The notes under the pieces: generated by a model
What the model was told of the DNA's origin: nothing
The model's database searches: none
The model's input: the letters and a program-made list of their open reading frames with translations, nothing else
Part shown: positions 1-64,000 of the stretch, piece after piece
How the letters are laid out: each line of letters starts with the position of its first letter
Position numbering within the stretch: the stretch's first letter is position 1
Made by a program: the position numbers and the translations under genes
NCBI GenBank assembly: GCA_003602645.1
Contig: QQSI01000040.1
Coordinates: 4,152 to 68,151, forward strand
DNA length: 64,000 nucleotides
Direction of reading: 5' to 3'
DNA from: Candidatus Poseidoniales archaeon
Lineage (GTDB): Archaea > Thermoplasmatota > Poseidoniia > Poseidoniales > Poseidoniaceae

Positions 1-246
1 GGCGGGAAGGCATTTGGTCTCATGTGCACGTTAGGAGGGATCGAGAATTCGAACACCCTCAACCACATGCGAATTATGCTGCGCTGGCTTCATGCATGGC
101 CTGTGCCAGAACAACTTGCTGTCGGCCATGTCAAAGAAGCATTTGATGAGCACGGAGATTTGGTCCATGAAGCCACAATTGAACGGCTTGAAGGACTTGT
201 GGCCTCAGTCATTCGCACTGCTGCCTTACTCAAAACCAGCCAGTGA
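1..246 (+). CDS. 3' end of a CDS entering from upstream, product unknown
   Basis: Frame 1 is open from nt 1 to the TGA at 244-246 (...TIERLEGLVASVIRTAALLKTSQ*). The stop overlaps the GTG of the next ORF (GTGA). No family recognised. Confidence 0.35.
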   Translation, partial: GGKAFGLMCTLGGIENSNTLNHMRIMLRWLHAWPVPEQLAVGHVKEAFDEHGDLVHEATIERLEGLVASVIRTAALLKTSQ

Positions 247-1052
247 GAAGCATGCCCTCAACACGCCCCTCGTTTGATGACGCATTTGGTGGCCGTTACC
301 TTTTGGTCGAACCGGGAACCTATCAAATGGGTGATGGTGCTTCTCGTGGGAATAAGAATGAGCGTCCAGCTCACAAAGTGGACATCGACCAACCTTTCTT
401 CTTTGGCGAACGTCCAGTCACTCAGGCTCACTGGCAGGCGATTATGGAGACCAATCCCTCAAAATTTCAAGAGGGTTGGGCTGCGGGTTTGAGGCCAGTT
501 GAAAACGTTTCATGGAATGATGTTCATGTGTTTCTCGCCCGTTTGAATTCCACAGAACAAGAAACCGTTCGACTCGGGTTTACCGGATCATGGCGCCTGC
601 CATCCGAATCGGAATGGGAATATGTGGCTCGTGCGGGTACGGAGACTCGTTGGGCCTTTGGCGATCGAGATTCTGAGCTCAATGACTATGGTTGGCATGC
701 TGGCAATGCAGGAGCAACAACACGAGAAGTCGGGCAAAAGAAAGCAAATCCTTGGGGTTTTCTTGACATGTACGGTCAAACCGGTGAGTGGTGTCAAGAT
801 GATTACAGCAAAAATTATGAGAATCACGATGGCTCACAGTCTCCTCAAATATCAACAGGAGGCGAACGCAAGGTGCACCGAGGGGGCTCTTGGTTCACTG
901 AATCGGATTCCACCCGAAGCAGGGCACGCGCATCCGCAACTAGGACCACACGTAGCGATGGGATAGGGTTTAGGCTCGTTTGGGCGCCCCAAAAGGCCAA
1001 TGTAGAACCTGAAGTTCCCCATAGCAATGACGACCCTGTATCACAACCCTAG
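243..1052 (+). CDS. FGE-sulfatase (SUMF1/formylglycine-generating enzyme) domain protein
   Basis: 269-aa ORF with family-typical strings: NERPAHKVDI, VENVSWNDV..FL..LN, WRLPSESEWEYVARAG, NPWGFLDMYGQTGEWCQD, HRGGSWF, GFRLV. Start could be GTG 243 or ATG 252. Confidence 0.8.
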   Translation: MRSMPSTRPSFDDAFGGRYLLVEPGTYQMGDGASRGNKNERPAHKVDIDQPFFFGERPVTQAHWQAIMETNPSKFQEGWAAGLRPVENVSWNDVHVFLARLNSTEQETVRLGFTGSWRLPSESEWEYVARAGTETRWAFGDRDSELNDYGWHAGNAGATTREVGQKKANPWGFLDMYGQTGEWCQDDYSKNYENHDGSQSPQISTGGERKVHRGGSWFTESDSTRSRARASATRTTRSDGIGFRLVWAPQKANVEPEVPHSNDDPVSQP

Positions 1053-1374
1053 GTGCTCCAAATCACGTTCTGCACTTGCGATGTGCCAAGCTTCAGATCA
1101 AGATGTTAATGTTCGATTGTACCTCAATGAACCGCTAACAATAGAGGAGTTGAACGGTATCCTATCACGTCTTAAGGGTCCGGTTTCCAAGATTGTACGC
1201 ACAAAGGATACGAAGTTCAAACTTGTAGATTCAACCATGTTGAACCTCGAGGAGGCCGATTCTATTGCTGAATTCCTCTCTCTCCATGGACATCTTATGG
1301 AACGTCCTTTGCTCGATGATGGCACAACTGCCATCATAGGTCGGCCAGTGGAGCATCTGGATCAACTTCTGTGA
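1027..1374 (+). CDS. arsC: ArsC/Spx-family protein (glutaredoxin-type arsenate reductase-like)
   Basis: The N-terminus MTTLYHNPRCSKSRSAL matches the ArsC/YffB 'YHNPxCxxSR' catalytic-Cys motif, and 115 aa is the typical size. Overlaps the upstream ORF by 26 nt. Its 3' end overlaps the convergent ORF 1334-1876 by 41 nt. Confidence 0.7.
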   Translation: MTTLYHNPRCSKSRSALAMCQASDQDVNVRLYLNEPLTIEELNGILSRLKGPVSKIVRTKDTKFKLVDSTMLNLEEADSIAEFLSLHGHLMERPLLDDGTTAIIGRPVEHLDQLL

Positions 1375-1876
1375 ACTCCCCATCGCCCTCAATTGGCTCT
1401 GAATCAATCGTAAATTCATGACCTAAGTCACCTAATGTTTGGTGCGGTGGCACTTCACCTGGTTGGATGCACCACTTTTGATTGAATGCCTCGTTCAATG
1501 TCGTCATTAAGTTTCGACGTTTCAGCGCATCGATGCCAGCAGCGGTTCGATCGACGACGGGTGCAATCTCCTCTTGGAACGCAGCATTCATGTGTTCACA
1601 CACTTCCTCGAATGTTCGTTGACCATTGGACAACTCCCAAAGCATACTGTTCATTTGATCAAGAGGCCTTCGAACTTCCCTTGGCGCCCTGAATATGCGC
1701 GCCAAAAAACGTTCAAATTTTGAGAACTTTTTTGGGATCCTCAGGATCACCTTTCGCCCAGTCACGCCGGGTACATCCGGATGTTTTGAAGCCTCACCAT
1801 AGCGCCCCCACCACACGGGGACACGGCACGGATATGTCCCTGAATAGGTATGCTTTCCTTTGTCAGCAACTTCCAT
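1334..1876 (-). CDS. PqqD-like (RRE-type) domain protein with N- and C-terminal extensions
   Basis: The core LDQMNSMLWELSNGQRTFEEVCEHMNAAFQEEIAPVVDRTAAGIDALKRRNLM fits the PqqD/peptide-chaperone pattern (LD..g..iW.l.dG.rt..ei...l...y......v..D...fi..L....l). Last gene of a minus-strand string running 6558->1334. Confidence 0.55.
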   Translation of the reverse strand: MEVADKGKHTYSGTYPCRVPVWWGRYGEASKHPDVPGVTGRKVILRIPKKFSKFERFLARIFRAPREVRRPLDQMNSMLWELSNGQRTFEEVCEHMNAAFQEEIAPVVDRTAAGIDALKRRNLMTTLNEAFNQKWCIQPGEVPPHQTLGDLGHEFTIDSEPIEGDGEFTEVDPDAPLADL

Positions 1877-1880
1877 ATTA

Positions 1881-2081
1881 TCACCTCAAAATTCCAACAA
1901 CGTCCAAACCAACAAGGTCAACATCGATGCAACACCGAGCAAGGCCGATAGTCGTGTGGCCTCGACCCGTTCGGAGAAGTTTCGCAAAAACCACGTTGTG
2001 ACACCAAACACCATCACCAACACCCAAAGTGCATACCAGGATGCAGGATATGTGGTCATGTGCCTCGCTGGTGCGGTTCAT
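1881..2081 (-). CDS. Possible small Cys/His-rich hydrophobic protein (66 aa)
   Basis: The ORF exactly fills the gap between the giant surface gene (stop at 2085) and the PqqD-like gene (start at 1876), leaving 3-4 nt spacers. It has five Cys (including a CC pair) and a hydrophobic stretch ISCILVCTLGVGDGVW. No homology recognised; support is positional only. Confidence 0.25.
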   Translation of the reverse strand: MNRTSEAHDHISCILVCTLGVGDGVWCHNVVFAKLLRTGRGHTTIGLARCCIDVDLVGLDVVGILR

Positions 2082-2084
2082 GTA

Positions 2085-5000
2085 TCATGGTTGTCCTTGA
2101 TTTCTGTCAAGGTATTGCTGACCATAATGCACCCATTGTTCCATTGTCCAACCTGTGGGCAAGCCACCTTCGGGTACAGGTGGATGGGATGATTCGGTTG
2201 ATTGTTCGTGTTCAACTGGAGCTAAGGTCGCCTGCACATCAGGGATAGAGGCCGGTGGTCCGCTTGAGGCTGGCGGTCCAATTTGAACATCTTCTGGGAT
2301 TTCCTTTTCCAAGGTGAAGTCATCTTCATCATCTGAACGGGATCGCAAAAGGAGCACCATGAGGAGCGAGAAGGCAAGCAAAACCGCAATCCCGCCTGCG
2401 ACCACTTCAACCGAAGCACTTACGTCATCCACTGGGCGTTCTTCAAACTGGTATACCTGTGCGCCCTCCCAAGCTATTTCGCCGTCATGTGAAGCGATTA
2501 TGAATGTGATTTTCCCTTCCAATTGACCGCTAAGTCTGTGAAGCGTGCATGGGACATCTTGCAATTGAGGAGTGATATGTCCTGCACCAAACGTGAGATT
2601 TTGTCCATCCGCATCCATCAAGACACCATTGCATACGAGTTGCCATCCATCGGGGATTTGGGCTAGGAAAAGCATGTGTTCTGTTTGGCTTGAAACACTC
2701 GTCATGTTGACATAGAGTGGCACACCAGTCCCAGTGGCATGACTCATGGTATTCGGGACGCTAAGTTCTGCTTCGACGTGGCGTTGTTGATCGACAACGA
2801 TTAACGCCTCATGTTCCAATTCGTAAGGTTGCATTTCTGCATTCATGCCAGCAATAACTTGGAATGTAACGACAATTCTTGTGTTAAGAATCATGTCTTT
2901 GGGGAGAATCAGGTCGACTGTGAGAAGGGTGGATTGGTTTGCCAATAAAGTGATTGTCAGTGGTTCGTTCACAGCTTTTGTACTGCTGCTTAAACCGGTA
3001 GAAAAGAAGGCGACCATATCGGGTACGGGTGGAGAAGCAGATACACTTGCCAAGACGATGATTCCATCATCTGCTGCGTTACCAATATTGGTCAATGTAG
3101 CATTAATGCTGACCGTACCTCCAACAGTTGCCGATGTGGATTCAAATCCCCCTTCCAGTGAAGGTATTCGAACTGACGCCGTGATCGTATCAAAGGTTAC
3201 AATATTGTCTTGGGGTGTCAAATCCTCGAGGCCAAGGGCGTTTACGGCACTGATTGTGACGGTGTGGATTTCACTGGCTGCCTCTTCGCTTGGTACTTGG
3301 ACCCATAATTCTACGGTGGCGTTGTTCTCTAAATCATAAGGTGCAGAGAGTGAAATGGTTCCGTTATGCTGTGATCCATCCACTGTGATCCATGTGCTCC
3401 AGGCCATTGGGAGGTCAATTGTGGCGACGCTAGCCTCGATGGGCCCATTTCCATTATTGACCACTTCCAAGAGGATACGATTGGCAGTACCTGGTCGTAA
3501 TTTTGCAGGCGATTCTAAGAGTTCAATAGAGAGGTCGCTGATCGTTCGTACCACGATTGAATCAAAATCATCACCCGCGATGGTCATTCCACTTCGTTCA
3601 GAGGTAATTTGCGGGGTAATCGTTGGTGCTTTGTCACCGGCTTGGCCAGTTTCAGGTGCGGTTATTTTTGCTGTGAATGTGGTAGTGGCACCCGGATTGA
3701 TGACTGCATTGGGGCGCGTTGGCTGTTCAATGGTCCATAGCGATGAAGGATCATGAAGGATATTCATTGAAAAAATATCTTGACGAGAGGCATTATTCCA
3801 GATTGTAAATTCAACGGTTTTGGTTTCACCAGCATCGATCATCCAGTCCCTTGATGCTTGGTTATGGGTCATACCAACCTCGGCTTCGCTGATCATTGAT
3901 GCGGCAATATCAATGACTAACCCATGGGATTTAGCTGAATTATTTTGTGATTGGGCAAGCATGGTGAACGATACCACTGTGTCGGGAGTGGCTGTTGATG
4001 GAACTGTCATTGTTAGGCCAACCATCACCGGTGTGTCTGGCCGAACGAGGATTGATTCAGATTGAGTCCACGACAATTGAACCATCCATTGCTCTGGTAA
4101 ACTAAATTGATCTAGGGAGAGATCAAAAACATCGGTTGCGTCTCCGATGTTCCTTACCTCAACCTCAAACGGGCATGTGTAGCCGGGCGGGCATGCCGGG
4201 CGTGTTTCTGGTTGGATGACCAATGGTTCACGGTCCGGTAACACTTGGAATTGAACGGGTAATGTCGTGTTGATCGATTGATATTGACTTGATGTTCCTA
4301 TGAATGTCATTTGTTCGAATCCGGTCGTTGCGTTTTCATCCGGCTTAATTTTTACATCAATGGTTTTGCTTTCACCCGGGGCAAGCAACACCCCGGTTTG
4401 TTCGTTGATTGATACACCTGTTTGGTGAGCAAAATACACCTCCCAACCGCTCGGCAATTCATCGACAGAAGGAAGCACATAATCTGAAATGTTTCCATCA
4501 TTGGTTAAACTCACGCTCACCGTTCCCCATTCATTTGGTAGGGAACCCATTGTGGACACACCTGAGGACGAAAGCGCATATTCGATGGGCTTGACTTTTT
4601 GATCATACACAATGACAATGTCATCCAACCAAAAACCCACATCATTGACAGTTGCGTCGGTCGTAAGGATGAACCTAAATTTCGTTGAGGGTGAAAATCC
4701 ACTTTGTGGTGCGGGTATCAACGGTGATGATGTGCCTTGATTGTTGACAGAAAATGTTTGCCATGAGGCACCATCGATGAAGACTTGGTCGATGGTTCCC
4801 GAGATTGTAGCAAGTTCTGTGCTTGTTCCTGCGTTGTTTTGTACGTAGACTTTCAATTCATCACCGGGTTGGGAACTCCCAGTGTAAAAGAAGGAGAGCC
4901 CATTGGTCTGAAGCGGGGCCATCACCGCATCGGACATGTCGAAGGCAGGCGTTTCAAGAACACTTGTCGTTGATGCAGAATACGATGATGCTTCACCGTT

Positions 5001-5645
5001 ACCGGCATGACACGCAGTTCCTTGAGACAACGATGTGTCGGTGCTTAATCCCCATTCATTTGTCGTCGTCCACTGTGTGAGGTCGTTGCAATTAAAGTAA
5101 TGCGAAGCAACGGTGAAATGGCGGTTTCTTTGGTTATTTGAAGGGACGTCATCGAGGATCGTAGAAGTGCCGATCACCTGGATCGAGTGGTTTCCAGAGT
5201 AAGTAGGAGTAAAGGTAAACCCGATGGAATTTGATGCACCACCAGACAATCCTGCCATTTGTTGGGTGATGTTGATCATCTCAAAGAGCTGGTATTCATT
5301 GTGAAGAACCTTCAAGTTCACATCAATGGTACCTGATGGACTTGTCCCCTGGTTTTCTAACGTCACTTCAGCATAAATTGGGACGTTGACAACTGCGTCG
5401 ACGACATATAATTCAGCAGGTCGGTTGAATGCAGGAATTGGATGGTTCGAAGAAAACATACGGTATTTCGCTTCATCCACACTCGTTGTGTATGAAAAAG
5501 AGGTATTCGTTACTGTAACATCAACACCTGTGGCTTTCGCATTGCTCTGCAGAGGAGATTCTTCTTCAGGCGCCAATTGGGTGATTGGACTTGCAGTACC
5601 CATGACAAACAGAAGAACCAACAAAATTGCGGGGGCTCTTTTCAT
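2085..5645 (-). CDS. Giant anchored surface protein (adhesin/S-layer-like, about 1190-1210 aa)
   Basis: Uninterrupted 3.6-kb ORF. Signal-like N-terminus MKRAPAILLVLLFVMGTASP (start 5645; alternative ATGs at 5699 and 5717). Long Thr/Ser/Asn-rich beta-type modules with many N-x-S/T sequons. C-terminal TM anchor VVAGGIAVLLAFSLLMVLLLRSR, followed by an acidic/Pro-rich tail ending GLPTGWTMEQWVHYGQQYLD. Confidence 0.85.
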   Translation of the reverse strand: MKRAPAILLVLLFVMGTASPITQLAPEEESPLQSNAKATGVDVTVTNTSFSYTTSVDEAKYRMFSSNHPIPAFNRPAELYVVDAVVNVPIYAEVTLENQGTSPSGTIDVNLKVLHNEYQLFEMINITQQMAGLSGGASNSIGFTFTPTYSGNHSIQVIGTSTILDDVPSNNQRNRHFTVASHYFNCNDLTQWTTTNEWGLSTDTSLSQGTACHAGNGEASSYSASTTSVLETPAFDMSDAVMAPLQTNGLSFFYTGSSQPGDELKVYVQNNAGTSTELATISGTIDQVFIDGASWQTFSVNNQGTSSPLIPAPQSGFSPSTKFRFILTTDATVNDVGFWLDDIVIVYDQKVKPIEYALSSSGVSTMGSLPNEWGTVSVSLTNDGNISDYVLPSVDELPSGWEVYFAHQTGVSINEQTGVLLAPGESKTIDVKIKPDENATTGFEQMTFIGTSSQYQSINTTLPVQFQVLPDREPLVIQPETRPACPPGYTCPFEVEVRNIGDATDVFDLSLDQFSLPEQWMVQLSWTQSESILVRPDTPVMVGLTMTVPSTATPDTVVSFTMLAQSQNNSAKSHGLVIDIAASMISEAEVGMTHNQASRDWMIDAGETKTVEFTIWNNASRQDIFSMNILHDPSSLWTIEQPTRPNAVINPGATTTFTAKITAPETGQAGDKAPTITPQITSERSGMTIAGDDFDSIVVRTISDLSIELLESPAKLRPGTANRILLEVVNNGNGPIEASVATIDLPMAWSTWITVDGSQHNGTISLSAPYDLENNATVELWVQVPSEEAASEIHTVTISAVNALGLEDLTPQDNIVTFDTITASVRIPSLEGGFESTSATVGGTVSINATLTNIGNAADDGIIVLASVSASPPVPDMVAFFSTGLSSSTKAVNEPLTITLLANQSTLLTVDLILPKDMILNTRIVVTFQVIAGMNAEMQPYELEHEALIVVDQQRHVEAELSVPNTMSHATGTGVPLYVNMTSVSSQTEHMLFLAQIPDGWQLVCNGVLMDADGQNLTFGAGHITPQLQDVPCTLHRLSGQLEGKITFIIASHDGEIAWEGAQVYQFEERPVDDVSASVEVVAGGIAVLLAFSLLMVLLLRSRSDDEDDFTLEKEIPEDVQIGPPASSGPPASIPDVQATLAPVEHEQSTESSHPPVPEGGLPTGWTMEQWVHYGQQYLDRNQGQP

Positions 5646-5691
5646 GGCGCTCGCTCTGCTACACCGCTTCAAGGTATATGAGGAGAGTGGC

Positions 5692-6558
5692 TCATTCATT
5701 TTCCGAAGTTGATTCACGCCCTAGAGCATTTTCTATATCGTCTTCGGACTGTTTGAGTTTGACAGCATCTCGCTTCTCCTTTGCATTGGCTGCCCAATAC
5801 ACAGTAAAAGATGGGATAAGGACCATCGAGAAACACCCGGCAACGGCAGCGAGCGCCCACAAAAATTCAGTCGCAGCATCAACAGAAAACGGTTCTATGG
5901 TTGCGAATTCTTCATTCACCGTGGTGATGCTCATCGCAGGGGCTGTCGTTCGGTTGCCTCGTTCGATGATCTCGACCCTAATGAGCGAGGGTGAGTGCTC
6001 ATATTCAATGGCCTGTTCAGCCTTTACTTGCGCATCTTCAATGGTCTGGGCGTACACCGTACCGTTCGAACGACGCGCTGGGTCTGTGCTCGTTAGGGCA
6101 TTGATCCGTACATCGCCTCCATCCTCGGCAATGTAGGAGTGGGAGGTGTTCTTCTGGCAAGATTCTCTACAGCTAAACCCATCGGCATCCTCAGAACCCA
6201 AGAGTGGGTGACTGAACAAACCAGCGCCGTTAATCAAACGGACCTCGGCACCATTCGATACTTCTGTTGCGGTCAAATTAACCCACGTCAAATTTGCTCC
6301 ATTTGCCGGGACTGACCATGTCCAGGTTGTTGTGTTTTGATCGCCTTGGTAGATTCTGGTTGGTTCAATTTCCTGATGAAGGGTGGTGTTGGTATCGGTC
6401 TCGTAGAGGTAATAGGAAGGGGAGATCGTAGCACCGTAGACGGCGTACGAGAGCATGAAAATAAGTGTAAAGGAGAGCCCTAACAGGGTTCGTAGCAGGT
6501 TCGGGTTTTGAGCCAAAGCCTTCCTCATCGGGTTTAGGACGGACACGCCCTTCATCAA
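5692..6558 (-). CDS. Bitopic membrane/secreted protein, unknown function
   Basis: 288-aa ORF with an N-terminal TM (LLRTLLGLSFTLIFMLSYAVYG), an extracytoplasmic Thr/Asn-rich domain, a C-terminal TM (FLWALAAVAGCFSMVLIPSFTVYW) and a charged tail. Sits directly upstream of the giant surface gene. Confidence 0.6.
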   Translation of the reverse strand: MMKGVSVLNPMRKALAQNPNLLRTLLGLSFTLIFMLSYAVYGATISPSYYLYETDTNTTLHQEIEPTRIYQGDQNTTTWTWSVPANGANLTWVNLTATEVSNGAEVRLINGAGLFSHPLLGSEDADGFSCRESCQKNTSHSYIAEDGGDVRINALTSTDPARRSNGTVYAQTIEDAQVKAEQAIEYEHSPSLIRVEIIERGNRTTAPAMSITTVNEEFATIEPFSVDAATEFLWALAAVAGCFSMVLIPSFTVYWAANAKEKRDAVKLKQSEDDIENALGRESTSENE

Positions 6559-6677
6559 CCCTTGTCTGCCGCATGTATCTGGTGAGAAAACGCCACACGG
6601 CGTGAGTTGTTGTACCGCTTAGCACCCGCTCTCTTCATATAGGGGCGTAAGGTCGGCAAATTGCTTGGTGTATTGTC

Positions 6678-7169
6678 ATGACGACTCTCTATGATATCCC
6701 CGCAGAACTCTTGAACCCTGCTCTTGCTGCGCGTTTGGCCGCTGAAAAGGCTGTTGAAACACCAGATTGGGCTGAATTTGTCAAAACTGGAGTCTCTCGT
6801 GAACGCCCTCCAAGTCAAGAAAACTGGTGGTTCTTGCGATCGGCCGCACTCATGCGAAAAATCGCACGTGAAGGCCCAATCGGTGTGACCCACCTCTCGC
6901 AAGCTTACGGTGGACGCAAGGACAACGGTGCAGCACCCAACACCCCCGGTGTTGCTTCCCGCCACATCATTCGAACCTCGCTTCAACAACTCGAAGCCTC
7001 TGGCCTCGTTGAAAAAGTTCCAACTCGAACCGTGGACACCGAAGACGGGCCTGTCCAACTTTACGCAGGTCGTCGCATCACTGCAGCCGGGCAAAAGATG
7101 ATTGACTCTGTTGCTCACGAATGTCGCCCAGCAGCAGAAGAACAATTCCCAGGTCTATCCAAGTACTGA
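6678..7169 (+). CDS. rps19e: 30S ribosomal protein S19e
   Basis: TLYDIPAELLNPALAARL...TPDWAEFVKTGVSRERPP.QENWWFLRSAALMRKI...GPIGV..L...YGG is the classic S19e signature. Confidence 0.9.
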   Translation: MTTLYDIPAELLNPALAARLAAEKAVETPDWAEFVKTGVSRERPPSQENWWFLRSAALMRKIAREGPIGVTHLSQAYGGRKDNGAAPNTPGVASRHIIRTSLQQLEASGLVEKVPTRTVDTEDGPVQLYAGRRITAAGQKMIDSVAHECRPAAEEQFPGLSKY

Positions 7170-7194
7170 CGAGGACGTGAAGAGGGTGGCCAGC

Positions 7195-7554
7195 ATGTCG
7201 ACATCGCACGATGATGAACTCAACATGCTCCGAGAACAACGCCGGGCTGCGCTCCAACAACAACTCGAGGCTCAAGCAGCACAGCAAGCCGATGCAGAAG
7301 TACAGGCACAACAAGCACAAGCAGAAGCAGCTCAACTCGATGGGGCAATGCGAACGCTTCTCTCGAACGATGCCCGTTCTCGCCTAGCAACCGTCGCCCT
7401 GGCTACACCTGCTCGCGCCGCATCCATCAAACAAAACATCGTTCAACTTCACTCACAGGGTAAATTCCAAGCCCCTATGTCTGATGATCAACTGAAACAG
7501 TTGCTCGCTTCACACTCCAAGAGCCGCCGTAGTGCGTCCATCCGAAGAATCTGA
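7195..7554 (+). CDS. PDCD5/TFAR19-type dsDNA-binding protein
   Basis: A Gln/Ala coiled N-terminus is followed by [50 protein letters not shown], as in the archaeal MTH1615/PDCD5 family. ATG 7195 lies after the S19e stop; the track start at 7102 would overlap S19e. Confidence 0.8.
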
Positions 7555-7568
7555 GAAGGTGCTCGAAC

Positions 7569-7724
7569 ATGTCAAGAAATAAACCAGCAGCAAAAAAAAT
7601 CCGCCTCATGAAGGCAGGCAAGCAGAACCGGCGTGTCCCAGTTTGGGTCATGCTAAAGACCGACCGAAACACTGTGTCGCATCCTAAGCGACACCACTGG
7701 CGCCGTAGTAAGCTCCAACGCTGA
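7569..7724 (+). CDS. rpl39e: 50S ribosomal protein L39e (51 aa, below the ORF-track cutoff)
   Basis: Hand translation gives [51 protein letters not shown]. This is the L39e signature, and the gene sits just before L31e as in many archaea. Confidence 0.85.
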
Positions 7725-7735
7725 GGTGAAGAAGT

Positions 7736-8011
7736 ATGGTACGACCAAATGAATCCGAACTCATCGTCCCACTCCGTAAGGCCTGGGCCATCACCAGGTA
7801 CAAGCGCGCTCCTCGAGCAATGCAAATCATCCGAGAACATGTCATTCAGCACCTCAGTGTGAGGGAAGATGAAGAAGTGTGGATTGACCCCTCAGTCAAC
7901 GAACACATCTGGGCTCGTGGCATTGAAAATCCACCTCGAAAAATCAAGCTCCATGTGACACGTCACGATGAGCCTGATATTCCAATCGAAGTCAAACTAT
8001 CAACGGAGTGA
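7736..8011 (+). CDS. rpl31e: 50S ribosomal protein L31e
   Basis: VPLRKAWAITRYKRAPRAMQIIREHVIQH...VWIDPSVNEHIWARGIENPPRKIKL matches the L31e pattern. Confidence 0.9.
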   Translation: MVRPNESELIVPLRKAWAITRYKRAPRAMQIIREHVIQHLSVREDEEVWIDPSVNEHIWARGIENPPRKIKLHVTRHDEPDIPIEVKLSTE

Positions 8012-8017
8012 TCATTT

Positions 8018-8209
8018 ATGGGAAATATTCGACCAAGTTTTATCAAAATCCGAGCTATCCATCTTGTTGAAGATCACGGAGAAAAATTCACCGATGATTT
8101 TGACCACAACAAGAAGATGGTCCAACAACTCACTGATGTTGAGTCCAAAAAACTCCGCAACTGGATCGCTGGATACGTCACGCGATACCGACAACGCCGA
8201 GTCGACTGA
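8018..8209 (+). CDS. rps17e: 30S ribosomal protein S17e
   Basis: [35 protein letters not shown]...[15 protein letters not shown] is the S17e signature (..FT.DF..NK.....SK.LRN.IAGY.T). Confidence 0.9.
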
Positions 8210-8223
8210 GCAGGTGCTTCGAC

Positions 8224-8454
8224 GTGGCTCTGCGAGTCAACTGGGACCGCACTCCTGTGTCTGTGCATCACGACAGCAAAGAAGTTCTTGAGTTGCTGAT
8301 TCTGCACCTAAGAAACAAACATGGTCTTCGCAAGCGCTCCATCGTGATGGAGGATCGTGAAGAAGGCCCTGGCCACCTGTTTTTTTTGTATCAACCGTGT
8401 GATCCACGGTGGATCGCTGAATTCGATATCACAAAATTTTCTGAGGAGGAATGA
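8224..8454 (+). CDS. Hypothetical protein (76 aa)
   Basis: GTG-initiated ORF whose stop overlaps the trmJ-like ATG (ATGA), which suggests translational coupling. No family recognised. Confidence 0.4.
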   Translation: MALRVNWDRTPVSVHHDSKEVLELLILHLRNKHGLRKRSIVMEDREEGPGHLFFLYQPCDPRWIAEFDITKFSEEE

Positions 8455-9296
8455 AGAAAATGGGTGACCGGAGCACACTTCCGTTGCCTCAATCCACCTA
8501 CGGCCTTGAAATTGTATTGATTGGCGTTTCTCATCCCGGCAACCTTGGTGCCGTTTGCCGGAGCATGTTGAATTATGGATTTGCTAACTTGAGGCTGGTC
8601 AATCCCAAATGTGAACCGGATCATATCGAGGCAAGAAACCGGGCCAAACATGCAGGGCGTATCCTCGACCAGTGCGCTGTGTACGATTCTCTTGATGCAG
8701 CAACAGAAGATGCCTCGATGATCATTGGCACGTCTGGAAAACGAGAAATTGGTTCGAAAACAAATTTTAGGCACTTCGTCTATCCATGGGAACTTTCAGA
8801 ACGCTTGGAAGGTTTTACCGGCAAAGTCTGTCTTGTATTCGGTGAAGAAGGAAAGGGGATGTCCACGGAAGACTTGGCGAAATGCGACTATCTTGTCACC
8901 CTCCCTACCTGGGAAGGCTACCCAATTGCCAACCTCTCTCACGCCGTGAATGCGTGTGTTTACGAATTACATCGGAACCGAGTAATTGCTCGACAAGGCA
9001 AGGAACAAGGGTTGCCCGACGTGGTCCCCCTTGAACGGTCGCTCAATCCTGAGTTGAAACAAATCCTTCATCAAACAGTTCGCGAATTAGCGAATGCCCT
9101 TCCCGGAAACGATGAGCGACGTCAGAGTTTTGGACAATCCCTTACGCGTTCAATCATGCGTTCTATGCCAACGCAAGGGGAGGCGACGAGAATGATTGGT
9201 GGTCTTCTTGATGCGACCACTGCAATCCAATACGTCGAGGGCAACGAGGAGTGGCGCAGCCAACGAAGGCGTAAAATCAGTCCTGAGGAAGAATGA
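8451..9296 (+). CDS. SpoU/TrmJ-family RNA 2'-O-methyltransferase
   Basis: LEIVLIGVSHPGNLGAVCRSMLNYGF..LRLV and VFGEEGKGMS...C.YLVTLP......ANLSHAVNACVYEL are SPOUT class motifs. A GAGGAGG Shine-Dalgarno-like sequence lies just upstream. Confidence 0.8.
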   Translation: MKKMGDRSTLPLPQSTYGLEIVLIGVSHPGNLGAVCRSMLNYGFANLRLVNPKCEPDHIEARNRAKHAGRILDQCAVYDSLDAATEDASMIIGTSGKREIGSKTNFRHFVYPWELSERLEGFTGKVCLVFGEEGKGMSTEDLAKCDYLVTLPTWEGYPIANLSHAVNACVYELHRNRVIARQGKEQGLPDVVPLERSLNPELKQILHQTVRELANALPGNDERRQSFGQSLTRSIMRSMPTQGEATRMIGGLLDATTAIQYVEGNEEWRSQRRRKISPEEE

Positions 9297-9302
9297 GTCC
9301 AT

Positions 9303-9752
9303 TCAACCGTGCCAAGAAGCAACGCTCTTTGGCGTTTCCCGAACGTGCATGGCGACCAAACGTAACCTGTTTCCATAGGCTGATTTGATGTGTGGCTCAA
9401 CTTGCTCGAAAGCCCACTTTGCGAGATTTTCTGCAGTCGGAACAAATGGTACCACGACTGTTCTGTGATCTGAGTCCATCATTTCGAGGGCTGCACGGGC
9501 TTGTTGATCGTGCTCGTACACCACAAAGGCATGGTCCACCACATCATGGACATAAACAGTAAGAATTTCACTCACATCTGAGAAATCCATCAACATCCCC
9601 TCTTCTGAGACACCATGTTCTTGAACAACATCGCCTTCAATTTCTGCTTCAAAGCGGTAGCGATGGCCGTGCATGTGGCGGCATTTGCTCTTGTGGTTTG
9701 GCACTCGGTGGCCAGTGTCAGTCTCAATGTATCTTCGTATTCGTGTGGTCAT
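9303..9752 (-). CDS. queD: 6-carboxy-5,6,7,8-tetrahydropterin synthase (QueD/PTPS family)
   Basis: HRVPNHKSKCRHMHGHRYRFEAEIEG carries the PTPS Zn-His/Cys motifs. Overlaps the queC stop by 4 nt. Confidence 0.85.
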   Translation of the reverse strand: MTTRIRRYIETDTGHRVPNHKSKCRHMHGHRYRFEAEIEGDVVQEHGVSEEGMLMDFSDVSEILTVYVHDVVDHAFVVYEHDQQARAALEMMDSDHRTVVVPFVPTAENLAKWAFEQVEPHIKSAYGNRLRLVAMHVRETPKSVASWHG

Positions 9753-10906
9753 TGTTCCAACTCCTCAAACTCTAACGAGGCTGAATTGATACAGTATCTC
9801 ATTCCGCCGTGTTCTCTTGGTCCATCGTTGAAAATATGTCCAAGATGTGCGTCGCATTGAGAACATCGAACTTCTGTTCGAATCATGCCATGCGTGCGAT
9901 CTTCAATCTGATGAATGGACGCCCTTGCATGCTCACTATGGAAGGATGGCCATCCGCAACCTGAATCAAATTTCATGGCTGATGTGAACAGGTGATGACC
10001 GCAACAAATGCAATTGTAGTTTCCACTTCTTTTCTCATTCCAATACGCGCCTGTAAACGCCCTTTCAGTGCCACTTTCTCTCGTGACATGGTATTGCAAT
10101 TGAGTTAATTTTTCCTTGTAGTATGCATCTTTGTGCTTTTGTTCTGTTTCTAAAGCAGCAGCCAAAACAATCTCCCACGGTTCAATGTATTCAATTGGAT
10201 CCACCAAATCAAGTGCGTTAAAGGCAAGAATTCGCTCCACGTCAGAACCGCTTCGCCCTGAACTTCTGCCATCCTGATCGGGGTTGTACGATGTGATGGT
10301 GTTTTCAAAAACTCGGTCGAAATTTAAACCAATTTTGTCACATGAAGCCAAAGCGTCTTTCAAAATGGTCACTTTATCGCCGTCGATGTATGGTAAGTGG
10401 AAGGATACGGTATGGCTGTCCCAGTTTCCAACTGCAAAAGCGTGTTCAAGGGCATGATAAAATTCTGGACGGCAATCGGGGTAGATGGCATGATCGCCTG
10501 AATGCACTCCTAAGGCAATTTCGACATTCGCCTTTTCTCGCTTGGCCACTGAAAGGGCGTATCCGTAGAGAATTGATGCAAAAATAGCGTTTCTATTTGG
10601 AACGACAGTGGATTTCATTTGTTCTTCTTCGTAGTGGCCTTCAGGAACCTTGATGCCTTCATTGATCAAGGACGATTCGAACAAGGTCATCGCTGAAGTT
10701 AAATCGACAATGTGGTGTTCAACGTAGAATCCTTTGTCCTGCAAGTATGCAATGTTGTTTGATGCTCTGGTCAACTCAACGCTGTGCTTTTGGCCGTAAT
10801 TATAGGAAATACAGCTTACATTTTTCCCCTCAGCCAAGGCGTTCAAGAGCAAAGAAGTAGAGTCCATCCCACCTGAAAGTGCCATGACAGTATGCTCAGC
10901 CATCAA
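9749..10906 (-). CDS. queC: QueC (7-cyano-7-deazaguanine synthase)-like domain fused to MsrB (methionine-R-sulfoxide reductase)
   Basis: The N-terminal region has the PP-loop ALSGGMDSTS, plus PNRNAIF and YPDCRPEF (QueC). Residues from about 262 to 385 (YHVTRESGTERAFTGAYWN, CICCGHHLF, GCGWPSF, CSQCDAHLGHIFNDGP, RYCINS) form a complete MsrB with both CxxC pairs and the catalytic Cys. Confidence 0.85.
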   Translation of the reverse strand: MMAEHTVMALSGGMDSTSLLLNALAEGKNVSCISYNYGQKHSVELTRASNNIAYLQDKGFYVEHHIVDLTSAMTLFESSLINEGIKVPEGHYEEEQMKSTVVPNRNAIFASILYGYALSVAKREKANVEIALGVHSGDHAIYPDCRPEFYHALEHAFAVGNWDSHTVSFHLPYIDGDKVTILKDALASCDKIGLNFDRVFENTITSYNPDQDGRSSGRSGSDVERILAFNALDLVDPIEYIEPWEIVLAAALETEQKHKDAYYKEKLTQLQYHVTRESGTERAFTGAYWNEKRSGNYNCICCGHHLFTSAMKFDSGCGWPSFHSEHARASIHQIEDRTHGMIRTEVRCSQCDAHLGHIFNDGPREHGGMRYCINSASLEFEELEQ

Positions 10907-11565
10907 TCAACACCCATCCATTTGTGTGTTTGGAGGCTTAGGCGCCATTGTGGATTTTCTTTGACCATTGCTTCTGTTTCAGCGAAATTTTTTCCGTTCC
11001 ACTCTACAGATTCTAATTCCATGTAACACGGTTGGAGGAAATGGTGTTTGAACCCTTGTCGCAATTCTTCGTACATCGATAGATCTTGACCTATATACAC
11101 ACACTTCAATTCGTCACCTGTACGTTGACGCAATTTCACTTCTGGATACATTTGATCTTTAGGTGACACACATATCCAATCCAAGAGTCCATCAGGGATT
11201 TCAATGGTTCCATTTGTTTCAACAGATAATGAGTACCCCCTTGCCTTGAGCAAACGATGCAACGGCCAAAGGTTCTGTAACATGGGTTCTCCACCAGTGA
11301 AGATGATTCGCTTACAATCAAACTTTGATAGTTCCCCAAGCAAGTCAATCGCATTCATAGTATTGAATGTTAGAAAATCTGTGTCGCACCATTCGCAACG
11401 GAGGTTACAATTTCCAAAACGAACGAAAACATGAGGAATCCCTGCGTGGTAACCTTCACCTTGAACTGAATGAAACACTTCGACGATTGGATACTCTGCA
11501 GCCAAATCGGTTGGATCATCAACGGGCGTGTCACCGGCACGAACACAGGAGTCGTTAACGGTCAT
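10903..11565 (-). CDS. queE: 7-carboxy-7-deazaguanine synthase (radical SAM QueE)
   Basis: EVFHSVQGEGYHAGIPHVFVRFGNCNLRCEWCDT is the QueE N-terminal CxxxCxxC radical-SAM motif. Overlaps queC by 4 nt. Confidence 0.85.
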   Translation of the reverse strand: MTVNDSCVRAGDTPVDDPTDLAAEYPIVEVFHSVQGEGYHAGIPHVFVRFGNCNLRCEWCDTDFLTFNTMNAIDLLGELSKFDCKRIIFTGGEPMLQNLWPLHRLLKARGYSLSVETNGTIEIPDGLLDWICVSPKDQMYPEVKLRQRTGDELKCVYIGQDLSMYEELRQGFKHHFLQPCYMELESVEWNGKNFAETEAMVKENPQWRLSLQTHKWMGVD

Positions 11566-11574
11566 ATTCTCACC

Positions 11575-12150
11575 TCAAAGTGGACGTGAATGAATCAATT
11601 GCATGAGTTCTTGCCTTGCTTCTGGTCGTTCAAAAAACACCCCTCGCATGGCCGATGTGGTCATGATTGAATTTTGCTTTTTGACCCCTCTGCATCGCAT
11701 ACATCCATGCTTCGCTTCAATAATGACGGCAGCACCCAACGGTGCTAGATGAGATTCTAAATCATCAGCAACGCCCTTCGTGATACGTTCCTGATTTTGC
11801 AAGCGTTGAGCATGGAGGTCCACAATCCGTGCTAATTTACTGATCCCCACAATCCGCTCAACTGGGATGTACGCAACGTGAGCACGCCCAGTGAATGGCT
11901 GCAGGTGATGCTCACAAGTGGAATGAAATTCAATATCCCTCAGAAGAACAATTCCATCGTAACCCTCTCCATTGAAGGTTGAATCAAGAAGTTCAGCGGC
12001 ATCCATTTGGTAACCACCAAAAATTTCATCCCATGAATCAATCACGCGTTTTGGTGTTTTTGCTAGCCCTTCACGATTTGGTTCAGGTTCAAGGTAGCCA
12101 AGGAGGGTATGCACTGCCTGTTCTGCTTCGTCTCGTGTCACCATCGTCAA
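11575..12150 (-). CDS. folE: GTP cyclohydrolase I
   Basis: FHSTCEHHLQPFTGRAHVAYIP...VGISKLARIVD..A.RLQNQERIT are FolE active-site strings. Confidence 0.9.
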   Translation of the reverse strand: MTMVTRDEAEQAVHTLLGYLEPEPNREGLAKTPKRVIDSWDEIFGGYQMDAAELLDSTFNGEGYDGIVLLRDIEFHSTCEHHLQPFTGRAHVAYIPVERIVGISKLARIVDLHAQRLQNQERITKGVADDLESHLAPLGAAVIIEAKHGCMRCRGVKKQNSIMTTSAMRGVFFERPEARQELMQLIHSRPL

Positions 12151-12317
12151 TCGCCTCCACGCCCATGCCTTGCGTCAATCTCATCCAGTTGGTCTAGCAA
12201 TTTTCTGCACGCCGTTCGAACTGCATCGGCAAGACTGACAAATTTGTGCTCGTCTCCGACATGCTTACGGAGATCTTCAACGAGCTCAGCAGGCATGTCC
12301 AGGGAGATTTTGGGCAT
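12147..12317 (-). CDS. Ribbon-helix-helix (CopG/Arc-like) DNA-binding protein
   Basis: MPKISLDMPAELVEDLRKHVGDEHKFVSLADAVRTACRKLL fits the RHH beta-strand plus two-helix pattern. Its stop overlaps the folE ATG (ATGA). Start is ATG 12317 or ATG 12341. Confidence 0.55.
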   Translation of the reverse strand: MPKISLDMPAELVEDLRKHVGDEHKFVSLADAVRTACRKLLDQLDEIDARHGRGGD

Positions 12318-12464
12318 AGTTAACGCACCCGATGGTCCCATATAAGTATTCTCTGAGTATTACCAGAAGAATACATTGGCCCCTGTTGTTGGTGTTCGTT
12401 TTCGTCAGATTTCATTCAATGTTAAGCCAATGTTCAAGGCATCCCGTGGCCGACACGGTCACTG

Positions 12465-13973
12465 ATGACAGTCATGCTATCACCGCATCAGGCCCTCGAA
12501 CACCTTCATGCATTGCGTTCAAAGACTGGAACGATGGACACCGTCGGACTTCCTGACGACGTGATTGACCGCTTTTGCGCACTGGATCCTAAACTCGTCA
12601 AAGCCATCCATGAAGCAAGCATCCGATTTCAAGAAATAGAATCTGAATTTGGCTCGGAGATGTTGCAACGAGACGAAGCGGATCTCGTCGGGGTCCTTCA
12701 ACACGATTTTGTAAATTTTTATGCACCAGCAACCGTCAATCCATACATTGCCCTTTCGGGCCGAGGTCCATGGATTGTCACCGCCTATGGAGCAGTTCTT
12801 CATGACAATGGGGGCTATGGCATGCTTGGTGCCGGTCATGGTCCTGAAGAAGTCATTGATGCAATGTCTGGAAACTGGGTCATGGCCAATGTCATGACGC
12901 CTTCTTTCAGTCAAAAGCGACTTGCTGAGCGATTGGAGCGAGAACTTGGTCACACTCGTGGCTCTTGCCCATTCACCCGATTTATTTGCATGAACAGTGG
13001 TTCTGAATCGGTCACGGTGAGCCTCAGAATTGCCGATGTGAATGCTCGAAGGCATACGGGTCCAGGTGGGCGACACGAAGGGAAGGAAATCAAATTGCTC
13101 GCCATTGAGAAAGCCTTCCATGGGCGCACAGACAGACCTGCACAGATTTCTCACTCTTGCAAAGGATCCTATGACAAAAATTTAGCAACATTCAGAGACC
13201 GGGATAACCTCCTGCTCGTTCCAGCAAATGACATCGCCTCACTCGAAGCGATGTTTAAGCGCGCCGAAGAAGAAAACTGGTTCATTGAATTAATGGCCAT
13301 TGAACCAGTACAGGGAGAAGGAAACCCAGGGGCATGTGTCCAGCGTGATTTCTATGACGCTGCACGTAGGCTCACATTAGAACACGGATCGATGCTTTTG
13401 GTTGATTCGATTCAGGCGGGAATTAGGGGCCAAGGTTGCCTTTCGATCATTGATTATGATGGATTCCAAGACGCCGAAGTGCCAGATTTGGAAACATGGT
13501 CAAAGGCATTAAACGCGGGCCAATATCCCCTTTCCGTGCTTGGTATGAACGACCGTGCTGCTGAAAATTACGTTGTTGGAATTTATGGCAACACGATGAC
13601 GACCAATCCACGAGCTTTGGAAACGGCATGTGCAGTTCTTGACAGCATGACGCCAGAACTTCGTTCTAACATCAAAGATCGAGGCGATGAATTTGTCGCT
13701 AAGTTGAAAATATTGCGAGAAGAGTTCCCTGGTATCATCACGAAAGTACAGGGCACCGGGCTATTGCTCAGTGCTGAATTAGAACCCACTCGATTCCCGG
13801 TTGTGGGGTTCGATGCTGTTGAACCATGGTGCCGTCGACAAGGACTGGGCGTGATTCATGGTGGCGTAAATGCGCTTCGATTTACCCCGCACTTTGGCAT
13901 CACTTCCGAAGAAATTGATTTGATCATCGAAGTGGTTCGGGCTTCATTAATCGAATTTAATCAGCGTTCATGA
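12465..13973 (+). CDS. Class-III PLP-dependent aminotransferase (ornithine/GABA/lysine aminotransferase-like) with an N-terminal extension
   Basis: CMNSGSESV, AFHGRTDRP, LLVDSIQAGIRGQG and the SKAL PLP-lysine context are class-III motifs. Substrate cannot be determined from the sequence. Confidence 0.8.
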   Translation: MTVMLSPHQALEHLHALRSKTGTMDTVGLPDDVIDRFCALDPKLVKAIHEASIRFQEIESEFGSEMLQRDEADLVGVLQHDFVNFYAPATVNPYIALSGRGPWIVTAYGAVLHDNGGYGMLGAGHGPEEVIDAMSGNWVMANVMTPSFSQKRLAERLERELGHTRGSCPFTRFICMNSGSESVTVSLRIADVNARRHTGPGGRHEGKEIKLLAIEKAFHGRTDRPAQISHSCKGSYDKNLATFRDRDNLLLVPANDIASLEAMFKRAEEENWFIELMAIEPVQGEGNPGACVQRDFYDAARRLTLEHGSMLLVDSIQAGIRGQGCLSIIDYDGFQDAEVPDLETWSKALNAGQYPLSVLGMNDRAAENYVVGIYGNTMTTNPRALETACAVLDSMTPELRSNIKDRGDEFVAKLKILREEFPGIITKVQGTGLLLSAELEPTRFPVVGFDAVEPWCRRQGLGVIHGGVNALRFTPHFGITSEEIDLIIEVVRASLIEFNQRS

Positions 13974-15188
13974 CAAACTCGTCACAATGTCCTCTCGGCT
14001 GAATTGCCGGCTGGCATAATAAGCTGCAAGTCCGGCGTATACAATGCTCGATAGGGCCCACACAAAGATGTGCTCAGGGATGACTCTGTTCATCAACAAC
14101 TCGCGCAAAGCCAACAAAATGTTGACGACAGGAACCGCGAACCAATATGATTCGATTCCATCGAGATTGATAACTTGGGTAAATAAGGCTGGGAAGACAA
14201 TTAACAAAAGCATAGGAGCGAGAATAGACCCTGCCTCTTTTACACTGTGAGAACGCATTGCTAAAGCCAGTTCAATGGCGACTACCATGATGGCAAATAG
14301 GAGAATTGCTCCAACGATCAGTGCCACGGTTGTGATCGACAGTTCCGGAAGCCCTATCACACTCGAAGAAGCGAGGTAGCCGATCGCAAAGAGTAGGCCA
14401 AAAATTTGTAAGATCACGCCCACTCCTGTAATGGTGGCAACAGCAACCCATTTTCCGAGAAGCAATTCAAGACGAGTACATGGCAAGCAGAGAAGCGCCT
14501 CTAGGGTTCCACGTTCTCGCTCTCCAGCCGTCATATCGATGGAAGGTTGTAGTGCGCTTGAATAGGTCCAAATTGCTAGGACTAGGGGTATGAACAACGA
14601 CAATACCATGCCCGCTTGTTCTCCACTGGTGGCTACATCACTCTGCGTGACATCACCATCCCAACGGAGGGGATTGAGCGTTGAGTTGACGTCCATACCT
14701 GAATCCGAAATTCGGCGTTCCACCTCCTCTTCCTCCCATGTGTTCAATGCATCCAACAAACGATTCCATGCCTCATTGGAACGTTCGGACGTCGATAATC
14801 GCAAAATTGCATAATCCCAAGTTGAATTGACCTTCTCGACGCGCAAGATCGCATCAACCGAACCATTCCGCACCCTTTCCAAATCATTTCCAGGTTCGGA
14901 GAGTTGAGATTGATGTTCTAGCGACTCCTTCACGACCTCAATTCCTGCACCAATAATGGCCTGCTCCATTGATTCTTCGAACGAATTAGATTGGACAATT
15001 ACTGTGAGTTCGAGTGCGTCCAATTCTGCTGCTTCAGATTCCAGTAAGATTGGGAATAAGATGAATAAAAGTGGAAACATCAACAGCGGAATGACAATGA
15101 TTGCCATAATGGTACGCCAGTCCCGAACAAATTCAACCACTTCCTTCTTTGCGATTGCCCGAATCCTATGGGTCGAAAATTTACTCAC
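13968..15188 (-). CDS. ABC-2 type transporter permease (NatB-like)
   Basis: IAKKEVVEFVRDWRTIMAIIVIPLLMFPL is a NatB-like N-terminus. A large extracytoplasmic loop is followed by 5-6 C-terminal TM helices. The proposed GTG start at 15188 overlaps the ATPase stop; the track's upstream ATGs would overlap the ATPase by more than 100 nt. Confidence 0.7.
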   Translation of the reverse strand: MSKFSTHRIRAIAKKEVVEFVRDWRTIMAIIVIPLLMFPLLFILFPILLESEAAELDALELTVIVQSNSFEESMEQAIIGAGIEVVKESLEHQSQLSEPGNDLERVRNGSVDAILRVEKVNSTWDYAILRLSTSERSNEAWNRLLDALNTWEEEEVERRISDSGMDVNSTLNPLRWDGDVTQSDVATSGEQAGMVLSLFIPLVLAIWTYSSALQPSIDMTAGERERGTLEALLCLPCTRLELLLGKWVAVATITGVGVILQIFGLLFAIGYLASSSVIGLPELSITTVALIVGAILLFAIMVVAIELALAMRSHSVKEAGSILAPMLLLIVFPALFTQVINLDGIESYWFAVPVVNILLALRELLMNRVIPEHIFVWALSSIVYAGLAAYYASRQFSREDIVTSLS

Positions 15189-16023
15189 TTTCCCTGACCT
15201 CCTTCGTTTCAAGCATCGGTGGTTTCGGCGTGAAGAACCGCCTCCACCAACCGGTAAAACGCCCCTCACCTTCATTGTCTTCTTGTCTTGGTCGAGCCGC
15301 ATCATTTGTTAAAGCAACATAGGCTTCCTCTAACGATGTTGTTTGAGTTTGCTCAAGGAGGAGCTCGGGAGCCCCATCGGCACGAATATCGCCATTGTGG
15401 ACGATGACAATGCGATCGCACACTTGTTGCGCCTCTGAAAGTTGATGGGTCGAGTAAATGACGGTGCCTCCCTCTCGTTTCAGTTGGTCGACCAGCCGCC
15501 TCACGGTTCGGGCACTTGTGATGTCCAATCCTGCTGTTGGTTCATCCAACAAGAGGATGGAAGGTCCGTGGGCTAAAGCCCTGAGCAGGGCCGTTTTTTG
15601 GCGCATGCCACGGCTGAATCCTTTTGTATGACGCCCAAGAGATTCAACCATGTCAAGGTGCTGTGCAAACTTCGCGGTCCTTGCCCAAGCATCCTCATCC
15701 GAAACGCCGTGCATTCGTGAATGATAGCGGATGTTTTCCCAAGCAGTGAGCCTCGAATACAGTCCGGTGGATTCGGGGACAACGCCGAGCACTTGGCGCA
15801 TGTCACTCACAGGTTTTCCATCGGCAAGGAGAACTTTTCCTGATGTAGGTGTGTACACGCCAGCCATGAGGCGTAGGAGGGTGGTTTTTCCAGCGCCGTT
15901 GCTCCCGACCAAACCGATGATTTCGCCCGAATTGATTTTGAGATCAATTTCCGTCAACGCATGTAAATCGCCAAACGATTTGGACACTCGGGTCAATGTT
16001 AGAAGCGGTTGCATAACGCCCAC
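15181..16023 (-). CDS. ABC transporter ATP-binding protein (NatA-like)
   Basis: Walker A GSNGAGKTT, signature FSRGMRQK, Walker B ILLLDEPTAGLD and an H-loop STHQL. Confidence 0.9.
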   Translation of the reverse strand: MGVMQPLLTLTRVSKSFGDLHALTEIDLKINSGEIIGLVGSNGAGKTTLLRLMAGVYTPTSGKVLLADGKPVSDMRQVLGVVPESTGLYSRLTAWENIRYHSRMHGVSDEDAWARTAKFAQHLDMVESLGRHTKGFSRGMRQKTALLRALAHGPSILLLDEPTAGLDITSARTVRRLVDQLKREGGTVIYSTHQLSEAQQVCDRIVIVHNGDIRADGAPELLLEQTQTTSLEEAYVALTNDAARPRQEDNEGEGRFTGWWRRFFTPKPPMLETKEVRESE

Positions 16024-16026
16024 ATC

Positions 16027-16332
16027 TCATGAAGCACGACCTGATTCCACTGCGGAATCTAGGCCAGGGTGTTTTTCCTCCAAGCGGCAAGCACGGGCGA
16101 GTTGTTGTTTCAATTGACTGAAAATTTCCTTTTGTGGTACACCCATTTCAACGAGGTTTCCTATCATGTTAAACGCACCTTGGATGGCGCCTGCATCGAG
16201 GTAGGCATCGTTGGAAATTTGCCCGGTCTGGCGGAGGACATCCAGTCGGTCTGCAATGAATTGTGCTTCATTTCTGACGCTTGGTCCATCGACATGAGCG
16301 AGAGCCATCAAAGTATCCACGCAGGTTCGCAT
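16027..16332 (-). CDS. Hypothetical protein, possibly TerB-like helical
   Basis: 101-aa ORF packed 3 nt from the ABC ATPase start. LMALAHVDGPSVRNEAQFI resembles the TerB-type 'aDG.i...E' motif; the call is weak. Confidence 0.4.
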   Translation of the reverse strand: MRTCVDTLMALAHVDGPSVRNEAQFIADRLDVLRQTGQISNDAYLDAGAIQGAFNMIGNLVEMGVPQKEIFSQLKQQLARACRLEEKHPGLDSAVESGRAS

Positions 16333-16391
16333 GGTGATTCACCTGGTACGGATGATTAAGATGGTTTGCCTTTCAAGGCATGAAAAAAGGC

Positions 16392-16832
16392 TCAGTGACT
16401 CGATTCAGTGAGTTCAACCAATACACCGCCAGTGGAATATGGGTGGACAAAAGCAATTCGTTTGCCACCAGCACCTTGCCTCGGCACAGTGTCGATCATT
16501 CGGATGCCATTCTCCACAAGATGAGCAATGAGTCCTTCAAGATCTCCAACTCTGAAACAAATTTGTTGAACGCCCGGCCCACGTTTGTTAAGGAAACGGC
16601 CAATTGGTGTGTCTTCGTGTGTTGGCTCAAGCAGTTCAACCATCGGAGGGTGAGCATCTGAAGTTTGTGAATCGATGGAGGTGGAAAAGAAACGCGTTTT
16701 TACCCCTTGATCAGCAACAACTTCATCCTCCTTGGATTGTGAAAGGCCAATCAATCTCCAAAACGAGGATGCATCATCTAAATTTGATGTAGCAATTCCG
16801 ATGTGATCAATGTGTACAGGTCCAAATCTCAT
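16392..16832 (-). CDS. mce: Methylmalonyl-CoA epimerase (VOC/glyoxalase fold)
   Basis: IDHIGIATSNLDDASSFW and VAFVHP..TGGVLVEL are typical epimerase strings. Adjacent to the mutase gene. Confidence 0.8.
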   Translation of the reverse strand: MRFGPVHIDHIGIATSNLDDASSFWRLIGLSQSKEDEVVADQGVKTRFFSTSIDSQTSDAHPPMVELLEPTHEDTPIGRFLNKRGPGVQQICFRVGDLEGLIAHLVENGIRMIDTVPRQGAGGKRIAFVHPYSTGGVLVELTESSH

Positions 16833-16841
16833 TTCAACACC

Positions 16842-18443
16842 TCAAAATCCACTTGGTGCCATCCAAGTTCCAAACTCATCTTTCATAGCCTGCATTATCT
16901 CGCCTAATGTGCAACCGGTTTTGACGGCAACAAGAACATGCGGAAATAGATTTTCGCCAACCTTAGCAGCATTCCTGATCGACTGAAGGTTGGCGTTACA
17001 AGCATCTCCATCTCGCTGTTCACGGAGTTTCTGAAGTTTCTTGCATTGGGCCTCCCCTACAGTTGGGTCGAGTTTCAAAACCTCTGGTGCAGATTCTTCT
17101 TCCATTACGCCATGGTTTACCCCCACAATCCGCCTCGATCCAGCTTCTACGTCGTTCAGATGTGCGTAGGCTGCGTTGTGTATTTCCCGTTGTTGCCACC
17201 CTTGCTCGATGGCCTTCATTGCACCACCAAGTGATTCAATTTGCATGATTTGTTCTAATGCCTGATCATGGATTTTTTTGGTCAACTGTTCCACATGGTA
17301 TGAGCCCCCTAATGGGTCGACGACATCTGCGGCACCACTTTCTTCTGCAATGATTTGCTGTGTTCGAAGGGCGACTGTCGCTGATTTTTCAGTGGGCAAC
17401 CCCAACGCTTCATCGTAGGAATTTGTGTGGAGGCTCTGTGTGCCACCGCATACGGCAGCCAATGCTTGGATGGTGACCCGTGCCACATTGTTGAGGGGTT
17501 GTTGAGCGGTGAGACTCACACCCGCGACTTGTGTGTGGAATCGCAACATTGCCGATTTAGGGTTTTTCGGACTGTACCGTTCAGTGATCAACTCGTACCA
17601 AAGGGTCCGTGCTGCCCTAAATTTGGACGCCTCTTCAAAGAAGTCGTTATGGCAATTAAAGAAAAAGGAAAGCCTTGGTCCAAAAGTGTCGATGTCAAGG
17701 CCAGACTCAATGGCTGCGTCTACATATTGCAACGCATTTGCCAACGTAAAAGCAACTTCTTGGACGGCAGTGGATCCTGCCTCTCGAATGTGGTAGCCTG
17801 AAATTGAAATTGTATTCCACTTCGGGACTTTATCTGCACAATACTCGAAGATGTCTGTAATCAAGCGCATGCTTGGTTGTGGGGGGAACACATAGGTGCC
17901 ACGTGCAATGTATTCTTTCAAGATGTCATTTTGAATGGTGCCAAGGACTTCCTCTGAGGGTACACCTTGTTCTTCAGCGACTGCAATGTACATCGCCAAG
18001 AGTACCATTGCTGGAGCATTAATGGTCATGGATGTGCTGACTTTGTCGAGGGGAATCCCATCAAGCAATTCACGCATGTCATCAAGTTGAGAAATGGAAA
18101 CCCCGACCTTTCCTACCTCGCCGTAAGACATCTCATCGTCTGCATCTAAGCCCAATTGAGTGGGCAAATCAAAGGCTACAGAGAGGCCTTTTTGACCCCG
18201 TTCCAGAAGTAGTTTGAATCGTTTATTTGTTGCCGTGGCACTGGAAAAGCCAGCGTATTGTCGCATGGTCCACAACCGTGAACGGTACATTGTGGAATGT
18301 ATACCGCGGGTGTATGGCGGGGCTCCTGCACTCCCGATGTTGGAAGAATCTATGCCCTGCTGCCTCAACGTATCTTGGCTGCTTTGAAGTGGTAGATCCA
18401 ATCCACTCAGGGTCTTCCACTCGTCCTTTCTTTGAGTGACCAT
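16842..18443 (-). CDS. Methylmalonyl-CoA mutase, large (catalytic) subunit
   Basis: PPYTRGIHSTMYRSRLWTMRQYAGFSSATATNKRFKLLLERGQKGLSVAFDLPTQLG and NNVARVTIQALAAVCGGTQSLHTNSYDEA are MCM hallmarks. No B12-binding domain is present in this ORF. Confidence 0.9.
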   Translation of the reverse strand: MVTQRKDEWKTLSGLDLPLQSSQDTLRQQGIDSSNIGSAGAPPYTRGIHSTMYRSRLWTMRQYAGFSSATATNKRFKLLLERGQKGLSVAFDLPTQLGLDADDEMSYGEVGKVGVSISQLDDMRELLDGIPLDKVSTSMTINAPAMVLLAMYIAVAEEQGVPSEEVLGTIQNDILKEYIARGTYVFPPQPSMRLITDIFEYCADKVPKWNTISISGYHIREAGSTAVQEVAFTLANALQYVDAAIESGLDIDTFGPRLSFFFNCHNDFFEEASKFRAARTLWYELITERYSPKNPKSAMLRFHTQVAGVSLTAQQPLNNVARVTIQALAAVCGGTQSLHTNSYDEALGLPTEKSATVALRTQQIIAEESGAADVVDPLGGSYHVEQLTKKIHDQALEQIMQIESLGGAMKAIEQGWQQREIHNAAYAHLNDVEAGSRRIVGVNHGVMEEESAPEVLKLDPTVGEAQCKKLQKLREQRDGDACNANLQSIRNAAKVGENLFPHVLVAVKTGCTLGEIMQAMKDEFGTWMAPSGF

Positions 18444-18484
18444 GCACCGCCCAGTACGGCCGGCTTCATCAACACTCGCTTGAA

Positions 18485-18997
18485 TCAGTGGTGGTGGCCA
18501 CCAGGTCCATGGACGTGTCCGTGGTCCAATTCTTCTGGTGTTGCAGGGCGTAATTCAACAATTTCAACAGCAAAAGTCAGCGATTTTCCTGCGAGAGCGT
18601 GGTTGAAATCTGCGGTGACCAATTCGTCAGTGAGGTTGGTAATGGTAAATGGAGAAGGTCCGTGTGGCATCTGTGCCACGAGTTGCATTCCAGTTTCCAA
18701 AGTGTTTGTTGCTTCGAGTTGGGCGAACTGCTCACGTGGAATTTCCATGACTGCTGCGTCGTCACGATCGCCGTATGCCTGGTCGGATTCTAAGGTGAAT
18801 TCTTTCCGATCTCCCACCTTTGCGCCCATTATTTCTTGCTCAAATCCTGGTATCATTTGCTTTAATCCCACGATGAAAGTCAACGGCTCGCGCCCTTCAC
18901 TGCTATCAAAAACTTCACCGCTTTCAGGGAGTGTTCCTGTATAATGTACGCTAGCAACCATTTTGTCGCTTACTGTATGTTCTGTCATAATATTCAC
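18485..18997 (-). CDS. slyD: FKBP-type peptidyl-prolyl isomerase, SlyD-like with a His-rich tail
   Basis: VHYTGTLPESGEVFDSS, an insert-in-flap region, and the C-terminal HGHVHGPGGHHH. Confidence 0.85.
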   Translation of the reverse strand: MNIMTEHTVSDKMVASVHYTGTLPESGEVFDSSEGREPLTFIVGLKQMIPGFEQEIMGAKVGDRKEFTLESDQAYGDRDDAAVMEIPREQFAQLEATNTLETGMQLVAQMPHGPSPFTITNLTDELVTADFNHALAGKSLTFAVEIVELRPATPEELDHGHVHGPGGHHH

Positions 18998-19974
18998 CTT
19001 CTTGTTGTCATTTTATTGACTAAATCTCGTAATTTTTGAGCTGCGTCTTCAGGAAGAATTTCTTCCATCACTTTTTGCTCTATGAACTCAATGCAATCGG
19101 ATACACCGATTCGCTCTCCCTTGGCCCAAACTTGCCCAAGGATGTTCGATCTATGCTCCTCAGGAATGTTTGGATTATCCAAAATATCCCTTGCAGCATA
19201 CTTGTACTCAAGGTACTTTTGTCGGTTCAACTTCTTTTCTTGCTTTTGTCGACCGCCACCTTTCTTGTCGTGGCGTCGGCGTTTGCGGCGTCGATCCCCA
19301 GATGGTTTTGCTACATCAGTTTGAATGGTTTTGAACACATTGATCGAACCTTGTTTTGGTTCCGATTGAGACACCGGTGATGCAACTGGTTCGATCTTCA
19401 CTTTGTCAGTTTCGATGCTCGGTTCGATGGTGGTCTCTTGAACCGGTGAAACGGCAACGGTGTCTGGCTGCACTTCGCTAGGAACGTCTGCTGGCTTCGC
19501 TTTTGCTTTGGCATTTTGCCGTGAAAGTTCCGACTTCCTCCGCAGTTCTGCGAGACGATCTTCGTGAGAAACTTGTGGCTTGGGAGCTGCTGGTTTTGCA
19601 ACCGAGGTTGTCATAGTCGGGGCGAAGGTTTCCTTTTTGGGTTCCGGCTTAGAGGTGGTTGGTTTTGAGACGCCGCCTTGCTGGCGCTTCATTCGCTCCA
19701 TCGCTTCTTTTTGCTTTTTTGCCAACTCAGTCATCCCAGAATTAGCATCGACTTGGGGGGTGGTGGATCGCGTGGGCGCAGGACGTCGTTCCACGCTTTT
19801 TCGTTCAGTTTGACGCTTGTTGCGTTGTGCGGAAGCGTTCGGGGCGAACGGGTTGAACGGCTCGTCCCGTTTTTTCCTTCCATTTCGGTCTGCGATACGA
19901 GAGGCCCCCACGCTGTTCCCGCTTGTGACCGTATAAAAACAATGAGTGTCCCATGCCGTGATTAAACTGGCCAT
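18994..19974 (-). CDS. Lys/Pro-rich, largely disordered basic protein with a conserved-looking C-terminal helical domain
   Basis: 326-aa ORF. It has long K/P/A/T low-complexity regions and RRRKRRRHDKKGGGRQKQEKK, then an ordered tail YLEYKYAARDILDNPNIPEEHRSNILGQVWAKGERIGVSDCIEFIEQKV. Overlaps the kae1 stop by 13 nt if it starts at 19974; the start is uncertain. Confidence 0.55.
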   Translation of the reverse strand: MASLITAWDTHCFYTVTSGNSVGASRIADRNGRKKRDEPFNPFAPNASAQRNKRQTERKSVERRPAPTRSTTPQVDANSGMTELAKKQKEAMERMKRQQGGVSKPTTSKPEPKKETFAPTMTTSVAKPAAPKPQVSHEDRLAELRRKSELSRQNAKAKAKPADVPSEVQPDTVAVSPVQETTIEPSIETDKVKIEPVASPVSQSEPKQGSINVFKTIQTDVAKPSGDRRRKRRRHDKKGGGRQKQEKKLNRQKYLEYKYAARDILDNPNIPEEHRSNILGQVWAKGERIGVSDCIEFIEQKVMEEILPEDAAQKLRDLVNKMTTRR

Positions 19975-20978
19975 GTGACGGGTGTTTGGTCCGTTCGAAG
20001 GTATTGGTCGACCGCGCTTTGTGCATAGGAGGTTGTTCGTCCATGATCAAGCTCGATCTTACCAAGAAGGGCAATCATGGAACCGTTGTCAATACAGAAC
20101 ATCCTTGGTGGTGCATGAGAGGTTGCATCTCGCTCTTCAGCCATGAGTGTGCACATTTCTCTTAGTCGATTATTGCACGCAACGCCGCCTCCTAACAAAA
20201 CTTCTGACTTTCCTGTGTGTGCCAATGCTCGCTCAGCAATCTCTACACAGGCCGCAAACGAATGCTCTTGCAGTGACCAACACACAGCACCCAATTCTGC
20301 ACCGTTGTCCAACAGTCTTTGAGCGGCGGTCATAACTCCAGAAAAGGCAAGATCCATACCACGTACAGCAAAGGGTAATTCGAGTCCCTCTAAACTTGCA
20401 TTTGGGTTTTTGTCAAGCCATTCACTCGCGAGTTTTTCGATGACTGGGCCACCAGGGAATGGGATGCCTTGCCCTCGTGCAAACTTATCGAGCATGTTTC
20501 CAATGCCAATGTCTAGTGTTTCACCGAGCACTCTGTACCGACCATCGAGGTGTGCAATCACCTGAGTGTTTCCACCTGAGACATAGAGGAGAATAGGATC
20601 GCTGCACCCACATTGTTGACGTCCAATTTCGATATGAGCGACGCAGTGATTGACGCCGATGAGAGGGGTTTCTAATTTACTCGCTAGTCCACGGGCAATG
20701 GCTGCTCCTACCCTCAAACACGGGCCTAGACCTGGACCCTGTGAATAGGCGACAGCTCCGATGTCATCAGCGGCGATTCCATTGGCCTCGAACAAGCGTT
20801 GTAGCAATTCAGATGCAGCGTTTTTGTGATGGTCTGCTGCCTCACGTGGATGAATGCCACCTTCGTCTGGGCGAACGGTCGATGAACTGGATGGTGCAGG
20901 GTTTCCATCTGCATCTACCAAACCAAACGAAAGGGTGTGAGCGGTTGATTCGATCCCCAATGTCCAGAGGCCCGGCAT
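19962..20978 (-). CDS. kae1: tRNA N6-adenosine threonylcarbamoyltransferase Kae1
   Basis: LGIESTAHTLSFGLVD, GIHPREAADHH, AYSQGPGLGPCLRVG, VNHCVAHIE and LYVSGGNTQVI are Kae1/TsaD motifs. Start set at MPGLWTLGIEST (20978). No Bud32 domain is fused. Confidence 0.9.
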   Translation of the reverse strand: MPGLWTLGIESTAHTLSFGLVDADGNPAPSSSSTVRPDEGGIHPREAADHHKNAASELLQRLFEANGIAADDIGAVAYSQGPGLGPCLRVGAAIARGLASKLETPLIGVNHCVAHIEIGRQQCGCSDPILLYVSGGNTQVIAHLDGRYRVLGETLDIGIGNMLDKFARGQGIPFPGGPVIEKLASEWLDKNPNASLEGLELPFAVRGMDLAFSGVMTAAQRLLDNGAELGAVCWSLQEHSFAACVEIAERALAHTGKSEVLLGGGVACNNRLREMCTLMAEERDATSHAPPRMFCIDNGSMIALLGKIELDHGRTTSYAQSAVDQYLRTDQTPVTWPV

Positions 20979-21029
20979 GGTGGGTGGTTGAAGCCATTGT
21001 TCTTCAACCCTCAGCCTCAGCAAGGAGCA

Positions 21030-22295
21030 ATGCGGACCGTTTTGTTGGACATCGGGCCCATGGCACATCTTGGAGGAAAGGGCTCTTTGTCTGGAACCTC
21101 AGCAACTGACTATGAATTATTGACATCTCCTGCTGGAAAAGGAATTGTAGTGAATGACGGCGTTATTGAGAAAATTGAAGAATCATCCGAACTTCGTTCC
21201 GAGTATGGCTCACCACAAGAATCGACCGTTGACGTATCCATTCAATCCTTGGAGGGTTGTGCGGTTGTTCCTGGTTTAGTGGATGGACATAACCATTTGA
21301 TTTGGTCCGGTGATCGTTCGAATGAGATGACGATGAAGCAGCAGGGAATGACATATCAACAAATCGCGGCTAATGGCGGCGGCATCCAGCACACTGTGAG
21401 GGAAACCTCAGAAGCCACATACGAAGAGCTGGTTAAATCGGGTTACCAACGTATGCGCCAGGCTCTTCTTCATGGTACAACACACTTAGAAAGCAAAAGC
21501 GGATATGGCTTGTCGACAGAATCAGAGCTAAAACTCCTGAATGTTGCACATGACCTAAGCCAGATGAATCACCTCCCCACCATGGAGTTGACATGGCTTG
21601 GCGCCCATGATACACCTAAAGGTGTCAATCGCACAGACTATGTTGAGGAAATTCTAAGCGACCAACTTCCCAAAGTACTTGATCAAGGCTATGCTGATGC
21701 CGCTGATGTCTTTTGCGAGCCAGGCTGGTTCACTGTCGAGGAGAGTGAATTGATATTGTCCGCTGCCGGAAAGGGTGGTCTTCGACAACGGATTCACATT
21801 GATGAATTCGAGGATGGTGGTGGTGGAGAATTGGCAGCATCACTGGGTGTCGTTACTGCTGATCATGCCCATTACACTGCGCCTGAAACGCGGTTGAAGA
21901 TGGAATCCGCCGGCGTCAATACTGGATTTTTACCAGGAACCCCCTATACAATGGGTGCAGAATGGCCTTCATTTTCAGATGCCACTGAACAGGGGATTCG
22001 GTGGACAGTTGCAACGGACTTCAATCCAAATTGTAATATTCTCAGCATGCCGCTGATTGGATCTATGCTTGTTCACCGTAACCAAGTTGACCCACTGCTT
22101 GCATTGGTGGCCTCAACCAGAAATGCGGCAGAAACGACTCCACACCCAACGGGGATGCCACATGGGCGAATCGAGGTTGGCGCAGTCGCTAACCTCAATG
22201 TGCTCGATGGGTACCAATGGCAATCATGGTGCAATCGTCCTGGTACCACGCCTTTCAAATCCACCATGTTGAATGGTACTTTGATTCACCATTGA
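21030..22295 (+). CDS. hutI: Imidazolonepropionase
   Basis: VPGLVDGHNHLIWSGDRSNE, ESKSGYGL, HIDEF and ADHAHYT are HutI amidohydrolase metal and substrate motifs. Start is ATG 21030 (MRTVLLDIG...); the track start at 20988 is also possible. Confidence 0.85.
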   Translation: MRTVLLDIGPMAHLGGKGSLSGTSATDYELLTSPAGKGIVVNDGVIEKIEESSELRSEYGSPQESTVDVSIQSLEGCAVVPGLVDGHNHLIWSGDRSNEMTMKQQGMTYQQIAANGGGIQHTVRETSEATYEELVKSGYQRMRQALLHGTTHLESKSGYGLSTESELKLLNVAHDLSQMNHLPTMELTWLGAHDTPKGVNRTDYVEEILSDQLPKVLDQGYADAADVFCEPGWFTVEESELILSAAGKGGLRQRIHIDEFEDGGGGELAASLGVVTADHAHYTAPETRLKMESAGVNTGFLPGTPYTMGAEWPSFSDATEQGIRWTVATDFNPNCNILSMPLIGSMLVHRNQVDPLLALVASTRNAAETTPHPTGMPHGRIEVGAVANLNVLDGYQWQSWCNRPGTTPFKSTMLNGTLIHH

Positions 22296-22349
22296 TATAT
22301 TTCTAAATGCCAACTCAAATCCTTTTGCTATAAAACGTGGGTGAAATGT

Positions 22350-22694
22350 ATGGATTCAGAAATCAATAATGTTCTTGTCGAAACTGTAGTTTGTGCCGGA
22401 GCCGAAGGAAAGGAAGCGAGATTTTTGCGGATGATCGAAACGCGCCAGGCATTCAAACGTCGCCAGAAGGGGTGCCTAGCTGCCTGGGTTGGATCATCAA
22501 CCGATGGAATAGGATTGGTACTGGTTCAAACTGTATTCTCTGATCGTGACAGTTGGAAAACCATTTCTGAATCCGTTGTCAACACACTCGACGCAAAAGA
22601 CGGTGGTCTTGAGTCTGTATTGGCCGGCCCTCCCCTTGTTGGAATGTTCGAAATTGATCCATCCAAACTGAATCTGGATGATGCACGGGAATAA
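22350..22694 (+). CDS. Hypothetical protein, possibly ABM/Dabb-like
   Basis: 114-aa ORF. A TATA-like CTATAAAA at about 22328-22335 suggests a near-leaderless start at ATG 22350 (the track's GTG is at 22341). Fold assignment is weak. Confidence 0.4.
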   Translation: MDSEINNVLVETVVCAGAEGKEARFLRMIETRQAFKRRQKGCLAAWVGSSTDGIGLVLVQTVFSDRDSWKTISESVVNTLDAKDGGLESVLAGPPLVGMFEIDPSKLNLDDARE

Positions 22695-22717
22695 TCACTC
22701 AAATCCCGCACCACATT

Positions 22718-22745
22718 GTGTCGCATAATGTATGTTATACGACAC
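22718..22745. terminator. Hairpin downstream of ORF 22350-22694
   Basis: GTGTCGCATA-ATGTATGT-TATACGACAC forms a 10-bp stem with one mismatch and an 8-nt loop, 24 nt after the stop codon. Confidence 0.3.
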
Positions 22746-22971
22746 CGAACGAAATTTGCGATTTTTCGGGTGTTTCCGTCCTTTCCAAATCATAGAGCAG
22801 TACATCGTTTAGCCCCGTCCACGAGAAAAATATTTTCAAAAATTCTGACTTTTTGCCCATCAAGGAGGGGGTTTGAGGGTGGAATAACGTCTTTTTTGAA
22901 AAAGTCCATGCTTGACATGAAATTTTGTCGAAGCAACTAAGAAATGAATATCTCAGGAGGAAATGAGTTCG

Positions 22972-23124
22972 ATGTCTGCAGTAGAAGGATTCTGTTTGAA
23001 GTGCAAGACCTATGGTCCGATTAAGGACGGCCAACTGATCAAAATGAAAAATGGGCGTACGCGCATGGCGGGCTTCTGCTCACAACCAGGATGCAGTGGA
23101 AAAATTTCTAAGATCGTGAGCTAA
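22972..23124 (+). CDS. Small zinc-ribbon protein (50-53 aa, DUF5679-like), below the ORF-track cutoff
   Basis: Hand translation gives MSAVEGFCLKCKTYGPIKDGQLIKMKNGRTRMAGFCSQPGCSGKISKIVS*, with a CxxC...CxxxC arrangement. AGGAGG lies at 22955-22960. An in-frame alternative ATG is at 22963. Confidence 0.6.
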   Translation: MSAVEGFCLKCKTYGPIKDGQLIKMKNGRTRMAGFCSQPGCSGKISKIVS

Positions 23125-23148
23125 CTTCACTGATTCGAACCGATGCGG

Positions 23149-23155
23149 TTTAATA
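23149..23155 (+). promoter_or_regulatory. TATA-like box for tRNA-Val
   Basis: TTTAATA is centred about 31 nt upstream of the tRNA 5' end. It sits in the loop of a 7-bp inverted repeat, CGAACCG (23136-23142) / CGGTTCG (23159-23165). Confidence 0.35.
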
Positions 23156-23182
23156 CACCGGTTCGGTGGCCAAATTACCTAG

Positions 23183-23255
23183 GGGCTCGTGGTCTAGGGG
23201 TTATGACGTCGCCTTGACATGGCGAAGATCGAGAGTTCAATTCTCTCCGAGCCCA
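23183..23255 (+). tRNA. tRNA-Val (anticodon GAC)
   Basis: Hand-folded 73-nt cloverleaf. Acceptor GGGCTCG/CGAGCCC, D arm GTCT..GAC, anticodon stem TCGCC/GGCGA with loop TTGACAT, T arm GAGAG-TTCAATT-CTCTC, discriminator A. A genomically encoded CCA follows at 23256-23258. Confidence 0.9.
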
Positions 23256-23292
23256 CCAATCCTTCAACCATTCAATCTATGATTTTTGAATT

Positions 23293-23321
23293 ATTATATT
23301 TTGTAAAGGTAAAAATATAAT
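23293..23321. terminator. AT-rich perfect hairpin between the convergent tRNA-Val and ORF 23343-23714
   Basis: ATTATATTTT-GTAAAGGTA-AAAATATAAT forms a 10-bp perfect stem, preceded by a T-run (GATTTTTG). Placed where a bidirectional terminator would sit. Confidence 0.4.
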
Positions 23322-23342
23322 GAGTATCTCTGAGAGATTTCA

Positions 23343-23714
23343 TTAATCTTCAATACGAGTCAAATCTTCCGGACTTGGTAAGACGAGATCGTCTGGGTCG
23401 ACGCGAGCAAGCGGTCGTTCTTCGATTTCTTCCATTGTGAAATCCGATGAGCCGCCATCCCAATTCACTAAATCCTCGGTTTCCTCAAATATTTCATCAG
23501 GCAGAGCCTGTTCTGTGGACAGCGAATATGCCGCAGGGTCTATTGGTTCACGACGTACAGGTTCGGCATTGGCAGGAACAAAGCGCTCTTCCATATGGAT
23601 GCCGGAGTGGAAGGTGCCACATTCAGAACATCGAACGGTGCCGCTTCTCTCAAAACAACCACAGTTAGGACAAGATGCCAAGGTAGCATACACCTTCAAT
23701 GGATCCTTGCCCAT
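23343..23714 (-). CDS. Acidic zinc-ribbon protein (123 aa)
   Basis: CPNCGCFERSGTVRCSECGTF (CxxC-x10-CxxC) is followed by an Asp/Glu/Pro-rich tail. ATG 23714 lies 4 nt after the upstream stop; the track start at 23771 would overlap the upstream gene. Confidence 0.55.
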   Translation of the reverse strand: MGKDPLKVYATLASCPNCGCFERSGTVRCSECGTFHSGIHMEERFVPANAEPVRREPIDPAAYSLSTEQALPDEIFEETEDLVNWDGGSSDFTMEEIEERPLARVDPDDLVLPSPEDLTRIED

Positions 23715-23718
23715 TCCA

Positions 23719-25611
23719 TCACTCCACGAACATGTCTTCCTGGTAGCCCGTGATGATATCCCCTGTACCATCTTCCTCGATTGTCACGGTTTCGTCTTCG
23801 TCATCGAACTCTATGATTGTTCCAAAGACCTCCTCGTCCTCAAGTGTAAGACCGATGTGTGAGCCAATATCGATTTCTCCTTCCCCTTCATCATCCTCAT
23901 CTTCCTCAGGTTCATCTGACTCGTCATGAGATTCATCATCCAACTCTTCATCTTCGAAATCCTCTTCGAGAGCCTCTTCCATTTCTTCTTCGAGGTCCCC
24001 ATCATCATCATTATCTTCAGATTCGGACGAAGCATCTGCTTGATCGTCTTGGACTTCCTTCATTGCCTTAGCGCGTGCACGCCAGCTAGGCATGAGCGCT
24101 AGATGCATGTAAAGTGAACCAGCTAATCCTGCTGCGCCAAGTACCATAAACAAAATACCGTCCCAATAGAAACCAGCAGGCATCGAACTTGCTTCACCAC
24201 TTAGGGGCGTTAACGAGTTCTTACAGTCGCCTTCCTGAATTGCTGGATCACAAGGGTAAGAATCACCTTCGGCAAGACCCGCAGGAGGGAGTAAATTGCC
24301 TTTGGTCTCTAGCTCAATTGGGCCGCCAGTTCCATCGACAATGACACCGAATCCATTCACGACCCACACGGCAATGAAAAGGCCAAATGCTAAGTGAATC
24401 AACGGCCATACATATTCGTTCCATTGCTTCCCCATCATGCGCTTTTGCATATCAGTTGGGAAGGGTTTGGTTGGTTTGCTGATGACAGCTCTTTCATCCG
24501 TTGCTTCATCGGCATCTGCCAAATTTTCTAAAGCTGTGATGAATTCTATCATGTCCACCGTTCGATCGTTGTCATCATCAACTTCAGACAGGAATTCTTC
24601 GATATCCTTGTGACCGATTTCATCATCAAAGAGCTTGTTCAATTCGTTCATTAGTTCGACAACATCGACGCGCCCATTGGCATCTCTGTCAATGCTCTTG
24701 AAGAATTGAGCTGGCGAGGTTTCCATTTCATCCATGGCATCAGCGATTTTGCGAATGAGCGAAACCTCCTCGATGCTTTCTTCTTCTGAAGGATCTTCAT
24801 CGGACGCCTCATCTTCGTCCATTGATTCTTCGCCGTTTTCCTCTTCTGAATCCAATGTTTCCTCTTCGACCACCTCTTCGTGTTCTGATTCAGAATCTTC
24901 AGATTCGTCATCATCCTGGGAATCTTGGATTTCCTCTTCATCAAGGTTTGATTCTGTTTGAACTTCTTCGTCAGGTTCGCCTTCATCCTCTGTTTCAATT
25001 TCCTCTTCTGGATCATCATCCACTTGGATTTCGGGATCGGTTTCCACCTCATCGTCTGAGTCATTGTCTTCTTCGTTTTCCGAATCTTCTTCCATTGCAT
25101 CCTCATCTTCAGAGGTTGTTGAATGATCCATTTTTTCGTCTTCTGGCAAGTCATCTCCGGTGATGGTTTTATGCAACTCAGCAAGGTCAATCCTTCCATC
25201 TCCGTCAGCATCGATTGTCTCAATGAGGCGCTCAACTTGAGATGGTGGCAAATCTGCTAGATTGAGGCTCAACAGTCCTGACTTCAATTCACTTGAGTCG
25301 ATTTGACCATCGCCATCCTTGTCAAATTTATTGAACAGCATCGGAATTGTAATCCCTGTTGTTGCCAACCAATTGCGCAGCACATCAACGACGTCGTCGG
25401 CGATAAAAACTGTACCACAGTGGCTACATTTTGTGGAATCTAAAGGCACGAGGCCACCGCATGCACCGCACTCTCCGAGGGCTTCATCGGATACACCGGA
25501 AAAAGAAATATTACATTCAGGACATTTGGTTGAATCGAGGGGAATTACTGCTCTGCAAGCACCACATTCTCCTGTAGCAACTTCTTCAGTCTTGTCTTCG
25601 GACATGGGCAC
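23719..25611 (-). CDS. Membrane protein with a double zinc ribbon, two EF-hand pairs, poly-acidic tracts and two TM helices
   Basis: Zinc ribbons: CGACRAVIPLDSTKCPECN and CGACGGLVPLDSTKCSHCG. Four canonical 12-residue EF loops: DKDGDGQIDSSE, DADGDGRIDLAE, DRDANGRVDVVE, DDDNDRTVDMIE. TM helices lie at about residues 400-425 and 483-507. The D/E tracts are more than 60% acidic. Confidence 0.8.
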   Translation of the reverse strand: MPMSEDKTEEVATGECGACRAVIPLDSTKCPECNISFSGVSDEALGECGACGGLVPLDSTKCSHCGTVFIADDVVDVLRNWLATTGITIPMLFNKFDKDGDGQIDSSELKSGLLSLNLADLPPSQVERLIETIDADGDGRIDLAELHKTITGDDLPEDEKMDHSTTSEDEDAMEEDSENEEDNDSDDEVETDPEIQVDDDPEEEIETEDEGEPDEEVQTESNLDEEEIQDSQDDDESEDSESEHEEVVEEETLDSEEENGEESMDEDEASDEDPSEEESIEEVSLIRKIADAMDEMETSPAQFFKSIDRDANGRVDVVELMNELNKLFDDEIGHKDIEEFLSEVDDDNDRTVDMIEFITALENLADADEATDERAVISKPTKPFPTDMQKRMMGKQWNEYVWPLIHLAFGLFIAVWVVNGFGVIVDGTGGPIELETKGNLLPPAGLAEGDSYPCDPAIQEGDCKNSLTPLSGEASSMPAGFYWDGILFMVLGAAGLAGSLYMHLALMPSWRARAKAMKEVQDDQADASSESEDNDDDGDLEEEMEEALEEDFEDEELDDESHDESDEPEEDEDDEGEGEIDIGSHIGLTLEDEEVFGTIIEFDDEDETVTIEEDGTGDIITGYQEDMFVE

Positions 25612-25637
25612 ACCTAATCCACCGACTACAACAACGG

Positions 25638-25644
25638 ATATAAT
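25638..25644. promoter_or_regulatory. Shared TATA-like element in a 65-bp divergent intergenic region
   Basis: ATATAAT (ATTATAT on the other strand) lies about 30 nt from the start at 25611 (-) and about 36 nt from the start at 25677 (+). Confidence 0.3.
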
Positions 25645-25676
25645 GATTCATAGTCTTTCAACGGTTACCCATACCA

Positions 25677-26567
25677 ATGGAGGGCTCAAACATGAGTGGC
25701 GTGACGATGAAAAACCTCCTACGCGGACAGGTTTACAGTTGCAATTTTGCCGATGGAACAACCATGTTTGAATGGATTGATCTCACATCCCAATCAAAGG
25801 ATGACCACCTCGTTTTTGTCTCTAGACTCCCACACAGAAGATTGCTCGACCGCATTGATGTCTCAAAGGTCGAAACATATTGGATGACGCACCGGGTGGG
25901 CCAAGCCCATATCGCCCCTGATTTGGAACAGTTACACAAACTCATGCTTTCCCGTATATCCAACCATCATGGATGTATTATTCTCGAAGGGTTAGAATGG
26001 TTAGTGACCTTGCACGGAGAAACGGTGGTGTTGAACTTCGTTCGTAGTTTGAGGGATGATTTACATCGAACTCAATGGTCGATTTTGATCCCCATCAAAC
26101 CGCTCGCCTTCAATTCAATTTGGTTGGCGCGTTTTCACCGTGAGGCGCCAGATATTTATTTGATGATAGAAGACCATGCCGAAGAAGTCATTCATAATGT
26201 GGAAGTGGACGTCGAGGAACCAAAAACAGAAGCCGCATCAACAGAGGAAGGATTACCGGTGCTGGTGATGCTGAACCGGCTTCCTAAGGTTGGGTTTACC
26301 AAGTCCATTCTACGAAAGCGAATTTTACAATGGCGGAGGATGGGGCTTGATGTCTCAGAAGTTGAACCCGCCCTCCATTTAGGCCCCGCAGCATCATACG
26401 ATTTGTATGCTGTTGTTGAAGAAAAAGTTCGTCGCGCTGTGGAACTCGAACAATTGGTCGATGCAACTCAAGAACACCTCACCGCAAGTGAACAAACCAC
26501 ATGTAAATTTAGAATCCGTCAACTCACTGGATTCGATGATATCCAAGCGATGTTAATGTCCCGGTAG
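25677..26567 (+). CDS. DUF835-like protein with a C-terminal helical extension
   Basis: LLRGQVYS..., FVSRLPHRRL, YWMTH......IAPDLEQLHKLM and CIILEGLEWLVTLHGETVVLNFVRSLRDDL......LIPIKPLAF follow the archaeal DUF835 pattern as I recall it. No Walker A motif and no TM segment. Confidence 0.5.
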   Translation: MEGSNMSGVTMKNLLRGQVYSCNFADGTTMFEWIDLTSQSKDDHLVFVSRLPHRRLLDRIDVSKVETYWMTHRVGQAHIAPDLEQLHKLMLSRISNHHGCIILEGLEWLVTLHGETVVLNFVRSLRDDLHRTQWSILIPIKPLAFNSIWLARFHREAPDIYLMIEDHAEEVIHNVEVDVEEPKTEAASTEEGLPVLVMLNRLPKVGFTKSILRKRILQWRRMGLDVSEVEPALHLGPAASYDLYAVVEEKVRRAVELEQLVDATQEHLTASEQTTCKFRIRQLTGFDDIQAMLMSR

Positions 26568-28118
26568 TCATCGAGGAATACGACCGTTTTCCGCTTCAAT
26601 CCGTGCTAACCATGCTCCATCTGACAATGCAGTGGCGATGTTGATGAGTTCTCTACTTGTGCTGCGATCACCAGTGAGGGGCTTTGCTAGCGTGCGCACG
26701 CGTTGCTTCAGACTTGCAACATATGTGGAAGGCTCAAGCGACTCAAATTCCAATGCTTCGCATGCAACCAACAGTTCACAGGCCAATACTTCTGAGAATC
26801 GTTGTGTGGCTTGAAGCAGGTTCCATGCGGCGGTAGCACCCATGCTGACATGGTCTTCTTGTCCAGCCGAAGTACTGGTGGAAAAGGCGGCTCGCGGACT
26901 TGCATGTCCATGGAGTTCCGCCAGGGATGCTCCGGCCACATACTGGACAATCATCAAACCAGATTCCAACCCCGAGTTCTTTGCCAAAAAAGCAGGCAAT
27001 TCACTGCGCGCTGGGTCGAGCATTTGGTCAATCCTACGTTCAGAAATTGAGCCGAGTTCAAACAAGGCAGCAGACATGGAATCTGCTGTTAATGCGATCA
27101 CCTCTCCATGAAAATTCCCTTGTGAAATGACTTCGTGCGGGCCCGGGTTCTTTGGGTCGGGGAAAATAAGGGGATTGTCGGTGGCGCTGTTCAATTCAAT
27201 CGTAATGGTTTCTAGCATGGAACTGTATTTTTGCAAGACGGCTCCATGAACTTGAGGGGCACATCGAAATGAATACGCATCTTGGACTCGTTCACAATTG
27301 GCGTGTGAGGCAAGAATTTGAGAATTCATCATGAAGGTCCGAATTCTCTTGGCAACAAGGCTTTGTCCAGGATGTGGTCTTGCATCGTGTACACGTGGGT
27401 CCGAGGGTTGAACACTTGCTTTTCTGGCCTCCATCGATGTGCAAAGGATGAGGTCTGCGAGTGGGAGCAGTGAAGAGAGTTTTCGCTCGGCAAGGGTCAT
27501 GAAGGCCAACATTTGACTTGTCCCATTGATCAATGATAATCCGTCCTTAGCACCCAATCGAACACCTATGAGTCCGTGTTCTCTGAGCACAGCCTCGGTG
27601 GGTGTTGGCGCTCCATCTTGGTCGAGAACATAGCCTTCCCCGAGCAATGCTAGCGCCATGTGAGAGAGTGGTGCTAAATCTCCACTTGCACCAAGACTTC
27701 CAATTCGCGGCACATGAGGAATGATGTCCTTATTGAGAAAATCAACGAGTTGCTCCACAACCTTTGGATGGACGCCTGAGTGGCCTTTGACAAGGGAATT
27801 TATTCGAACAGCCATCATCGCGCGAACGGCATGTTTTGGCATTGGTTCACCGAGGCCAGTGGCGTGTGAACGAACTAAATTGGTTTGCAATTGGGCCAAA
27901 TCATCGGGAGAGATTCGTTCATGAACCAAGGCACCAAATCCTGTATTGATGCCGTAAACCGTTTCCCCACGGCTCAATATTCCATCCACAACAGAGCGAG
28001 CAGCGTGTACATTTTGCCATGCATCTTCTGAAACAGCTACATCGGCATGGTTTGATGCGATCCGCTCAACTTCAGCGGGAGTAAGGGTTGTGCCATCAAA
28101 GTGAATTGTGTTTCTCAT
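26568..28118 (-). CDS. hutH: Histidine ammonia-lyase
   Basis: The MIO-forming SLGASGDLAPLSH, plus GINTGFG, LVRSHA and QDAYSFRCAPQVHG. Confidence 0.9.
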   Translation of the reverse strand: MRNTIHFDGTTLTPAEVERIASNHADVAVSEDAWQNVHAARSVVDGILSRGETVYGINTGFGALVHERISPDDLAQLQTNLVRSHATGLGEPMPKHAVRAMMAVRINSLVKGHSGVHPKVVEQLVDFLNKDIIPHVPRIGSLGASGDLAPLSHMALALLGEGYVLDQDGAPTPTEAVLREHGLIGVRLGAKDGLSLINGTSQMLAFMTLAERKLSSLLPLADLILCTSMEARKASVQPSDPRVHDARPHPGQSLVAKRIRTFMMNSQILASHANCERVQDAYSFRCAPQVHGAVLQKYSSMLETITIELNSATDNPLIFPDPKNPGPHEVISQGNFHGEVIALTADSMSAALFELGSISERRIDQMLDPARSELPAFLAKNSGLESGLMIVQYVAGASLAELHGHASPRAAFSTSTSAGQEDHVSMGATAAWNLLQATQRFSEVLACELLVACEALEFESLEPSTYVASLKQRVRTLAKPLTGDRSTSRELINIATALSDGAWLARIEAENGRIPR

Positions 28119-30211
28119 GGTTCATCACCGTCTGGAAAAAGAGAATCGAGGAGTTGAGAATCTGTCGAGTGCGGAAGTGTGATGTTGAGCCTTTTCTCAG
28201 CCTTCATTGCCCTTTTTATGGCGAATTTTGCGCCATCATTACGAGCCCAAGCCCTTCTTGCCACACCATTGTTGACGTCCCAATGAAGCATTGATTGAAG
28301 CTTTTCCTCACACTCATTGCTTCCATCAAGTAACATACCAAACCCACCGTTCATTACTTGGCCCCAACCTACACCTCCTCCATTGTGAAGACTGACCCAA
28401 GTTGCGCCTCGGAAAGCATCACCGACAAAATTCTGAACAGCCATGTCTGCGGTCCACATGGATCCGTCTCGGATGTTTGCAGTTTCTCGATAAGGACTGT
28501 CCGTTCCTGAAACATCATGATGGTCGCGACCTAACACAACGGGGCCAGAAAGTTCGCCGTTTCGAATGGCTTGATTCATCGCAGAAGCGATTTTCCTCCG
28601 GCCTTCATCATCTGCATAGAGAATGCGTGCTTGGGAACCAACCACCATTTGATTTTGGCCTGCCTCCTTAATCCACCGAATGTTGTCCCTCATTTGTTGT
28701 GTGATTTCTGAAGGTGATGTATCCATCATGGATTCAAGCACTTCCATTGCAATCTGATCCGTCTTTTTCAGATCATCTGGATCGCCCGAACAACACACCC
28801 ATCGATAAGGACCAAACCCATAATCGAAACACATTGGTCCCATGATATCTTCAACGTAACTTGGATACCTAAAACTTCCATCACTGTTGAGCACGTCAGC
28901 CCCAGCTCTACTAGCTTCAAGCAAGAAGGCATTCCCATAATCCCAGAAATACATGCCTTGTTCTGACATGTGATTGATAGCATCGGCGTGTCGCACAAGG
29001 GTTTCACGGACTTTATTCTTGAACAATTCAGGATTGTTAGAAAGCATTTCAGCGGCTTCGGCGTAAGGCATTCCTACGGGGAAATATCCTCCTTGGAATG
29101 GATTGTGAAGGCTTGTTTGATCTGATCCAAGGTCAACTCGAACATTTCTTTCTACCAGTCGTTCCCAAAGTGCGACGATGTTGCCAACGTAGCCAATGGA
29201 TATTGCTTGACGGTTGGCAGCGCATTCAACCATCCGATCTATGGCAACATCGATGTCCTCGGTGACCTCGGTTAACCAGCCCTGATGGTGACGCTTGTAT
29301 GCTGCATGTGCGTTGGATTCCGCCACAATACACGACGCACCGGCAATGACCGCTGCCTTTGCTTGTGCACCTGACATGCCTCCGAGACCTGATGTGACGA
29401 AGGTAACACCTTCCAGACCCGACTCGCCAGATAGACCCAAATGCGCTCTTGCAGCGTTAAGGAGTGTGATGGTCGTACCATGGACAATACCTTGTGGGCC
29501 AATGTACATGTAAGACCCTGCCGTCATCTGACCATATTGTGTGACGCCGAGTGCGTTGAGGCGTTCGTAATTCTCAGGTGTCGACTCACTAGGAATCATC
29601 ATTCCATTGGTGACAATCACTCGCGGTGCATTGATATTGGAAGGAAAAAGCCCCATTGGATGGCCAGAATACATCACCAGCGTTTGATCATCGTTCATGA
29701 TTGAAAGGTACTGCATGGTCAACCTGTATTGAGCCCAATTTTGGAACACCGAACCGTTCCCACCATAGGTGATGAGTTCATGTGGGAATTGAGCAACTGC
29801 AGGGTCCAAATTATTCTGAATCATGAGCATGATTGATGCGGCATGAATCGATTTCGCGGGGTAGGCATCGATTGGATGGGCTTTCATTTCGTATTCAGTG
29901 GGACGGAACCTCCACATGATAATACGCCCAAATGTGTTCAATTCATCTGCAAACTCAGGTCCAAGAATAGCGTGGTGTTTTTCATCGAAGTAACGCAACG
30001 CATTTTCCAGTGCTAATTTTTTTTCTTGACGGGAAAGAACTTGACGTCTTTTAGGGGCCATATCGACGTTTGGATCAATGCCCGGGTGAGCAGGGAGGGT
30101 GTCGGGGATTCCCTCTGCTATATGCGCTCTTAACCCACTCACATCAGCGCCCATGTTTGGTTCAAACCACGCCTTGTCCTTGAGCGTTCGTATTGGGCTT
30201 TTTCGCATCAA
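28115..30211 (-). CDS. hutU: Urocanate hydratase, long form (698 aa)
   Basis: ELITYGGNGSVFQNWAQY, YSGHPMGLFP, MIPSESTPENYE, GQMTAGSYMYIGPQGIVHGT and GLGGMSGAQ are urocanase strings. A 4-nt overlap couples it to hutH. Confidence 0.9.
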   Translation of the reverse strand: MMRKSPIRTLKDKAWFEPNMGADVSGLRAHIAEGIPDTLPAHPGIDPNVDMAPKRRQVLSRQEKKLALENALRYFDEKHHAILGPEFADELNTFGRIIMWRFRPTEYEMKAHPIDAYPAKSIHAASIMLMIQNNLDPAVAQFPHELITYGGNGSVFQNWAQYRLTMQYLSIMNDDQTLVMYSGHPMGLFPSNINAPRVIVTNGMMIPSESTPENYERLNALGVTQYGQMTAGSYMYIGPQGIVHGTTITLLNAARAHLGLSGESGLEGVTFVTSGLGGMSGAQAKAAVIAGASCIVAESNAHAAYKRHHQGWLTEVTEDIDVAIDRMVECAANRQAISIGYVGNIVALWERLVERNVRVDLGSDQTSLHNPFQGGYFPVGMPYAEAAEMLSNNPELFKNKVRETLVRHADAINHMSEQGMYFWDYGNAFLLEASRAGADVLNSDGSFRYPSYVEDIMGPMCFDYGFGPYRWVCCSGDPDDLKKTDQIAMEVLESMMDTSPSEITQQMRDNIRWIKEAGQNQMVVGSQARILYADDEGRRKIASAMNQAIRNGELSGPVVLGRDHHDVSGTDSPYRETANIRDGSMWTADMAVQNFVGDAFRGATWVSLHNGGGVGWGQVMNGGFGMLLDGSNECEEKLQSMLHWDVNNGVARRAWARNDGAKFAIKRAMKAEKRLNITLPHSTDSQLLDSLFPDGDEP

Positions 30212-30212
30212 A

Positions 30213-31454
30213 TCATGCGCTGCGTGGGTTTGGTCGCCACAAAGAGAAGAATGCCCCTGAGATCATCATCATCACGGAGAAGATCAAAAATCCATTTTTG
30301 AGTGTAAAATATTGTTCCTCCAACAGATAACCCGCTGTGGCACTGGATAACGAGAACGCTAATGACATCAAGAGCATGTCCATCGAAAACACTCGGCCGC
30401 GTACTTCATCCTCAACCCATTTCTGAGTCAGAATGGTTGACAACACCCAATTTGCTCCGGAAGCTGCATGAGCGAGCATCACAAGTGAGATCGTCAAGAA
30501 AAGACTCACGCCAAGCGTCCATCCGACGAGAAAATAGAACGCACCAGAAAGCATCACCAACAAACCGACCATAACAGGCCAGCGCTCTTCATTGGTGAGC
30601 AAGGCTCTTGCTGCAATTGGCCCAATTCCTGTGCCTACTCCGCGGGCGAAGAAAAAGATACCAAACCCTAGAGCCATACCAAAGCCGTCAATGTCTGAAC
30701 CTGCCACAACAAGGAATACGCCGGCCAAACCTCCACCTGCTATGTTCCATGAAGATTTTGCGAAGACGATGCGCAGAAGTCTTTTTTCACCGATAATACG
30801 TTTCCAACCTTTCTTGATGTTGGTAAAAGCAGTGGCCAGTAGTGGTCCTTTCATTTCATTTCCAATGGTCTGGGGGATGCTCAGATTTCTAAGCAGATAT
30901 GCCCCAAAGGCGAATGTGACTGCATCGATGATGAAGGCTGCATCTGTGCCCCAAATTTCGACCACAATGCCTCCAAGCATTGCACCTAAGCAGAGGGCTG
31001 TTGACCAACTCGCCGCATCTAATGCATTGGCTGTAGCGAGATGTTCAGCAGGAACAATGTTAGGCAATGCTGCCCGTTCTGCCGTCACATACATCCCATG
31101 CATAATCATCATCGCTCCAGTGAGAACGTAGATCCAAACAATGTGATTTTTTCCATCGATGAGCAGGAAACTTAACGCTAAGCCAACCTGGAGAATGTTT
31201 GTCCAAACCATAATCGTTTTTCGATTTAAGCGATCGGCCAAAAGACCACCAAATGGTTGGAATGCAGCAAAACACAGCATCCTCATCGTGAACAGAAGGC
31301 CGAGGAGAAATTCAGATTCGGTGTATTCGAAAATCAGAAGGAAAAGGGCAATCGTGTTGAACCACTCCCCTAGCATAGAGATGACTGAAGCAGACCATAA
31401 GCGCCTGAATGCGTGGTTGGTCCTGATCAACTCCAGGTAACCGATTTGAGTCAT
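30213..31454 (-). CDS. MFS transporter
   Basis: About 12 predicted TM helices, with GGLLADRLNRK (the MFS loop 2-3 motif). Begins 4 nt inside the upstream gene's end. Confidence 0.8.
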   Translation of the reverse strand: MTQIGYLELIRTNHAFRRLWSASVISMLGEWFNTIALFLLIFEYTESEFLLGLLFTMRMLCFAAFQPFGGLLADRLNRKTIMVWTNILQVGLALSFLLIDGKNHIVWIYVLTGAMMIMHGMYVTAERAALPNIVPAEHLATANALDAASWSTALCLGAMLGGIVVEIWGTDAAFIIDAVTFAFGAYLLRNLSIPQTIGNEMKGPLLATAFTNIKKGWKRIIGEKRLLRIVFAKSSWNIAGGGLAGVFLVVAGSDIDGFGMALGFGIFFFARGVGTGIGPIAARALLTNEERWPVMVGLLVMLSGAFYFLVGWTLGVSLFLTISLVMLAHAASGANWVLSTILTQKWVEDEVRGRVFSMDMLLMSLAFSLSSATAGYLLEEQYFTLKNGFLIFSVMMMISGAFFSLWRPNPRSA

Positions 31455-33754
31455 TCTTCTTCATGCCCCATGTTCACCTTGGTCTGAGCATGGATGGAAA
31501 CCGTGATCCATTTTGACGTAGGTGTGTTCGATACTTCAGCGGTTGATTCCAGAGGAACAATGCTGTTGGCTTCAGGGAAATAACTAGCCACGTTTCCCCG
31601 TGGGATGTCATAAGCGACAAGTTGCCAGCCGTTTGATGAGCGTTGTTGACCATTAAAATGACTTGTGAGGCGTATTTTTTGACGGTTTTTCCAACCACGC
31701 TCCACCATGTCCAGCGCATTCATTAACACCACACGACGGTTTCCATGTATGCCCCTGTAACGGTCGTGGACATCGTAGATTGTGGTGTTATACTGATCGT
31801 GTGAACGCATGGTCATCATGGTGTAGCAGTCTTCGGGAATGCTAAGGTTGGGCAATGAATGTGTGGTAAAGTGTGCTTTTCCATCGAATGTTGAGAACGA
31901 ACGGGTGTCACGTGGTGGATTTGGTAAGGCGAATCCATTTTCTTTGGAAACGCGTGTGTTGTAGTTTTCAAAGCCGGCTAAACTTTTGCTCATTAAGTCC
32001 CGGATTAAATTGTAATTACCTGCGAGTTTCATCCAATCAATAGGGCTTGATTCGATCGATCTATTCGCCATTTTTGCTACAATCATCGGTTCGCTAAGCA
32101 ACGATGTTGCCGCTGGAGGAAGCCCACCTACTGAGCGGTGAACGACGCCCATTGAATTTTCAACAGTGACAAACTGCTTCCCACTTTCTTGCATGTCCAA
32201 TTCAGTCCGTCCTAGGCATGGCAGAATCAAAGCGGATTTGCCAGTAATGAGGTGCGAGCGGTTAAGTTTTGTCGAAACTTGCACGGTCAAATTGACCTTT
32301 CTCAAACCATCTGCAGTAACATTGGTGTCAGGTGTTGCAGACAAGAAATTACCACCCATGCAGAAAAATAGATCGACACGGTTATCCACCATTGCTTTGA
32401 TAGCGTTGACAACATCATATCCGTGCTCTCGCGGCATGGGAATGCCGAGACCTCGTTCCATTCGATCAAGGAATTGTTCTGATGGCGCCTCCCAAATGCC
32501 TACTGTCCGGTCGCCTTGCACGTTCGAGTGTCCTCGTACGGGGCAAAATCCTGCGCCCGGACGACCTACGTGCCCACCCATGAGCAGCAAATTGACAACC
32601 TCTTGGATGACGGCAACACCATTGGGTTGCTGAGTGAGCCCCATCGCCCAGCATGCAATGGTTGCGTTCGACCGAGCAAGCAAGCGACCAACCGTTACAA
32701 TCTCTTCTTTTGAAATTCCGCTGTCCCTGACAATGGAATCCCAAGGTGTGCTTTTTGCCATCGATGCCATTGATTCATATCCGCTTGTCGATGATGCAAT
32801 GAATGCATCATCCAATCTACCTTGCTCGATATGGACTTTGATGAAACCCTTCAACAAAGCGGCATCTCCACCGATTCGCACCTGTAGATGATGGTCCGAG
32901 AGTTGAGTTGATTTGAAATCGAGTTTCATGTAATCTTGTGGATGCTTAAAACGCTCTAAACCAGCTTCAGGAAGCGGATTGATGTTGATGATTGTAGATC
33001 CATTATGCTTTGCATCTCGTAGAGCTGTGAGCATCCGCGGGTGATTTGTACCGGGGTTCTGACCGATAACAAGGATCACTTCAGATGAATTGAAATCCTC
33101 GAGGGTGACTGTTCCTTTCCCTATACCAATGGTTTGACCAAGCCCTTTCCCACTTGATTCATGACACATGTTGGAGCAATCTGGCATATTATTGGTCCCC
33201 AATGAACGAACAAATGCTTGGTAAAGAAAAGCTGCTTCATTGGATGTTCTTCCCGATGTGTAAAAAACGGCGCGTTCTGGTTTTGATAGGGATTTGAGTT
33301 GTTGTGCAATTCGGTCAAATGCATTATCCCAAGAAATTTCCTTGTAATGCGATGCTCCTTCCTCAAGCACCACCGGGTGCGAAATTCGTCCTTGCTTATT
33401 GAGCCAATGATCGCTCTTTTTTGCCAAAGACTGAACGCTGTGTTTTGAAAAAAATTCTGGAGTGACCCTTGCTTTCATTGCCTCATCAGCGACTGCTTTC
33501 GCTCCATTTTCGCAGAATTCAAAGGTTGTTCTGTGCTCGGGGTCGGGCCATGCACAACCTGGGCAATCGAATCCATCTTGCTGATTGACCATGGTGAGGG
33601 TTTTGACAGTTTTTACAAGGCCCATTTTTGTGACGCCGTGTTTCATCGATGAAACCGCTGCAGGTATTCCTGCTGCTAATTTTTTGGGTTTTCCAAGACG
33701 AAGACTGAGCCGATCTTCCGGAGTTTCTGGTGAAATCGGTGACCTCATGACCAA
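31451..33754 (-). CDS. Molybdopterin oxidoreductase, FdhF/YdeP family (alpha-subunit type)
   Basis: QDGFDCPGCAWPDPEHRTTFEFCENGAKAV (YdeP-type N-terminal Cys cluster), VIGQNPGTNHPRM and CPVRGHSNVQGDRT. The ORF is continuous, with no in-frame TGA. Confidence 0.85.
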   Translation of the reverse strand: MVMRSPISPETPEDRLSLRLGKPKKLAAGIPAAVSSMKHGVTKMGLVKTVKTLTMVNQQDGFDCPGCAWPDPEHRTTFEFCENGAKAVADEAMKARVTPEFFSKHSVQSLAKKSDHWLNKQGRISHPVVLEEGASHYKEISWDNAFDRIAQQLKSLSKPERAVFYTSGRTSNEAAFLYQAFVRSLGTNNMPDCSNMCHESSGKGLGQTIGIGKGTVTLEDFNSSEVILVIGQNPGTNHPRMLTALRDAKHNGSTIININPLPEAGLERFKHPQDYMKLDFKSTQLSDHHLQVRIGGDAALLKGFIKVHIEQGRLDDAFIASSTSGYESMASMAKSTPWDSIVRDSGISKEEIVTVGRLLARSNATIACWAMGLTQQPNGVAVIQEVVNLLLMGGHVGRPGAGFCPVRGHSNVQGDRTVGIWEAPSEQFLDRMERGLGIPMPREHGYDVVNAIKAMVDNRVDLFFCMGGNFLSATPDTNVTADGLRKVNLTVQVSTKLNRSHLITGKSALILPCLGRTELDMQESGKQFVTVENSMGVVHRSVGGLPPAATSLLSEPMIVAKMANRSIESSPIDWMKLAGNYNLIRDLMSKSLAGFENYNTRVSKENGFALPNPPRDTRSFSTFDGKAHFTTHSLPNLSIPEDCYTMMTMRSHDQYNTTIYDVHDRYRGIHGNRRVVLMNALDMVERGWKNRQKIRLTSHFNGQQRSSNGWQLVAYDIPRGNVASYFPEANSIVPLESTAEVSNTPTSKWITVSIHAQTKVNMGHEEE

Positions 33755-33784
33755 GCCTCATCCATAACGGAAAGACTGGGGTTC

Positions 33785-34582
33785 TCAAGGGTTGTCCTTC
33801 ATTGCCGGTTGTATGTACCCAATTCCTATGCTGCGGTGGGGTTTCACAAAACTGTAAATCCTCATTCCTAAGGCACGAGCCGTCTCTGCTGCAAGGGTTG
33901 AGCAAGCACCAACGCAAGCAATGGTTCCAATTCCAGCCCGGGCCGATTTAGCAACGATGTCCCACCCACATCGGCCAGACAGAAGTAAAACTAGGTTGTT
34001 CATATTTTGGCCCAAAGAAACGCATGTGCCGACTGCTTTGTCCACAGCATTGTGTCGTCCTATATCCTCGCACACAATCGAATCTTTCTCCCCAATCCGA
34101 AATAATCCCGCAGCATGCATGCCGCCGGTTTTTGAAAAACCATGTTGTTTTGCTTTCATAATTTCAAAGGACTGATTGAGCCAACTCAATTCGATGGTTC
34201 TATGACTTCCAGTATAGATTGGTAAGTTGCTTAGGAGATCTTCAACTCCTGGTGAATTGCATGCTCCACATGAAGTTGATACGATTTGCTTTGGTCTTGA
34301 TTTACCAATTTCATTTACGGTAAAATCAATGGCTTGAACGGTATAACCATCGCCTGATACCATAACTTCTATCTCGGCTGCAGGAGAAAGGTCATAGCCT
34401 TCAGTGGTGCAATGCCCAATGAGCAATTCAGGAAGTTGTGTTGGCGTGGCAAGCAACGTAGTGAACACGCCATCTTGGTCCGATAATTTGACTACAGTTT
34501 CCGTCGCAAGGTGATCGGAGGTCAATGCATACCCATCATGTGTCATTGTATGTACGCCAATTTGTTTGAATAGATCATTCAT
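33785..34582 (-). CDS. fdhD: Formate dehydrogenase accessory sulfurtransferase FdhD
   Basis: SSCGACN.., GGMHAAGLF, EDIGRHNAVDKAVG and LLLSGRCGWDIV are FdhD motifs. Confidence 0.85.
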   Translation of the reverse strand: MNDLFKQIGVHTMTHDGYALTSDHLATETVVKLSDQDGVFTTLLATPTQLPELLIGHCTTEGYDLSPAAEIEVMVSGDGYTVQAIDFTVNEIGKSRPKQIVSTSCGACNSPGVEDLLSNLPIYTGSHRTIELSWLNQSFEIMKAKQHGFSKTGGMHAAGLFRIGEKDSIVCEDIGRHNAVDKAVGTCVSLGQNMNNLVLLLSGRCGWDIVAKSARAGIGTIACVGACSTLAAETARALGMRIYSFVKPHRSIGIGYIQPAMKDNP

Positions 34583-35169
34583 GATTCATCCTCCGATTTT
34601 TTCAAATGGTCTAAATCAAAGAACTCGAATTGTAATGCGACCAATTCTGCGCTGGATTGCGCTGCTGCGTATGCTTCTAATGGCTCTCGATTCAATTCAA
34701 AAAACCGTTCACCCCAACGGAACGCACCTAGGACATCCCGAGCCTGTTCTTCTCTCCCGAGTAGAAATAGTACGGTTGATATCGCTTCAGCGGTCGTGAG
34801 TCGGCCAGGTTTCCCCCAATTGACAGGGTTTGCTGCAAGAAGAAGCGGTAACATGCGCGGTTGAAGCCTTGTTCGCTTCATGACCTGGGCCACGCTCGAC
34901 TCAATGTGCGCCCAACTGCAGTCAAGGCCCACAATCGATCCCCCTTGTTGCAAAATCAATGGGTGATCTTCAGGACCGAAGACTTTGCCGCAAAGAGGCT
35001 CCAGAATGATTCCTTTCCTTGGGAGTGTGTTTATTTTTTTGTGGAGGGTTAAGTCACCACGCCGGGATGCAAGAACTGCAGTGTTCTTCTTTGGATCATC
35101 CTGAGCCAGCCAAAGGGCATGGACGGGCAAATCGATGTTCGAATCAACTGTTTTCATTGAAGTAATCAC
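34579..35169 (-). CDS. tsr3: 16S rRNA aminocarboxypropyltransferase Tsr3 (DUF367)
   Basis: DDPKKNTA, GIILEP, GLDCSWAHIES, RMLPLLLAANPVNWGKPGRLTTAEAISTVLFLLG and FRWGERFFELN match Tsr3. Confidence 0.75.
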   Translation of the reverse strand: MITSMKTVDSNIDLPVHALWLAQDDPKKNTAVLASRRGDLTLHKKINTLPRKGIILEPLCGKVFGPEDHPLILQQGGSIVGLDCSWAHIESSVAQVMKRTRLQPRMLPLLLAANPVNWGKPGRLTTAEAISTVLFLLGREEQARDVLGAFRWGERFFELNREPLEAYAAAQSSAELVALQFEFFDLDHLKKSEDES

Positions 35170-35647
35170 CTAAGGTCATGCCTCTGCTCGATGAACGATC
35201 AAGTTGAGTGGTGGTCTCCTCCGATGCTACGACCCAGAGTGAGATTCCAAGAACACGTTCGAACTTCTTAAGCACGCCATCGGTTGGTCTTTTTCCGGCT
35301 TCGGTTGATTTGATGATGTTGACCGTTTCAGCCATTCTTTTTCCAAGAGTCGCATGATTCCAGCCCTTGTTTTTCCTTGCTTGAGTGATCCTCTTGCCAA
35401 AATCGGATGCGAGTTCCTTTTCAGTCTTCAACATGATGTCCTTGCCTTTCTTGCCGCGTGCAGCGTAGGCCGAATTGTGAGCTGGCCTTGCATGCATTGA
35501 TTGAGCCTTGGCCAAACCTGGAGCCGTTTCCTTGGGGCCCAGGTTCATTCTTTCGATACAACGGGAGCATGCGGCCACTTCAGTCTTCCCTGTTTTTACC
35601 CGGCGAACACTCACTTTCATTGCGCCACACAATTCACAATCTGCCAT
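35144..35647 (-). CDS. Archaeal multiprotein-bridging factor 1 (aMBF1; Zn ribbon plus HTH)
   Basis: N-terminal CELCG...CSRC zinc ribbon. The C-terminal Cro/C1-type HTH reads ITQARKNKGWNHATLGKRMAETVNIIKSTEAGKRPTD. Confidence 0.8.
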   Translation of the reverse strand: MADCELCGAMKVSVRRVKTGKTEVAACSRCIERMNLGPKETAPGLAKAQSMHARPAHNSAYAARGKKGKDIMLKTEKELASDFGKRITQARKNKGWNHATLGKRMAETVNIIKSTEAGKRPTDGVLKKFERVLGISLWVVASEETTTQLDRSSSRGMTLGDYFNENS

Positions 35648-35734
35648 TTACCTCACTCCCTAGCGCATGGTTCGGTCGACAACCTTTGAAGGCTTCGTCT
35701 TTGATTGCTGCGTGTAAAATCTCCCGGTTTGTTC

Positions 35735-35740
35735 TTATAA
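35735..35740 (+). promoter_or_regulatory. TATA-like box upstream of pan
   Basis: TTATAA lies about 22 nt upstream of ATG 35759, consistent with a leaderless or short-leader archaeal transcript. Confidence 0.3.
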
Positions 35741-35758
35741 CCTAAGCAAGTGGGTACA

Positions 35759-36988
35759 ATGGTTAGCATGGGTACAGAGGTCGAACAGAATGCTCATTCC
35801 AGGGCACAACCTCATGAAGATGAGATCAAAACCCTTGAACTTGCATACTCTGATTTGCAAGACCAAGCCCAGAATTTGATCAATGAACGCTCCCAATTGG
35901 AAAGCGATATTCGTAACTTGAAGAAAAGAGCTCAGCGGCTCGATGATGAAGTTCGTTTGCTCAAGTCACCTCCGCTGATTATTGGGCATTTACAAGATGT
36001 GTTAGATGACCGTACAGCGATTGTTCGTTCATCAAATGGTACGGTTTTCCAAGTTTCACTTAACCAGCGCCTCGAACCCAAAACCCTCAAGCCTGGCACA
36101 CGGGTTGCCCTAAATCAAGACACACTTGCTGTAATTGAAGTGCTCCATGACGCTTGGGATCCAATGGTCAGTGGGGCTGAAATGGTCACTAAACCCGACA
36201 TTAATTATGATGCGGTTGCGGGACTGGATGAACAAGTAGAGTCTGTTCGAGAAGCGATTGAACTTCCGTTGACATCCCCAGAATTGTTCCACAAGGTTGG
36301 AATCACACCTCCAAAAGGAATTTTGCTTGTAGGGCCACCCGGATGTGGAAAGACCCTCCTCGCAAAAGCCGTTGCCAATCAAACAGATGCGACATTTATC
36401 CGAATGGTCGGGAGCGAATTAGCTCAGAAATACATTGGGGAAGGTGGTCGAATGGTCCGAGAATTGTTTTCCCTCGCTAAAGACAAATCACCTTCAATTA
36501 TCTTCTTGGATGAAATTGATGCAATTGGGGCTAAGCGTTTGGATGGTTCAACCAGTGGTGACCGAGAAGTGCAACGGACCCTCATGCAATTGCTAGCAGA
36601 ATTGGATGGATTTGACGCTTTAGAAGATGTCAAAATTATTGCTGCAACCAACCGGCCCGATATTCTGGATGATGCCCTCCTGCGCCCTGGTCGATTTGAC
36701 AGAATCATTACCATACCTCTCCCGGATGAAAAGGGACGTAAAGCAATCTTATCGTTGCACATATCAGCCATGTCCACAAAAAGAATCAATCTACAACGTA
36801 TTGTCGAAAAAACAGAAGGCTATTCAGGCGCTGAACTCAAAGCAACATGTGTTGAAGCCGGGATGATCGCGATTCGTGATGGTCGTAGTTCAATCACAAA
36901 CGACGATCTTCTTCAAGCAGTCGTTCGGATCAACGAAAAGAAAAGCAATGGAGGCCGCAGCGCATCTCCTGATGCACTCTATTCGTGA
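35759..36988 (+). CDS. pan: Proteasome-activating nucleotidase (AAA+ ATPase PAN)
   Basis: N-terminal coiled coil, an OB segment, Walker A GPPGCGKTLLAKAVA, Walker B IIFLDEIDA, the second region of homology ATNRPDILDDALLRPGRFDR, and a C-terminal HbYX-like LYS. Confidence 0.9.
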   Translation: MVSMGTEVEQNAHSRAQPHEDEIKTLELAYSDLQDQAQNLINERSQLESDIRNLKKRAQRLDDEVRLLKSPPLIIGHLQDVLDDRTAIVRSSNGTVFQVSLNQRLEPKTLKPGTRVALNQDTLAVIEVLHDAWDPMVSGAEMVTKPDINYDAVAGLDEQVESVREAIELPLTSPELFHKVGITPPKGILLVGPPGCGKTLLAKAVANQTDATFIRMVGSELAQKYIGEGGRMVRELFSLAKDKSPSIIFLDEIDAIGAKRLDGSTSGDREVQRTLMQLLAELDGFDALEDVKIIAATNRPDILDDALLRPGRFDRIITIPLPDEKGRKAILSLHISAMSTKRINLQRIVEKTEGYSGAELKATCVEAGMIAIRDGRSSITNDDLLQAVVRINEKKSNGGRSASPDALYS

Positions 36989-37042
36989 TTTTATTGCAAA
37001 TTGCAGTGAACATTGAAGGTCCGAGTAGGCTGGACAACAGAC

Positions 37043-38089
37043 ATGCACCCCCTCGTCGAATGCGTACCTAATATTTCAGAAGGCAGAGATGCTGAGAAAA
37101 TCCAACGGATCGTGGCCGCCGCATCCACATTCGATGGGTGCTCAGTTTTGGGTGTCGAACCTGATGCTGATTACAACCGAACTGTAATCACAATCGCAGG
37201 GTCGCCTGAATCGGTTGCTTCGGCAGCCTTCGCCCTTGTTTCCATGGCCATTGCGGAAATTGATATGCGTTCCCATAGCGGAGAACACCCAAGGCTAGGT
37301 GCCGTCGATGTTTGTCCGTTTGTCCCACTGGCAGACACCACAATGGATCAATGTGCCGAACTTGCAAGATCGCTTGCCAAGCGGGTAGCGGAGGAATTGG
37401 ATGTTCCAACTTTCTTGTACGGTGCAGCGGCCACACATCCTGCAAAATCCCTCCTATCCTCGATTCGCAAAGGTGAATATGAGGGGCTGGAAAATCGCCT
37501 TACAAATGGAAACTCTCCGCATGATGAGCACACCAGATACCCAGATTTTGGTCCAAGAGATTGGTCCGAGGGTGTAGCGCGATCTGGGGGTTTGACGTTT
37601 GGGGCACGAGAAATTCTCGTAGCCTACAATGTTAATTTGAACGAGTCTGACGCGAAAGTAGCTCGTTTGGTTGGGTCATTAGTGCGATCATCCGGCCGTT
37701 TGGTCAAGAAAGACGATGGACGAAGAATGAGGATCCCTGGTTCGTTGCCGATGGTTCAAGGCATGGGTGTCCCTCTGGAATCCCACGGTATTAGTCAAGT
37801 TTCTATGAACCTCAGGGATGTCAATCAGTGCCCAATGCATGTGGCCTTTGAGGCTTGCAAATCAATCGCGATGGACCATGGCGTGGAGGTACCTGGAAGC
37901 GAGGTTGTTGGTCTAGTTCCACTTTCTGCAATTTTGACCGCAGGCCAATGGTATGCCAAGGATGGGGAAACCAATGAATCTGCACTGGTGGACGCGGCCA
38001 TTCGAGGTCTAGGATTGGACAATTTGAATGCGTTTGACCCGAAAGAACGGATTATTGAATATGCACTCAAGGAAGGTGAAATCGAGTGA
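37043..38089 (+). CDS. Glutamate formimidoyltransferase (FTCD N-terminal-domain homologue)
   Basis: LVECVPNISEGRD, DADYNRTVITIAG and HPRLGAVDVCPFVPL are formiminotransferase strings. Start set at MHPLVECVPN. Confidence 0.85.
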   Translation: MHPLVECVPNISEGRDAEKIQRIVAAASTFDGCSVLGVEPDADYNRTVITIAGSPESVASAAFALVSMAIAEIDMRSHSGEHPRLGAVDVCPFVPLADTTMDQCAELARSLAKRVAEELDVPTFLYGAAATHPAKSLLSSIRKGEYEGLENRLTNGNSPHDEHTRYPDFGPRDWSEGVARSGGLTFGAREILVAYNVNLNESDAKVARLVGSLVRSSGRLVKKDDGRRMRIPGSLPMVQGMGVPLESHGISQVSMNLRDVNQCPMHVAFEACKSIAMDHGVEVPGSEVVGLVPLSAILTAGQWYAKDGETNESALVDAAIRGLGLDNLNAFDPKERIIEYALKEGEIE

Positions 38090-38715
38090 ATTGGATGGAT
38101 CTCACTCTAGAAGAGTTCCAGAACCATCTGGCGTCAGACGATCCAACTCCGGGGGGTGGCACCGCAGCAGCAATTGCCTTGGGTCAAGCGGCAGCACTCA
38201 CCGAAATGGTTGCTGGCCTAACATTGGGTAGAGAAAAATGGCAATCTGGGTGGGTTGCTGCTGAAACTGCTCGTGCGGTAGCACGACGGGTCATGGTGCG
38301 TTCAGGTGAACTCGCCAAAGAAGACAGTCAGGCCTTCGACTCTGTGGTTGCCGGATTTAAAATGCCAAAATCAACGGAGGAAGAAAAGGATGCTCGTCGG
38401 CAATCCATTCGGCTTGCGACCTTGCATGCTGCCGAGGTACCATTAGCGACATCCCAGCATGGAATGGAATTGCTGAATGTCCTTTCAAGTTTAGCAACCC
38501 ATGGCAATGCAAATGCTGCTTCTGACGTAGGAGTGGCCTCCCTTCTTGCCAGTGCGGCAGTCAAGGGTGCACTTTTCAACGTGGACATCAATGTAGCAGC
38601 ACTTCCGGTTGATATGGCCCAGCATGTCATCGAACAGTGCGCTGGGATGCGTGAAGAATGCAGCAGAATCTCACGCCTCGTCATGCATGCGGTTCATGAG
38701 AGGATTAATTCTTGA
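38086..38715 (+). CDS. Formimidoyltetrahydrofolate cyclodeaminase (FTCD C-terminal-domain homologue)
   Basis: LEEFQNHLASDDPTPGGGTAAAIALGQAAALTEMV...D..AF......K.P fits the cyclodeaminase/cyclohydrolase family pattern. Its GTG overlaps the upstream stop (GTGA). Confidence 0.8.
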   Translation: MNWMDLTLEEFQNHLASDDPTPGGGTAAAIALGQAAALTEMVAGLTLGREKWQSGWVAAETARAVARRVMVRSGELAKEDSQAFDSVVAGFKMPKSTEEEKDARRQSIRLATLHAAEVPLATSQHGMELLNVLSSLATHGNANAASDVGVASLLASAAVKGALFNVDINVAALPVDMAQHVIEQCAGMREECSRISRLVMHAVHERINS

Positions 38716-40992
38716 TCAACGGACTTGTGACCCTGTTGATATGTCGCCATCTATGGTGATGAGGCGAACGTTGTCCTCCCCATCATCTGCCGCCAACATC
38801 ATGCCTTCCGAAACAACACCGCGAAGTGGGCGTGGTTTTAGATTCGCAACAAAAACAATCGATTTCCCTTGCATTTCTTCTGAGGAATAATATGCTTTGA
38901 GTCCAGCGCAAATGGTCCTACCACTCTCTGTACCATCATCAATAGACACAACATACAGCCGATCGGCGTTTGGATGGTCCTCAACCTTGGTAATTTTACC
39001 TACTCTAAGATCGACTTCCATGAATGTTTCAAAATTCAAATAGGTTATTCCTTCTGGTGCTTCTGGCATATTTTGTTCCTCCTTGGTCTTGCTTTTTGCT
39101 TTCTTCCCACCTTTGATGGCGAGTGTGGCGGGTGTTGAGGATGTGTCTTTTTCCACTAAAGCCTGTTCGGATTCGAGAATTTCATCGAGGTCCAATCGCT
39201 TGAACAAAGGAACCGCTTCATTTGAGTTCCAAGTCATCGGAGCGTCCCAATCTAGAGCTTCACTCCAATCAGCCTCGGAAACTTCTCCGCTTTGTCCGAG
39301 AGCTTCCCAAAGGCGTTGGGCGCTAAAGGGCATGAATGGCTGTGTTGTGATGGCTAGGTAGCGAGCAATACGCCAACCAAACGCGAGGTCTGACAATGAG
39401 CGTGATCGATTTTCAGAAGGAGTATCATCCTTGAGGAACTTCCATGGCGTTGCTGCCTGAAGCATTTGGTTTCCATATTGAGCTGCATTCATGACAAAAC
39501 GAAGTGCCTCTTTGTAACGGTGTTTTTCCAGTGAGGCTGTAATGGAGGCGTGTAAACTTTCCAACTTCTCTTGGTGAGGTCTTGTGTAATCCACATTCTC
39601 ACATGGTGCGAGCGGGCCGTTCTTGCTGGTCGGCAATCGATGACCGAGGGTAAGGACGCGATGGACAAAATTACCGTAGGCTGCTATCAATTCGCTGTTA
39701 ATTTTTTCAACAAAATCAGGCCAGTTGAAATCCGTATCGTGGTTTTCAGGCATGTTGATGCTGAGGTAGTACCTCAGGGTATCAGGGTCGAAGCGTTCTA
39801 AAAATGATGGTAACCACACAGCATGTTTCCGTGATTTGGAAAATTGCCCTCCTGCTAACATGAGGTATTCCATTGCAGGGACGTTCGTTTCTAAAGCCAT
39901 TTCACCCGGTCCAGGCAATTCGATTGGATCGTCAATGGTTAATCCCTTACTGGCTTGATTGAGACCTAAAATTAGGGCTGGCCAAATGACTGTATGAAAC
40001 GGTATGTTGTCCTTACCGAGGAAATACAAATGACGTGGCTTCGTTCCATCTTCTGCTACCTGCCACCATTGCTTCCATGCATCTTTACCATCAGGGTGAG
40101 AGGCACCAGCCGCCACCGTTTCTGCCCAAATCCGAGCGCAGGTGGAATACCCTTGCACAGCTTCAAACCAAACATAGACGCATTTTCCATCCCATTGTTT
40201 CTCATCGAGTGGAAGAGGTATGCCCCAAGAGAGATCTCGTGTCACAGCCCTCGGCCTTAGACCCATATCCAGCCATTGTTTTGTCATGGCCTTGACGTTG
40301 GATTTCCATACTTTTTGTTGTTCGCTCGCATGATGTTCGAGAGCCGTTTGAAAGGCATCCAAACGGTAGAAAAGATGTTCTGTATCGCGAACCTCAATTT
40401 TTGCTTCAGGGTTCATTTTCGATATTGGTTGTAGCAATTCCTCTGCCTCATACGTCGCCCCGCAAGCATCACATTGGTCGCCACGGGCACCATCTGAACC
40501 ACAAGAGGGGCAAACCCCCTCAACATATCGGTCTGGAAGGAAGCGCCCACTCCCGTCCGCGTTCGTTTCATAATATTGCTTCATTGTCTTCTGTTCAAAG
40601 AAACCTGCTTCAAGCAAGGATGTGAAATTATCTTGCACCATAGTTTTGTGACGCTCATCGGTTGTCCGATTAAACAAGGAACCCCCGTATTCGACACCCC
40701 GTGGATCAATTCGTGGCTCCCATGAGCATCCCAAGTCAAGCAATGCTTGGGTGTTCAGTGCGTGATATTGATCCACAATATCTTGGGGTGAAACACCATT
40801 CTGCTCAGCTGAGACCGTGATCGGTGTGCCGTGTTCATCAGAGCCAGAAACCATGAGGACTCTATTGCCTCGGGCGCGTTCAAATCGGGCTTGTATATCG
40901 GGAGGGAGGTAGCACCCTGCAACATGGCCGAGATGGAGGGGGCCGTTAGCGTATGGCCAAGCGACACAAATCAACACATAGTCGTCGGTCAT
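38716..40992 (-). CDS. metG: Methionyl-tRNA synthetase with a C-terminal tRNA-binding (Trbp111/EMAPII-like) domain
   Basis: PYANGPLHLGHV (HIGH), Zn knuckles CPSCGS...CDACG, FSKSRKH (KMSKS), and the C-terminal GKITKVEDHPNADRLYVVSIDDG. Confidence 0.9.
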   Translation of the reverse strand: MTDDYVLICVAWPYANGPLHLGHVAGCYLPPDIQARFERARGNRVLMVSGSDEHGTPITVSAEQNGVSPQDIVDQYHALNTQALLDLGCSWEPRIDPRGVEYGGSLFNRTTDERHKTMVQDNFTSLLEAGFFEQKTMKQYYETNADGSGRFLPDRYVEGVCPSCGSDGARGDQCDACGATYEAEELLQPISKMNPEAKIEVRDTEHLFYRLDAFQTALEHHASEQQKVWKSNVKAMTKQWLDMGLRPRAVTRDLSWGIPLPLDEKQWDGKCVYVWFEAVQGYSTCARIWAETVAAGASHPDGKDAWKQWWQVAEDGTKPRHLYFLGKDNIPFHTVIWPALILGLNQASKGLTIDDPIELPGPGEMALETNVPAMEYLMLAGGQFSKSRKHAVWLPSFLERFDPDTLRYYLSINMPENHDTDFNWPDFVEKINSELIAAYGNFVHRVLTLGHRLPTSKNGPLAPCENVDYTRPHQEKLESLHASITASLEKHRYKEALRFVMNAAQYGNQMLQAATPWKFLKDDTPSENRSRSLSDLAFGWRIARYLAITTQPFMPFSAQRLWEALGQSGEVSEADWSEALDWDAPMTWNSNEAVPLFKRLDLDEILESEQALVEKDTSSTPATLAIKGGKKAKSKTKEEQNMPEAPEGITYLNFETFMEVDLRVGKITKVEDHPNADRLYVVSIDDGTESGRTICAGLKAYYSSEEMQGKSIVFVANLKPRPLRGVVSEGMMLAADDGEDNVRLITIDGDISTGSQVR

Positions 40993-41176
40993 ACTGCTTG
41001 TACGGGCGTAGGACTACGACTTAAACTCATCATTCGCACGATATCCAAAAATGACCGATGGGCATACTGAGGCTATCGCCGACCGCATTTTTCATGTTCC
41101 AACCTAGCGTCATTTTGAAGAACCCACCGGTCTTGGATGAGTTTACACCCGAAAGGTCAGGGGCTCTCGAAAATCC

Positions 41177-42265
41177 ATGGATTACTCAGCAATGGCAGCG
41201 GTCGTAAACGCATCTAACAGCACTGGTGATGGGGATATCACCCTCCTTCTCTTCTATGTTTCACTCGCCTTGGGCGTGTCATTTCTCTGTTCAATATTGG
41301 AAGCTGTTGTTCTATCGATCCCACACACCCAAATTGCGATGTGGGAAAAGGATGGACGCTCGGAGGGCTCTGTTTGGTCATCTCTAAAATCGGATGATGC
41401 CGTTAAACCACTCACAGCAATTCTCACCCTCAACACCATCGCCCACACGATGGGTGCTGCAGGTGTTGGTTCTGAAGTTGCCAAAATTTGGGGCAGTGAA
41501 GTCCTCACCGGCGCCTCAATCGTTCTCACATTACTCGTTTTGTTCCTCTCAGAAATCATACCCAAGACTTTGGGGACTGCCTATTGGAGGCAACTTGCAC
41601 GGCCAACGGGTTGGATTTTGAAGAACCTCACATTCCTACTCAGTTTCCTTATCGTTCCGATTCAAATGCTCAAATCAGTATTGCCAAAGGGCGATTACAC
41701 TCTTGTCACACGTGACGATGTAGCTGCACTTGCGGACTTAGGAGAAGAAGAGGGCATCATTGAGAAAGATGAAGAAACCGTCATTCATAATTTATTGAAA
41801 TTGCGAGAAATGCATGTGGGAGAAATTATGACACCGCGTGTGGTTATGACCGCGTTTGAAACAACCCAGACCATCAAATCTGTTCTCGATGAACATAAAA
41901 TCATTCGAGTCTCAAGAATCCCTGTCTTTGATGAAACCGTCGATGATATTTCGGGAATTGTGATCCGTTCTGAGTTGCTCATGGCAGCAAGCCGGGATGA
42001 GTGGGATGTCACGATGGCTGATCTACGAAAAGATGTGATGTTCCTTGATGCCAAATCCTCTGTCGATCATGCATTAGAGATGTTTTTGTCCCAGCGACAA
42101 CAATTCGCAGTTGTTCGCGATGAATTTGGCGGCACAGCGGGTCTTGTCACCATGGAAGACGTTTTAGAAACTCTGTTGGGTGAAGAGATTGTTGATGAAT
42201 TGGATGAAGTCGACGACATGCGCGAACTAGCTCGTGTACAAGCAGATTCACAAGAGCAAGAATGA
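41177..42265 (+). CDS. CNNM/DUF21 transmembrane domain plus CBS-pair protein (putative Mg2+/Co2+ efflux, CorB-like)
   Basis: A 4-TM DUF21 region (SEIIPKTLG), then a CBS pair (VGEIMTPR..., RIPVF, VVRDEFGGTAGLVTMEDVLE). No CorC_HlyC tail. Confidence 0.8.
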   Translation: MDYSAMAAVVNASNSTGDGDITLLLFYVSLALGVSFLCSILEAVVLSIPHTQIAMWEKDGRSEGSVWSSLKSDDAVKPLTAILTLNTIAHTMGAAGVGSEVAKIWGSEVLTGASIVLTLLVLFLSEIIPKTLGTAYWRQLARPTGWILKNLTFLLSFLIVPIQMLKSVLPKGDYTLVTRDDVAALADLGEEEGIIEKDEETVIHNLLKLREMHVGEIMTPRVVMTAFETTQTIKSVLDEHKIIRVSRIPVFDETVDDISGIVIRSELLMAASRDEWDVTMADLRKDVMFLDAKSSVDHALEMFLSQRQQFAVVRDEFGGTAGLVTMEDVLETLLGEEIVDELDEVDDMRELARVQADSQEQE

Positions 42266-43258
42266 TTACACCGTCTTGCTCAACCATTCCTCAATCAGTT
42301 GATTCCTCTCTGGATGTATTTTTGCACCTGTATGAGTGAGCCCCTTTAACCGATGCGCGGTGAGTAAGTCTGATTCTCCCCGCTGTTTGTAAGTCAAAAC
42401 CAAGCGGTTGAAATGCTCCATGCCAAGGCGTTGATCTGGATCTGCTTGAATGCAAAGAACTGGAATTGACGGTCCACCCCACAGGGGCAGATCAAATTCA
42501 TCCATAGACCGGAACTCGGACCTTGGCGTAATTGAGGCATTAAACCGTTGAATAAGCCGTCGTTGATACGGGTATTTCAAGAGAGAAGGGATGCGTAAAC
42601 GAATGGAAATCTCCTCTAAAATAGGGCTGTACATCGTCATTGGGGATTCTAAAATGAGAGCGGTAAAAGGCTGGGAGCCAATGCGTAATCCAGGTTGGTT
42701 GAGCAGTCTTAAGCCGATGAAACCGCCCATACTGTGGCCATAGTACATTGAATATTGAATCATATCATGTCGGGCAAGTTGCTCGATGTTTCGGCAAACA
42801 TGCTCGACGGCCTGCATGGATTTGTATGCGGACCATACGGGGTGGGTATCCGATGAACCGTGGCTTGGTAATTCAATCATAAGAACGTGCCAACCACGAT
42901 TCGCAAACCATATTCCACGATCGCTCACAGATGCTGATGAAGCCCTCCATCCATGGACCAAAACGAGCAAAGGTGCAGGTGTTTCCTTCCAATGTGAGAT
43001 TGTATGGACCATTCGAGACTCAAATGTAAATCCGTTTTGTTGCCACCCGTCTGCCACGAATGACGGTTTTGCGCGTCCCGGTGTCAAGAAACTAAGCGAA
43101 ACAAATGAATCAATCACTGCATTGTAAGCAAAAAATATCCCCAAAGGAATGAGAATTGGGTAAGGGGCATTGTAAAAAAAACCTGTAAACCCTGTAGAGA
43201 TCAACAGAAGAAACCATATCAATGGCTTCGCTATTAGAAGGGGTGCCATATGAATCAA
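42266..43258 (-). CDS. Membrane-anchored alpha/beta-hydrolase
   Basis: Two N-terminal TM helices, then LVLVHGWRAS (oxyanion region) and the nucleophile elbow GHSMGG. Confidence 0.7.
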   Translation of the reverse strand: MIHMAPLLIAKPLIWFLLLISTGFTGFFYNAPYPILIPLGIFFAYNAVIDSFVSLSFLTPGRAKPSFVADGWQQNGFTFESRMVHTISHWKETPAPLLVLVHGWRASSASVSDRGIWFANRGWHVLMIELPSHGSSDTHPVWSAYKSMQAVEHVCRNIEQLARHDMIQYSMYYGHSMGGFIGLRLLNQPGLRIGSQPFTALILESPMTMYSPILEEISIRLRIPSLLKYPYQRRLIQRFNASITPRSEFRSMDEFDLPLWGGPSIPVLCIQADPDQRLGMEHFNRLVLTYKQRGESDLLTAHRLKGLTHTGAKIHPERNQLIEEWLSKTV

Positions 43259-43269
43259 TGTTCAAAAGG

Positions 43270-44184
43270 TCACTGAGGTGAGGCTTCTTTGGAAGCCTCC
43301 TCTTTCTTATCGTCTTTCCCTGTGGTGGTTTCTTTGGTGGCATCCTTAGGTGAATCCTCTTGTGCGAGGGCTGCTTCCTTCTTTTCAGCACGCCTCTTAG
43401 CAGCTTTTTCTTGGCGCTTTTGGAAGGAGTCACCGAAGTTTGCCATGCTTTCAAGCCGTAGGGCGATGCCAGAGAGTTCCTCATCCTCTGCACGGACATA
43501 TTTGACAAGGTAGGCGCCAAACAACATGTCGTAGAGGCCTTGATTTTGGTCGCTGTTTTTCTTGAATCTGCCATCAATAATGCGGATTGAGAACAAGATG
43601 ATACCCAGGACAAGCAATCCGATGGCAACTGGGTTGGCTTTACCTGCCGTGTCGAAGAGGTTACCCATGTTGATAATGACCAATGATAATCCTACAAGCG
43701 CCATCAGTCCTACCGAATTGACAAGGAATCCATGCAATGGGTTAGGTTTGGCATCTGCTGATGTGATGTAGCGCGTTCTTGACATGAAATTTCCAAGTGT
43801 TCGACCGGTCATAATCGGGATAACAAATACATTTGTGATGATCATCAGGAGTGCTCCAATAGCGGGTATGGTAGGGGTCGAGCCCATGACTGAGAGGAAA
43901 ATGGCTCCAAAGAGGACACCGAAATTCCAGATGAAATTCATCAACCAGGCTAAAAATCTAGAGTTTTGTGTGGCAATTTCATACCCTTCAGGGAGTCCAG
44001 CAGTGCTTAATTTGGGTTTCTTAACACGTGGTGCACGAGGGGTTTTTTCAGCCTTTGCGGCCTTGACAGGTTTTGCGACAGCAGTGGCTTTTTTGGGTAT
44101 AGCTTTGGCCACTGCCTTTTTGGGCGCTTCCTTTGTTTCACTGCCTGCTGTGTTTGCCTTGTCTAGTAGTCCCATTGTGGTCAC
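43270..44184 (-). CDS. RDD-family-like membrane protein with Lys-rich termini
   Basis: Three to four TM helices, with IMTGRTLGNFMSRTRYI and LYDMLFGAYLV resembling RDD-domain motifs. The N- and C-termini are KA/KE-rich. The start overlaps the upstream stop by 4 nt. Confidence 0.5.
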   Translation of the reverse strand: MTTMGLLDKANTAGSETKEAPKKAVAKAIPKKATAVAKPVKAAKAEKTPRAPRVKKPKLSTAGLPEGYEIATQNSRFLAWLMNFIWNFGVLFGAIFLSVMGSTPTIPAIGALLMIITNVFVIPIMTGRTLGNFMSRTRYITSADAKPNPLHGFLVNSVGLMALVGLSLVIINMGNLFDTAGKANPVAIGLLVLGIILFSIRIIDGRFKKNSDQNQGLYDMLFGAYLVKYVRAEDEELSGIALRLESMANFGDSFQKRQEKAAKRRAEKKEAALAQEDSPKDATKETTTGKDDKKEEASKEASPQ

Positions 44185-45182
44185 TCACCCTTGTACTGTG
44201 CGCCAATTGCGCTGTAAATTTGGAAGTTCTCAGAAGCAACAAAGGCATCGATGTCGGCTTCGGCCATGTTGCCAAGTTGGCCGTCAACGATGGTAAAGAA
44301 GGCCGTCCTCATTTCGTCACTGGAGTTTTGAGGATCACTTCCGACGGCTTCGTAGATTGCAAAATCTTCACTGCCCACGAACGTGGTGACGACCTCTTCC
44401 GGCAAATTTGATCCAAGGAGATCATCCACGATTGCGACAAAAGTGACAAACATGTCATCAGTTTGCTCTGTTTCGTTGGATATTGGTTGTGCAGTGGTCA
44501 CGTCAGCGGTGTCCCCAGCAATCATGGCTTGAAGTGATTTACGTTCGGCCATTAATGATTCCAAAACTGGACGAAGTTCTGCAAGAACTTGAGCGTCCCC
44601 GGCAACCTTTGCTGCTTGATATTCAGGTTTCAATGAACGCAATTCATCTTCAATCATGGTTAACTGACTTTGGAGTTCATTTTCAGCAGTCTCTGATTCA
44701 AGGAGTTCGACGACTGGAGCATCTCGAACCTCTGATATTTTCCCTTCATGTTCTTGCTTGCGTAAAACGATGATGTCCCTGTCGAGTGCATGACCAAATC
44801 GGTCGGCATATCGGTCCAATAGTGAACCAGCGTCCGCAGAGGAAATTCGATCAATGTGCCCATAAATTTGTGGGAGTGGTTTATCCGATCGCTTGGCCCA
44901 CAGGTCGCCATATTTGTCAGACACTGGAGTTTTAGGTGTTGCAGCGAGACTGTCATTGTTCCAAACTGAAGCCTCTGCAGGCACTGGAAGGGGTGCGTCT
45001 GGAAGCGGAAGGCTTGGTTCAGCAGCCGGTGCGGGTGGCAATGGAAGGGGGGGGTTGTCCGGAGAGGCGCCTGGCGGTGCTGGCAGAGGTGGCATACCGG
45101 GCAATGGCGGCAATGGTAGACCTGGTGTTGGTGCGGCTGGAGCCTTGTTTTTCTTGCCTTTCCTCAGACCCATGTGGTTCAC
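44181..45182 (-). CDS. Polyproline / coiled-coil / tandem-repeat protein, unknown function
   Basis: Residues about 8-75 are PPLP-type polyproline (PLPPLPGMPPLPAPPG...PPLPLPP). The middle is a heptad-like acidic helix region. The C-terminus carries two copies of an approximately 45-aa repeat (..FVTFVAIVDDLLG....TFVGSEDFAIYEAVG / ..TAFFTIVDGQLG....AFVASENFQIYSAIG). Confidence 0.55.
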   Translation of the reverse strand: MNHMGLRKGKKNKAPAAPTPGLPLPPLPGMPPLPAPPGASPDNPPLPLPPAPAAEPSLPLPDAPLPVPAEASVWNNDSLAATPKTPVSDKYGDLWAKRSDKPLPQIYGHIDRISSADAGSLLDRYADRFGHALDRDIIVLRKQEHEGKISEVRDAPVVELLESETAENELQSQLTMIEDELRSLKPEYQAAKVAGDAQVLAELRPVLESLMAERKSLQAMIAGDTADVTTAQPISNETEQTDDMFVTFVAIVDDLLGSNLPEEVVTTFVGSEDFAIYEAVGSDPQNSSDEMRTAFFTIVDGQLGNMAEADIDAFVASENFQIYSAIGAQYKGE

Positions 45183-45269
45183 CCCTAAACCTGTGGATGG
45201 TAGCGCGGTCTTGAACCTTACCTCAAGAAGTGGTGACGAAAAGCGTAGTTGTCAAACGAATTATTTTCG

Positions 45270-46472
45270 CTATGCGATGACTTTTGCCCAGCCTTTTAAC
45301 ACCAAAAATGTGGCGCCAGCTTCGTGAATTTCAAATTGGTCCCCAGCGGCTTTGGCATACATTGTATCGCCAAATTGTGCGATTGAATCATCCACCGTCA
45401 TTTCCACTGTTAGCTTGTCTTGAGTACTGAGTGCAAGTGCCTCGTGTAGAGGGGAATAAGGGTTTGAACCATCAGGATCCAACCTTGACAGTGGGAATTC
45501 ACACACCTTCATGCCCGACTTGCCATGAAGGGATGTAGGCCATCGAATTTGGCGTCGAACGTCGATGGTAACAACTTCATCTGTTTCTCCTGCAGAACCT
45601 AAGACCACAGAAGTATCGGTTTTAAGCAAATCGAGAAAGAGGGCTTGATGTTTGTCGAGGACTCCAAAATTTCCATCCCTCAGACGAGAAGCACGGTCAG
45701 GATGATTGACAATAGATGCGAGCTGCTCGATGGATGTAGGGCCCTTTGTTGATTTTCGACCTTCGCGTTGAGATTGTGACTTTAACCCTTCATGAAGTGT
45801 TTTTATCACCTTTTTATGGCCCTCTTCTTTTTCTGCAATGCCTTGCAGTTTTTCGATCATGCCACCCATTCCGTCGCGGATCCTGCGCGTCCACCCCTCG
45901 CTTGAAAGATCATGATATCGAGCAAGTCCTCCTTTGACATCAACACCTTCACCTCTGATGTAAGACACCATTTCTCTACGAGCTTCAGAATCGAGGTGAA
46001 AGAGGGATGGGTCCCGATAGTGCAGGTGGAACCCTCTGTGACCAGAAAAGGTTACTTGCAAATATTTTTCTTGAAATCCAAATTCTGGTTCGAGAAAATC
46101 ATTCCATAACGACCATGCTTGTTCGTGGATCACCTCAAGCATACCCGGGAAATCCTTGTCGGTCACCCCTGGCAAGTGATCTCCATCTAAGTCGAAAATT
46201 AAGTCTGCGCCCAACCAATTTTTATCGGCCATTTTCATTTCAAATGGTCGCTCCCAATATGCGGTCGAATAGAAACAGGAATGCATGGCTCGGTCTGTCA
46301 AGAATTGACGAACACCTTGCATATCACTGAATCCCTTGTGGCGAATTGGAGGGGCTCCCCCGAATGGAATGAACATCCATTCCCTGGTTTTCAAGCGAGG
46401 AGGCGTCCAAAATTCTGAGCTCCGATAATACGCACCAAAACGATGTGCGAACCTTGCCCAACCAGTTGCCAA
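45270..46472 (-). CDS. priS: DNA primase small (catalytic) subunit PriS
   Basis: ADLIFDLDGDHL (catalytic DxD), SGHRGFHLHY and RIDVKRxxR-like VTIDVRRQIRWPTSLHGKSG are typical AEP primase motifs. Confidence 0.85.
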   Translation of the reverse strand: MATGWARFAHRFGAYYRSSEFWTPPRLKTREWMFIPFGGAPPIRHKGFSDMQGVRQFLTDRAMHSCFYSTAYWERPFEMKMADKNWLGADLIFDLDGDHLPGVTDKDFPGMLEVIHEQAWSLWNDFLEPEFGFQEKYLQVTFSGHRGFHLHYRDPSLFHLDSEARREMVSYIRGEGVDVKGGLARYHDLSSEGWTRRIRDGMGGMIEKLQGIAEKEEGHKKVIKTLHEGLKSQSQREGRKSTKGPTSIEQLASIVNHPDRASRLRDGNFGVLDKHQALFLDLLKTDTSVVLGSAGETDEVVTIDVRRQIRWPTSLHGKSGMKVCEFPLSRLDPDGSNPYSPLHEALALSTQDKLTVEMTVDDSIAQFGDTMYAKAAGDQFEIHEAGATFLVLKGWAKVIA

Positions 46473-46525
46473 TAAAGTCCCTCCAGTTCCCTGAAAGGAC
46501 GAAGGTTCTTGAACACTGAGGGCGG

Positions 46526-46735
46526 TTATTCGTTGGTCATCCAGAAGCGTTCTTCTGCTTCACCGACCGCGGTCGCGGTGTCAGCACCGGTTGTTTCGAC
46601 GTAGTGCTCCCAACACATGTAGAACTTACCAACGGCCATAGCGTTGCCAAAAGTGAGGCGAATGCCGCAGGACTCGCAACGAGGGCCAATTTCACCGTTT
46701 GGTGCTTGGGCGAGAGTGATGTGTTCGTGTGGCAT
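46526..46735 (-). CDS. Small CxxC...CxxH protein (69 aa), unknown function
   Basis: MPHEHITLAQAPNGEIGPRCESCGIRLTFGNAMAVGKFYMCWEHY... has a possible Zn site. Start set at ATG 46735; the track start at 46816 would overlap the upstream gene. Confidence 0.4.
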   Translation of the reverse strand: MPHEHITLAQAPNGEIGPRCESCGIRLTFGNAMAVGKFYMCWEHYVETTGADTATAVGEAEERFWMTNE

Positions 46736-46794
46736 TGCTGTCCCCTTGTTATGGCTGTGGGCGCTCAAGTCTTTGAACTTGAGCCTTGTTGGGA

Positions 46795-47277
46795 TTACCA
46801 ACTGGTCTCTTCCCATTGGGGTGATTTACACCATTGGAGCAAATCGAGAGCGACCTCGCAAGATTCTGCAACTTCTGGATTTGGATCGTTGAGGTGGGCT
46901 TTGAGCACCGGCAAGACGCTCAGATCACCAATCGCTCCCATTGCTTCGGCCGCTTCGTGTCGGACCATGACATGCTCCTTATCGTCGCTGAGCCTTTCAA
47001 TGAGAGTAGGGAGGGCGGTTGGGTTTTGCATTTGACCAAGGACATAGGCGAGTTCATGACGCAGCAAAGCACTGCTTGAAAAAAATGCACTACACAATGC
47101 TAGGCAAGCTTCGTCCGACCCGTCGTTGCGAAGGGAGAACACTGTTCGCATTCGCTGAAACATTGGTGCGTTTTCATCCATTAAAAGAGCAGACCACTCT
47201 TTGAGTGTACCCACATTCTGTGGAGGGGCGGGGTCAACCGAACCATATTGGCTCACTCCAGGTGCCCGTTCAGTCAT
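46795..47277 (-). CDS. Deoxyhypusine hydroxylase (DOHH)-like HEAT-repeat protein, half length
   Basis: SVDPAPP, MFQRMRTVFSLRN, SALLRHELAYVLGQMQ, VMVRHEAAEAMGAIG and VAESCEVALD are collinear with the C-terminal half of eukaryotic DOHH. Two His-Glu pairs are present. The ORF opens immediately after the upstream stop (GTG 47289; ATG 47277). Confidence 0.75.
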   Translation of the reverse strand: MTERAPGVSQYGSVDPAPPQNVGTLKEWSALLMDENAPMFQRMRTVFSLRNDGSDEACLALCSAFFSSSALLRHELAYVLGQMQNPTALPTLIERLSDDKEHVMVRHEAAEAMGAIGDLSVLPVLKAHLNDPNPEVAESCEVALDLLQWCKSPQWEETSW

Positions 47278-47289
47278 ACACCTCACCAC

Positions 47290-48210
47290 TCAGGACTCAT
47301 CGGAGCCAATAAATTGCATGTCTCCGGGCTTGAACGCTGGATCAATGAGTCCGATTTCTTGGCCTTCTGTGATAAATTGCCGGATGGAAGCGCGTCCTTC
47401 TTTCTTGTAATCGATGGTGCGGTCATTGACGTACATGCTCACAAATTCCTTATTGGTGTCATCATCAATGCCTCTGCCCCACTTTTTGGCAAATTCAAGT
47501 GCTTCAGCAGGTGATTTCAGAGCATACTCAATGCTCATTTTGGTGTACTTAGTGATGTCTTCCATTGCTTGTGCTCCAAGATCTCGACGGACGACATTGC
47601 CTCCAAGCGGCATAGGCCAACCGCCGGTTCGTTCGTTCCACCAAACACCAAGATCAATATGCACGTGAAGGTCGTGATCAACATAGGTCAGTTGGCCTTC
47701 GTGAATGATGAGACCACTCAAGTAGGTTCCATCGAGGATGCGTGGGATGATTTCATCGAAGGGAACAACGGCAACTTCGCAGTCACCCCATGCCAGACGC
47801 AGCCCCATGTAGGCACTTGTTTTGAGGCCAGGGACGGCGATGATGTTGCTTCGGACATCTGATTCGCTTGCGCCCTGCATTGAAACAACCATTGGACCAT
47901 ACCCCTCACCCATCGAGGCACCACAATTCATCAAAGCATAATTCTCGGAAATTTCTGGGAATGCGTGGATGGAGACTGCTGAAACTTCAAGGTCGCAATT
48001 CATTGCGCGGTGGTTGAGTGTTTCGATGTCTTGCAGTTCGTGTACGAAGTGGTAGCCAGGAGTTGGAAAGGCACCAGTGGTCATTGCGTGGAACATAAAG
48101 GCGTCATCTGGGTCCGGAGAGTGTCCGATTCGAACAATTTTGTTGCCGTCTTCATCAAGGGGTAATTGAGCCACCATGATGCCTCGACTGGCGCGCCCTT
48201 GATGAACCAA
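47290..48210 (-). CDS. MqnA/MqnD-family protein (MqnD-like, futalosine menaquinone pathway)
   Basis: VRIGHSPDPDDAFMFHAM, ELQDIETLN, EVSAVSIHAF, Y.LMNCGASMGEGYGPMVV and GLIIHEGQLTY fit the MqnD/VitK2-biosynthesis periplasmic-binding-fold pattern. Start may be the internal ATG 48177. Confidence 0.7.
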   Translation of the reverse strand: MVHQGRASRGIMVAQLPLDEDGNKIVRIGHSPDPDDAFMFHAMTTGAFPTPGYHFVHELQDIETLNHRAMNCDLEVSAVSIHAFPEISENYALMNCGASMGEGYGPMVVSMQGASESDVRSNIIAVPGLKTSAYMGLRLAWGDCEVAVVPFDEIIPRILDGTYLSGLIIHEGQLTYVDHDLHVHIDLGVWWNERTGGWPMPLGGNVVRRDLGAQAMEDITKYTKMSIEYALKSPAEALEFAKKWGRGIDDDTNKEFVSMYVNDRTIDYKKEGRASIRQFITEGQEIGLIDPAFKPGDMQFIGSDES

Positions 48211-48345
48211 CCGCTAATTTTTCCTGATTTCTTCTTTTCCTGCATTGGTGATGCATTCACCGATTTGTTTTCAGTGTTGATTGATTCATCTGGGTCCAAG
48301 GGGAGTCGTGGTTTGGGCGTCAAGGCAACTGGTTGCATTGCATTT

Positions 48346-50514
48346 ATGCTGTTGGTGATGCTCTCCACGCCAGTGGCCTCGAGCGCGTCAACCATTTCGT
48401 TCACAGGCACCACGACCGTTGAAACCACCGACGGATCCTCGGCCTTAGCTATTGATTCGGACATGAACTACCTCGCAAGCGGTTACGATGACCACATGGC
48501 CATCATGTGGTTGGATAATCTATCGCTGATTGATATCATTGAAGTGGATCGACCCGTGGAATCACTGGAGTTTTCACCGGATGGCTCTCTCTTGGCTATT
48601 GCCATATCAGGGTCGGAAACAAAGGAGGACACCATTCAATTATTTGATGTCGAATCCATGACTCTGAGCCAAAAGCAACAATCGGCTAACGCTCGCCCAG
48701 TGGACATTGCCTGGTCGCCAGATGGGTTGCTACTTGCGGTTCCAAACGCGAATAATGGTATTGATTTAATCCGTATTTCTGATATGGAAATAGAGCGGAG
48801 TTTGACTGGCGAACACAATACAGACGTGACTTGTATTGGATTCACAAGCAACGGTGGGCATGTTATCAGCGGTGATGAATCGGGGCGAATGGTGATGTGG
48901 AACGTCGATGGTACTCCGACAGCAAAAAAATGGGAGTTTGGAAATGAACTCAAAACATGTTCTTTTGACCCAACCGACACACGCATCGCATCGCTTACGG
49001 TCGACGGTGCATTGAACACGCTTTCTTTTTCCGGTGGTGATTTACAAAGCGCTCAATTTACCTCAGGAGGTGGCTTGAGTTGGTCGTATGAAGGGACCTA
49101 CATACATTTGACAGAAAATGGCGATGCTCCACGATTGCTGACATTGGATGCCTCCACATTTGAACAAGTGGAATCGACCTACATGGCTCACCAAGTGTTG
49201 GATATTGCCACGATCGAAAATCAATACGGTTTGGTTCAAGAATTCTATGCAGCAACCAACACCCTCCATTTGGCGAGGTATGGTAGCCATGCTGTCCCCG
49301 AAGGAATGGGGGTTGCTGGAGCAGACCTCGATGGTGATGGCATACCGGATTCACTCGACGATGATGATGACGGTGATGCGATCTTTGATCAATGGGATAC
49401 GTATTGCGGTGAGGTTGAAACAGATTGTGCACGCTCCCCCCATGAAGACCACATTCGTTCGGTTTCGATTCAATTGAACGCCACACATATGACGATTAAT
49501 GACAGGATCAAATTGGACATCGTCCTATCCTCTTCAATCAGAAATATGTCGAGAATTTCTATTATTGAGGATGCTCAGCTCAGTGGGAGCGAAACCGAAT
49601 TGTTTGCCCAATCCGTTTGTGCTAACCATGATGAGAGCAGAATCCTTGAACAATGGAAAGATACACTGATGCTTTCAGAAGGCCAATTGGAAGGTGGAAT
49701 AGTAACCTGTGCCGTCAGCGAAGGCATGACGCTCAGAGCACAAAATGATTTCAAAACTCACATCGGTGTTGAATACACGATTTCGTTCAACCTTTCCTCT
49801 GCACCGATTTTCCCGTTCACAGTTGCATTCGAAGAGCAACCTATCGCCACTGATGCCTCATTATCCCATCTTGCAGAAATGCATCCTATTCATGTGACGC
49901 TTTCTGCAAAGGGAGCGAATGATGTCGAATTGTCTCCATGGTGGACCACAGAATCTCCTTTGGAACTCACTTTGGAGGAACGCGTGGTCAAAGAACCAAC
50001 CTTGACACAGAAAGGAGTGGATTTATTCGCGAATTATCCAATTCTTTTTGTCTTCGTTCTTGCCTTCCTTGCTGGAGGCATCGTGCTCGTATTGAGGACA
50101 AAAAACACAATGGGTATGGATCTCAACATCTTTGACGAAGAGGATGATGAGCCGAGTCGCGATGAAGACGAGGATGAATCAAGCACCTCAATCGAAGAGG
50201 AAGCTTCACTTGAAGTCCCTCTTGCCGAGCCGGAACAAGCAAAACCCGTCGAATCAAAAACGAATGTAAGGGACACAACGACCGACCATCCAGTTCAGAC
50301 CAAAAAACGCAGGAAAGTGAGCCAACGCACCTCCAGAGAGGGCCCGATTACAACAGTGAAGAGAAAGCGCTTGGATGGTGGAGAAGAACCTCCTGTTCAG
50401 AAAAGAGCAACCAGCAAAAAGCGAATTGTCAAACCCAACACGTCGACAAAGCGGAAGACAAGAAGGGTCGTAACTCAATCCGACAAAGAAGAAGACACTT
50501 CACCAGGCGAATGA
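48346..50514 (+). CDS. Anchored surface protein with WD40-like beta-propeller repeats and an Asp-rich Ca-binding-type motif
   Basis: Signal-like MLLVMLSTPVASSAS. The start is uncertain: the track ATG 48166 overlaps the convergent... divergent gene on the other strand, and TTG 48313 is possible. WD-like repeats (SLEFSPDGSLLA, DIAWSPDGLLLA, CIGFTSNGGHVISGDESGRMVMWN). DLDGDGIPDSLDDDDDGDAIFDQWD. C-terminal TM PILFVFVLAFLAGGIVLVL, then an acidic and a Lys/Arg-rich tail. Confidence 0.7.
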   Translation: MLLVMLSTPVASSASTISFTGTTTVETTDGSSALAIDSDMNYLASGYDDHMAIMWLDNLSLIDIIEVDRPVESLEFSPDGSLLAIAISGSETKEDTIQLFDVESMTLSQKQQSANARPVDIAWSPDGLLLAVPNANNGIDLIRISDMEIERSLTGEHNTDVTCIGFTSNGGHVISGDESGRMVMWNVDGTPTAKKWEFGNELKTCSFDPTDTRIASLTVDGALNTLSFSGGDLQSAQFTSGGGLSWSYEGTYIHLTENGDAPRLLTLDASTFEQVESTYMAHQVLDIATIENQYGLVQEFYAATNTLHLARYGSHAVPEGMGVAGADLDGDGIPDSLDDDDDGDAIFDQWDTYCGEVETDCARSPHEDHIRSVSIQLNATHMTINDRIKLDIVLSSSIRNMSRISIIEDAQLSGSETELFAQSVCANHDESRILEQWKDTLMLSEGQLEGGIVTCAVSEGMTLRAQNDFKTHIGVEYTISFNLSSAPIFPFTVAFEEQPIATDASLSHLAEMHPIHVTLSAKGANDVELSPWWTTESPLELTLEERVVKEPTLTQKGVDLFANYPILFVFVLAFLAGGIVLVLRTKNTMGMDLNIFDEEDDEPSRDEDEDESSTSIEEEASLEVPLAEPEQAKPVESKTNVRDTTTDHPVQTKKRRKVSQRTSREGPITTVKRKRLDGGEEPPVQKRATSKKRIVKPNTSTKRKTRRVVTQSDKEEDTSPGE

Positions 50515-51306
50515 TGAGCCTTCTGTGAGATCGCAAGCATCGACCAAGAACTGTTCTAGCCCTTGTATGTGTTCTGGGTCCAACCGATTGAAAACTTCAC
50601 CAAAGTATCGATCCAATCGATCGTATTTGAGGTCTGATTTCGACATTGACCACTCGATAACTTCCTTCCTTGTTTTTGGGTCGGATTCAAAATGTGAAAG
50701 GCGATGAAGCAAAGCTTCCTGTGCGGCTTGCACATCCTCTATTGGGGTGTCTCTTCTGGCTGCAAAAACTCCGAAAACCATTGGTTTTTGCGTTCGATTG
50801 AGCCATGCTTGTCCAAGATCGAGTTGAACTCGTTCTGGTTGTTTCTTGGCTTCTTCCAAGGCACGGTCTCCAATGAGAAGGGCACCATCGCATTCGGAGA
50901 GCATGGTGTCCAAATCTGGGCCCATCAACTGTGTTTTTGGTTCCAAACGCTCTTGTTTTAGAATGTACTTCAGTAGAGCAACAGACGTCATCGAATCTGT
51001 GGGTAATGCGATGCTTTGCATTTTTGCCAACGGCAGATCACCGAACAGCAAAACGCTACCAACTTCCCCTTTGCTGCAGATCCCTATTTCTGGAACCAGA
51101 ACAAGTTTGTCGGCATGTCGGGCGTAATCTGCTGCTGGAATGGGGGCAAGGACACAATCCTTTCTCAGGAGGTGTCCGGTGAGCCATGAAGGGGGAGCGG
51201 GTAGAACTTCCCATTCATCATCGAGGCCGTAAAAAAGTGGGTCGCAATTTAGGAAAGCAACGCGGCCGATGATGCGCTTCCACCGAGGGGTTTGAGCCAC
51301 TTGCAT
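50500..51306 (-). CDS. mqnA: Chorismate dehydratase MqnA-like
   Basis: RVAFLNCDPLFYGL, APIPAADYA and ALLIGDRALE match the MqnA pattern (..YlN..P...gl). Confidence 0.7.
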   Translation of the reverse strand: MQVAQTPRWKRIIGRVAFLNCDPLFYGLDDEWEVLPAPPSWLTGHLLRKDCVLAPIPAADYARHADKLVLVPEIGICSKGEVGSVLLFGDLPLAKMQSIALPTDSMTSVALLKYILKQERLEPKTQLMGPDLDTMLSECDGALLIGDRALEEAKKQPERVQLDLGQAWLNRTQKPMVFGVFAARRDTPIEDVQAAQEALLHRLSHFESDPKTRKEVIEWSMSKSDLKYDRLDRYFGEVFNRLDPEHIQGLEQFLVDACDLTEGSSFAW

Positions 51307-51314
51307 CCGTCCAT

Positions 51315-52529
51315 CTACTCCTGTATAACTTGCAGTCTTTTTCGGCGCTTTGGCTCAGGCGCAACATAGATTTCAAATCGCTCATACGTCGTGTTTCTTT
51401 GAATTGGAACACACCCCGCATCTTTGATTAAGCGAGACAACTGAAATCGATCATGGTCCAACGGTGTTGTCGAACCTGCCAAATGCATGATTGATTCTTT
51501 TTGAACGGTCCCGTCAATATCATCAGCGCCAAATTGGAGGGCAAGTTCAGCGAGTTCATCACCAATGTTCATTCTGTAAGCTTTGATGTGGGGAATTGAA
51601 TGGAGCATAAGTCGAGATACTGCTATGGTTCTTAGGATTTCACTCCCTGTCGCAAGTTGCGCTTCAGGAAGGCGAGTGTCATCTGGAAGGAAGGGATAGG
51701 GCACAAAGCATTGAAATCCGCCGGTTTCTGAGGCAAGTTCGCGCAATGAAATCATGTGCTCCACTCGTTGTTGGAGTGTTTCAATGGTCCCAAAGAGCAT
51801 GGTGCAATTGGTTGGAAGCCCGATTTCGTGGGCAGATCTGTGGATGTCGAGGTATTCTTGGGAACTTTCTTTTCCGTTGCAGATAATGGCTCTCACATCA
51901 TCGTCGAGTATTTCCGCGCCCCCTCCAGGCAAAGACCCTAGGCCGGCGTCCTTCATTCGTTGGAGTGTCTCGGTGTACGAAAGGTTCGAAAGTTGGGAAA
52001 TATGTTTGATTTCAACAGCCGTCAATGCCTTGATCGTGATGTGAGGGAACTGTGCTTTTGTGGCACGGAAAAGTTGTTCATAATGTTCAATACCCCAATC
52101 TGGATGAAGGCCTCCTACTGAATGAACCTCATCCACAAATGGAGCATACTGGGCGAGATCTTCGAGGTAAGCGTCGATTTCCATAGCGTACGCATCCTGT
52201 GCCTTTTTGCTTCTTCGGAAAGCGCAGAATTTGCAGGCTAATACGCAGACATTGGTTTGGTTCACGTGGACATTGCTGTTGAAGAATGCCTTGTCATCAA
52301 AGCGCGCTGTCCGTACCTCATGCGCTAACCGCCCAACCTCACTGAGGTTTGGGTGATTGTAGAGGGTGAGACCGTCTTCCAATGAGAGGGATTCACCGCG
52401 AATCAATTTGTCTACCAAGGGTGAGAGAGGTTTGCTCCATTGGGAACTTTGTAGAAGTGAATCTGTCAGGCGTTGTTGCCAATCTTGGTTTGAACCAGCG
52501 TCAAACCGCGATGATGTCCATCCTGACAT
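51315..52529 (-). CDS. Radical SAM enzyme of the MqnC/MqnE (futalosine pathway) / CofH-like family
   Basis: NQTNVCVLACKFCAFRR (CxxxCxxC). The surrounding TIM-barrel strings (GGLHPDW, TAVEI, GLGSLPGGGAEI, NCTMLFG) are typical of MqnC/MqnE. Start set at ATG 52529 to avoid overlapping the ATPase. Confidence 0.7.
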   Translation of the reverse strand: MSGWTSSRFDAGSNQDWQQRLTDSLLQSSQWSKPLSPLVDKLIRGESLSLEDGLTLYNHPNLSEVGRLAHEVRTARFDDKAFFNSNVHVNQTNVCVLACKFCAFRRSKKAQDAYAMEIDAYLEDLAQYAPFVDEVHSVGGLHPDWGIEHYEQLFRATKAQFPHITIKALTAVEIKHISQLSNLSYTETLQRMKDAGLGSLPGGGAEILDDDVRAIICNGKESSQEYLDIHRSAHEIGLPTNCTMLFGTIETLQQRVEHMISLRELASETGGFQCFVPYPFLPDDTRLPEAQLATGSEILRTIAVSRLMLHSIPHIKAYRMNIGDELAELALQFGADDIDGTVQKESIMHLAGSTTPLDHDRFQLSRLIKDAGCVPIQRNTTYERFEIYVAPEPKRRKRLQVIQE

Positions 52530-52584
52530 ACATACCCCTATCACGATGCGTTCTTGAAGATGTGGATGAATCCATAGCGTAACA

Positions 52585-55506
52585 TCAACGAGAACCCGGT
52601 GTGAAGAAATTCGAATTGACGATGAATTTTCTGAACTCGTCAATCACGAAAACAGAGCCTGAGACGACAAAAATAATCGCCCAATCTGTTGCTGATAAGA
52701 CCGTTGTCGACATCAAGTCACCCACGTGTAAACTGGTGAGTGGTATCCTATGTTCTGCAAGTTGAACAAAGAACATCAATAATCCGAGTGAGAATAAAAA
52801 GGCGTAATTAATCCACTTGTTTGAAAACAAGCCGAGCTTGAACGCACTTTCTCGATTGCTTCGGCAATTCATCACGTTGAACAGTTGATAGACAATAAAC
52901 ACTGAGAACGTCATGGTTTGAGCATGTTGGAACAATTCCTCATTGTTTGTTTCAGAAGCTTGTATTGCAGCAAGTTGTTCTTGAGTGGCCTCGTCTCCCA
53001 TTCGAATACCAAGTTCACATTGGGCGACATCAAAGGGAGCTTCAGCTTCAGTTTGGAGGGGGTGGATGTCACATGTACCAACTCCGCCACCTGCAAGGAA
53101 GAAGACGATGAGCGTCCCAGTGACCATCACAGCACCAAGATAGAAGATCAGTGTGATGTCCCTGAAATTAGGCATGCCTTCATTGACCGGACGCGGTGGT
53201 TGGTTCATGACATCACCATGGTTTTTCTCAACACCTAAGGCAACGGCAGGTGGACCATCCATCAGAATGTTGATGACGAGAATTTGTGTTGCTGTCAAAG
53301 GTAAATTCCAACCAAACAAAAAGGTGGAAATAATGATCAAGGCAACAGCTGCGACGTTGGTAGAGACCTGGTAGCGTACGAAATTTCGAATGTTTTGGTA
53401 GATTTTTCGTCCTTCTTCAACGGCATGAACAATGTTGGCGAAGTTATCATCTTGAAGCACCATGTCGGCAGCATCCTTGGCTACATCTGTACCAGCAATG
53501 CCCATTGCGATGCCGATGTTAGCTCGTGATAAGGCGGGGGCGTCATTGACCCCATCACCCGTCATGGCAACAATTTCACCTTGATCCTGTAGGGAAGAGA
53601 CGATGCGCATCTTCTGTTCTGGTGTGACCCTAGAAAAGATGGAAGCCTGACCGGATGCTTCGCTCAATTGTTGGTCGTCATAATCCGCCAATGCATTGCC
53701 GTTCACAGGAGGTATGCCACCTTCGGTGATGTTCAATTCACGGCCGATGGCTTCCGCAGTGTATTGTTGATCACCAGTGATCATTTTCACCCGGATTCCT
53801 GCGCGCTGACACACTTCAATGGCGTCTTTGACTTCCGCTCTAGGCGGGTCCATGATACCAACAAGGCCGAGGAAAATGAAACTTGATTCAACACTGTCGA
53901 TGTCCTCGATGTCTTCATCATCATCAAGGCGACGGGCGCAGAGGGCAATCACGCGCATGGCTTGGCCTGCCATGTCTTTGTTAGCAATTGAGGCCAGTTC
54001 AAAGTCAGTTTCCTCGATCGGAACAATTTCCCCATCCTTGATTTTCCATTTCACCAGAGAAACATATCCACCAGCTCCGCCTTTCGAAAAGACCCAGCGT
54101 TCGCCTTCATAATCGTGGATAACTGACATTCGCTTCCGATTGGTATCGAAAAAGAATTCATGGAGCCGCGAATGTCGTTGAGCGAATTTCTTCACATCCC
54201 CATTGATTTTCCACCCAAGAACTGCGCATGCTGAGTCTGTTGGATCGCCAAGTGCCTGCCATTGTCCATCAACTTTAGAGATTTGAGAATTGTGACATAG
54301 ACTCAAGCACGCAGCAGAAAGGCGGAAAGCAAGATCGCTTTGATATCCTGAAAGTTCTTCGCCAGTGACAATTTTTCCGTTATACGAAAGTTCACCCTTT
54401 GGTTTGAAACCTTCTCCGGAGATAGTGAATGTGCCATCCGTGGTGGTGAGTTGGCGTGCTGTCATCTGATTCTTTGTGAGTGTGCCAGTTTTGTCAGAGC
54501 AAATGACAGTTGTGGAGCCAAGCGTTTCAACAGCCTTCATTCGTCGAATGATTGCTTTGTGTTTAGCCATATTACGCATACCAAGGGCAAGCGTAATCAC
54601 AAGAATAATTGGCAATCCTTCTGGAACAATAGCCACGAAAATCGCGATGGCTACAATAAATTGTTCAACCGCAACCTCTCGCAAATCCGCTGTCGGGTCA
54701 CCATAAGCAATGATCATCTTGATGGCTACCATGAGTACCGCAACAACAAGCGCTACAATTCCAAGGAATTTGCCCAAGGATTCAAGTTTGTGCTCAAGGG
54801 GGGTTTTCGGTGACTCGGAGCCCACGATATCGCTTGCAATCCGTCCAAGTTCAGTGTTCATTCCTATGTTGACCACAATGCCAACAGCACGTCCAGTGGC
54901 TACACTGGTGCCCATGTAGGCCATGTTATTTCTGTCAGCGAGCAAAGCTTCGCTAGCAATTGGCGCGGTTGTTTTCTTAATGCTGTCAGATTCACCTGTC
55001 AGCGATGACTCATCAATTTTGCATTGATAGGATTCAACCACTCGTACATCCGCTGGCACATTGATGCCTTCCTCGAGTTTGACCACATCCCCGGGAACCA
55101 GGAGGGGGGTTGGCACCTCTTGTTCGACACCATCACGAACAACAATACAGCTTGATACGGCCATTTGTTTGAGTGAATCCATCGCCTGTTCCGCCTGACC
55201 TTCTTGCCAAAATCCGAAAACGGCATTTGCAGTGAGGACTGAAAAAATGAAAATTGCGTCTCCAGGTTGGTCTGGGTGAATGGAAAGGGCAACGAGTGCA
55301 GCACCAATGAGAAGGTAATTGAGTGGATCGTTATATTGGGAGAGAAAACGCAACCAGGCAGGGGTTTTCTCAGGTTCTTGGAGTTTGTTTTCACCATATT
55401 TGGCGCGTCGAACTTCAACCTCGGAAGCACTCAACCCTTCAGGCTGGGTCTCGAGCTTGAGATATGTGTCTTCAGATGTCACATCGTGCCATTGTTGTGT
55501 TGCCAT
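52585..55506 (-). CDS. P-type ATPase, type IIA (Ca2+-transporting, SERCA/PMR1-like)
   Basis: TGES, PEGLP, ICSDKTGTLT, KGAPE-like, MITGD, TGDGVNDAPAL and 10-TM organisation. ATG 55506; the track's upstream start is a TTG at 55518. Confidence 0.9.
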   Translation of the reverse strand: MATQQWHDVTSEDTYLKLETQPEGLSASEVEVRRAKYGENKLQEPEKTPAWLRFLSQYNDPLNYLLIGAALVALSIHPDQPGDAIFIFSVLTANAVFGFWQEGQAEQAMDSLKQMAVSSCIVVRDGVEQEVPTPLLVPGDVVKLEEGINVPADVRVVESYQCKIDESSLTGESDSIKKTTAPIASEALLADRNNMAYMGTSVATGRAVGIVVNIGMNTELGRIASDIVGSESPKTPLEHKLESLGKFLGIVALVVAVLMVAIKMIIAYGDPTADLREVAVEQFIVAIAIFVAIVPEGLPIILVITLALGMRNMAKHKAIIRRMKAVETLGSTTVICSDKTGTLTKNQMTARQLTTTDGTFTISGEGFKPKGELSYNGKIVTGEELSGYQSDLAFRLSAACLSLCHNSQISKVDGQWQALGDPTDSACAVLGWKINGDVKKFAQRHSRLHEFFFDTNRKRMSVIHDYEGERWVFSKGGAGGYVSLVKWKIKDGEIVPIEETDFELASIANKDMAGQAMRVIALCARRLDDDEDIEDIDSVESSFIFLGLVGIMDPPRAEVKDAIEVCQRAGIRVKMITGDQQYTAEAIGRELNITEGGIPPVNGNALADYDDQQLSEASGQASIFSRVTPEQKMRIVSSLQDQGEIVAMTGDGVNDAPALSRANIGIAMGIAGTDVAKDAADMVLQDDNFANIVHAVEEGRKIYQNIRNFVRYQVSTNVAAVALIIISTFLFGWNLPLTATQILVINILMDGPPAVALGVEKNHGDVMNQPPRPVNEGMPNFRDITLIFYLGAVMVTGTLIVFFLAGGGVGTCDIHPLQTEAEAPFDVAQCELGIRMGDEATQEQLAAIQASETNNEELFQHAQTMTFSVFIVYQLFNVMNCRSNRESAFKLGLFSNKWINYAFLFSLGLLMFFVQLAEHRIPLTSLHVGDLMSTTVLSATDWAIIFVVSGSVFVIDEFRKFIVNSNFFTPGSR

Positions 55507-55631
55507 GAAATTCACCAAAGAAGGGAGGACCCTACATTAGGGGGTTCTATATTGGACTTATGATAATAATGGTGGCACTCCCTTCTCTATTGCAGCGATG
55601 TGTTGAACAACTGGCTTGGTTTGGAGACGGT

Positions 55632-57686
55632 ATGAGCGCCGACCATCAGCCGTATATTCCGGCTACTGAATCGCCCAGTGAATTGACACTGCGTGTGATT
55701 GTTGTCGGTATTTTGCTCGGTATTTTGATGACCGCTGCAAATGCCTACCTCGGGCTCTATGCAGGAATGACTGTCTCCGCAAGCATACCCGCTGCCGTCA
55801 TGTCAATGATCATACTACGCGGTATTTTCAACGATGTGAGTATTCTTGAAAACAACGCTGTTCAAACTATGGCAAGCGCAGGAGAGTCGCTAGCGGCTGG
55901 TGTGATTTTTACTGTACCTGCTATGTTGGTGATTGGACTGTGGACTGAAATTCAATGGTTCGATACGCTCATGATCGCCACTCTAGGAGGGCTCTTGGGA
56001 ACGATGTTTACCATCGCCCTTCGACGTCTTTTCATCGTTGAAGAAGCATTACCATATCCGGAAGGTGTAGCATGCCGAGAAGTCTTGGTTGCTGGAGAAG
56101 AAGGTGGCGAAGGAGCATTGGCCATCCTTTACGCTCTAGGAATTGGTGCAATCTATGGACTCATGGTAAAAGGTTTCGAAGTCACTCACCACACGGTTGA
56201 ATCGGCAGTTGGCTTCCTTGGCACACGATTGTATGCTGGAATGGATTTGTCCATTGCTTTGCTGTCAGTCGGTTACATCGTCGGCGTTCGCATTGCTTCG
56301 TTCATTTTCTTGGGAGGTGTCTTGGGGTTCGGACTCCTCGTGCCAATGTACGGGCTCATTCATGGATGGCCGAATTCACCAACGCTCGTCGAAGGGTTTT
56401 ACGACATCTGGGCTGAGCAAATCCGGTATGTTGGAGTCGGTGCGATGGTGGTTGGCGGGGTCTACACCCTTTGGTCAATGAGAAAAACAATCATCACAGG
56501 TCTCTCTAAGGCCTTGATCAAAACAGATGGGGAGGCTGAACAACCCCTTCGTACAGAAATCGATTTGCCTCTAGATAAGGTCATCATGTTTTGTGGGTTC
56601 CTCGTTCTCATGACTTTCCTGTACTATTGGCAAGCAACGGGATCGCTTGGCTTAGCATTCGCAGGGGCACTTTTCCTTGGCGTAGTCGCCTTCTTTTTCG
56701 CTGCAGTTGCAGGTTACATTGCAGGGGTTGTCGGTTCATCCAACTCCCCTGTTTCAGGCATGACCATAGCCACCCTTCTGTTCACCGTAGCGCTTGTGTG
56801 GATTGTTGGGGATTTCATGCTTGGCTTGGGCACTGAGGAACTTATGCTGGCTACGTTGTTAATTGCGGCGGTTGTCGCATCGTCGGCAGCGATCGCTGGG
56901 GACGTGATGCAGGATTTGAAGACCGGCCACATGGTAGGGGCAACTCCTTGGCGGCAACAAGTGGCTGAAATCATTGGTGTGTTAACCGGAGCAGTAGTGA
57001 TTGGACCAACCCTTGCCCTTCTGCACAATGCCTTCCAAATTTCCAAAACCGCATGTGCCAAGACAAATTTGAACCTTGCCGTTGCAGACCAATATGACTG
57101 CAGCAACGCTCTGTTCGCACCACAAGCTGAGTTAATTGGTGCCATCATTCAAGGTGCATTTGGTGGAGAACTTAACCTCCAAATGGTGACGTTGGGAGCC
57201 ATCATCGCCATCGTTTTGATCTATCTAAAAATGCCAGTGATGTCTGTTGCCATTGGAATTTACCTTCCACTGGGCCTTTCAGTTCCGATTATGCTTGGTG
57301 GAATCATATCCTTTTTCGCTTTACGAACGGCGCATTACCGCGTGGACGGACGCCTTGACATGGTCCCTTCGAAAAAGGCGCAACTCGCAGCGAAAGAAGT
57401 TGAAAATCGTGGCGTGCTTATAGGGGCAGGATTCATTGCTGGAGAATCCATCCTCGGAGTGTTCATTGCCGTACTAATTGTGGCCGATATCCGCTTGCCA
57501 GAAATCTTCGGCGTTGTCACCCTCAATGATCTCTTCTCGCTGGTATTCTTTGGATGGTTTGTTGCTGTGTTCATTTGGCTTGCGACCCGAGCCCTTCCAA
57601 AGGGCGGTCATCTGATGAGCGATGCTGTTGTTGTCGCCAGGGATGTTGCCTCGCGATTCAAAGCGGCTTTGTTGCCAGGGAAGTGA
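55632..57686 (+). CDS. OPT-family oligopeptide transporter
   Basis: ELTLRVIVVGILLGILMTAANAYLGLYAGMTVSASIPAAVMSM and SNSPVSGMTIATLL are characteristic of the bacterial/archaeal OPT clade. About 16 TM helices. Start is ATG 55632 or 55560. Confidence 0.85.
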   Translation: MSADHQPYIPATESPSELTLRVIVVGILLGILMTAANAYLGLYAGMTVSASIPAAVMSMIILRGIFNDVSILENNAVQTMASAGESLAAGVIFTVPAMLVIGLWTEIQWFDTLMIATLGGLLGTMFTIALRRLFIVEEALPYPEGVACREVLVAGEEGGEGALAILYALGIGAIYGLMVKGFEVTHHTVESAVGFLGTRLYAGMDLSIALLSVGYIVGVRIASFIFLGGVLGFGLLVPMYGLIHGWPNSPTLVEGFYDIWAEQIRYVGVGAMVVGGVYTLWSMRKTIITGLSKALIKTDGEAEQPLRTEIDLPLDKVIMFCGFLVLMTFLYYWQATGSLGLAFAGALFLGVVAFFFAAVAGYIAGVVGSSNSPVSGMTIATLLFTVALVWIVGDFMLGLGTEELMLATLLIAAVVASSAAIAGDVMQDLKTGHMVGATPWRQQVAEIIGVLTGAVVIGPTLALLHNAFQISKTACAKTNLNLAVADQYDCSNALFAPQAELIGAIIQGAFGGELNLQMVTLGAIIAIVLIYLKMPVMSVAIGIYLPLGLSVPIMLGGIISFFALRTAHYRVDGRLDMVPSKKAQLAAKEVENRGVLIGAGFIAGESILGVFIAVLIVADIRLPEIFGVVTLNDLFSLVFFGWFVAVFIWLATRALPKGGHLMSDAVVVARDVASRFKAALLPGK

Positions 57687-57767
57687 TGTTGAGGCCTGAG
57701 GTCAACCTTTCCGATGCACAAGCATCAAAGGTCGCCCGTTAAGGCCTCAGAATGAGCAGGGACTTAC

Positions 57768-58601
57768 ATGTCAACGAGCATCGAAGAAATTGAAGAGATT
57801 GCACGAAAGTGCAGGGTAGAGATTGTGAAGATGGTCTATCGTGCTCAAGCAGGGCACCCTGGCGGCTCGTTATCTGAAATTGATCTGCTCGCGGCGTTGT
57901 ATGCCACCCGTATGCGCGTTCGACCTGATGAACCAAAGTGGAACGATCGAGACCGATTCATTTTGTCCAAAGGTCACGCCTCACCCGGTATGTATGCCAT
58001 CCTAGCAGAGATGGGGTTCATCAGCCATGAAGATTTGAAATCATACAGGGTTCTTGGTGGCGTCTGCCAGGGCCACGTTGACATGAAGTGGTGTCCAGGG
58101 GTTGATTTCTCCGCCGGATCCCTTGGCATGGGCCTTTCGTTTGGAATGGGTTGTGCTCTTGCGGCTCGACTTGACAACAGCGACCGAAGATCGTTTGTCA
58201 TGATTGGAGACGGTGAAATGCAAGAAGGAAGCGTTTGGGAAGCTGCGATGGCTGCTGCCCATCATGAATTGGGTAATCTCAAGGTGATCCTTGATCGAAA
58301 TCGCATACAAAACGATGATTTTTGTGAGGAACAAATGCGCATGTTCGACATACCTGCAAAGTGGAAGGCTTTCGGCTGGAACGTCAAAGAAATTGACGGA
58401 CATAACATGCAAGAAGTCATGGAAGGACTGGACTTTCTCGAGGCAGAGGAAAATTGCAACGGACCTTCAATCCTGATTGCCCACACCATCAAGGGCGGTG
58501 GAATCTCCTACATGGAAAACAACCCTTCGTTCCACGGAGCAGCCCCCAACGAGGAACAGTACAATCAAGCCATGATCGAACTCGGGGAGGTGAAAGCATG
58601 A
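57768..58601 (+). CDS. Transketolase, N-terminal subunit
   Basis: GHPGGSLS, DRFILSKGHA, GSLGMGLS and IGDGEMQEG (ThDP-binding motif). Confidence 0.9.
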   Translation: MSTSIEEIEEIARKCRVEIVKMVYRAQAGHPGGSLSEIDLLAALYATRMRVRPDEPKWNDRDRFILSKGHASPGMYAILAEMGFISHEDLKSYRVLGGVCQGHVDMKWCPGVDFSAGSLGMGLSFGMGCALAARLDNSDRRSFVMIGDGEMQEGSVWEAAMAAAHHELGNLKVILDRNRIQNDDFCEEQMRMFDIPAKWKAFGWNVKEIDGHNMQEVMEGLDFLEAEENCNGPSILIAHTIKGGGISYMENNPSFHGAAPNEEQYNQAMIELGEVKA

Positions 58602-59533
58602 CCCGAATGGCTGCGACACGCGATGGTTACGGCCAAGCATTGCTCGACCTTGCAGGCAACCCTAAAGTTGTGGTCCTTGAAGCTGATTTAGGAAAGTCAA
58701 CCAAGTCCCTTCACTTCCGAAAAGCACATCCTGAACGAACAGTTTCTTGTGGAATTGGAGAACAAAACATGCTGCTTGTTGGCGCAGGTTTGGCTTCCGC
58801 AGGTTACATTCCATTCGCCAGCACCTTCGCTATCTTCACTGAACGTGCTTTCGAGCAAATGCGGAACGGAGTGGCTCGTCCCAACCTGCCAGTCCACCTT
58901 TGTGGTAGCCACGGCGGTACGCACACTGGCACAGACGGATCCTCCGCACAATCCATTGAAGATCTCGCAGTGTTCCGAACCCTCCCAAACGTTGTGGTGA
59001 TGCATCCCTGTGATGATGTGAGCACACGAGCACTTACTATGCAATTGCCCGCACTTGGAAAACCATCCTACATGCGCACTGCGCGCAACAAAACTCCGGT
59101 GCTCTACGACGGAAGAGAAGCGGAGATTCAAATTGGTAAAGGCGTCGTTTTGGAAGAAGGGACCGATGTGGCCATCATCGCTTGCGGTGTCTTAGTGTCT
59201 GAAGCGCTAAAAGCAGCGGACCAGCTGAAGCAAGAAGGCGTCTCTGCGTGTGTTGTTGACATGCACACCCTCAAGCCTCTGGATGGTGCTTTGATTGACA
59301 GGCTTGTCGAACAGTGTGGTGCACTCGTCACTGCTGAAGATCACAACATCATTGGTGGACTTGGTGGCGCTGTTGCAGAACACCTCGTTTCAAACACCTT
59401 TGCTCCGTTGGAACGGGTGGGCGTCCCTGACCGGTTTGGTGAATCTGGACAAGCTGATGAGATGTTGGAATTGATGCAAATATCTGCTCCACACATTGCT
59501 AAAGCAGCACAGAGAGCGCTCACTCGAAAGTGA
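58598..59533 (+). CDS. Transketolase, C-terminal subunit
   Basis: TRDGYGQAL, GIGEQNM, FASTFAIF and HGGTHTGTDGSSAQSIEDLA. ATG 58598 overlaps the upstream stop (ATGA); the track's longer N-terminus is an out-of-context extension. Confidence 0.9.
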   Translation: MTRMAATRDGYGQALLDLAGNPKVVVLEADLGKSTKSLHFRKAHPERTVSCGIGEQNMLLVGAGLASAGYIPFASTFAIFTERAFEQMRNGVARPNLPVHLCGSHGGTHTGTDGSSAQSIEDLAVFRTLPNVVVMHPCDDVSTRALTMQLPALGKPSYMRTARNKTPVLYDGREAEIQIGKGVVLEEGTDVAIIACGVLVSEALKAADQLKQEGVSACVVDMHTLKPLDGALIDRLVEQCGALVTAEDHNIIGGLGGAVAEHLVSNTFAPLERVGVPDRFGESGQADEMLELMQISAPHIAKAAQRALTRK

Positions 59534-59569
59534 GCCAAGAACCATTAGCGTCATCGTTCACCAATAACC

Positions 59570-59932
59570 ATGCCCGAAACGGACCGACTGGCCCAAACAA
59601 ATCGTGTTCTGGAATCATTCATCCAAGAACGGGATTGGGAACAATTTCACACCGTCAAAAACATCATTGCCTCCATTGGGATTGAAGCGGCTGAATTGGC
59701 CGAAACTGTCCAATGGTCGAATCCCTCGGTTGATGATGCCAAGAAGGATCCAAAACTAATGGAAAATTTGTCTCATGAATTGGCCGATGTAATGCTGTAT
59801 TGTCTCCGATTGTGCAGCATCTTGGGACTCGACCCAATTGATTTGATGAATAAAAAAATCATCCTCAATGGAGAAAAATACCCTGCGGATTTAGTCCGTG
59901 GTTCCTCTGCAAAATACACAGATTATGTATGA
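59570..59932 (+). CDS. MazG-like nucleotide pyrophosphohydrolase (DCTPP1/XTP3TPA-type)
   Basis: FIQERDWEQFHTVKNIIASIGIEAAELAETVQW and ELADVMLYCLRL carry the EExxE/D metal-binding helices. Confidence 0.75.
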   Translation: MPETDRLAQTNRVLESFIQERDWEQFHTVKNIIASIGIEAAELAETVQWSNPSVDDAKKDPKLMENLSHELADVMLYCLRLCSILGLDPIDLMNKKIILNGEKYPADLVRGSSAKYTDYV

Positions 59933-59988
59933 AATCTTTTGAAGGCTGAGGCGCATACTTGATGGAGTGGGTCCGATAACCAATCTTC

Positions 59989-60651
59989 ATGGAGTTCTTT
60001 TTGGACACAGCCGACGTAGATGAAATTCGTGAAATAGCAGCTTGGGGCATCTTAGATGGTGTGACCACAAACCCTTCATTGATCAAAAAGAGCGGTCGCG
60101 ATTTTAAACAAGTCGTTGCAGAAATCGCTTCCATTTGTGATGGCCCAATTTCAGCAGAGGTCACGGCAATGGACACCGAGGGGATGGTGGCTCAAGGCAT
60201 GGCTCTCAAGAATGAACTTCCAGAAAATGTCATCATCAAGATTCCATGCACTCCAGAAGGATTGGCTGCGACTAAAATTCTCACAGAAGCAAACATCAAA
60301 ACAAACGTCACGTTGATTTTTTCTGCGTCCCAAGCGTTGATGGCCGCAAAAGCAGGAGCAACCTATGTCTCCCCATTCATTGGTCGAATCGACGATACAG
60401 GCCATGATGGAATGAACCTTATTGCGGAAATTATGGAAACCTGGAACAATTATCCAACGATCACCACCAAAGTTCTTGCAGCATCCATTCGACACCCCAC
60501 ACATGTGCTTCAGTGCATTCAATTGGGCGCTCATACCGCAACAATGCCAGCAAAGACATTCCGTCAACTCATGACCCATCCATTAACGGACAAAGGACTT
60601 GAAGGATTCATGCGGGATTGGGCCGAAGTCGAAAAGGCTGGAAACGCGTGA
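59989..60651 (+). CDS. Transaldolase / fructose-6-phosphate aldolase (short TalC/FSA type)
   Basis: [29 protein letters not shown] (Schiff-base Lys context) and [11 protein letters not shown]. Confidence 0.9.
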
Positions 60652-60731
60652 AGCCGAGCAAATCAAACCGCTATTGGAAAAGGAGGATTCTTGAATGAAG
60701 TCCTCCCCGCTTGTTGTATAGGGGGTACACC

Positions 60732-61307
60732 ATGAGTTCATCGAGAGACCGGCTACAGCAGTTGTTGGATGGTGACCTTTCACCAGAGGACATCGCTGAT
60801 GACCCAGCGCTCGTTAGCCTTGCAGATCGTCTCTACGGAATCAAAATTGCACCTGCTCGCCCTAAAAAGGCGAGGGACATGGTCGACAACCCTGTCTCCG
60901 AAGTGACAGAAGTGGCACCGCCAACTGACATGTTGATCGAGGTCATTGGCGACATTGCCATCGCAGAACCACTCCCTGAGCTCCCATTGGGTGACCTTCC
61001 CGCGATTGCTCCAATTCCTGGAGCCAAAGGGAAAATGAATCCTCTTGTCTATGCTCTAGGGGCAGGTCTTGCATTTGTTGTTGCGAACCTCTTTGGTCTG
61101 TTCCAATCAGTTCTTGGAAACAACTGTCAAGCAAGTGATCTTTGCCCGGCCGACGGTTACACAAGAATGAATTTACTCGATCTTCACAACCTTGACACTG
61201 GTATGGGGTGGTCCCTTCCGTTGCAGGAAGGAGCCTATGGCATCCCGGACCTGGTCGCAGTGCTCGTGCTCACAATTGGCATTGTTGTGCTCATGCGCAG
61301 ATCGTGA
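60732..61307 (+). CDS. Hypothetical membrane protein
   Basis: 191-aa ORF with an acidic/Pro-rich N-terminal half and two TM helices (LVYALGAGLAFVVANLFGLF; LVAVLVLTIGIVVLM). Confidence 0.5.
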   Translation: MSSSRDRLQQLLDGDLSPEDIADDPALVSLADRLYGIKIAPARPKKARDMVDNPVSEVTEVAPPTDMLIEVIGDIAIAEPLPELPLGDLPAIAPIPGAKGKMNPLVYALGAGLAFVVANLFGLFQSVLGNNCQASDLCPADGYTRMNLLDLHNLDTGMGWSLPLQEGAYGIPDLVAVLVLTIGIVVLMRRS

Positions 61308-61312
61308 TTTCA

Positions 61313-61588
61313 ATGATGTTAGAAACACCAACAGAGGTCCTTTCTTACATAGGAATGATGGCAATCCTTGCAGCATTTGTTCTTGAAACTCGCAATGTGC
61401 TTCACAGCAAACAGACCAGCTATCTGGCCCTCATGGCTGTTGGTTCGGCCCTTCTTGGCATCCGAGCTTTGTTGATCGAAGAATGGGCCTTTTTGATCCT
61501 GGAAGCGGCATGGTGTTTTGCGGCGGTGTGGGCCTACATTCAAACTCGACAACCCCAAACATCGACCAAGGAACAAGCGTCATCTTGA
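61313..61588 (+). CDS. Small 3-TM membrane protein
   Basis: MMLETPTEVLSYIGMMAILAAFVLE...YLALMAVGSALLGIRALLIEEWAFLILEAAWCFAAVWAYI. Its stop overlaps the proS ATG (ATGA-type). Confidence 0.45.
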   Translation: MMLETPTEVLSYIGMMAILAAFVLETRNVLHSKQTSYLALMAVGSALLGIRALLIEEWAFLILEAAWCFAAVWAYIQTRQPQTSTKEQASS

Positions 61589-63144
61589 TGAGCAAGAGAT
61601 GGCCGAAGGGAACCATGAGCCAAGGACCGGGTAAGGCCAAACGTGGCATTCCTTCGAAAGAAGAGAACTTCAACGAATGGTACCCTTTTATTGTTGAAGC
61701 AGCAGAATTGGTTGACAAACGTTACCCAATCAAGGGCATGGATGTATGGCGTCCATATGGTTGGAAAACGATGAAGCTCATCGACGCTCTGACGCATCGG
61801 GAGATGGAGCGAACTGACCATGAAGAAGTCAATTTCCCACTCCTCATCCCAGAGAATCTCCTTGACCGTGAAAACGCTCTTGTTGCACGGCTGAAGCGTG
61901 CAAGGGAAGAAGGCGTAGACCCTGATGACCTCCGCGATGAAGAGGAAGAAGGCGGCTTCAAAAAAGAGGTCTATTGGGTTAAACACGCTGGTGAAAATGA
62001 ACTTGACATTCCGATGTTCTTGAGGCCAACATCTGAAACGGCGATGTACACAATGTTCCCACTTTGGATTCGATCACACAAGGATTTACCCTTGAAGGTG
62101 TATCAAATGGTCAACACTTTCCGATATGAAACAAAACAGACGAGGTCGTTTATTCGGGTGAGGGAGATTCACTTTTTCGAAGCACACACTGCCCACGCTG
62201 ACGAAGCTGACGCAACTCGGCAAATCGAACAGGATTTGGAAATCGTTGACACAATCATGCACGACCTTTGCCTCCCAGTGATCAAGGCAAAACGTCCCCT
62301 TTGGGATACATTCCCTGGCGCATGGTACACCATTGGTATCGATGCAGTAATGCCAAACGGACGAACGCTCCAAGTGGCTTCATGCCACCATTATCAAGAC
62401 CAGTGGGCCAAGGCTTTCGATCTCACCTATGAAAACCTCGATGCACAACAACAACATTGCCATCAAACAACCTACGGCATGTCGGAACGATTGTTGGGTG
62501 CAGTGGTAGGTATGCATGGAGATGAAAATGGACTCATCATGCCACCCGCTGTTGCACCATTCCAAGTGGTCGTCTGTCCGATGATCAAGAAGAATTCAGA
62601 TGTCGACACCGTGGCGGCAGCCGAAGAATTAGCAGCGAAGTTGCGCCGTCATGGTTTGCGTGTCAAGGTTGATTCCCGTGACATTCGTGCAGGTCAGAAG
62701 TACTACGATTGGGAAATCAAAGGCGTGCCCCTCCGCCTCGACTTAGGCCCCCGGGATCTCGCTCAAGGAACAGCCTATGCAGCCCGTCGAACAGGAGGCA
62801 AAGAACCAATTCCCCTCGATGGAATTGAAGAGACATGCCTTTCAATCCTCGAGGAAATATCAGAGGAATTGCGTCGTCGGTCCCATGCCCACATGAACGA
62901 TGTTGTCCAACCATTGCCCCCAATCAATTTGATTGATGAGACGTACGTTCTCGAAGGTGATGTTAAAGACGGCCACATTTACGAGTTACCTTTTGATGGA
63001 ACAGACGCTCATGCAGAAACAATTGAACGATTAACCGGCTTCGCATTCTTAGGGGATTCAACCGATGAATACGAATCAGACCGGCCTTGTCACATGAGTG
63101 GAACACCGACACGCCGCCGAGTTCTCTTAGCCAAAACCTACTGA
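61588..63144 (+). CDS. proS: Prolyl-tRNA synthetase, archaeal/eukaryal type
   Basis: FNEWYPFIVEAAELVD..YPIKGMDVWRPYG, FLRPTSET, FRYE.K.TR.FIRVREIHF.EAHT, HCHQTTYGMSERLLGA, and the C-terminal ...LLAKTY (terminal Tyr typical of this class). Confidence 0.9.
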   Translation: MSKRWPKGTMSQGPGKAKRGIPSKEENFNEWYPFIVEAAELVDKRYPIKGMDVWRPYGWKTMKLIDALTHREMERTDHEEVNFPLLIPENLLDRENALVARLKRAREEGVDPDDLRDEEEEGGFKKEVYWVKHAGENELDIPMFLRPTSETAMYTMFPLWIRSHKDLPLKVYQMVNTFRYETKQTRSFIRVREIHFFEAHTAHADEADATRQIEQDLEIVDTIMHDLCLPVIKAKRPLWDTFPGAWYTIGIDAVMPNGRTLQVASCHHYQDQWAKAFDLTYENLDAQQQHCHQTTYGMSERLLGAVVGMHGDENGLIMPPAVAPFQVVVCPMIKKNSDVDTVAAAEELAAKLRRHGLRVKVDSRDIRAGQKYYDWEIKGVPLRLDLGPRDLAQGTAYAARRTGGKEPIPLDGIEETCLSILEEISEELRRRSHAHMNDVVQPLPPINLIDETYVLEGDVKDGHIYELPFDGTDAHAETIERLTGFAFLGDSTDEYESDRPCHMSGTPTRRRVLLAKTY

Positions 63145-63203
63145 CGAAGCATCGAGGTTAGGGGTTGGTTCAACGCTCTTGTCAGTGGTGTATGATGTTG
63201 AAA

Positions 63204-64000
63204 TCATTCAGTCCATGTACCATGGAAATCTTCAGCATTGTCAACCCTGATGAAAAGGTCAAGAGAACTCCACACGAGGCTGTTAAAACCGCTTTCCATG
63301 CCTTCTTGACCGCCAGCTTTGGCCGTCATAAATTCAAATGTATCGGATGGAGAATGCCATTCTTGCCAGAAGGAGATGTCACCACCGGGGCTGAAAAAAT
63401 TGAATGTCGGATATCCTTCAGAGAAGAACGAACAATGATCAGAGGCACATGATTCTGCAATTTGCCAAGTGATTGGGTTCGCTTCGGTTGGCTGGTATGA
63501 TAAATCATCATCAATCGTGGTTCCAACCCAGTCATACATTCGTTCCATATTGGATTGACTTGCACCAGCGATACTAATGGTCCAATCGTATTTTGTGGCC
63601 GAAAAGATCTCTCCACCTGGGCCAATAAGAGGCTCCGCCAAAGGTACAATCGGATAGTTGAGGGAGACCATATCGAAGTTCATGTAGGCGCGGACTGATA
63701 CATTTTCTGGAAGGTGCTCCACGTAAGCAAGCGACCCGAGGAGACCTTCTTCTTCGCACGCCCATAGGGCTGCCACCACAGTATGATCAAATTCCATTTG
63801 TGCAAGGGCTTGGGCCATCTCCAATGAAACAGTCGAACCTGATGTGTCGTCGTTTGCTCCTTCGTTGGTACCGCCACCTGGTGGGGTGAACATGTACGCA
63901 ATGTCGAAATGTCCTCCAATCACAATGTATTCATCAGGTGTGACTCGGCCCCAATTGTAACCAACAACGTTGAGTTGATCGGGATCATCATCATAGCGAG
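63204..64000 (-). CDS. M28-family metallo-aminopeptidase (5' end beyond the window)
   Basis: GGHFD, GANDDTSGSTVSLEMAQAL, FALWACEEEGLLGS-like (VVAALWACEEEGLLGSLAYV), and HSPSD. The reading frame stays open to nt 64000. Confidence 0.75.
   Translation of the reverse strand, partial: RYDDDPDQLNVVGYNWGRVTPDEYIVIGGHFDIAYMFTPPGGGTNEGANDDTSGSTVSLEMAQALAQMEFDHTVVAALWACEEEGLLGSLAYVEHLPENVSVRAYMNFDMVSLNYPIVPLAEPLIGPGGEIFSATKYDWTISIAGASQSNMERMYDWVGTTIDDDLSYQPTEANPITWQIAESCASDHCSFFSEGYPTFNFFSPGGDISFWQEWHSPSDTFEFMTAKAGGQEGMESGFNSLVWSSLDLFIRVDNAEDFHGTWTE

Follow-up and report, generated by a model that had tools for sequence, protein, structure and literature searches.

The window, that is, the whole stretch of 64,000 nucleotides that was analysed, comes from a Candidatus Poseidoniales archaeon and carries a preQ0 operon in which a queC-like gene is fused to msrB (Table 1). 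The operon consists of a small ribbon-helix-helix (RHH)-like ORF, folE, queE, queC-msrB and queD, in this order, which is conserved in Poseidoniales-type loci. The gap between folE and queE is 9 nt, queE and queC overlap by 1 nt (queE stop and queC ATG start) and queC-msrB overlaps queD by 4 nt (ATGA). The best profile for QueE was TIGR04508 (E 4e-42, 144.4 bits, under the cutoff of 240), and QueD, which holds the same place in other Poseidoniales, scored 80.1 bits against TIGR03367, under the cutoff of 89.25. In 44 loci (Poseidoniales-type loci and two labelled otherwise), the RHH-like ORF immediately precedes folE, with 65-100% identity, and the adjacency of the SpoU-family methyltransferase gene to queD is conserved across Poseidoniales. 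No second queC or msrB was found within the 64-kb window. A search for arcTGT/DpdA, for which 20 of the larger ORFs of the window were compared with Pfam and all the sequence examined was scanned for a TGT motif, gave no match in the window or in the archaeal loci.

Table 1. Genes of the preQ0 operon region and features of the QueC-MsrB fusion protein, in window coordinates.
Feature	Position	Strand	Remarks
SpoU-family RNA methyltransferase	8451..9296	+	PF00588 E 1.7e-24; convergent, downstream of queD
queD (6-carboxytetrahydropterin synthase), last operon gene	9303..9752	-	PF01242 E 6e-26
queC-msrB fusion ORF	9749..10906	-	385 aa counted from listed TTG
MsrB (SelR) domain, residues 267-381	9764..10108	-	PF01641 E 1.5e-50
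RYCIN with catalytic Cys372	9785..9799	-	62/62 fused homologs
MsrB zinc CxxC pair 2, C348/C351	9854..9865	-	62/62 fused homologs
DSGCGWPSF with resolving Cys317	9941..9967	-	62/62 fused homologs
MsrB zinc CxxC pair 1, C299/C302	10001..10012	-	62/62 fused homologs
C-terminal helix, residues 241-266	10109..10186	-	W244, V247, L248, A251 invariant; doubles as linker to MsrB
QueC domain, residues 1-258 including extra C-terminal helix	10133..10906	-	PP-loop ATP-pyrophosphatase fold
Former zinc-knuckle loop SYNPDQDGRSSGRSGSD	10241..10291	-	ligand columns Ser206, Ser216, Ser219, Asp222; essential Tyr207 kept
YPDC, residues 142-145 (QueC YPDC motif)	10472..10483	-	70/70 homologs
VPNRN, residues 102-106 (QueC VPxRN motif)	10589..10603	-	70/70 homologs
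YGQKHSVE, residues 37-44 (QueC YxQxHxxE motif)	10775..10798	-	Y, Q, H, E in 70/70 homologs
PP-loop SGGMDS, residues 11-16	10859..10876	-	70/70 homologs
queE (radical-SAM 7-carboxy-7-deazaguanine synthase, Cx14CxxC type)	10903..11565	-	PF04055 match
folE (GTP cyclohydrolase I, type IA)	11575..12150	-	PF01227 E 7e-67; NF006825 236 bits
64-aa ribbon-helix-helix-like ORF, operon head	12147..12341	-	Pfam RHH_1 match weak, E 0.25

The probable start of the fusion ORF is the ATG at 10903, one codon inside the listed TTG, which gives a protein of 384 aa, the length of most of its homologs. Matches to PF06508, PF01641 and TIGR00357 bear out the initial annotation, which had read the ORF as a QueC-like domain joined to a complete MsrB. 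AlphaFold2 modelled the whole protein with a pLDDT of 88.5 and a pTM of 0.78. That the junction could be a frameshift between two separate genes, as had been considered, or an assembly artefact is excluded, as the fusion recurs in independent assemblies: of the 120 nearest protein clusters at 90% identity (from JGI, ENA, NCBI, Logan and Tara assemblies), 99 are fused, as are 25 of 42 species-level Poseidoniales genomes. It is also hardly credible that a functional MsrB carries along a QueC domain that is decaying and inactive: the NCBI pipeline names the whole protein as MsrB only and the zinc hallmark of QueC is absent, but the catalytic motifs are kept in 70/70 homologs, which share 65-92% overall identity across many species, and stand-alone QueCs lacking the same cysteines are equally conserved.

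The N-terminal domain matches Pfam QueC (PF06508) over residues 6-231 (E 3e-42, 144.9 bits against a cutoff of 22) and scores 137.7 bits with the NCBIfam equivalog TIGR00364, under the cutoff of 150.3. With Foldseek, the model aligned to the QueC structures 3BL5 (TM 0.79) and 2PG3 (TM 0.74) with a probability of 1.00. Canonical QueC, defined as Cluster 1 of PF06508, carries SGGxDS, YxQxHxxE, VPxRN and YPDC together with residues equivalent to Y189, L75 and K165 of the E. coli enzyme, in which Y35, R99, Y131 and Y189 are essential (PMC13329287). All four motifs are present in the window protein, and Y207, L80 and K178 align with E. coli Y189, L75 and K165, each in 70/70 homologs; M14, within SGGMDS, and M97 are also invariant. 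The protein belongs to a subfamily with GxHxGDHxIYPDC and SGG[ML]DS, where canonical QueC has GVCETDFSGYPDC and SGGQDS.

A change of function had been proposed in the initial annotation, and nothing in the motifs or in the gene context points there. With such a change, the reaction might end at the amide intermediate (ADG), the substrate might be a different 7-deazapurine or carboxylate, or the enzyme might act on a macromolecule in the manner of QatC/Cap9. The QueC scaffold has indeed been repurposed several times (PMC13329287), the TIGR00364 score lies under the equivalog cutoff, and viral members of the group likely serve DNA rather than tRNA modification, so that end products may differ. 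Nevertheless, the substrate-pocket and ATP motifs that separate canonical QueC from the repurposed clusters are all kept and invariant, the domain is free of the N- and C-terminal extensions typical of QatC, and the gene takes the place of queC beside a full set of folE, queD and queE, the locus containing no further queC, all of which makes altered chemistry improbable.

The departure from canonical QueC lies in the zinc knuckle. The most recent family-wide survey (PMC13329287) counts the zinc motif among the hallmarks of QueC and considers zinc necessary for function, and a 4Cys-to-Ala mutant of the QueC homolog QatC lost its activity (PMC13639016). In the window protein, the C(x)8CxxCxxC motif is missing and all four ligands are replaced, by S/S/S/D. 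The loop reads TSYNPDQDGRSSGRSGSDVER, or residue by residue T-S206-Y-N-P-D-Q-D-G-R-S-S216-G-R-S219-G-S-D222-V-E-R, against TCYNPDxxGRSCGKCGSCxER in the nearest Cys-bearing relatives. Since these relatives have an otherwise identical loop, the register of the ligands is exact, and the assignment of Ser206, Ser216, Ser219 and Asp222 (nt 10241-10291), first made by eye, holds in the alignment; the B. subtilis motif used for that assignment was nearly right but not identical to the true 3BL5 sequence. Among 70 homologs, S206 and D222 are present in all, position 219 is S or T, and position 216 is S in 64 and N, D, Q or A in the rest. The invariance of S206 and D222 implies that the replacement residues are under constraint. 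A substitute metal site, formed by C32, C145 and C189 or by H135, D138 and H139, was rejected as a specific compensation for the lost zinc: C32 and C189 vary inside the Cys-less clade and the GxHxGDH motif also occurs in Cys-bearing relatives. No conserved Cys or His cluster specific to the Cys-less QueC forms was found.

The C-terminal domain is predicted to be an ordinary zinc-containing, thioredoxin-recycled methionine-R-sulfoxide reductase. It scored 178.5 bits with TIGR00357 (cutoff 113.05) and superimposed over ~123 residues, with an rmsd of 1.0-1.1 A and a TM of up to 0.93, on 3CEZ, 6QA0 and 6SYM. It shares 51-54% identity with these zinc-containing (form 1) enzymes, from B. pseudomallei (3CEZ), E. 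coli (6SYM) and human (MsrB3, 6QA0), and resembles them (~1.0 A rmsd) in the two CxxC pairs, the resolving Cys of GCGWPSF and the catalytic Cys of RYCIN, the difference being its place C-terminal to QueC.

The Cys-less QueC was present in all 42 species-level Poseidoniales genomes, in which queC and msrB are fused in 25, adjacent but separate in 10, and in a locus without msrB in 7. In 35 of the 42 genomes, msrB thus keeps the same place within the preQ0 operon, and QueC is Cys-less in each of the three arrangements. The 25 fused genomes show two types of junction. Outside Poseidoniales, the Cys-less QueC was found unfused in 76 of the 80 closest viral loci and in 14 marine Pirellulaceae/Planctomycetota MAGs, where the contigs reach 221 kb and the neighbouring genes are bacterial. 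Homologs of folE, queD or queE lie within ~6 kb of QueC in 56 of 81 viral loci, and on the tailed-phage contig L082 a TGT/DpdA-like gene lies directly upstream, the sole match of the arcTGT/DpdA scan. In Marine Group II archaea, QueC is thus normally Cys-less, and the same form is common among ocean viruses and some marine bacteria. It had been considered that this form might be a common archaeal type with known activity; the first half of this holds, as the form is universal in Poseidoniales and the gene of the window is no isolated case. Literature searches on QueC without the zinc site, on its fusion to MsrB and on archaeosine in Poseidoniales retrieved no relevant paper. A neighbour-joining bootstrap analysis of independent Cys losses gave no resolved tree: the group with S-D-S-S came out as monophyletic in only 45% of the replicates, and the sequences with S-x-[ST]-D did not form a monophyletic group.

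The Cys loss co-occurs with an extra C-terminal helix. A C-terminal tail of at least 15 aa was found in 137/139 Cys-less sequences and in 12/64 Cys-bearing relatives (raw counts over related sequences), so that some Cys-bearing relatives have the helix too. In the AlphaFold2 model, the helix is predicted over residues 244-266 at a pLDDT of 90-95.

We consider it likely, at a probability of about 65% and judging from sequence, that the ORF encodes a preQ0 synthase that is functional without zinc and has been joined to MsrB, its neighbour in the operon. Of the options proposed in the initial annotation, a QueC that works without its structural zinc is the best supported, by inference from the motifs kept in all 70 homologs, the operon and the viral preQ0 clusters. 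The N-terminal domain would be the preQ0 synthase of the organism, converting 7-carboxy-7-deazaguanine to 7-cyano-7-deazaguanine in an ATP-dependent manner as QueC does. This reaction would complete the chemistry of the pathway that the folE-queE-queC-queD operon encodes, and its product would most likely feed archaeosine in tRNA. In the lineage to which this QueC domain belongs, Ser/Ser/Ser/Asp have taken the place of the Cys4 zinc knuckle, probably with no other change in the geometry of the loop. The zinc would have been structural, and its role may have passed to residues that form hydrogen bonds and cap a helix, S219-G-S-D222 being placed at the N-terminus of helix 220-231. The added amphipathic helix (W244xxVLxxA), of which nearly all Cys-less members carry one, may brace the domain in place of the zinc.

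As for the fusion, the initial annotation had suggested that the fused, zinc-containing MsrB compensates for the zinc lost from QueC. This is rejected because the Cys-less QueC is frequently without a fused MsrB, as in 17 of the 42 Poseidoniales genomes, the marine Pirellulaceae and most of the closest viral loci. A general zinc-sparing strategy is likewise unsupported, as the FolE, QueD and MsrB of the same operon keep their zinc ligands (those of MsrB being the CxxC pairs; for FolE and QueD, we take the CEHH...C and HxH motifs in the translations to be the zinc sites). The ancestral Poseidoniales operon probably had msrB between queC and queD, often 2-6 nt past the queC stop, and small indels would then have joined queC and msrB with at least two types of junction. 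Such a fusion would guarantee co-expression and would not be required for a zinc-free QueC.

The repeated fusion and the fixed position of msrB, treated as incidental in the explanation preferred here, might reflect a real functional link. The tethered MsrB could repair the oxidised methionines of QueC (M14, M97) or of the pathway enzymes, or link preQ0 synthesis to the redox state, with the loss of the oxidation-prone Cys4-Zn site and the recruitment of msrB as one adaptation to an oxidising, zinc-poor sunlit ocean. The fixation of msrB in the operon and its fusion in two junction forms are in line with this, as are the invariance of both methionines and the pTM of the two-domain model, which suggests a defined arrangement of the domains. 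Moreover, the canonical QueC zinc site is a documented weak point, being undermetalated in zinc-starved A. baumannii (PMC12458113) and targeted by nitrosative stress in Salmonella (PMC6094482). However, 54 Cys-bearing relatives share SGGMDS, as do viral QueCs without MsrB, which weakens M14 as the cause of the fusion. The Cys-less QueC also stands without msrB in Pirellulaceae, in viruses and in 7 Poseidoniales loci, and the zinc ligands retained by FolE, QueD and MsrB speak against a general avoidance of zinc/thiolate sites. We therefore regard a functional fusion as unlikely.

A combination of these elements is conceivable, though we rate it as rather doubtful. The added helix would have made the zinc dispensable, and two zinc-free solutions (S-x-[S/T]-D, and S-D-S-S with Gly changed to Tyr) would have arisen and spread horizontally, via marine viruses, into the unrelated Poseidoniales archaea and Pirellulaceae bacteria, driven by the liability of a thiolate-zinc site in a zinc-poor, photo-oxidising surface ocean. 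The same pressure would have drawn msrB into the Poseidoniales operon, where it was repeatedly fused as a tethered repair or redox module. If true, this would be the first zinc-independent QueC and a cross-domain, virus-linked replacement of a metal site in a core tRNA-modification pathway.

Returning to the zinc-independent preQ0 synthase that we favour, the protein is like canonical QueC in its PP-loop fold, in the SGGxDS, YxQxHxxE, VPxRN and YPDC motifs, in the Tyr that follows ligand 1 and in its folE, queD and queE partners, whereas it lacks the zinc ligands, has an extra C-terminal helix of ~25 aa, falls under the TIGR00364 cutoff and is fused to MsrB. Cys-bearing QueCs of the same subfamily, with 40-54% identity, are, for example, chromosomal and next to queE in Alteromonas, Pseudoalteromonas and Idiomarina, and others are viral or metagenomic (such as P0124, P0131, L089 and L104). 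They have the same active-site motifs and the same loop in length and sequence (TxYNPDxxGRSxGKxGSxxER), but keep the four Cys ligands, and most of them end no more than ~5 residues past DPxxY, without the C-terminal helix. The QueC-family defence enzymes QatC/Cap9 share the QueC-like core and the PP-loop; in contrast, they have large extensions, are without the canonical substrate motifs and target protein N-termini, and they keep a zinc site that, once mutated to Ala, leaves them without function.

Among natural QueC fusions, Gat-QueC (glutamine amidotransferase-QueC, in some Crenarchaeota and phage 9g) also belongs to an archaeal or phage deazaguanine pathway, but there the partner domain supplies the amide nitrogen for archaeosine, while we know of no role for MsrB in deazaguanine chemistry. 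MsrB is also fused to a thioredoxin domain in PilB. The MsrB fusions that we found described are with MsrA, whereas the MsrB of the window is fused to QueC. FolE2 (for FolE) and QueD2 are similar in concept, a zinc-requiring step of Q/preQ0 synthesis being covered by a form without that zinc. They are, however, distinct Zur-regulated paralogs that stand beside the zinc form, whereas in the window the preQ0 locus has a Cys-less queC as its sole copy, alongside FolE, QueD and MsrB with intact zinc ligands.

These results indicate that the zinc hallmark is not universal in QueC, as a large and strongly conserved clade has all four ligands replaced and all catalytic motifs kept. Poseidoniales are among the most abundant archaeal orders of the ocean, and the only queC seen in their preQ0 operon is the Cys-less form. 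Since the window protein scores under the NCBI QueC equivalog cutoff and the fused form is named only MsrB, automated reconstructions of the pathway would record queC as missing from Poseidoniales. The presence of the same variant in marine viruses, archaea and planctomycetes suggests that genes of the deazaguanine pathway have been exchanged between viruses and their hosts and from one domain of life to another. The series of queC/msrB arrangements, with msrB absent, adjacent or fused in two ways, is a natural system for studying the function of fusions between operon neighbours. If the activity is confirmed, the zinc of QueC would be structural and replaceable, and the Cys-less clade a natural design for a zinc-free enzyme.

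The queC-msrB reading frame is present in the window with a listed TTG start, and an ATG at 10903, one codon past it, gives a protein of 384 aa, matching the length of most homologs. Pfam assigned residues 6-231 to QueC (7-cyano-7-deazaguanine (preQ0) synthase; PF06508, E 3e-42) and residues 267-381 to the methionine-R-sulfoxide reductase MsrB (PF01641, SelR/MsrB, E 1.5e-50), which bears out the initial annotation of one ORF joining a QueC-like domain to MsrB. With the NCBIfam models, the MsrB half scored above the cutoff (TIGR00357, 178.5 bits vs 113) and the QueC half slightly below it (TIGR00364, 137.7 bits vs 150.3). An AlphaFold2 model of the fusion, with 70 homologs as input, had a mean pLDDT of 88.5 and a pTM of 0.78; its C-terminal half fitted known MsrB structures to about 1.0 A, and its N-terminal half matched solved QueCs (3BL5, TM 0.79; 2PG3, TM 0.74).

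We retrieved the reference sequences of these two solved QueCs and collected homologs for alignment. HMMER alignments to 3BL5 and 2PG3 end before or at the first zinc ligand, and the register was set by much closer relatives that keep the four cysteines, not by the distant solved QueCs. Alignment of the window loop, TSYNPDQDGRSSGRSGSDVER, with the loop of these Cys-bearing relatives, TCYNPDxxGRSCGKCGSCxER, places the four ligand columns at Ser206, Ser216, Ser219 and Asp222, and the former zinc loop has retained the same length and the same flanking residues. The replacement of all four ligands, in the register first proposed by eye, is therefore upheld. In the alignment of 70 homologs, S206 and D222 never vary, position 219 holds either Ser or Thr, and position 216 is mostly Ser (alternatively N, D, Q or A). 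No substitute metal site was seen in the QueC domain, since two of its three cysteines (C32 and C189) vary across the Cys-less clade, the third (C145) is part of the universal YPDC motif, and a His/Asp-rich GxHxGDH motif is common to Cys-less and Cys-bearing relatives.

A 2026 family survey with mutagenesis gives SGGxDS, YxQxHxxE, VPxRN, YPDC and the zinc motif as the marks of canonical QueC, along with an essential Tyr beside the first ligand and conserved L75 and K165 (PMC13329287). The window protein has SGGMDS (11-16), YGQKHSVE (37-44), VPNRN (102-106), YPDC (142-145), Y207, L80 and K178, all conserved in 70/70 homologs. Since the zinc motif is the sole mark that fails, the protein would, judging from its sequence, work like QueC, as a variant and not a canonical member. 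These motifs, together with the gene context, speak against a Cys-less QueC with changed chemistry, which we regard as improbable.

The Cys-less forms also differ at the C-terminus of the QueC domain. A tail of at least 15 residues past DPxxY was found in 137/139 Cys-less vs 12/64 Cys-bearing sequences (raw counts, not phylogenetically independent), the median tail of the Cys-bearing relatives being five residues. AlphaFold2 predicts this tail as an amphipathic helix (pLDDT 90-95), of which W244, V247, L248 and A251 are invariant here, and which in the fusion continues into the MsrB domain as a linker. Since the helix is already present in a few close Cys-bearing relatives (protein P0124, loci L089 and L094), its appearance may have preceded the Cys loss and made zinc dispensable. 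In addition, Ser219-Gly-Ser-Asp222 lies at the N-terminus of a predicted helix (220-231), Ser and Asp being good helix-capping residues; we infer from these features how the zinc could have been lost. The explanation we favour, with a probability of about 0.65, is a zinc-independent preQ0 synthase fused to MsrB: the QueC domain would make preQ0 without zinc, the added helix and the polar replacement residues would brace it structurally, fusion to the operon neighbour MsrB would serve co-expression, and the preQ0 supplied would most plausibly go to archaeosine in tRNA.

A survey of its spread found Cys-less QueC to be much wider than the fusion, extending over archaea, Planctomycetota and viruses. 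All Poseidoniales loci examined were Cys-less, whether fused or unfused. Stand-alone Cys-less queC occurs in 14 marine Pirellulaceae/Planctomycetota MAGs (loci L038-L049, L053, L055, L057 and L063), on contigs of up to 221 kb with clearly bacterial neighbours and no que genes near queC; these proteins are 52-59% identical to the window QueC with mostly S-H-T-D at the ligand columns, which suggests a cross-domain transfer, possibly through viruses. At least 600 QueC matches came from the viral collection, and 76 of the best 80 were Cys-less. They come in two flavours, one Marine Group II-like (S-S/N/D-S/T-D) and a commoner "type 2" (loci L092-L160), whose loop, TSYKPxxxGxSDYKSASSVERIEAF, has S-D-S-S at the ligand columns and Tyr and Ala in place of two glycines. 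Among cultured phages, only the Baltic Flavobacterium phages vB_FspM_immuto carry the Cys-less variant (type 2). Homologs of folE, queD or queE lie within about 6 kb in 56/81 viral loci. On a tailed-phage contig (L082, with a baseplate wedge protein), a TGT/DpdA-like gene (GDSGGFQ; PF01702, E 7e-6, slightly under the cutoff) is immediately upstream of an S-S-S-D QueC with 60% identity to that of the window, which points to 7-deazaguanine DNA modification made with a zinc-less QueC; other viral contigs carry phage replication genes. No msrB was found in the viral and planctomycete loci. Because Cys-less QueC occurs widely without a fused MsrB, in viruses, planctomycetes and unfused Poseidoniales, we reject the earlier suggestion that the fused zinc-containing MsrB compensates for the lost zinc.

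Distant cellular relatives in Alteromonas, Pseudoalteromonas and Idiomarina (40-44% identity) have kept the cysteines, and two metagenomic representatives (P0231 and P0267) with C-C-C-D may be intermediates between the Cys4 and Cys-less forms. A neighbour-joining tree with the loop excluded gave no count of Cys losses. Inteins split several close QueC relatives (P0122, P0123, P0136, P0149 and P0143), both Cys-less ones (P0122) and Cys-bearing ones. LAGLIDADG endonuclease domains are present in some of them, and the matched ranges place the insertion near the YPDC active-site motif or, in P0143, further downstream. The Cys-bearing P0134 (456 aa) has an N-terminal HNH endonuclease domain.

In the window, the same-strand order is the ribbon-helix-helix-like ORF, folE, queE, queC-msrB and queD, with overlaps or few-base gaps throughout; the ATG of queC-msrB shares one base with the stop codon of queE, and its own stop and the start of queD overlap in the sequence ATGA. 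By tblastn, the ribbon-helix-helix-like ORF is present in 44 related loci (65-100% identity); it is more conserved than QueC and may be a candidate regulator of the operon. The SpoU-family methyltransferase adjoins queD in most, indeed nearly all, Poseidoniales loci, keeping two RNA-modification functions adjacent. The window is ordinary archaeal chromosomal DNA, with genes for ribosomal proteins S19e, L31e and S17e, methionyl-tRNA synthetase, histidine utilisation and methylmalonyl-CoA mutase, and its closest named relatives are Candidatus Poseidoniaceae (Marine Group II).

Coordinates of features in the window and at related loci
Feature	Sequence	Position	Strand	Details
queC-msrB	window	9749-10906	-	
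Former zinc-ligand positions	window	10241-10291		
Ribbon-helix-helix-like ORF	window	12147-12341	-	64 aa, begins PKISLDMPAELVEDLRKHV; directly upstream of folE; resemblance weak
SpoU-family RNA methyltransferase	window	8451-9296	+	convergent, downstream of queD; C-terminal extension of about 100 aa
EF-hand calcium-binding motif protein	window	23719-25611	-	630 aa; unusual for an archaeon
WD40 beta-propeller protein	window	48166-50514	+	782 aa; unusual for an archaeon
CARDB and Ig-like domain protein	window	2085-5717	-	1210 aa; unusual for an archaeon; probably at the cell surface
Planctomycete Cys-less queC	L047	9989-10798		
Type 2 viral queC	L128	6001-6795		
Type 2 viral queC	L161 (NC_055915.1)	18607-19488		
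TGT/DpdA-like gene	L082	32-1897		

Fused queC-msrB was found in 99/120 of the nearest 90%-identity clusters, from many independent assemblies; the fusion is thus no artefact, and an artefact or a decay of the QueC domain is effectively excluded. Among 42 species-level genomes (Poseidoniales, MGIII, Thermoplasmatota), the order is always folE-queE-queC-[msrB]-queD: queC and msrB are fused in 25, adjacent but separate in 10 (with 2-122 nt between them and the frames usually different), and msrB is absent at this position in seven, in six of which queC leads directly into queD. Of two junction types, the long one, which the window has, retains the MsrB N-terminal helix (...HKDAYYKEKLTxLQYxVTRxxGTE), and the short one reads ...LKAQLRHYVMKENGTE. 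Most simply, msrB would have joined the operon at a site between queC and queD, and small indels would then have fused the two frames in at least two ways, a probably mundane origin. The catalytic Cys, the resolving Cys and the four zinc Cys of MsrB are conserved in 62/62 fused homologs, which indicates that this domain is a working passenger and no relic. The bin of locus L015 (NZFX01000056.1) is labelled "Phycisphaerae bacterium", yet this 9.5-kb contig has the whole Poseidoniales operon including the queC-msrB fusion, which makes mis-binning probable; L022 has a queC frame broken after 87 codons by a frameshift or an assembly error.

A real functional coupling of QueC and MsrB, with the tethered MsrB acting in repair or providing a redox link, seems unlikely to us. 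The motifs CEHH...C of FolE and HxH of QueD, presumably zinc ligands, are visible in the operon translations, and FolE, QueD and MsrB of the same operon thus retain their zinc sites, which argues against coupling, as does a conserved PP-loop Met that is not specific to MsrB-linked QueC. However, the fixed position of msrB, the repeated fusion and the fairly high pTM would fit it, as would the failure of the canonical QueC zinc site in zinc starvation (PMC12458113) and under nitrosative stress (PMC6094482).

Both domains are familiar. What is new is the full zinc-ligand replacement in a large, conserved, mainly oceanic clade, the C-terminal helix co-occurring with it, and the series from adjacency to fusion of queC and msrB in Poseidoniales; the searchable literature yielded no account of either a zinc-less QueC or a QueC-MsrB fusion. 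The zinc motif is a conserved hallmark in the 2026 survey (PMC13329287), and the QueC homolog QatC loses its function when its four Cys are mutated (PMC13639016). Public-database names are automatic only ("MsrB" at NCBI, "QueC" at JGI), and at NCBI the fused protein, in the window and in P0015, P0069, P0072 and P0089, is named "peptide-methionine (R)-S-oxide reductase MsrB" only. As far as sequences can tell, this is a real, tidy evolutionary finding with testable consequences; given the MsrB-only naming and a QueC half below the TIGR00364 cutoff, the Poseidoniales queC would be overlooked by automated reconstructions.

Follow-up and report, generated by a model that had tools for sequence, protein, structure and literature searches.

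We found that the gene at 23719..25605(-) of the window (the whole stretch of 64,000 nucleotides of Candidatus Poseidoniales DNA that was analyzed) encodes a membrane protein whose architecture is new and assembled from known domains: a double zinc ribbon, two pairs of EF-hands on a long acidic linker, a transmembrane (TM) hairpin, a second acidic linker and a Tudor/SH3-like barrel at the C-terminus. The protein is carried throughout the order, together with two neighboring genes. Our leading, though still tentative, interpretation is that it serves as a membrane-anchored cytoplasmic scaffold of Poseidoniales, in which a split calmodulin would provide a Ca2+ input.

Identification and conservation of the scaffold gene

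In the ORF list, the gene was given as 23719-25611(-) with 630 aa counted from GTG 25611, and residue numbers are counted from this codon throughout. Translation probably begins at ATG 25605, which yields 628 aa, because a database protein 100% identical to the window protein (P0001) has the same length of 628 aa, orthologues open with MSED or MTEE, and an AGGTG motif is located 5–6 nt upstream of this ATG. Searches of the protein database identified 1844 homologues, and the gene was carried by 149 GTDB species, with one copy per genome. The family is confined to Poseidoniales (MGII), and the host organisms are uncultured. Conservation was assessed in 61 sequences, i.e., the window protein and 60 full-length orthologues. 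The 60 orthologues retained all 10 Cys, the ligand positions of the EF loops and the TM segments, in agreement with the sequence-only reading, which had proposed an integral membrane protein with intact EF-hands. None of the three refuting observations named with that reading (ligands that vary among orthologues, a family that lacks TM segments elsewhere, an unconserved low-complexity expansion) was made. Domains of the scaffold were 62–79% identical across the order, except for EF pair 2, which was lower (40%).

About 40% of the scaffold ORF is compositionally biased, which could suggest a mis-called ORF or a lineage-specific low-complexity expansion. This explanation is refuted by the numbers of homologues and species given above, by the identity of the domains (40–79% across the order) and by the finding that linker 1 has no tandem repeat at the DNA level. 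The acidic tracts are an outlier within the 64-kb window, beyond chance: D/E accounted for 32% of scaffold residues versus 13.3% for the 47 ORFs of the window, and the most acidic 40-residue segment of the scaffold reached 72% D/E, with 47% or less in any other ORF. Neither Pfam nor NCBIfam has a family for the TM-loop module, for the C-terminal domain or for the architecture as a whole, and the initial view that no described family covers this protein therefore stands. PADLOC models of known anti-phage defense systems gave 0 matches for the scaffold and the products of its two neighbors. A full-text literature search found nothing on the scaffold family except one passing remark, that lineage-specific families of MGII clades include calcium-binding domains (PMC9258230).

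Zinc ribbons, EF-hand lobes and acidic linkers

The N-terminal double zinc ribbon (residues 14-68; 25408..25572(-)) contains C16/C19/C30/C33 and C48/C51/C62/C65, i.e., two tandem CxxC-x10-CxxC ribbons with CxxC at residues 16, 30, 48 and 62, as had been noted from the sequence. These eight Cys were invariant in 61 of 61 sequences. AlphaFold2 (AF2) models, for which alignments were made of database proteins, showed short paired strands in this region (pLDDT ~63–82). The sequence-only reading had also named EF-hand_7 and DZR/zinc_ribbon as families for HMM scans; EF-hand_7 exceeded its Pfam cutoff (see below), and DZR (PF12773) did not, scoring 19.8 bits in the window protein with a cutoff of 27.3. 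The relative P0171 exceeded this cutoff (33.6 bits), and precomputed PF12773 matches were present in many scaffold homologues.

The four EF-hands are arranged in two lobes. Pair 1 and a conserved preceding helix occupy residues 72-152 (25156..25398(-)), with loops D97-E108 and D134-E145. Pair 2 and its preceding helix occupy residues 285-371 (24499..24759(-)), with loops D308-E319 and D345-E356. The loops had been called textbook examples; their positions proved correct, and the label was slightly overstated, as position 6 of EF4 (DDDNDRTVDMIE) is Arg in the clade of the window protein (Gly in 49 of 61 sequences). Gly occupies this position in EF1–EF3, and position 8 of all loops has I/V/L or, in rare cases, A. 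Profiles of the EF-hand superfamily matched the window protein above their cutoffs: EF-hand_1 (PF00036; E=9.4e-17, 59.7 bits vs 25.4), EF-hand_7 (PF13499; residues 92-148, E=3.6e-15, 56.5 bits vs 30), EF-hand_6 (46.4 bits vs 25) and EF-hand_5 (46.4 bits vs 25.9). Oxygen ligands were present at positions 1, 3, 5, 9 and 12 of all four loops in this protein. Loss of these ligands in orthologues had been named beforehand as one of the refuting observations, and the canonical positions 1, 3, 5, 9 and 12 were retained in the 60 orthologues: in the set of 61 sequences, position 1 was D with the exception of one ambiguous X in EF1, positions 3 and 5 were D/N/S, position 9 was D/S/T, and position 12 was always E in each of the four loops.

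The AF2 models showed the paired helix-loop-helix fold, with helices and short loop strands at pLDDT 76–93 (76–90 for pair 1 and ~90 for the fast-evolving pair 2). Calmodulin and troponin C were the best relatives in a PDB sequence search (E ~1e-12), and Foldseek aligned both pairs onto the same two proteins, with 12–17% identity. The four EF loops are predicted to bind Ca2+; the sequences of the lobes are compatible with both sensor and buffer behavior.

Lobes 1 and 2 are separated by poly-acidic disordered linker 1 (residues 153-284; 24760..25155(-)), with 54% D/E and pLDDT <50 over residues 161-280. The Asp/Glu tract that had been described between the EF pairs was thus recovered (54% D/E for residues 151-290). 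Linker 2 (residues 521-579; 23875..24051(-)), also poly-acidic and disordered, showed pLDDT <50 over 533-540 and 552-582. In orthologues, linker 1 had 51–258 residues, a median of 52% D/E, ~1% K/R and 23% identity to the window sequence, and linker 2 had 45–119 residues and a median of 63% D/E. Both linkers therefore keep their composition, with K/R nearly nil, while length and sequence drift (23–34% identity). The acidic tracts were also present in orthologues that have no EF-hands.

These properties raise the possibility of a cytoplasmic buffer for Ca2+ or other divalent cations, which would capture seawater Ca2+ that leaks into the cell by means of high-affinity EF-hands and high-capacity, low-affinity poly-Asp/Glu sites. 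Such a buffer would be placed beside the membrane, where influx occurs, and would profit from tracts with >50% D/E and almost no K/R and from four intact EF loops. However, it would have no need for invariant zinc ribbons, a conserved loop, a Tudor-like end or a dedicated partner, and only one gene is found per genome. The persistence of acidic tracts in EF-less orthologues also weakens the idea that tracts and EF-hands form one joint Ca2+-buffering unit. Moreover, cytoplasmic Ca2+ in prokaryotes is typically sub-micromolar, a level at which low-affinity sites would hardly be occupied. We consider a buffering role improbable.

Membrane hairpin and topology

Hydropathy analysis placed TM helix 1 at residues 395-424 (24340..24429(-)), after a basic juxtamembrane stretch (KPFPTDMQKRMMGKQW), and TM helix 2 at residues 484-507 (24091..24162(-)), followed by the basic SWRARAKAMKE. 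AF2 predicted a helix at 395-420 with pLDDT >90 and another at 483-529 that spans TM helix 2. Two helices around a two-Cys loop had been recognized from the sequence, and this arrangement was reproduced (helices at ~400-426 and 484-507, a loop of ~58 residues). In all 61 sequences, the segment of TM helix 1 was free of K/R, and its median D/E count was zero. The loop (residues 425-483; 24163..24339(-)) contains VDGTGG and NSLTP...SSMP.GFY.DG, and many of its residues are invariant (VDGTGG, C454, C463, NSLTP and SMP.G.Y.D). It had a median of 2 K/R versus 10 D/E, which fits a position outside the cell. The C-terminal flank of TM helix 2 had 4–6 K/R in every orthologue, the median per TM flank being 4 K/R, and no signal or TM segment was found at the scaffold N-terminus. 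The positive-inside charge distribution, on which this topology is based, predicts that the N- and C-terminal arms are cytoplasmic and that the Cys loop is outside, where Cys454 and Cys463 probably form a disulfide bond.

With this topology, the EF-hands would report intracellular rather than seawater Ca2+. A STIM-like sensor with extracytoplasmic EF-hands was also considered, and it was rejected on the basis of the predicted topology, i.e., the positive-inside pattern and the lack of a signal peptide.

P0163 and P0185, which belong to another protein family, each have two tandem copies of the TM-loop-TM module, and a search for a second TM-loop module in the 64-kb window found none. The paralogue P0163 adjoins a transaldolase gene; transaldolase is also encoded at ~60 kb of the window. 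As the only exposed part of the protein, rich in invariant residues and reused elsewhere, the loop could belong to an outside-in receptor, in which the disulfide loop senses an extracellular cue, the arms and the product of the divergent DUF835 gene relay it, and the EF-hands only modulate the response. DUF835 is indeed a signaling output domain (PMC5847659). However, 58 residues are few for a ligand-binding domain, the AF2 model of the loop is of low confidence (pLDDT 48–56), and P0171 and P0197 have no Cys-containing loop motifs even though the rest of the protein is kept. A receptor of this kind appears quite unlikely.

C-terminal Tudor-like domain

The end of the protein had been described as ~110 acidic residues. 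Although residues 536-630 indeed have 52% D/E, this description missed a folded domain: the region consists of a disordered acidic linker of ~45–60 residues and a conserved 50-residue beta-barrel at residues 580-630 (23722..23874(-)). The barrel is hyper-acidic, with 18 D/E and no K/R, and was modeled with high confidence as a Tudor/SH3-like domain with the five-stranded SH3-like fold. Similarity to Tudor domains is at the fold level; in sequence searches there was no Pfam match, the best PDB profile match had E=0.35, and hhalign against the SMN Tudor domain gave a probability of 0.06%, which is not significant. The only aromatic residues of the barrel are F596, F602, Y623 and F628, and the sequence gives no clear sign of an aromatic cage for methyl-Lys or methyl-Arg. 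The same domain ends other proteins, mostly behind an acidic stretch, as expected of a protein-binding module. Besides, an integrase neighbor, a 41-kb contig whose large ORFs are unannotated and weak PHROG matches gave rise to the idea of viral carriage of this domain; a scan of IMG/VR viral contigs found none.

Zinc ribbons and Tudor/KOW-like barrels are typical of proteins that bind nucleic acid machinery. By analogy with the lamin B receptor (LBR), the protein might tether the nucleoid, ribosomes or RNA polymerase to the membrane, and its polyanionic linkers might act as nucleic acid mimics that retain basic proteins. We assign this possibility a low probability.

Variation in EF-hand number

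In addition to four EF-hands, 0, 2 or 6 were found in orthologues at the same syntenic site. EF-hands were absent from P0197, P0207 and P0297, and P0149 and P0171 had two. In all these variants the zinc ribbons, TM hairpin, acidic linkers and C-terminal barrel are retained, and the partner and DUF835 genes are still present alongside. EF-less orthologues were rare: in a search seeded with P0197, all but a handful of 109 matches had precomputed EF-hand Pfam domains. As the EF-hands vary and the rest is kept, Ca2+ sensing appears to be an accessory add-on and not the core function. The core scaffold therefore runs from the double zinc ribbon through a TM hairpin, which has an acidic tether on either side, to the Tudor-like domain. 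The earlier proposal of a Ca2+ device at the membrane holds with regard to the intact EF loops, and it has to be amended in that the charge distribution places the EF-hands in the cytoplasm and the Ca2+ input is accessory.

The same variants bear on whether Ca2+ signaling is involved at all. In a purely static structural scaffold, permanently metal-loaded EF-hands would be building elements, and the zinc-ribbon and Tudor-like ends would be positioned on polyanionic spacers. The number of EF-hands varies (0, 2, 4 and 6) in the manner of modular spacers, the conserved composition of the linkers is expected of entropic spacers, and EF-less orthologues retain everything else, including both neighboring genes. 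On the other hand, nearly all listed family members have EF-hands, and the ligand positions, including the bidentate Glu12, are strongly constrained in 60 species, beyond the needs of a spacer. We regard a static scaffold as unlikely, although it deserves some weight.

Conserved neighboring genes

The partner gene (23343..23714(-)) encodes a 123-aa protein with one CPxCG...CxECG zinc ribbon (CxxC-x10-CxxC) and an acidic tail, and it starts 4 nt past the scaffold stop codon, exactly as first described. GGAG is located 7 nt upstream of its start, and the SD-like motifs together with the 4-nt gap suggest translational coupling of scaffold and partner. Three motifs of the partner tail (DPxxYSL, PxExFxE and WxGGSTDF) were conserved in 65 orthologues. 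The partner was found at 68 of 78 GTDB loci, the other 10 of which end <800 nt past the match to the scaffold gene, and it also follows EF-less and 2-EF relatives.

On the other side is a divergent gene (25677..26567(+)) for a 296-aa DUF835 ("inactivated KaiC") protein. It had been described as DUF835-like, which the Pfam DUF835 match supports (E=3.9e-10, 40.1 bits vs a cutoff of 33.1, profile positions 19-135 of 136). At its C-terminus the protein also has a conserved basic module (LRKRILQWRRMGLDVSEVEPAL ... RFRIRQLTGLDEIE) that belongs to no Pfam family. A PDB sequence search with the DUF835 protein gave no match, and only Poseidoniales orthologues were among the 120 matches listed in the protein search. 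The gene was present at 73 of 78 loci and also beside distant orthologues in L079, L080 and L083.

As far as contigs reach, the trio was intact at the 78 GTDB loci, and in this respect the expected co-conservation of the three genes was observed. However, the complete 12-kb block of hutU, hutH, the trio, DUF5679, hutI and kae1 is syntenic across the order, and adjacency alone is thus weak evidence of functional linkage. We therefore downgraded neighbor co-conservation as proof of linkage; the one further argument for it is that distant relatives retain the complete trio amid other neighbors, such as L083, where an additional gene separates the partner gene from the DUF5679 gene. The motifs of the partner and the basic module of the DUF835 protein were unchanged in EF-less and 2-EF lineages, so neither neighbor can be an EF-specific target. 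For the same reason, the partner was rejected as a simple EF-hand target.

A model of scaffold function

In the membrane-anchored scaffold that we tentatively favor, the TM hairpin would hold two long cytoplasmic arms and expose a small loop outside. The N-terminal arm would carry the double zinc ribbon followed by the "split calmodulin", i.e., two EF lobes on a ~130-residue acidic tether, and the C-terminal arm would carry the second acidic tether with the hyper-acidic Tudor/SH3-like barrel at its end. The scaffold might act jointly with the co-transcribed zinc-ribbon partner, whose tail bears short linear motifs, and with the DUF835 protein. When cytoplasmic Ca2+ rises, the four EF loops, which have Glu at position 12, would be loaded, and the loaded lobes would shift conformation in the way of calmodulin-type sensors. 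This shift may alter the set of partners held at the membrane by the arms; candidate partners are basic amphipathic segments, for example the C-terminal module of the DUF835 protein.

A bolder version, which is speculative and rather unlikely, is that the trio forms a Ca2+ second-messenger module complete in itself. Ca2+ that enters from seawater (10 mM) would recruit or release the DUF835 protein and the zinc-ribbon adaptor, and the Tudor-like hub would be tapped by proteins with copies of this domain in integrase-linked contexts. If true, it would be the first defined Ca2+ signaling pathway in Archaea, where such signaling is almost unexplored, and in a group that is among the most abundant archaea of the surface ocean. 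If instead the EF-hands are structural, the protein would merely be a lineage-specific scaffold. The analysis provides a single-copy, order-wide MGII protein with calmodulin-grade EF loops that are predicted to be cytoplasmic, as well as two conserved candidate partners encoded alongside it. Natural variants with 0, 2, 4 and 6 EF-hands amount to an evolutionary deletion series, and two modules that had no family assignment, TM-loop-TM and the hyper-acidic Tudor-like end domain, are now defined.

Comparison with known systems

Like calmodulin and troponin C, the scaffold has two EF pairs with canonical 12-residue loops, and its lobes are acidic and expected to grip basic amphipathic helices. 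It is not a calmodulin proper, which is a soluble protein of ~150 aa with a short central helix. In the scaffold, ~130 residues of disordered, poly-acidic linker take the place of this helix, both lobes have an additional helix at their N-terminal side, and the lobes are part of a 630-aa protein that also has two TM helices, zinc ribbons and a Tudor-like domain.

Calsequestrin and other Ca2+ buffers with acidic tails are well established. The scaffold shares with them a very high D/E content, which is compatible with low-affinity cation binding. In contrast to these proteins, its arms are predicted to be cytoplasmic and not luminal, and its tracts are disordered linkers between conserved domains; neither a calsequestrin-type family nor a thioredoxin-fold domain was among the Pfam matches of the scaffold.

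The N-terminal pair of CxxC-x10-CxxC ribbons resembles the tandem ribbons of DZR (PF12773) proteins, although the window protein is under the cutoff of this family and the label "Double zinc ribbon" is uninformative on role. The C-terminal barrel differs from other Tudor/SH3-like barrels (MTF2, PHF19, TDRD3 and SMN Tudor; Spt5/NusG KOW) in having no sequence relationship to them and in being hyper-acidic and K/R-free. LBR likewise combines a Tudor domain with a membrane anchor, which is an analogy and does not imply homology. It is a eukaryotic sterol reductase of the inner nuclear membrane with a basic RS linker.

In archaeal response regulators, DUF835 ("iKaiC") has been reported to serve as an output domain (PMC5847659). 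The neighbor at 25677-26567 resembles these domains in scoring above the DUF835 cutoff, and it differs from those of response regulators in that it has no REC or PAS domain and has its own basic C-terminal module. The best-studied prokaryotic EF-hand Ca2+ sensor is EfhP (PA4107) of Pseudomonas aeruginosa, which binds Ca2+ with a Kd of 13.7 µM and becomes more hydrophobic with Ca2+ (PMC9132961). Both EfhP and the scaffold are prokaryotic proteins with canonical EF loops. However, EfhP has two EF-hands and is now predicted to be periplasmic (PMC9132961), whereas the scaffold has four, which are predicted to be cytoplasmic and are combined with four other modules.

Domain organization and predicted topology

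Direct scanning confirmed the predicted membrane protein ORF described in the sequence-only reading, 23719..25611(-), which was the sole long ORF at that place in the ORF list of the window. Counted from GTG 25611, CxxC motifs at residues 16, 30, 48 and 62 form two CxxC-x10-CxxC ribbons, four 12-residue EF loops begin at D97, D134, D308 and D345, and hydrophobic stretches at ~400-426 and 484-507 enclose Cys454 and Cys463. The acidic tracts were also found, with D/E fractions of 54% at residues 151-290 and 52% at residues 536-630. However, ATG 25605 appears more likely to be the start than GTG 25611, because an identical database protein has 628 aa, orthologues begin MSED or MTEE, and an AGGTG, within which GTG 25611 falls, is located 5-6 nt before this ATG. 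Pfam models EF-hand_1, _5, _6 and _7 scored well over curated cutoffs, supporting the four EF-hands proposed earlier, although position 6 of the fourth loop is Arg, which is Gly in most orthologues.

The whole ORF contained 32% D/E, compared with a mean of 13.3% for the window's 47 longest non-overlapping ORFs, and its most acidic 40-residue segment reached 72% D/E, compared with at most 47% in any other of these ORFs. This acidity is not a general trait of proteins from this organism. Next in acidity within the window came a 770-aa WD40 beta-propeller protein at 48202-50514(+), with a 40-residue stretch of 47% D/E. The view that the protein ends in an acidic tail held only in part: the tail splits into a disordered acidic linker and a nearly invariant 50-residue domain (IDIGSHIGL...GYQEDMFVE).

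An AlphaFold2 model based on a 25-sequence alignment showed confident EF pairs, each with an extra conserved helix in front, two confident TM helices and a confident C-terminal beta domain; disorder was predicted at 161-280 and 533-582, and the inter-TM loop was modelled weakly. In Foldseek comparisons, the two EF pairs matched the paired lobes of calmodulin and troponin C, and the best PDB sequence matches were calmodulins (~1e-12). A sequence scan found no N-terminal signal or TM segment. The TM-helix flanks had a median of 4 K/R each, and the 60-residue loop 2 K/R and 10 D/E. Since K/R flank the helices, the positive-inside rule predicts a cytoplasmic location for both arms and an external one for the Cys-containing loop, consistent with zinc-ribbon Cys inside and a likely disulfide outside. 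An outside-in receptor would work through this loop with its Cys pair, a role that we regard as improbable.

Conservation and distribution

We found 1844 homologues in a large protein database; the best 120 of these were all 590-640 aa and named only generically, e.g., "EF-hand domain-containing protein [Euryarchaeota archaeon]". Scanning a single genome for each GTDB species identified relatives in 149 species. Where specific, the GTDB record titles read Poseidoniales, Poseidoniaceae or Poseidonia, with one exception, a 4.9-kb contig (locus L061) binned as Salipiger bermudensis. One family member bears the name Thalassarchaeaceae.

Among 60 full-length orthologues, all ten Cys were invariant and EF ligand positions 1, 3, 5, 9 and 12 were confined to D/N/S/T, with Glu throughout at position 12. 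The strictness with which every Ca2+ ligand position is kept, the bidentate Glu12 among them, favours Ca2+ binding by the EF loops. Mean identity to the window protein was 76% for the zinc ribbons, 73% for EF pair 1, 40% for EF pair 2, 62% for the TM-loop-TM segment and 79% for the C-terminal domain, and no DNA tandem repeats of note were present. Because domains, Cys and EF ligands are conserved, three possibilities raised earlier were not borne out: variable ligand positions, loss of TM segments elsewhere, and a lineage-specific low-complexity expansion. Linkers 1 and 2 (residues 153-284 and 521-579) showed only 23% and 34% identity; in orthologues their median D/E was 52% and 63%, K/R ~1-2%, and length 51-258 and 45-119 residues. 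Such composition would suit a cation buffer, a role that we consider rather improbable.

Gene context

As noted previously, a zinc-ribbon gene (partner; 23343..23714(-)) begins at ATG 23714, 4 nt past the TGA of the membrane protein gene, with GGAG 7 nt upstream; it encodes a 123-aa protein that combines a single zinc ribbon with an acidic tail. The divergent upstream gene (25677..26567(+)) indeed scored over the DUF835 cutoff. In archaeal response regulators, DUF835 is reported to serve as an output domain, an inactivated form resembling KaiC (PMC5847659). Defence-system models matched none of the three proteins. The suggested co-conservation was seen in 68 of 78 loci for the partner and 73 of 78 for the DUF835 gene, and where either was absent the contig mostly stopped short of the expected position. 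However, adjacency by itself says little, since the entire hutU-to-kae1 block (~12 kb) is syntenic across the order. Some additional weight comes from the partner, which is always directly downstream on the same strand, and from locus L083, where the three genes are contiguous despite another gene inserted farther along.

The most conserved portion of the DUF835 protein was a basic module in its C-terminal third (window 26230-26560), LRKRILQWRRMGLDVSEVEPAL ... VEEKVRRAVELE ... RFRIRQLTGLDEIE, rather than the DUF835 domain. This module had no Pfam or PDB match and looks like an amphipathic helix of the calmodulin-target type.

The three genes interrupt the histidine-utilisation (hut) genes, separating hutU and hutH from hutI (window 20988-22295, 26568-30211), a layout conserved across Poseidoniales. 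We found no functional link between the hut genes and the three genes. ORFs at 37043-38715, ~9 kb off, presumably encode glutamate formiminotransferase and cyclodeaminase, judging by their N-terminal sequences. Following the partner on the opposite strand are a 117-aa ABM-like protein (22341-22694(+)) and a 53-aa Cys-rich DUF5679 protein (22963-23124(+); 25.7 bits, just below the cutoff of 27); the DUF5679 gene occurred in 54 of 78 loci and the ABM-like gene in 50, and both were as syntenic as the three genes. Elsewhere, a protein of 1204 aa (2085-5699(-)) combines CARDB, NPCBM_assoc and Ig-like domains with a K/R content of only 4% and is probably surface or S-layer-associated.

Variable EF-hand number and reuse of modules

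A search of 1.84 billion cluster representatives with residues 370-630 yielded 87 matches, mostly family members or fragments. Two EF hands were found in database proteins P0149 and P0171, six in P0135 and some GTDB orthologues, and none in P0197, P0207 and P0297. P0197 and P0297 (the latter on a 3.0-Mb contig, locus 68% GC) occupy the same genomic site as the window protein: hutU, hutH, divergent DUF835 gene, the relative, a small zinc-ribbon gene and, farther on, hutI and kae1. Beside them the small downstream protein retains its ribbon and the DPxxYSL, ExF and WxGGxxDF motifs, and the basic module of the DUF835 protein is equally conserved in EF-less lineages. Because these relatives retain the core and both neighbours, sequence comparison defines the conserved core as an N-terminal double zinc ribbon and a C-terminal Tudor-like barrel, each joined by an acidic tether to the TM hairpin between them, plus the two neighbour genes; EF lobes are optional in the family and were gained or dropped by this core. 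Members that lack them are rare: of 109 matches to a P0197 query, all but a handful had precomputed EF-hand Pfam domains. A purely structural tether, a role that the EF-less core could fill, is unlikely, though worth keeping in mind. Orthologues of 740-760 aa occurred at loci L032, L033, L061, L064 and L075. Among these and P0135, some have a third EF-hand pair inside linker 1, and some also a short helical insert, YNENVLSKVMES...NSYLKKEELQAAA, so the acidic linker seems to be a permissive domain-insertion site.

The Tudor-like end domain also terminates unrelated proteins, mostly behind an acidic stretch. These include P0175 (154 aa; L084:6601-7065 and L085:4720-5184), next to a phage-type integrase, with an N6/N4 DNA methyltransferase also close by in L084; P0167 (1361 aa; L082:8001-12086), which weakly matches a NinI-like phosphatase and comes from a 41-kb contig whose large ORFs share one strand and have almost no Pfam matches; and P0201 (L088:965-1687), a TM protein with YDIDVDD repeats. 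Its occurrence on unrelated proteins, one of them near an integrase, points to a mobile binding module that mobile elements may have borrowed; a scan of IMG/VR viral contigs did not detect it. We give little credence to a further role for the membrane protein, that of anchoring nucleoid, ribosome or RNA polymerase. A separate family of ~610-640 aa, P0163 (L086:1541-3460) and P0185, has two tandem TM-loop-TM copies that include a Cys pair and an NS(F/L)TP motif, and lacks EF hands and zinc ribbons. P0163 adjoins a transaldolase gene, and no P0163-type paralogue was found within the 64-kb window.

Proposed mechanism and relation to known families

We tentatively propose, at somewhat under even chances, a membrane-anchored scaffold with a split calmodulin as its Ca2+ input. 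At the cytoplasmic face, the TM hairpin would anchor a pair of long polyanionic tethers, each ending in, or bearing, small binding modules, and in most lineages the N-terminal arm would carry, in effect, a calmodulin split in two. By analogy with calmodulin and with EfhP, a Ca2+ sensor of the bacterium Pseudomonas aeruginosa (PMC9132961), Ca2+ binding may open hydrophobic clefts and alter the set of partners held. As the lobes and end barrel are strongly acidic, basic amphipathic segments would be their natural ligands; among segments of this kind nearby, conservation is highest for LRKRILQWRRMGL in the DUF835 protein, a candidate ligand. The zinc-ribbon partner more probably binds the core than the EF lobes, since its motifs are independent of EF hands.

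MGIIa- and MGIIb-specific protein-family modules include calcium-binding domains (PMC9258230), and beyond this one-sentence remark our literature search found nothing on the family. Well conserved in very abundant uncultured marine archaea, it gives archaeal Ca2+ signalling a testable starting point. Its novelty is in the architecture; the component domains are well known, its function is an inference, and database entries of the family are already annotated as EF-hand proteins. Pfam and NCBIfam searches gave no family assignment for the TM-loop-TM module or end domain. HMM score, loop chemistry and fold all place the protein in the EF-hand superfamily, but it is not a calmodulin; its ribbons are DZR-like, yet below threshold (19.8 bits versus a cutoff of 27.3), and its end domain resembles Tudor/SH3 domains in fold only.

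What the first reader, a model, noticed from the sequence alone, without database searches (positions are those of the whole stretch)
46795..47289. Half-length deoxyhypusine hydroxylase (DOHH) homologue in an archaeal context
The 160-164-aa ORF reads from end to end like the C-terminal half of eukaryotic DOHH as I remember it. Human: ...SVDPAPP...LFERYRAMFALRN...SALFRHEVGYVLGQLQ...NPMVRHECAEALGAI...VRESCEVALD. Here: SVDPAPP (residues 17-23), MFQRMRTVFSLRN, SALLRHELAYVLGQMQ, VMVRHEAAEAMGAIG and VAESCEVALD. It keeps two His-Glu pairs (H78-E79, H111-E112). Full-length DOHH uses four such pairs, two from each of two symmetric HEAT halves, to hold a di-iron centre. Archaea modify aIF5A to deoxyhypusine or hypusine. 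To my knowledge no archaeal hydroxylase has been identified, and DOHH is regarded as eukaryote-specific. A single half could work as a homodimer, resembling a pre-duplication state. It could instead be a truncated acquisition from a eukaryote; the inter-half linker motif at its N-terminus favours that reading. The ORF opens with zero spacer after the stop of the MqnD-like gene and is flanked by clearly archaeal genes, so a chimeric assembly seems unlikely.
Basis: partly seen in the sequence, partly recalled or inferred. Interest (0 to 1): 0.7.

Follow-up and report, generated by a model that had tools for sequence, protein, structure and literature searches.

The report
Half-size deoxyhypusine hydroxylase in marine archaea
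Marine Group II archaea carry a conserved gene for exactly one half of the enzyme that eukaryotes use to finish the hypusine modification of translation factor 5A. It is the first clear archaeal relative of that enzyme that I could find described, and it probably works as a symmetric pair.

Summary
The ORF is real (46795..47289, minus strand; likely start ATG 47277, 160 aa). It is a specific homologue of deoxyhypusine hydroxylase (DOHH), not a generic HEAT protein: human DOHH gives E 9.5e-70, against 1e-32 for the best synthetic HEAT array. It is neither an assembly artefact nor a frameshifted full-length gene. Among GTDB species representatives, 388 stretches encode a relative. The best 80 are all Poseidoniales (Marine Group II). 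Each has one 159-162-aa gene directly after an MqnA/MqnD-family gene, and dN/dS is about 0.07. Both His-Glu pairs, the Gly-Gln substrate-site residues and the N-terminal YGSVDPAPP tail are invariant in 45 orthologues. The monomer model overlays one half of human DOHH (rmsd 1.3 Å). A head-to-tail tandem overlays the whole enzyme (TM 0.91). In cross-validated profiles the 127-residue core is equidistant from eukaryotic N and C halves (C minus N: -1.3±3.3 bits, against +33.9 for C halves and -29.2 for N halves). A recent truncated eukaryotic acquisition is therefore disfavoured. Most likely it is a homodimeric di-iron DOHH acting on deoxyhypusinated aIF5A. The activity, the dimer and the substrate are all inferred, not shown.

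The parts
46795..47277 (-). Coding sequence of the half-length DOHH (160 aa from ATG 47277, stop included). The maximal ORF runs to the GTG at 47289 (164 aa).
   Evidence: Orthologues are 159-162 aa and begin at the equivalent Met. Human DOHH 4d4z gives E 9.5e-70. The AF2 model has pLDDT 92.3 and shows 8 helices, i.e. 4 HEAT hairpins.
47278..47289 (-). 12-nt spacer GTGGTGAGGTGT between the stop of the upstream PF02621 gene and the ATG. It contains a Shine-Dalgarno-like GAGGTG.
   Evidence: Sequence read. The gap between the MqnD stop and the DOHH ATG is -8 to +12 nt in 71 of 79 Poseidoniales loci with an MqnD1 match, which suggests co-transcription and translational coupling (inference).
47221..47253 (-). 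N-terminal tail motif S13-QYGSVDPAP-P23 (164-aa numbering).
   Evidence: S, G, S, D, P, A and P are invariant and Y, V and the final P nearly invariant in 45 orthologues. The motif [VIL]DP[AST]P is found in the inter-half linker of 103 of 133 full-length DOHHs and in 0 of 133 of their N-terminal extensions. The monomer model aligns to 4d4z over 148 columns for a 160-residue query, longer than the 127-residue core, so part of the tail probably aligns too; the aligned residue range was not read.
47053..47058 (-). First His-Glu pair, H78-E79 (equivalent to human H207-E208 and H56-E57).
   Evidence: Alignment to 4d4z. Invariant in 45 orthologues and at least 90% conserved in the MGII, N-half and C-half groups. 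Roles come from PMC9117371: His binds iron, Glu binds the deoxyhypusine side chain.
47032..47037 (-). G85-Q86 of the YVLGQ motif. G85 is equivalent to human G214, a substrate-binding residue.
   Evidence: Role from PMC9117371.
46954..46959 (-). Second His-Glu pair, H111-E112 (equivalent to human H240-E241 and H89-E90), within the invariant MVRHEAAEA.
   Evidence: Both residues anchor iron in human DOHH (PMC9117371).
47290..48210 (-). Upstream MqnA/MqnD-family gene (PF02621, menaquinone synthesis by the futalosine route). It is a context gene and the probable operon partner.
   Evidence: Pfam E 6.9e-61. A PF02621 (MqnD1) match lies within 1.5 kb upstream on the same strand in 79 of 80 species-level loci. 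It remains adjacent in the rearranged 159-aa subgroup.
46526..46735 (-). Downstream conserved 69-aa CxxC...CxxH/C protein of unknown function (context gene).
   Evidence: Present in 79 of 80 loci. No Pfam or NCBIfam hit.

Best explanation
The gene encodes a functional single-domain deoxyhypusine hydroxylase. It has one four-HEAT-repeat module instead of the two fused modules found in eukaryotes.

Proposed mechanism:
- Each chain offers H78, H111 and E112 to bind one iron.
- Two chains pair across a two-fold axis in the same arrangement as the N and C halves of eukaryotic DOHH. This builds the O2-activating di-iron centre at their interface.
- E79 and G85 from both chains line the pocket that takes up the deoxyhypusine side chain of archaeal IF5A.
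- The dimer hydroxylates deoxyhypusine to hypusine.

The gene is expressed from the promoter of the preceding mqnA/D gene. It is an order-wide, vertically inherited trait of the aerobic, surface-ocean Poseidoniales.

In evolutionary terms its core is as far from the eukaryotic C half as from the N half. It therefore separated from the eukaryotic enzyme around or before the internal duplication, which predates the last eukaryotic common ancestor. It is not a recent capture of a eukaryotic C-terminal fragment.

What is shown: the homology, the conservation, the fold, the half length and the single copy per locus. What is inferred: iron binding, dimerisation, the substrate and the timing.
For: DOHH-specific similarity:
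- phmmer against PDB gives 237 bits (E 9.5e-70) to human DOHH. The best non-DOHH HEAT protein gives 116 bits spread over 7-8 weak stretches.
- Pfam sees only generic HEAT_2 at 77 bits.
- Cross-validated profiles of eukaryotic DOHH halves score the MGII proteins at 162-163 bits. That is as high as true halves score against their own profile.

Catalytic residues:
- Both His-Glu pairs, G85-Q86 and M108 are invariant in 45 orthologues of 64-91% identity.
- They are shared at 90% or more with both eukaryotic halves.
- They map onto the residues that mutagenesis and the crystal structure show to hold the di-iron centre and the substrate (PMC9117371).

Selection:
- dN/dS is about 0.07 against the closest orthologues.
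- GC content matches the neighbouring genes.

Architecture:
- 388 relatives were found among GTDB species representatives, and the best 80 are all Poseidoniales, including chromosome CM001443.1.
- Each locus has exactly one DOHH-like HSP, and the ORFs are 159-162 aa.
- The one MAG with two loci is a mixed bin, not a case of paralogues.

Fold:
- The monomer model has pLDDT 92.3. It overlays 4d4z at TMq 0.89, TMt 0.50 and rmsd 1.3 Å over 148 columns.
- The tandem of two copies has pTM 0.89. It overlays the whole of 4d4z at TMt 0.91 and rmsd 2.5 Å over 285 columns, whereas continuous HEAT solenoids reach TM 0.36 at most.

Deep divergence:
- The C-profile minus N-profile score is -1.3±3.3 bits for MGII halves, +33.9±8.3 for C halves and -29.2±8.9 for N halves.
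- Consensus site patterns are M=N≠C 20, M=C≠N 13 and N=C≠M 16, and they stay stable in subsets chosen to be least like MGII.
- The NJ tree places MGII at the node joining the N clade and the C clade.
Against: - No biochemical data exist. Poseidoniales are uncultured.
- The tandem model is a covalent proxy, and AlphaFold was trained on 4d4z, so it is not independent evidence for a dimer. I could not read coordinates to measure ligand distances.
- aIF5A, DHS and spermidine synthesis were not located in this genome. None lies in the 64-kb window. Their presence rests on statements in the literature that DHS occurs in all archaeal genomes.
- The tight and persistent coupling to an mqn gene could point to another substrate.
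- A divergent second half elsewhere in the genome is not excluded. The scans were pattern-based and the lists were truncated.
- Bootstrap support for the three-clade topology is weak (M 0.64, N 0.17, C 0.17).
- The eukaryotic sample was chosen by similarity to the query.
- The tail motif is shared only with the linker/C-half side.
Confidence: 0.6

Rival explanations
1. Truncated eukaryotic acquisition. An ancestor of Poseidoniales captured a eukaryotic DOHH gene, or only its 3' part starting in the linker, and kept just the linker plus the C half. The N-like residues in the core would be later reversions, favoured because one chain must now play both roles. The function (homodimeric DOHH) would be the same as in the best explanation. 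Only the origin differs.
For: - The YGSVDPAPP tail is found in the inter-half linker of 103 of 133 full-length DOHHs and never at their N-termini.
- Among prokaryotes the gene is seen only in one archaeal order, with eukaryotes as the only other holders.
- Per-protein counts lean slightly towards C (M=C≠N 21.4 against M=N≠C 17.3).
- The whole-ORF phmmer score is higher for the C half (128 against 109 bits).
Against: - Over the core the MGII proteins lack the C-specific signal. The score difference is -1.3 bits, against +33.9 for true C halves, and the ranges do not overlap.
- 20 consensus sites are shared with N but not C, interleaved along the sequence with 13 shared with C but not N.
- MGII is not nested in the C clade in the NJ tree.
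- No eukaryotic C half stands out as a donor. The maximum mean identity is 0.50, against a typical C-to-C nearest-neighbour identity of 0.575.
Confidence: 0.25
2. Different substrate. The protein is a di-iron HEAT oxygenase recruited to another job, for example modification of a quinone or another amine-bearing molecule. This would be linked to the menaquinone (futalosine) genes among which it sits.
For: - A PF02621 (MqnA/D) match lies just upstream in 79 of 80 loci, and the gap is -8 to +12 nt in most of them.
- It keeps that position even where PriS and the small ORF have been inverted away.
- mqnE/C-like and second mqnA/D genes lie nearby.
Against: - From my own knowledge of the pathway, the futalosine route needs no O2-dependent hydroxylation.
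- Core identity to eukaryotic halves averages 42-45% (up to 50% for the closest C halves), with every residue implicated in deoxyhypusine binding kept (E79, E112, G85).
- A promoter-less acquired gene that depends on the mqn promoter would also stay glued to it.
- The same conserved block contains the unrelated primase gene.
Confidence: 0.1
3. Generic HEAT/PBS-lyase-like scaffold with no oxygenase activity, whose resemblance to DOHH is only repeat-family similarity.
For: Pfam and NCBIfam return only generic HEAT_2, HEAT_PBS, NblB and CpcE hits. NCBI names the orthologues 'HEAT repeat domain-containing protein'.
Against: - DOHH scores 237 bits, against 33 bits or less per stretch for alphaRep proteins, which carry RRAA where DOHH has RHEA.
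- The His-Glu pairs are invariant.
- The structural match is rmsd 1.3 Å and 47% identity to 4d4z, against TM 0.68 and 27% identity for alphaReps.
- All NCBIfam lyase hits fall far below their cut-offs (21 bits against 300).
Confidence: 0.02

Closest known systems
Eukaryotic deoxyhypusine hydroxylase (human DOHH, PDB 4D4Z/4D50; yeast Lia1; S. pombe Mmd1)
   Same: HEAT-hairpin fold. His-Glu motifs in the same helices, plus the YVLGQ and MVRHEAAEA motifs. Core identity to eukaryotic halves averages 42-45% (47% to human DOHH in the structural alignment). The linker-type YGSVDPAPP motif precedes the core. The modelled pair of domains overlays the whole enzyme.
   Different: It has one four-repeat module (160 aa) instead of two fused modules (about 300 aa), so there are two His-Glu pairs per chain, not four. 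It must oligomerise to form a di-iron site. It is archaeal and encoded in an operon-like pair with an mqn gene. The core is equidistant from the N and C halves.
PBS-lyase-type HEAT repeat proteins (Pfam HEAT_PBS/HEAT_2; CpcE/NblB; E. coli YibA; Mth187; synthetic alphaRep proteins)
   Same: The same repeat family and helix-hairpin geometry (TM about 0.67, 25-29% identity).
   Different: They have no His-Glu pairs and no YGSVDPAPP tail, and their scores are far lower. They form continuous solenoids rather than a dyad of two four-repeat modules.
Homodimeric retroviral aspartic proteases compared with two-lobed pepsins (an analogy from general knowledge, not homology)
   Same: A single-lobe protein forms its active site on a two-fold axis between identical chains. 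Its relatives carry the two lobes fused in one chain after internal duplication.
   Different: An unrelated fold and unrelated chemistry. It is offered only as a model for how a symmetric dimer can bind one asymmetric substrate.

Membership tests
Deoxyhypusine hydroxylase (DOHH, EC 1.14.99.29) | Sequence similarity specific to DOHH rather than to generic HEAT/PBS repeats | tested here: met
   Human DOHH gives E 9.5e-70 (237 bits), against 1e-32 for the best alphaRep. The MGII proteins score 162-163 bits against held-out eukaryotic N- and C-half profiles. The nearest 50%-identity cluster representatives are two-stretch proteins of about 300 aa. The one whose contig I inspected (P0283) has eukaryotic neighbour genes, and named members carry eukprot or JGI 'deoxyhypusine monooxygenase' labels.
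Deoxyhypusine hydroxylase (DOHH, EC 1.14.99.29) | HEAT-repeat (helical hairpin) fold of a DOHH domain | tested here: met
   The AF2 model has pLDDT 92.3 with 8 helices. Foldseek gives 4d4z at TMq 0.89 and rmsd 1.3 Å over 148 columns.
Deoxyhypusine hydroxylase (DOHH, EC 1.14.99.29) | [quoted passage not shown] | tested here: not met
   There are only two per chain (H78-E79, H111-E112), both invariant. Four would exist only in a dimer.
Deoxyhypusine hydroxylase (DOHH, EC 1.14.99.29) | Eight HEAT repeats in two pseudo-symmetric domains joined by a linker | tested here: not met
   It has a single four-repeat domain of 159-162 aa in most of the 80 loci, with one HSP per locus and no room upstream. 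A tandem of two copies is modelled in the DOHH arrangement (TMt 0.91), but that is only a proxy.
Deoxyhypusine hydroxylase (DOHH, EC 1.14.99.29) | Residues that bind the deoxyhypusine side chain (Glu of the His-Glu motifs; Gly of the LGQ motif) | tested here: met
   E79, E112 and G85 are invariant. Their roles are taken from PMC9117371.
Deoxyhypusine hydroxylase (DOHH, EC 1.14.99.29) | Di-iron centre, O2-dependent hydroxylation of deoxyhypusine on IF5A | not testable with these tools
   This needs recombinant protein, iron analysis, spectroscopy and an activity assay.
Deoxyhypusine hydroxylase (DOHH, EC 1.14.99.29) | Substrate pathway present in the same genome (aIF5A with the modifiable Lys, deoxyhypusine synthase) | not tested
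   Neither is in the 64-kb window. The literature states that DHS is found in all archaeal genomes. I could not fetch the rest of an MGII genome.
PBS-lyase HEAT-like repeat proteins (CpcE/NblB type) | Score above the curated family cut-offs for lyase or NblB equivalogs | tested here: not met
   NblB scores 21.4 bits against a cut-off of 300, and CpcE 19.5 against 330.

The most novel reading that the evidence does not exclude
The Poseidoniales protein is a surviving representative of the pre-duplication form of DOHH. That form would be a tail-bearing, single-domain subunit that makes a perfectly symmetric di-iron site as a homodimer. On this reading, the hypusine hydroxylase either arose in archaea or was exchanged between a planktonic archaeal lineage and the eukaryotic stem before the last eukaryotic common ancestor. 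The eukaryotic enzyme would then be its tandem-fused descendant, in which the second copy's tail became the inter-domain linker.
Probability: 0.35. Interest if true: 0.85.

Novelty: new variant of a known kind. Interest (0 to 1): 0.72.

Why it matters
- Papers on archaeal IF5A state that no DOHH homologue exists in any archaeal genome (PMC5178350, PMC7773846, PMC7432094). This gene family is a clear counter-example in one of the most abundant archaeal groups of the surface ocean. I found no paper linking hypusine or DOHH to Marine Group II.
- It predicts that these archaea make true hypusine by the O2-dependent eukaryotic route. It does not explain hypusine in Sulfolobus or in anaerobes.
- It offers a natural half-enzyme for studying how the pseudo-symmetric di-iron site and its unusually stable peroxo intermediate are built.
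- Because its core lies midway between the two eukaryotic halves, it bears directly on when and where DOHH arose and how it duplicated.

Tried and rejected
- Rooting the N/C/MGII tree with generic HEAT arrays. Only two stretches covered the core. They lack the His-Glu pairs and are too divergent, so I abandoned this.
- NJ bootstrapping. The point estimate gives three clades meeting at one node. Support is weak (M 0.64, N and C 0.17 each), so I relied on cross-validated profile scores and site patterns instead.
- A simple N/C recombinant (unequal crossing-over) origin. I rejected it because N-like and C-like states are interleaved rather than in blocks, and because the tail is at the N-terminus.
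- Tandem alignment of homologues for structure prediction. I used the tandem window sequence with single-length homologues instead.
- The AFDB50 fold search for non-MGII half-size relatives was unavailable.
- Search of the window for aIF5A (GKHG.AK), a second His-Glu ORF, DHS or polyamine genes found none.
- P0283, a full-length DOHH on a 135-kb contig, was checked as a possible prokaryotic full-length form. Its neighbours are eukaryotic.
- Two loci in one MAG were checked as possible paralogues. They come from a mixed bin.
- Literature. The term pairs hypusine with Marine Group II, DOHH with Poseidoniales, deoxyhypusine hydroxylase with Asgard, and deoxyhypusine with MGII returned no paper. 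Deoxyhypusine with Poseidoni- returned one unrelated paper.
- The supplements of two MGII genome papers contain no mention.
- Park et al. 2006 (PMC1324997) is not held.
Full report
**Observation**

The ORF exists exactly where stated: 46795..47289, minus strand, 164 aa from a GTG start. It carries every quoted motif at the quoted residues. Orthologues are 159-162 aa and begin at the Met encoded at 47277. The real gene is therefore most likely 46795..47277 (160 aa). A 12-nt spacer, GTGGTGAGGTGT, separates it from the stop codon of the upstream gene and contains a Shine-Dalgarno-like GAGGTG.

**Is it DOHH or a generic HEAT protein?**

- Pfam and NCBIfam have no DOHH-specific model. They return only HEAT_2 (77 bits), HEAT_PBS, and far sub-threshold NblB/CpcE hits.
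- Against all PDB sequences the top hit is human DOHH (4d4z) at E 9.5e-70. The query aligns to both halves: residues 144-286 at 128 bits and residues 18-139 at 109 bits.
- The next hits are synthetic alphaRep arrays at E 1e-32 or worse, made of many weak stretches that have RRAA where DOHH has RHEA.
- In a library of 1.84 billion cluster representatives, the nearest relatives are proteins of about 300 aa hit in two stretches, which is the full-length DOHH pattern. Named members carry eukprot or JGI 'deoxyhypusine monooxygenase' labels. The one long contig I inspected has eukaryotic neighbours such as Mak16, Sec1 and Pol delta subunit 4.
- I built profiles from 94 eukaryotic N halves and 94 C halves with two-fold cross-validation. 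The archaeal proteins score 162-163 bits against either profile, as well as true halves score against their own profile.

**Is it an artefact?**

No.

- The protein family search found 1817 relatives. The best 120 are almost all 157-177 aa. Those with names are from 'Candidatus Poseidoniaceae', 'Poseidonia sp.' or 'Euryarchaeota archaeon' MAGs. JGI's pipeline already labels several 'deoxyhypusine monooxygenase', while NCBI calls them 'HEAT repeat domain-containing protein'.
- A scan of one genome per GTDB species found 388 stretches encoding a relative. The best 80 are all Poseidoniales or unclassified euryarchaeal MAGs with the same synteny. They include the 2.06-Mb MG-II chromosome CM001443.1.
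- Every one of these 80 loci has exactly one DOHH-like HSP. A PF02621 gene lies within 1.5 kb upstream on the same strand in 79 of them. A small ORF and PriS lie downstream in 79.
- The gap from the upstream stop to the DOHH ATG is -8 to +12 nt in 71 of 79 loci. ORF lengths cluster at 159-162 aa.
- There is no room for a frameshifted N half.
- The one MAG with two loci carries two complete syntenic copies without nucleotide similarity. That is a mixed bin.
- GC and GC3 match the neighbouring genes.
- dN/dS against the closest orthologues is about 0.07, and synonymous sites are saturated beyond that.

The window itself is ordinary Poseidoniales chromosome. It encodes Kae1, Tsr3-like protein, MetRS, PriS, histidine-utilisation genes and transketolase.

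**Conservation of the catalytic apparatus**

In 45 orthologues of 64-91% identity, the invariant positions include:
- H78-E79 and H111-E112;
- the whole blocks LLRHE.AYVLGQMQN and MVRHEAAEA.GAIG;
- E139-S143-C144;
- most positions of the N-terminal tail SQYGSVDPAPP, with the rest at least 90% conserved.

H78, E79, G85, Q86, R110, H111, E112 and E115 are at least 90% conserved in the archaeal group and in both eukaryotic halves. According to the review PMC9117371, the His of all four motifs and the Glu of the second motif of each half anchor the di-iron centre. The four Glu and two Gly bind the deoxyhypusine side chain. All the equivalents are present here.

**Structure**

- The monomer model is confident (pLDDT 92.3, pTM 0.86) and has eight helices, i.e. 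four hairpins.
- It overlays one half of human DOHH at rmsd 1.3 Å over 148 columns with 47% identity (TMq 0.89, TMt 0.50). AlphaRep proteins reach TM about 0.68.
- As a proxy for a homodimer I modelled two copies head to tail. This gave pLDDT 88.7 and pTM 0.89, with low confidence only at the junction.
- The tandem model overlays the whole of 4d4z at TMt 0.91 and rmsd 2.5 Å over 285 columns. Continuous HEAT solenoids reach TM 0.36 at most.

This shows compatibility, not proof. The chains are covalently linked, AlphaFold has seen 4d4z, and I could not read coordinates.

**Which half is it?**

The tail. The motif [VIL]DP[AST]P occurs in the inter-half linker of 103 of 133 full-length DOHHs and in none of their N-terminal extensions. 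The tail really is on the linker/C-half side.

The core. Over the 127-residue core:
- Mean identity of the archaeal proteins is 0.452 to C halves and 0.421 to N halves. N and C halves share only 0.372 with each other.
- The cross-validated C-profile minus N-profile score is +33.9±8.3 bits for C halves (minimum 8.7) and -29.2±8.9 for N halves (maximum -12.3). It is -1.3±3.3 for the archaeal proteins (range -7.7 to +5.0).
- Consensus site patterns are M=N≠C 20, M=C≠N 13 and N=C≠M 16. The N-like states (P42, L76, M87, G121, E139, A141, W153) are interleaved with the C-like ones (F44, G68, R77, H106, S143, V146).
- The pattern holds when only the eukaryotic proteins least similar to the query are used.
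- The NJ tree puts the archaeal clade at the node that joins the N clade (94 sequences) and the C clade, with stems of 0.05-0.08. Bootstrap support is weak.
- No eukaryotic C half stands out as a donor.

The archaeal lineage therefore did not inherit the substitutions that define eukaryotic C halves. It separated near or before the internal duplication, which all eukaryotic DOHHs share. Two scenarios remain:
- a pre-duplication form whose tail became the linker after tandem fusion;
- a very early offshoot of the C half, or a later one that reverted under homodimer constraints.

I favour the first modestly. The data cannot root the three-way split.

**Mechanism proposed**

One chain can supply two His and one Glu, enough for one iron. 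A di-iron site needs two modules. With one copy per locus, an invariant sequence and a tandem model that reproduces the DOHH dyad, a symmetric homodimer with the di-iron centre on the two-fold axis is the simplest reading. It would hydroxylate deoxyhypusine on aIF5A using O2. That fits the lifestyle of MGII as surface-ocean, proteorhodopsin-bearing plankton (abstract of PMC6864105). Iron binding, dimerisation and the substrate are all inferences.

**Context and a rival**

The gene sits in a futalosine-pathway neighbourhood. This comprises an MqnE/MqnC-like radical SAM enzyme and two PF02621 MqnA/MqnD paralogues. In the most divergent subgroup (159 aa, 57% identity), PriS and the small ORF have been inverted away, yet the PF02621 gene still precedes the half-DOHH by 2 nt. 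This persistent coupling could mean a quinone-related role. However:
- from my own knowledge of the pathway, the futalosine route needs no oxygenase;
- the deoxyhypusine-binding residues are all kept;
- a promoter-less gene dependent on the mqn promoter would show the same persistence.

I give this rival about 0.1.

**Comparison with what is known**

It works like eukaryotic DOHH and is clearly homologous to it. It fails two defining architectural features of the family as described: eight HEAT repeats and four His-Glu motifs in one chain. It is best filed as a new single-domain variant of DOHH.

Papers from 2016 and 2020 state that no DOHH homologue has been identified in archaea, and that hypusine in some archaea, including anaerobes, remains unexplained. 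Five targeted full-text searches and two supplement searches found no description of this family. Automated KO-style labels do exist in JGI data. The find does not solve hypusine formation in Crenarchaeota or anaerobes.

**Limits**

- aIF5A and DHS were not located in an MGII genome.
- The 308 GTDB hits beyond the best 80 were not visible, so distribution outside Poseidoniales, and within both MGII families, is not established.
- A divergent second half elsewhere in the genome is not excluded.
- The eukaryotic sample was chosen by similarity to the query.

**Verdict**

Interest is 0.72. Novelty: new variant of a known kind.

Noticed in passing
window 46526..46735 (-): A 69-aa ORF (MPHEHITLAQAPNGEIGPRCxxCG.RLTFGNAM...CW.H/C.YVE.TGAD) with a CxxC...CxxH/C zinc-ribbon-like pattern. 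It lies between the half-DOHH and PriS in 79 of 80 Poseidoniales loci and has no Pfam or NCBIfam hit. Its function is unknown. A role with primase or as a redox partner is pure speculation.
   Followed up: partly
window 47290..48210, 50500..51306, 51315..52643 (all -); L087 7141-10486: A futalosine-pathway cluster: two PF02621 MqnA/MqnD paralogues and an MqnE/MqnC-like radical SAM enzyme (TIGR03700 at 420 bits, just under its cut-off). The half-DOHH stays directly downstream of one PF02621 gene even in a rearranged subgroup.
   Followed up: partly
window 48166..50514 (+): A 782-aa WD40 beta-propeller protein with a predicted membrane segment and a long charged C-terminal tail. It is inserted on the opposite strand between the two PF02621 genes. 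Among the 80 loci, 35 have WD40 immediately upstream of the PF02621 gene and 37 have the second PF02621 paralogue there instead.
   Followed up: partly
window 9749..10906 (-): A single ORF combining QueC (7-cyano-7-deazaguanine synthase) with a C-terminal SelR/MsrB methionine-sulfoxide reductase domain. It lies next to a radical-SAM (QueE-like) gene and a GTP cyclohydrolase I gene.
   Followed up: no
window 23719..25611 (-): A 630-aa protein with a clear EF-hand pair (E 9e-17), which is unusual for an archaeon. The rest of the protein has no Pfam match.
   Followed up: no
window 43270..45182 (-): Two adjacent proteins (304 and 333 aa) rich in Pro, Ala and Lys low-complexity sequence, without Pfam hits. 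Matches to the 333-aa protein lie just downstream of PriS in many Poseidoniales loci; both proteins match in L070 at 40-50% identity.
   Followed up: no
L056 and L070 (MAG CTOTU8138): One MAG carries two complete MqnD-DOHH-small ORF-PriS loci with no nucleotide similarity to each other. This indicates a mixed bin rather than paralogues.
   Followed up: yes
window 243..1052 (+): An FGE-sulfatase (formylglycine-generating enzyme-like) domain protein at the window edge. No sulfatase was seen among the ORFs scanned.
   Followed up: no
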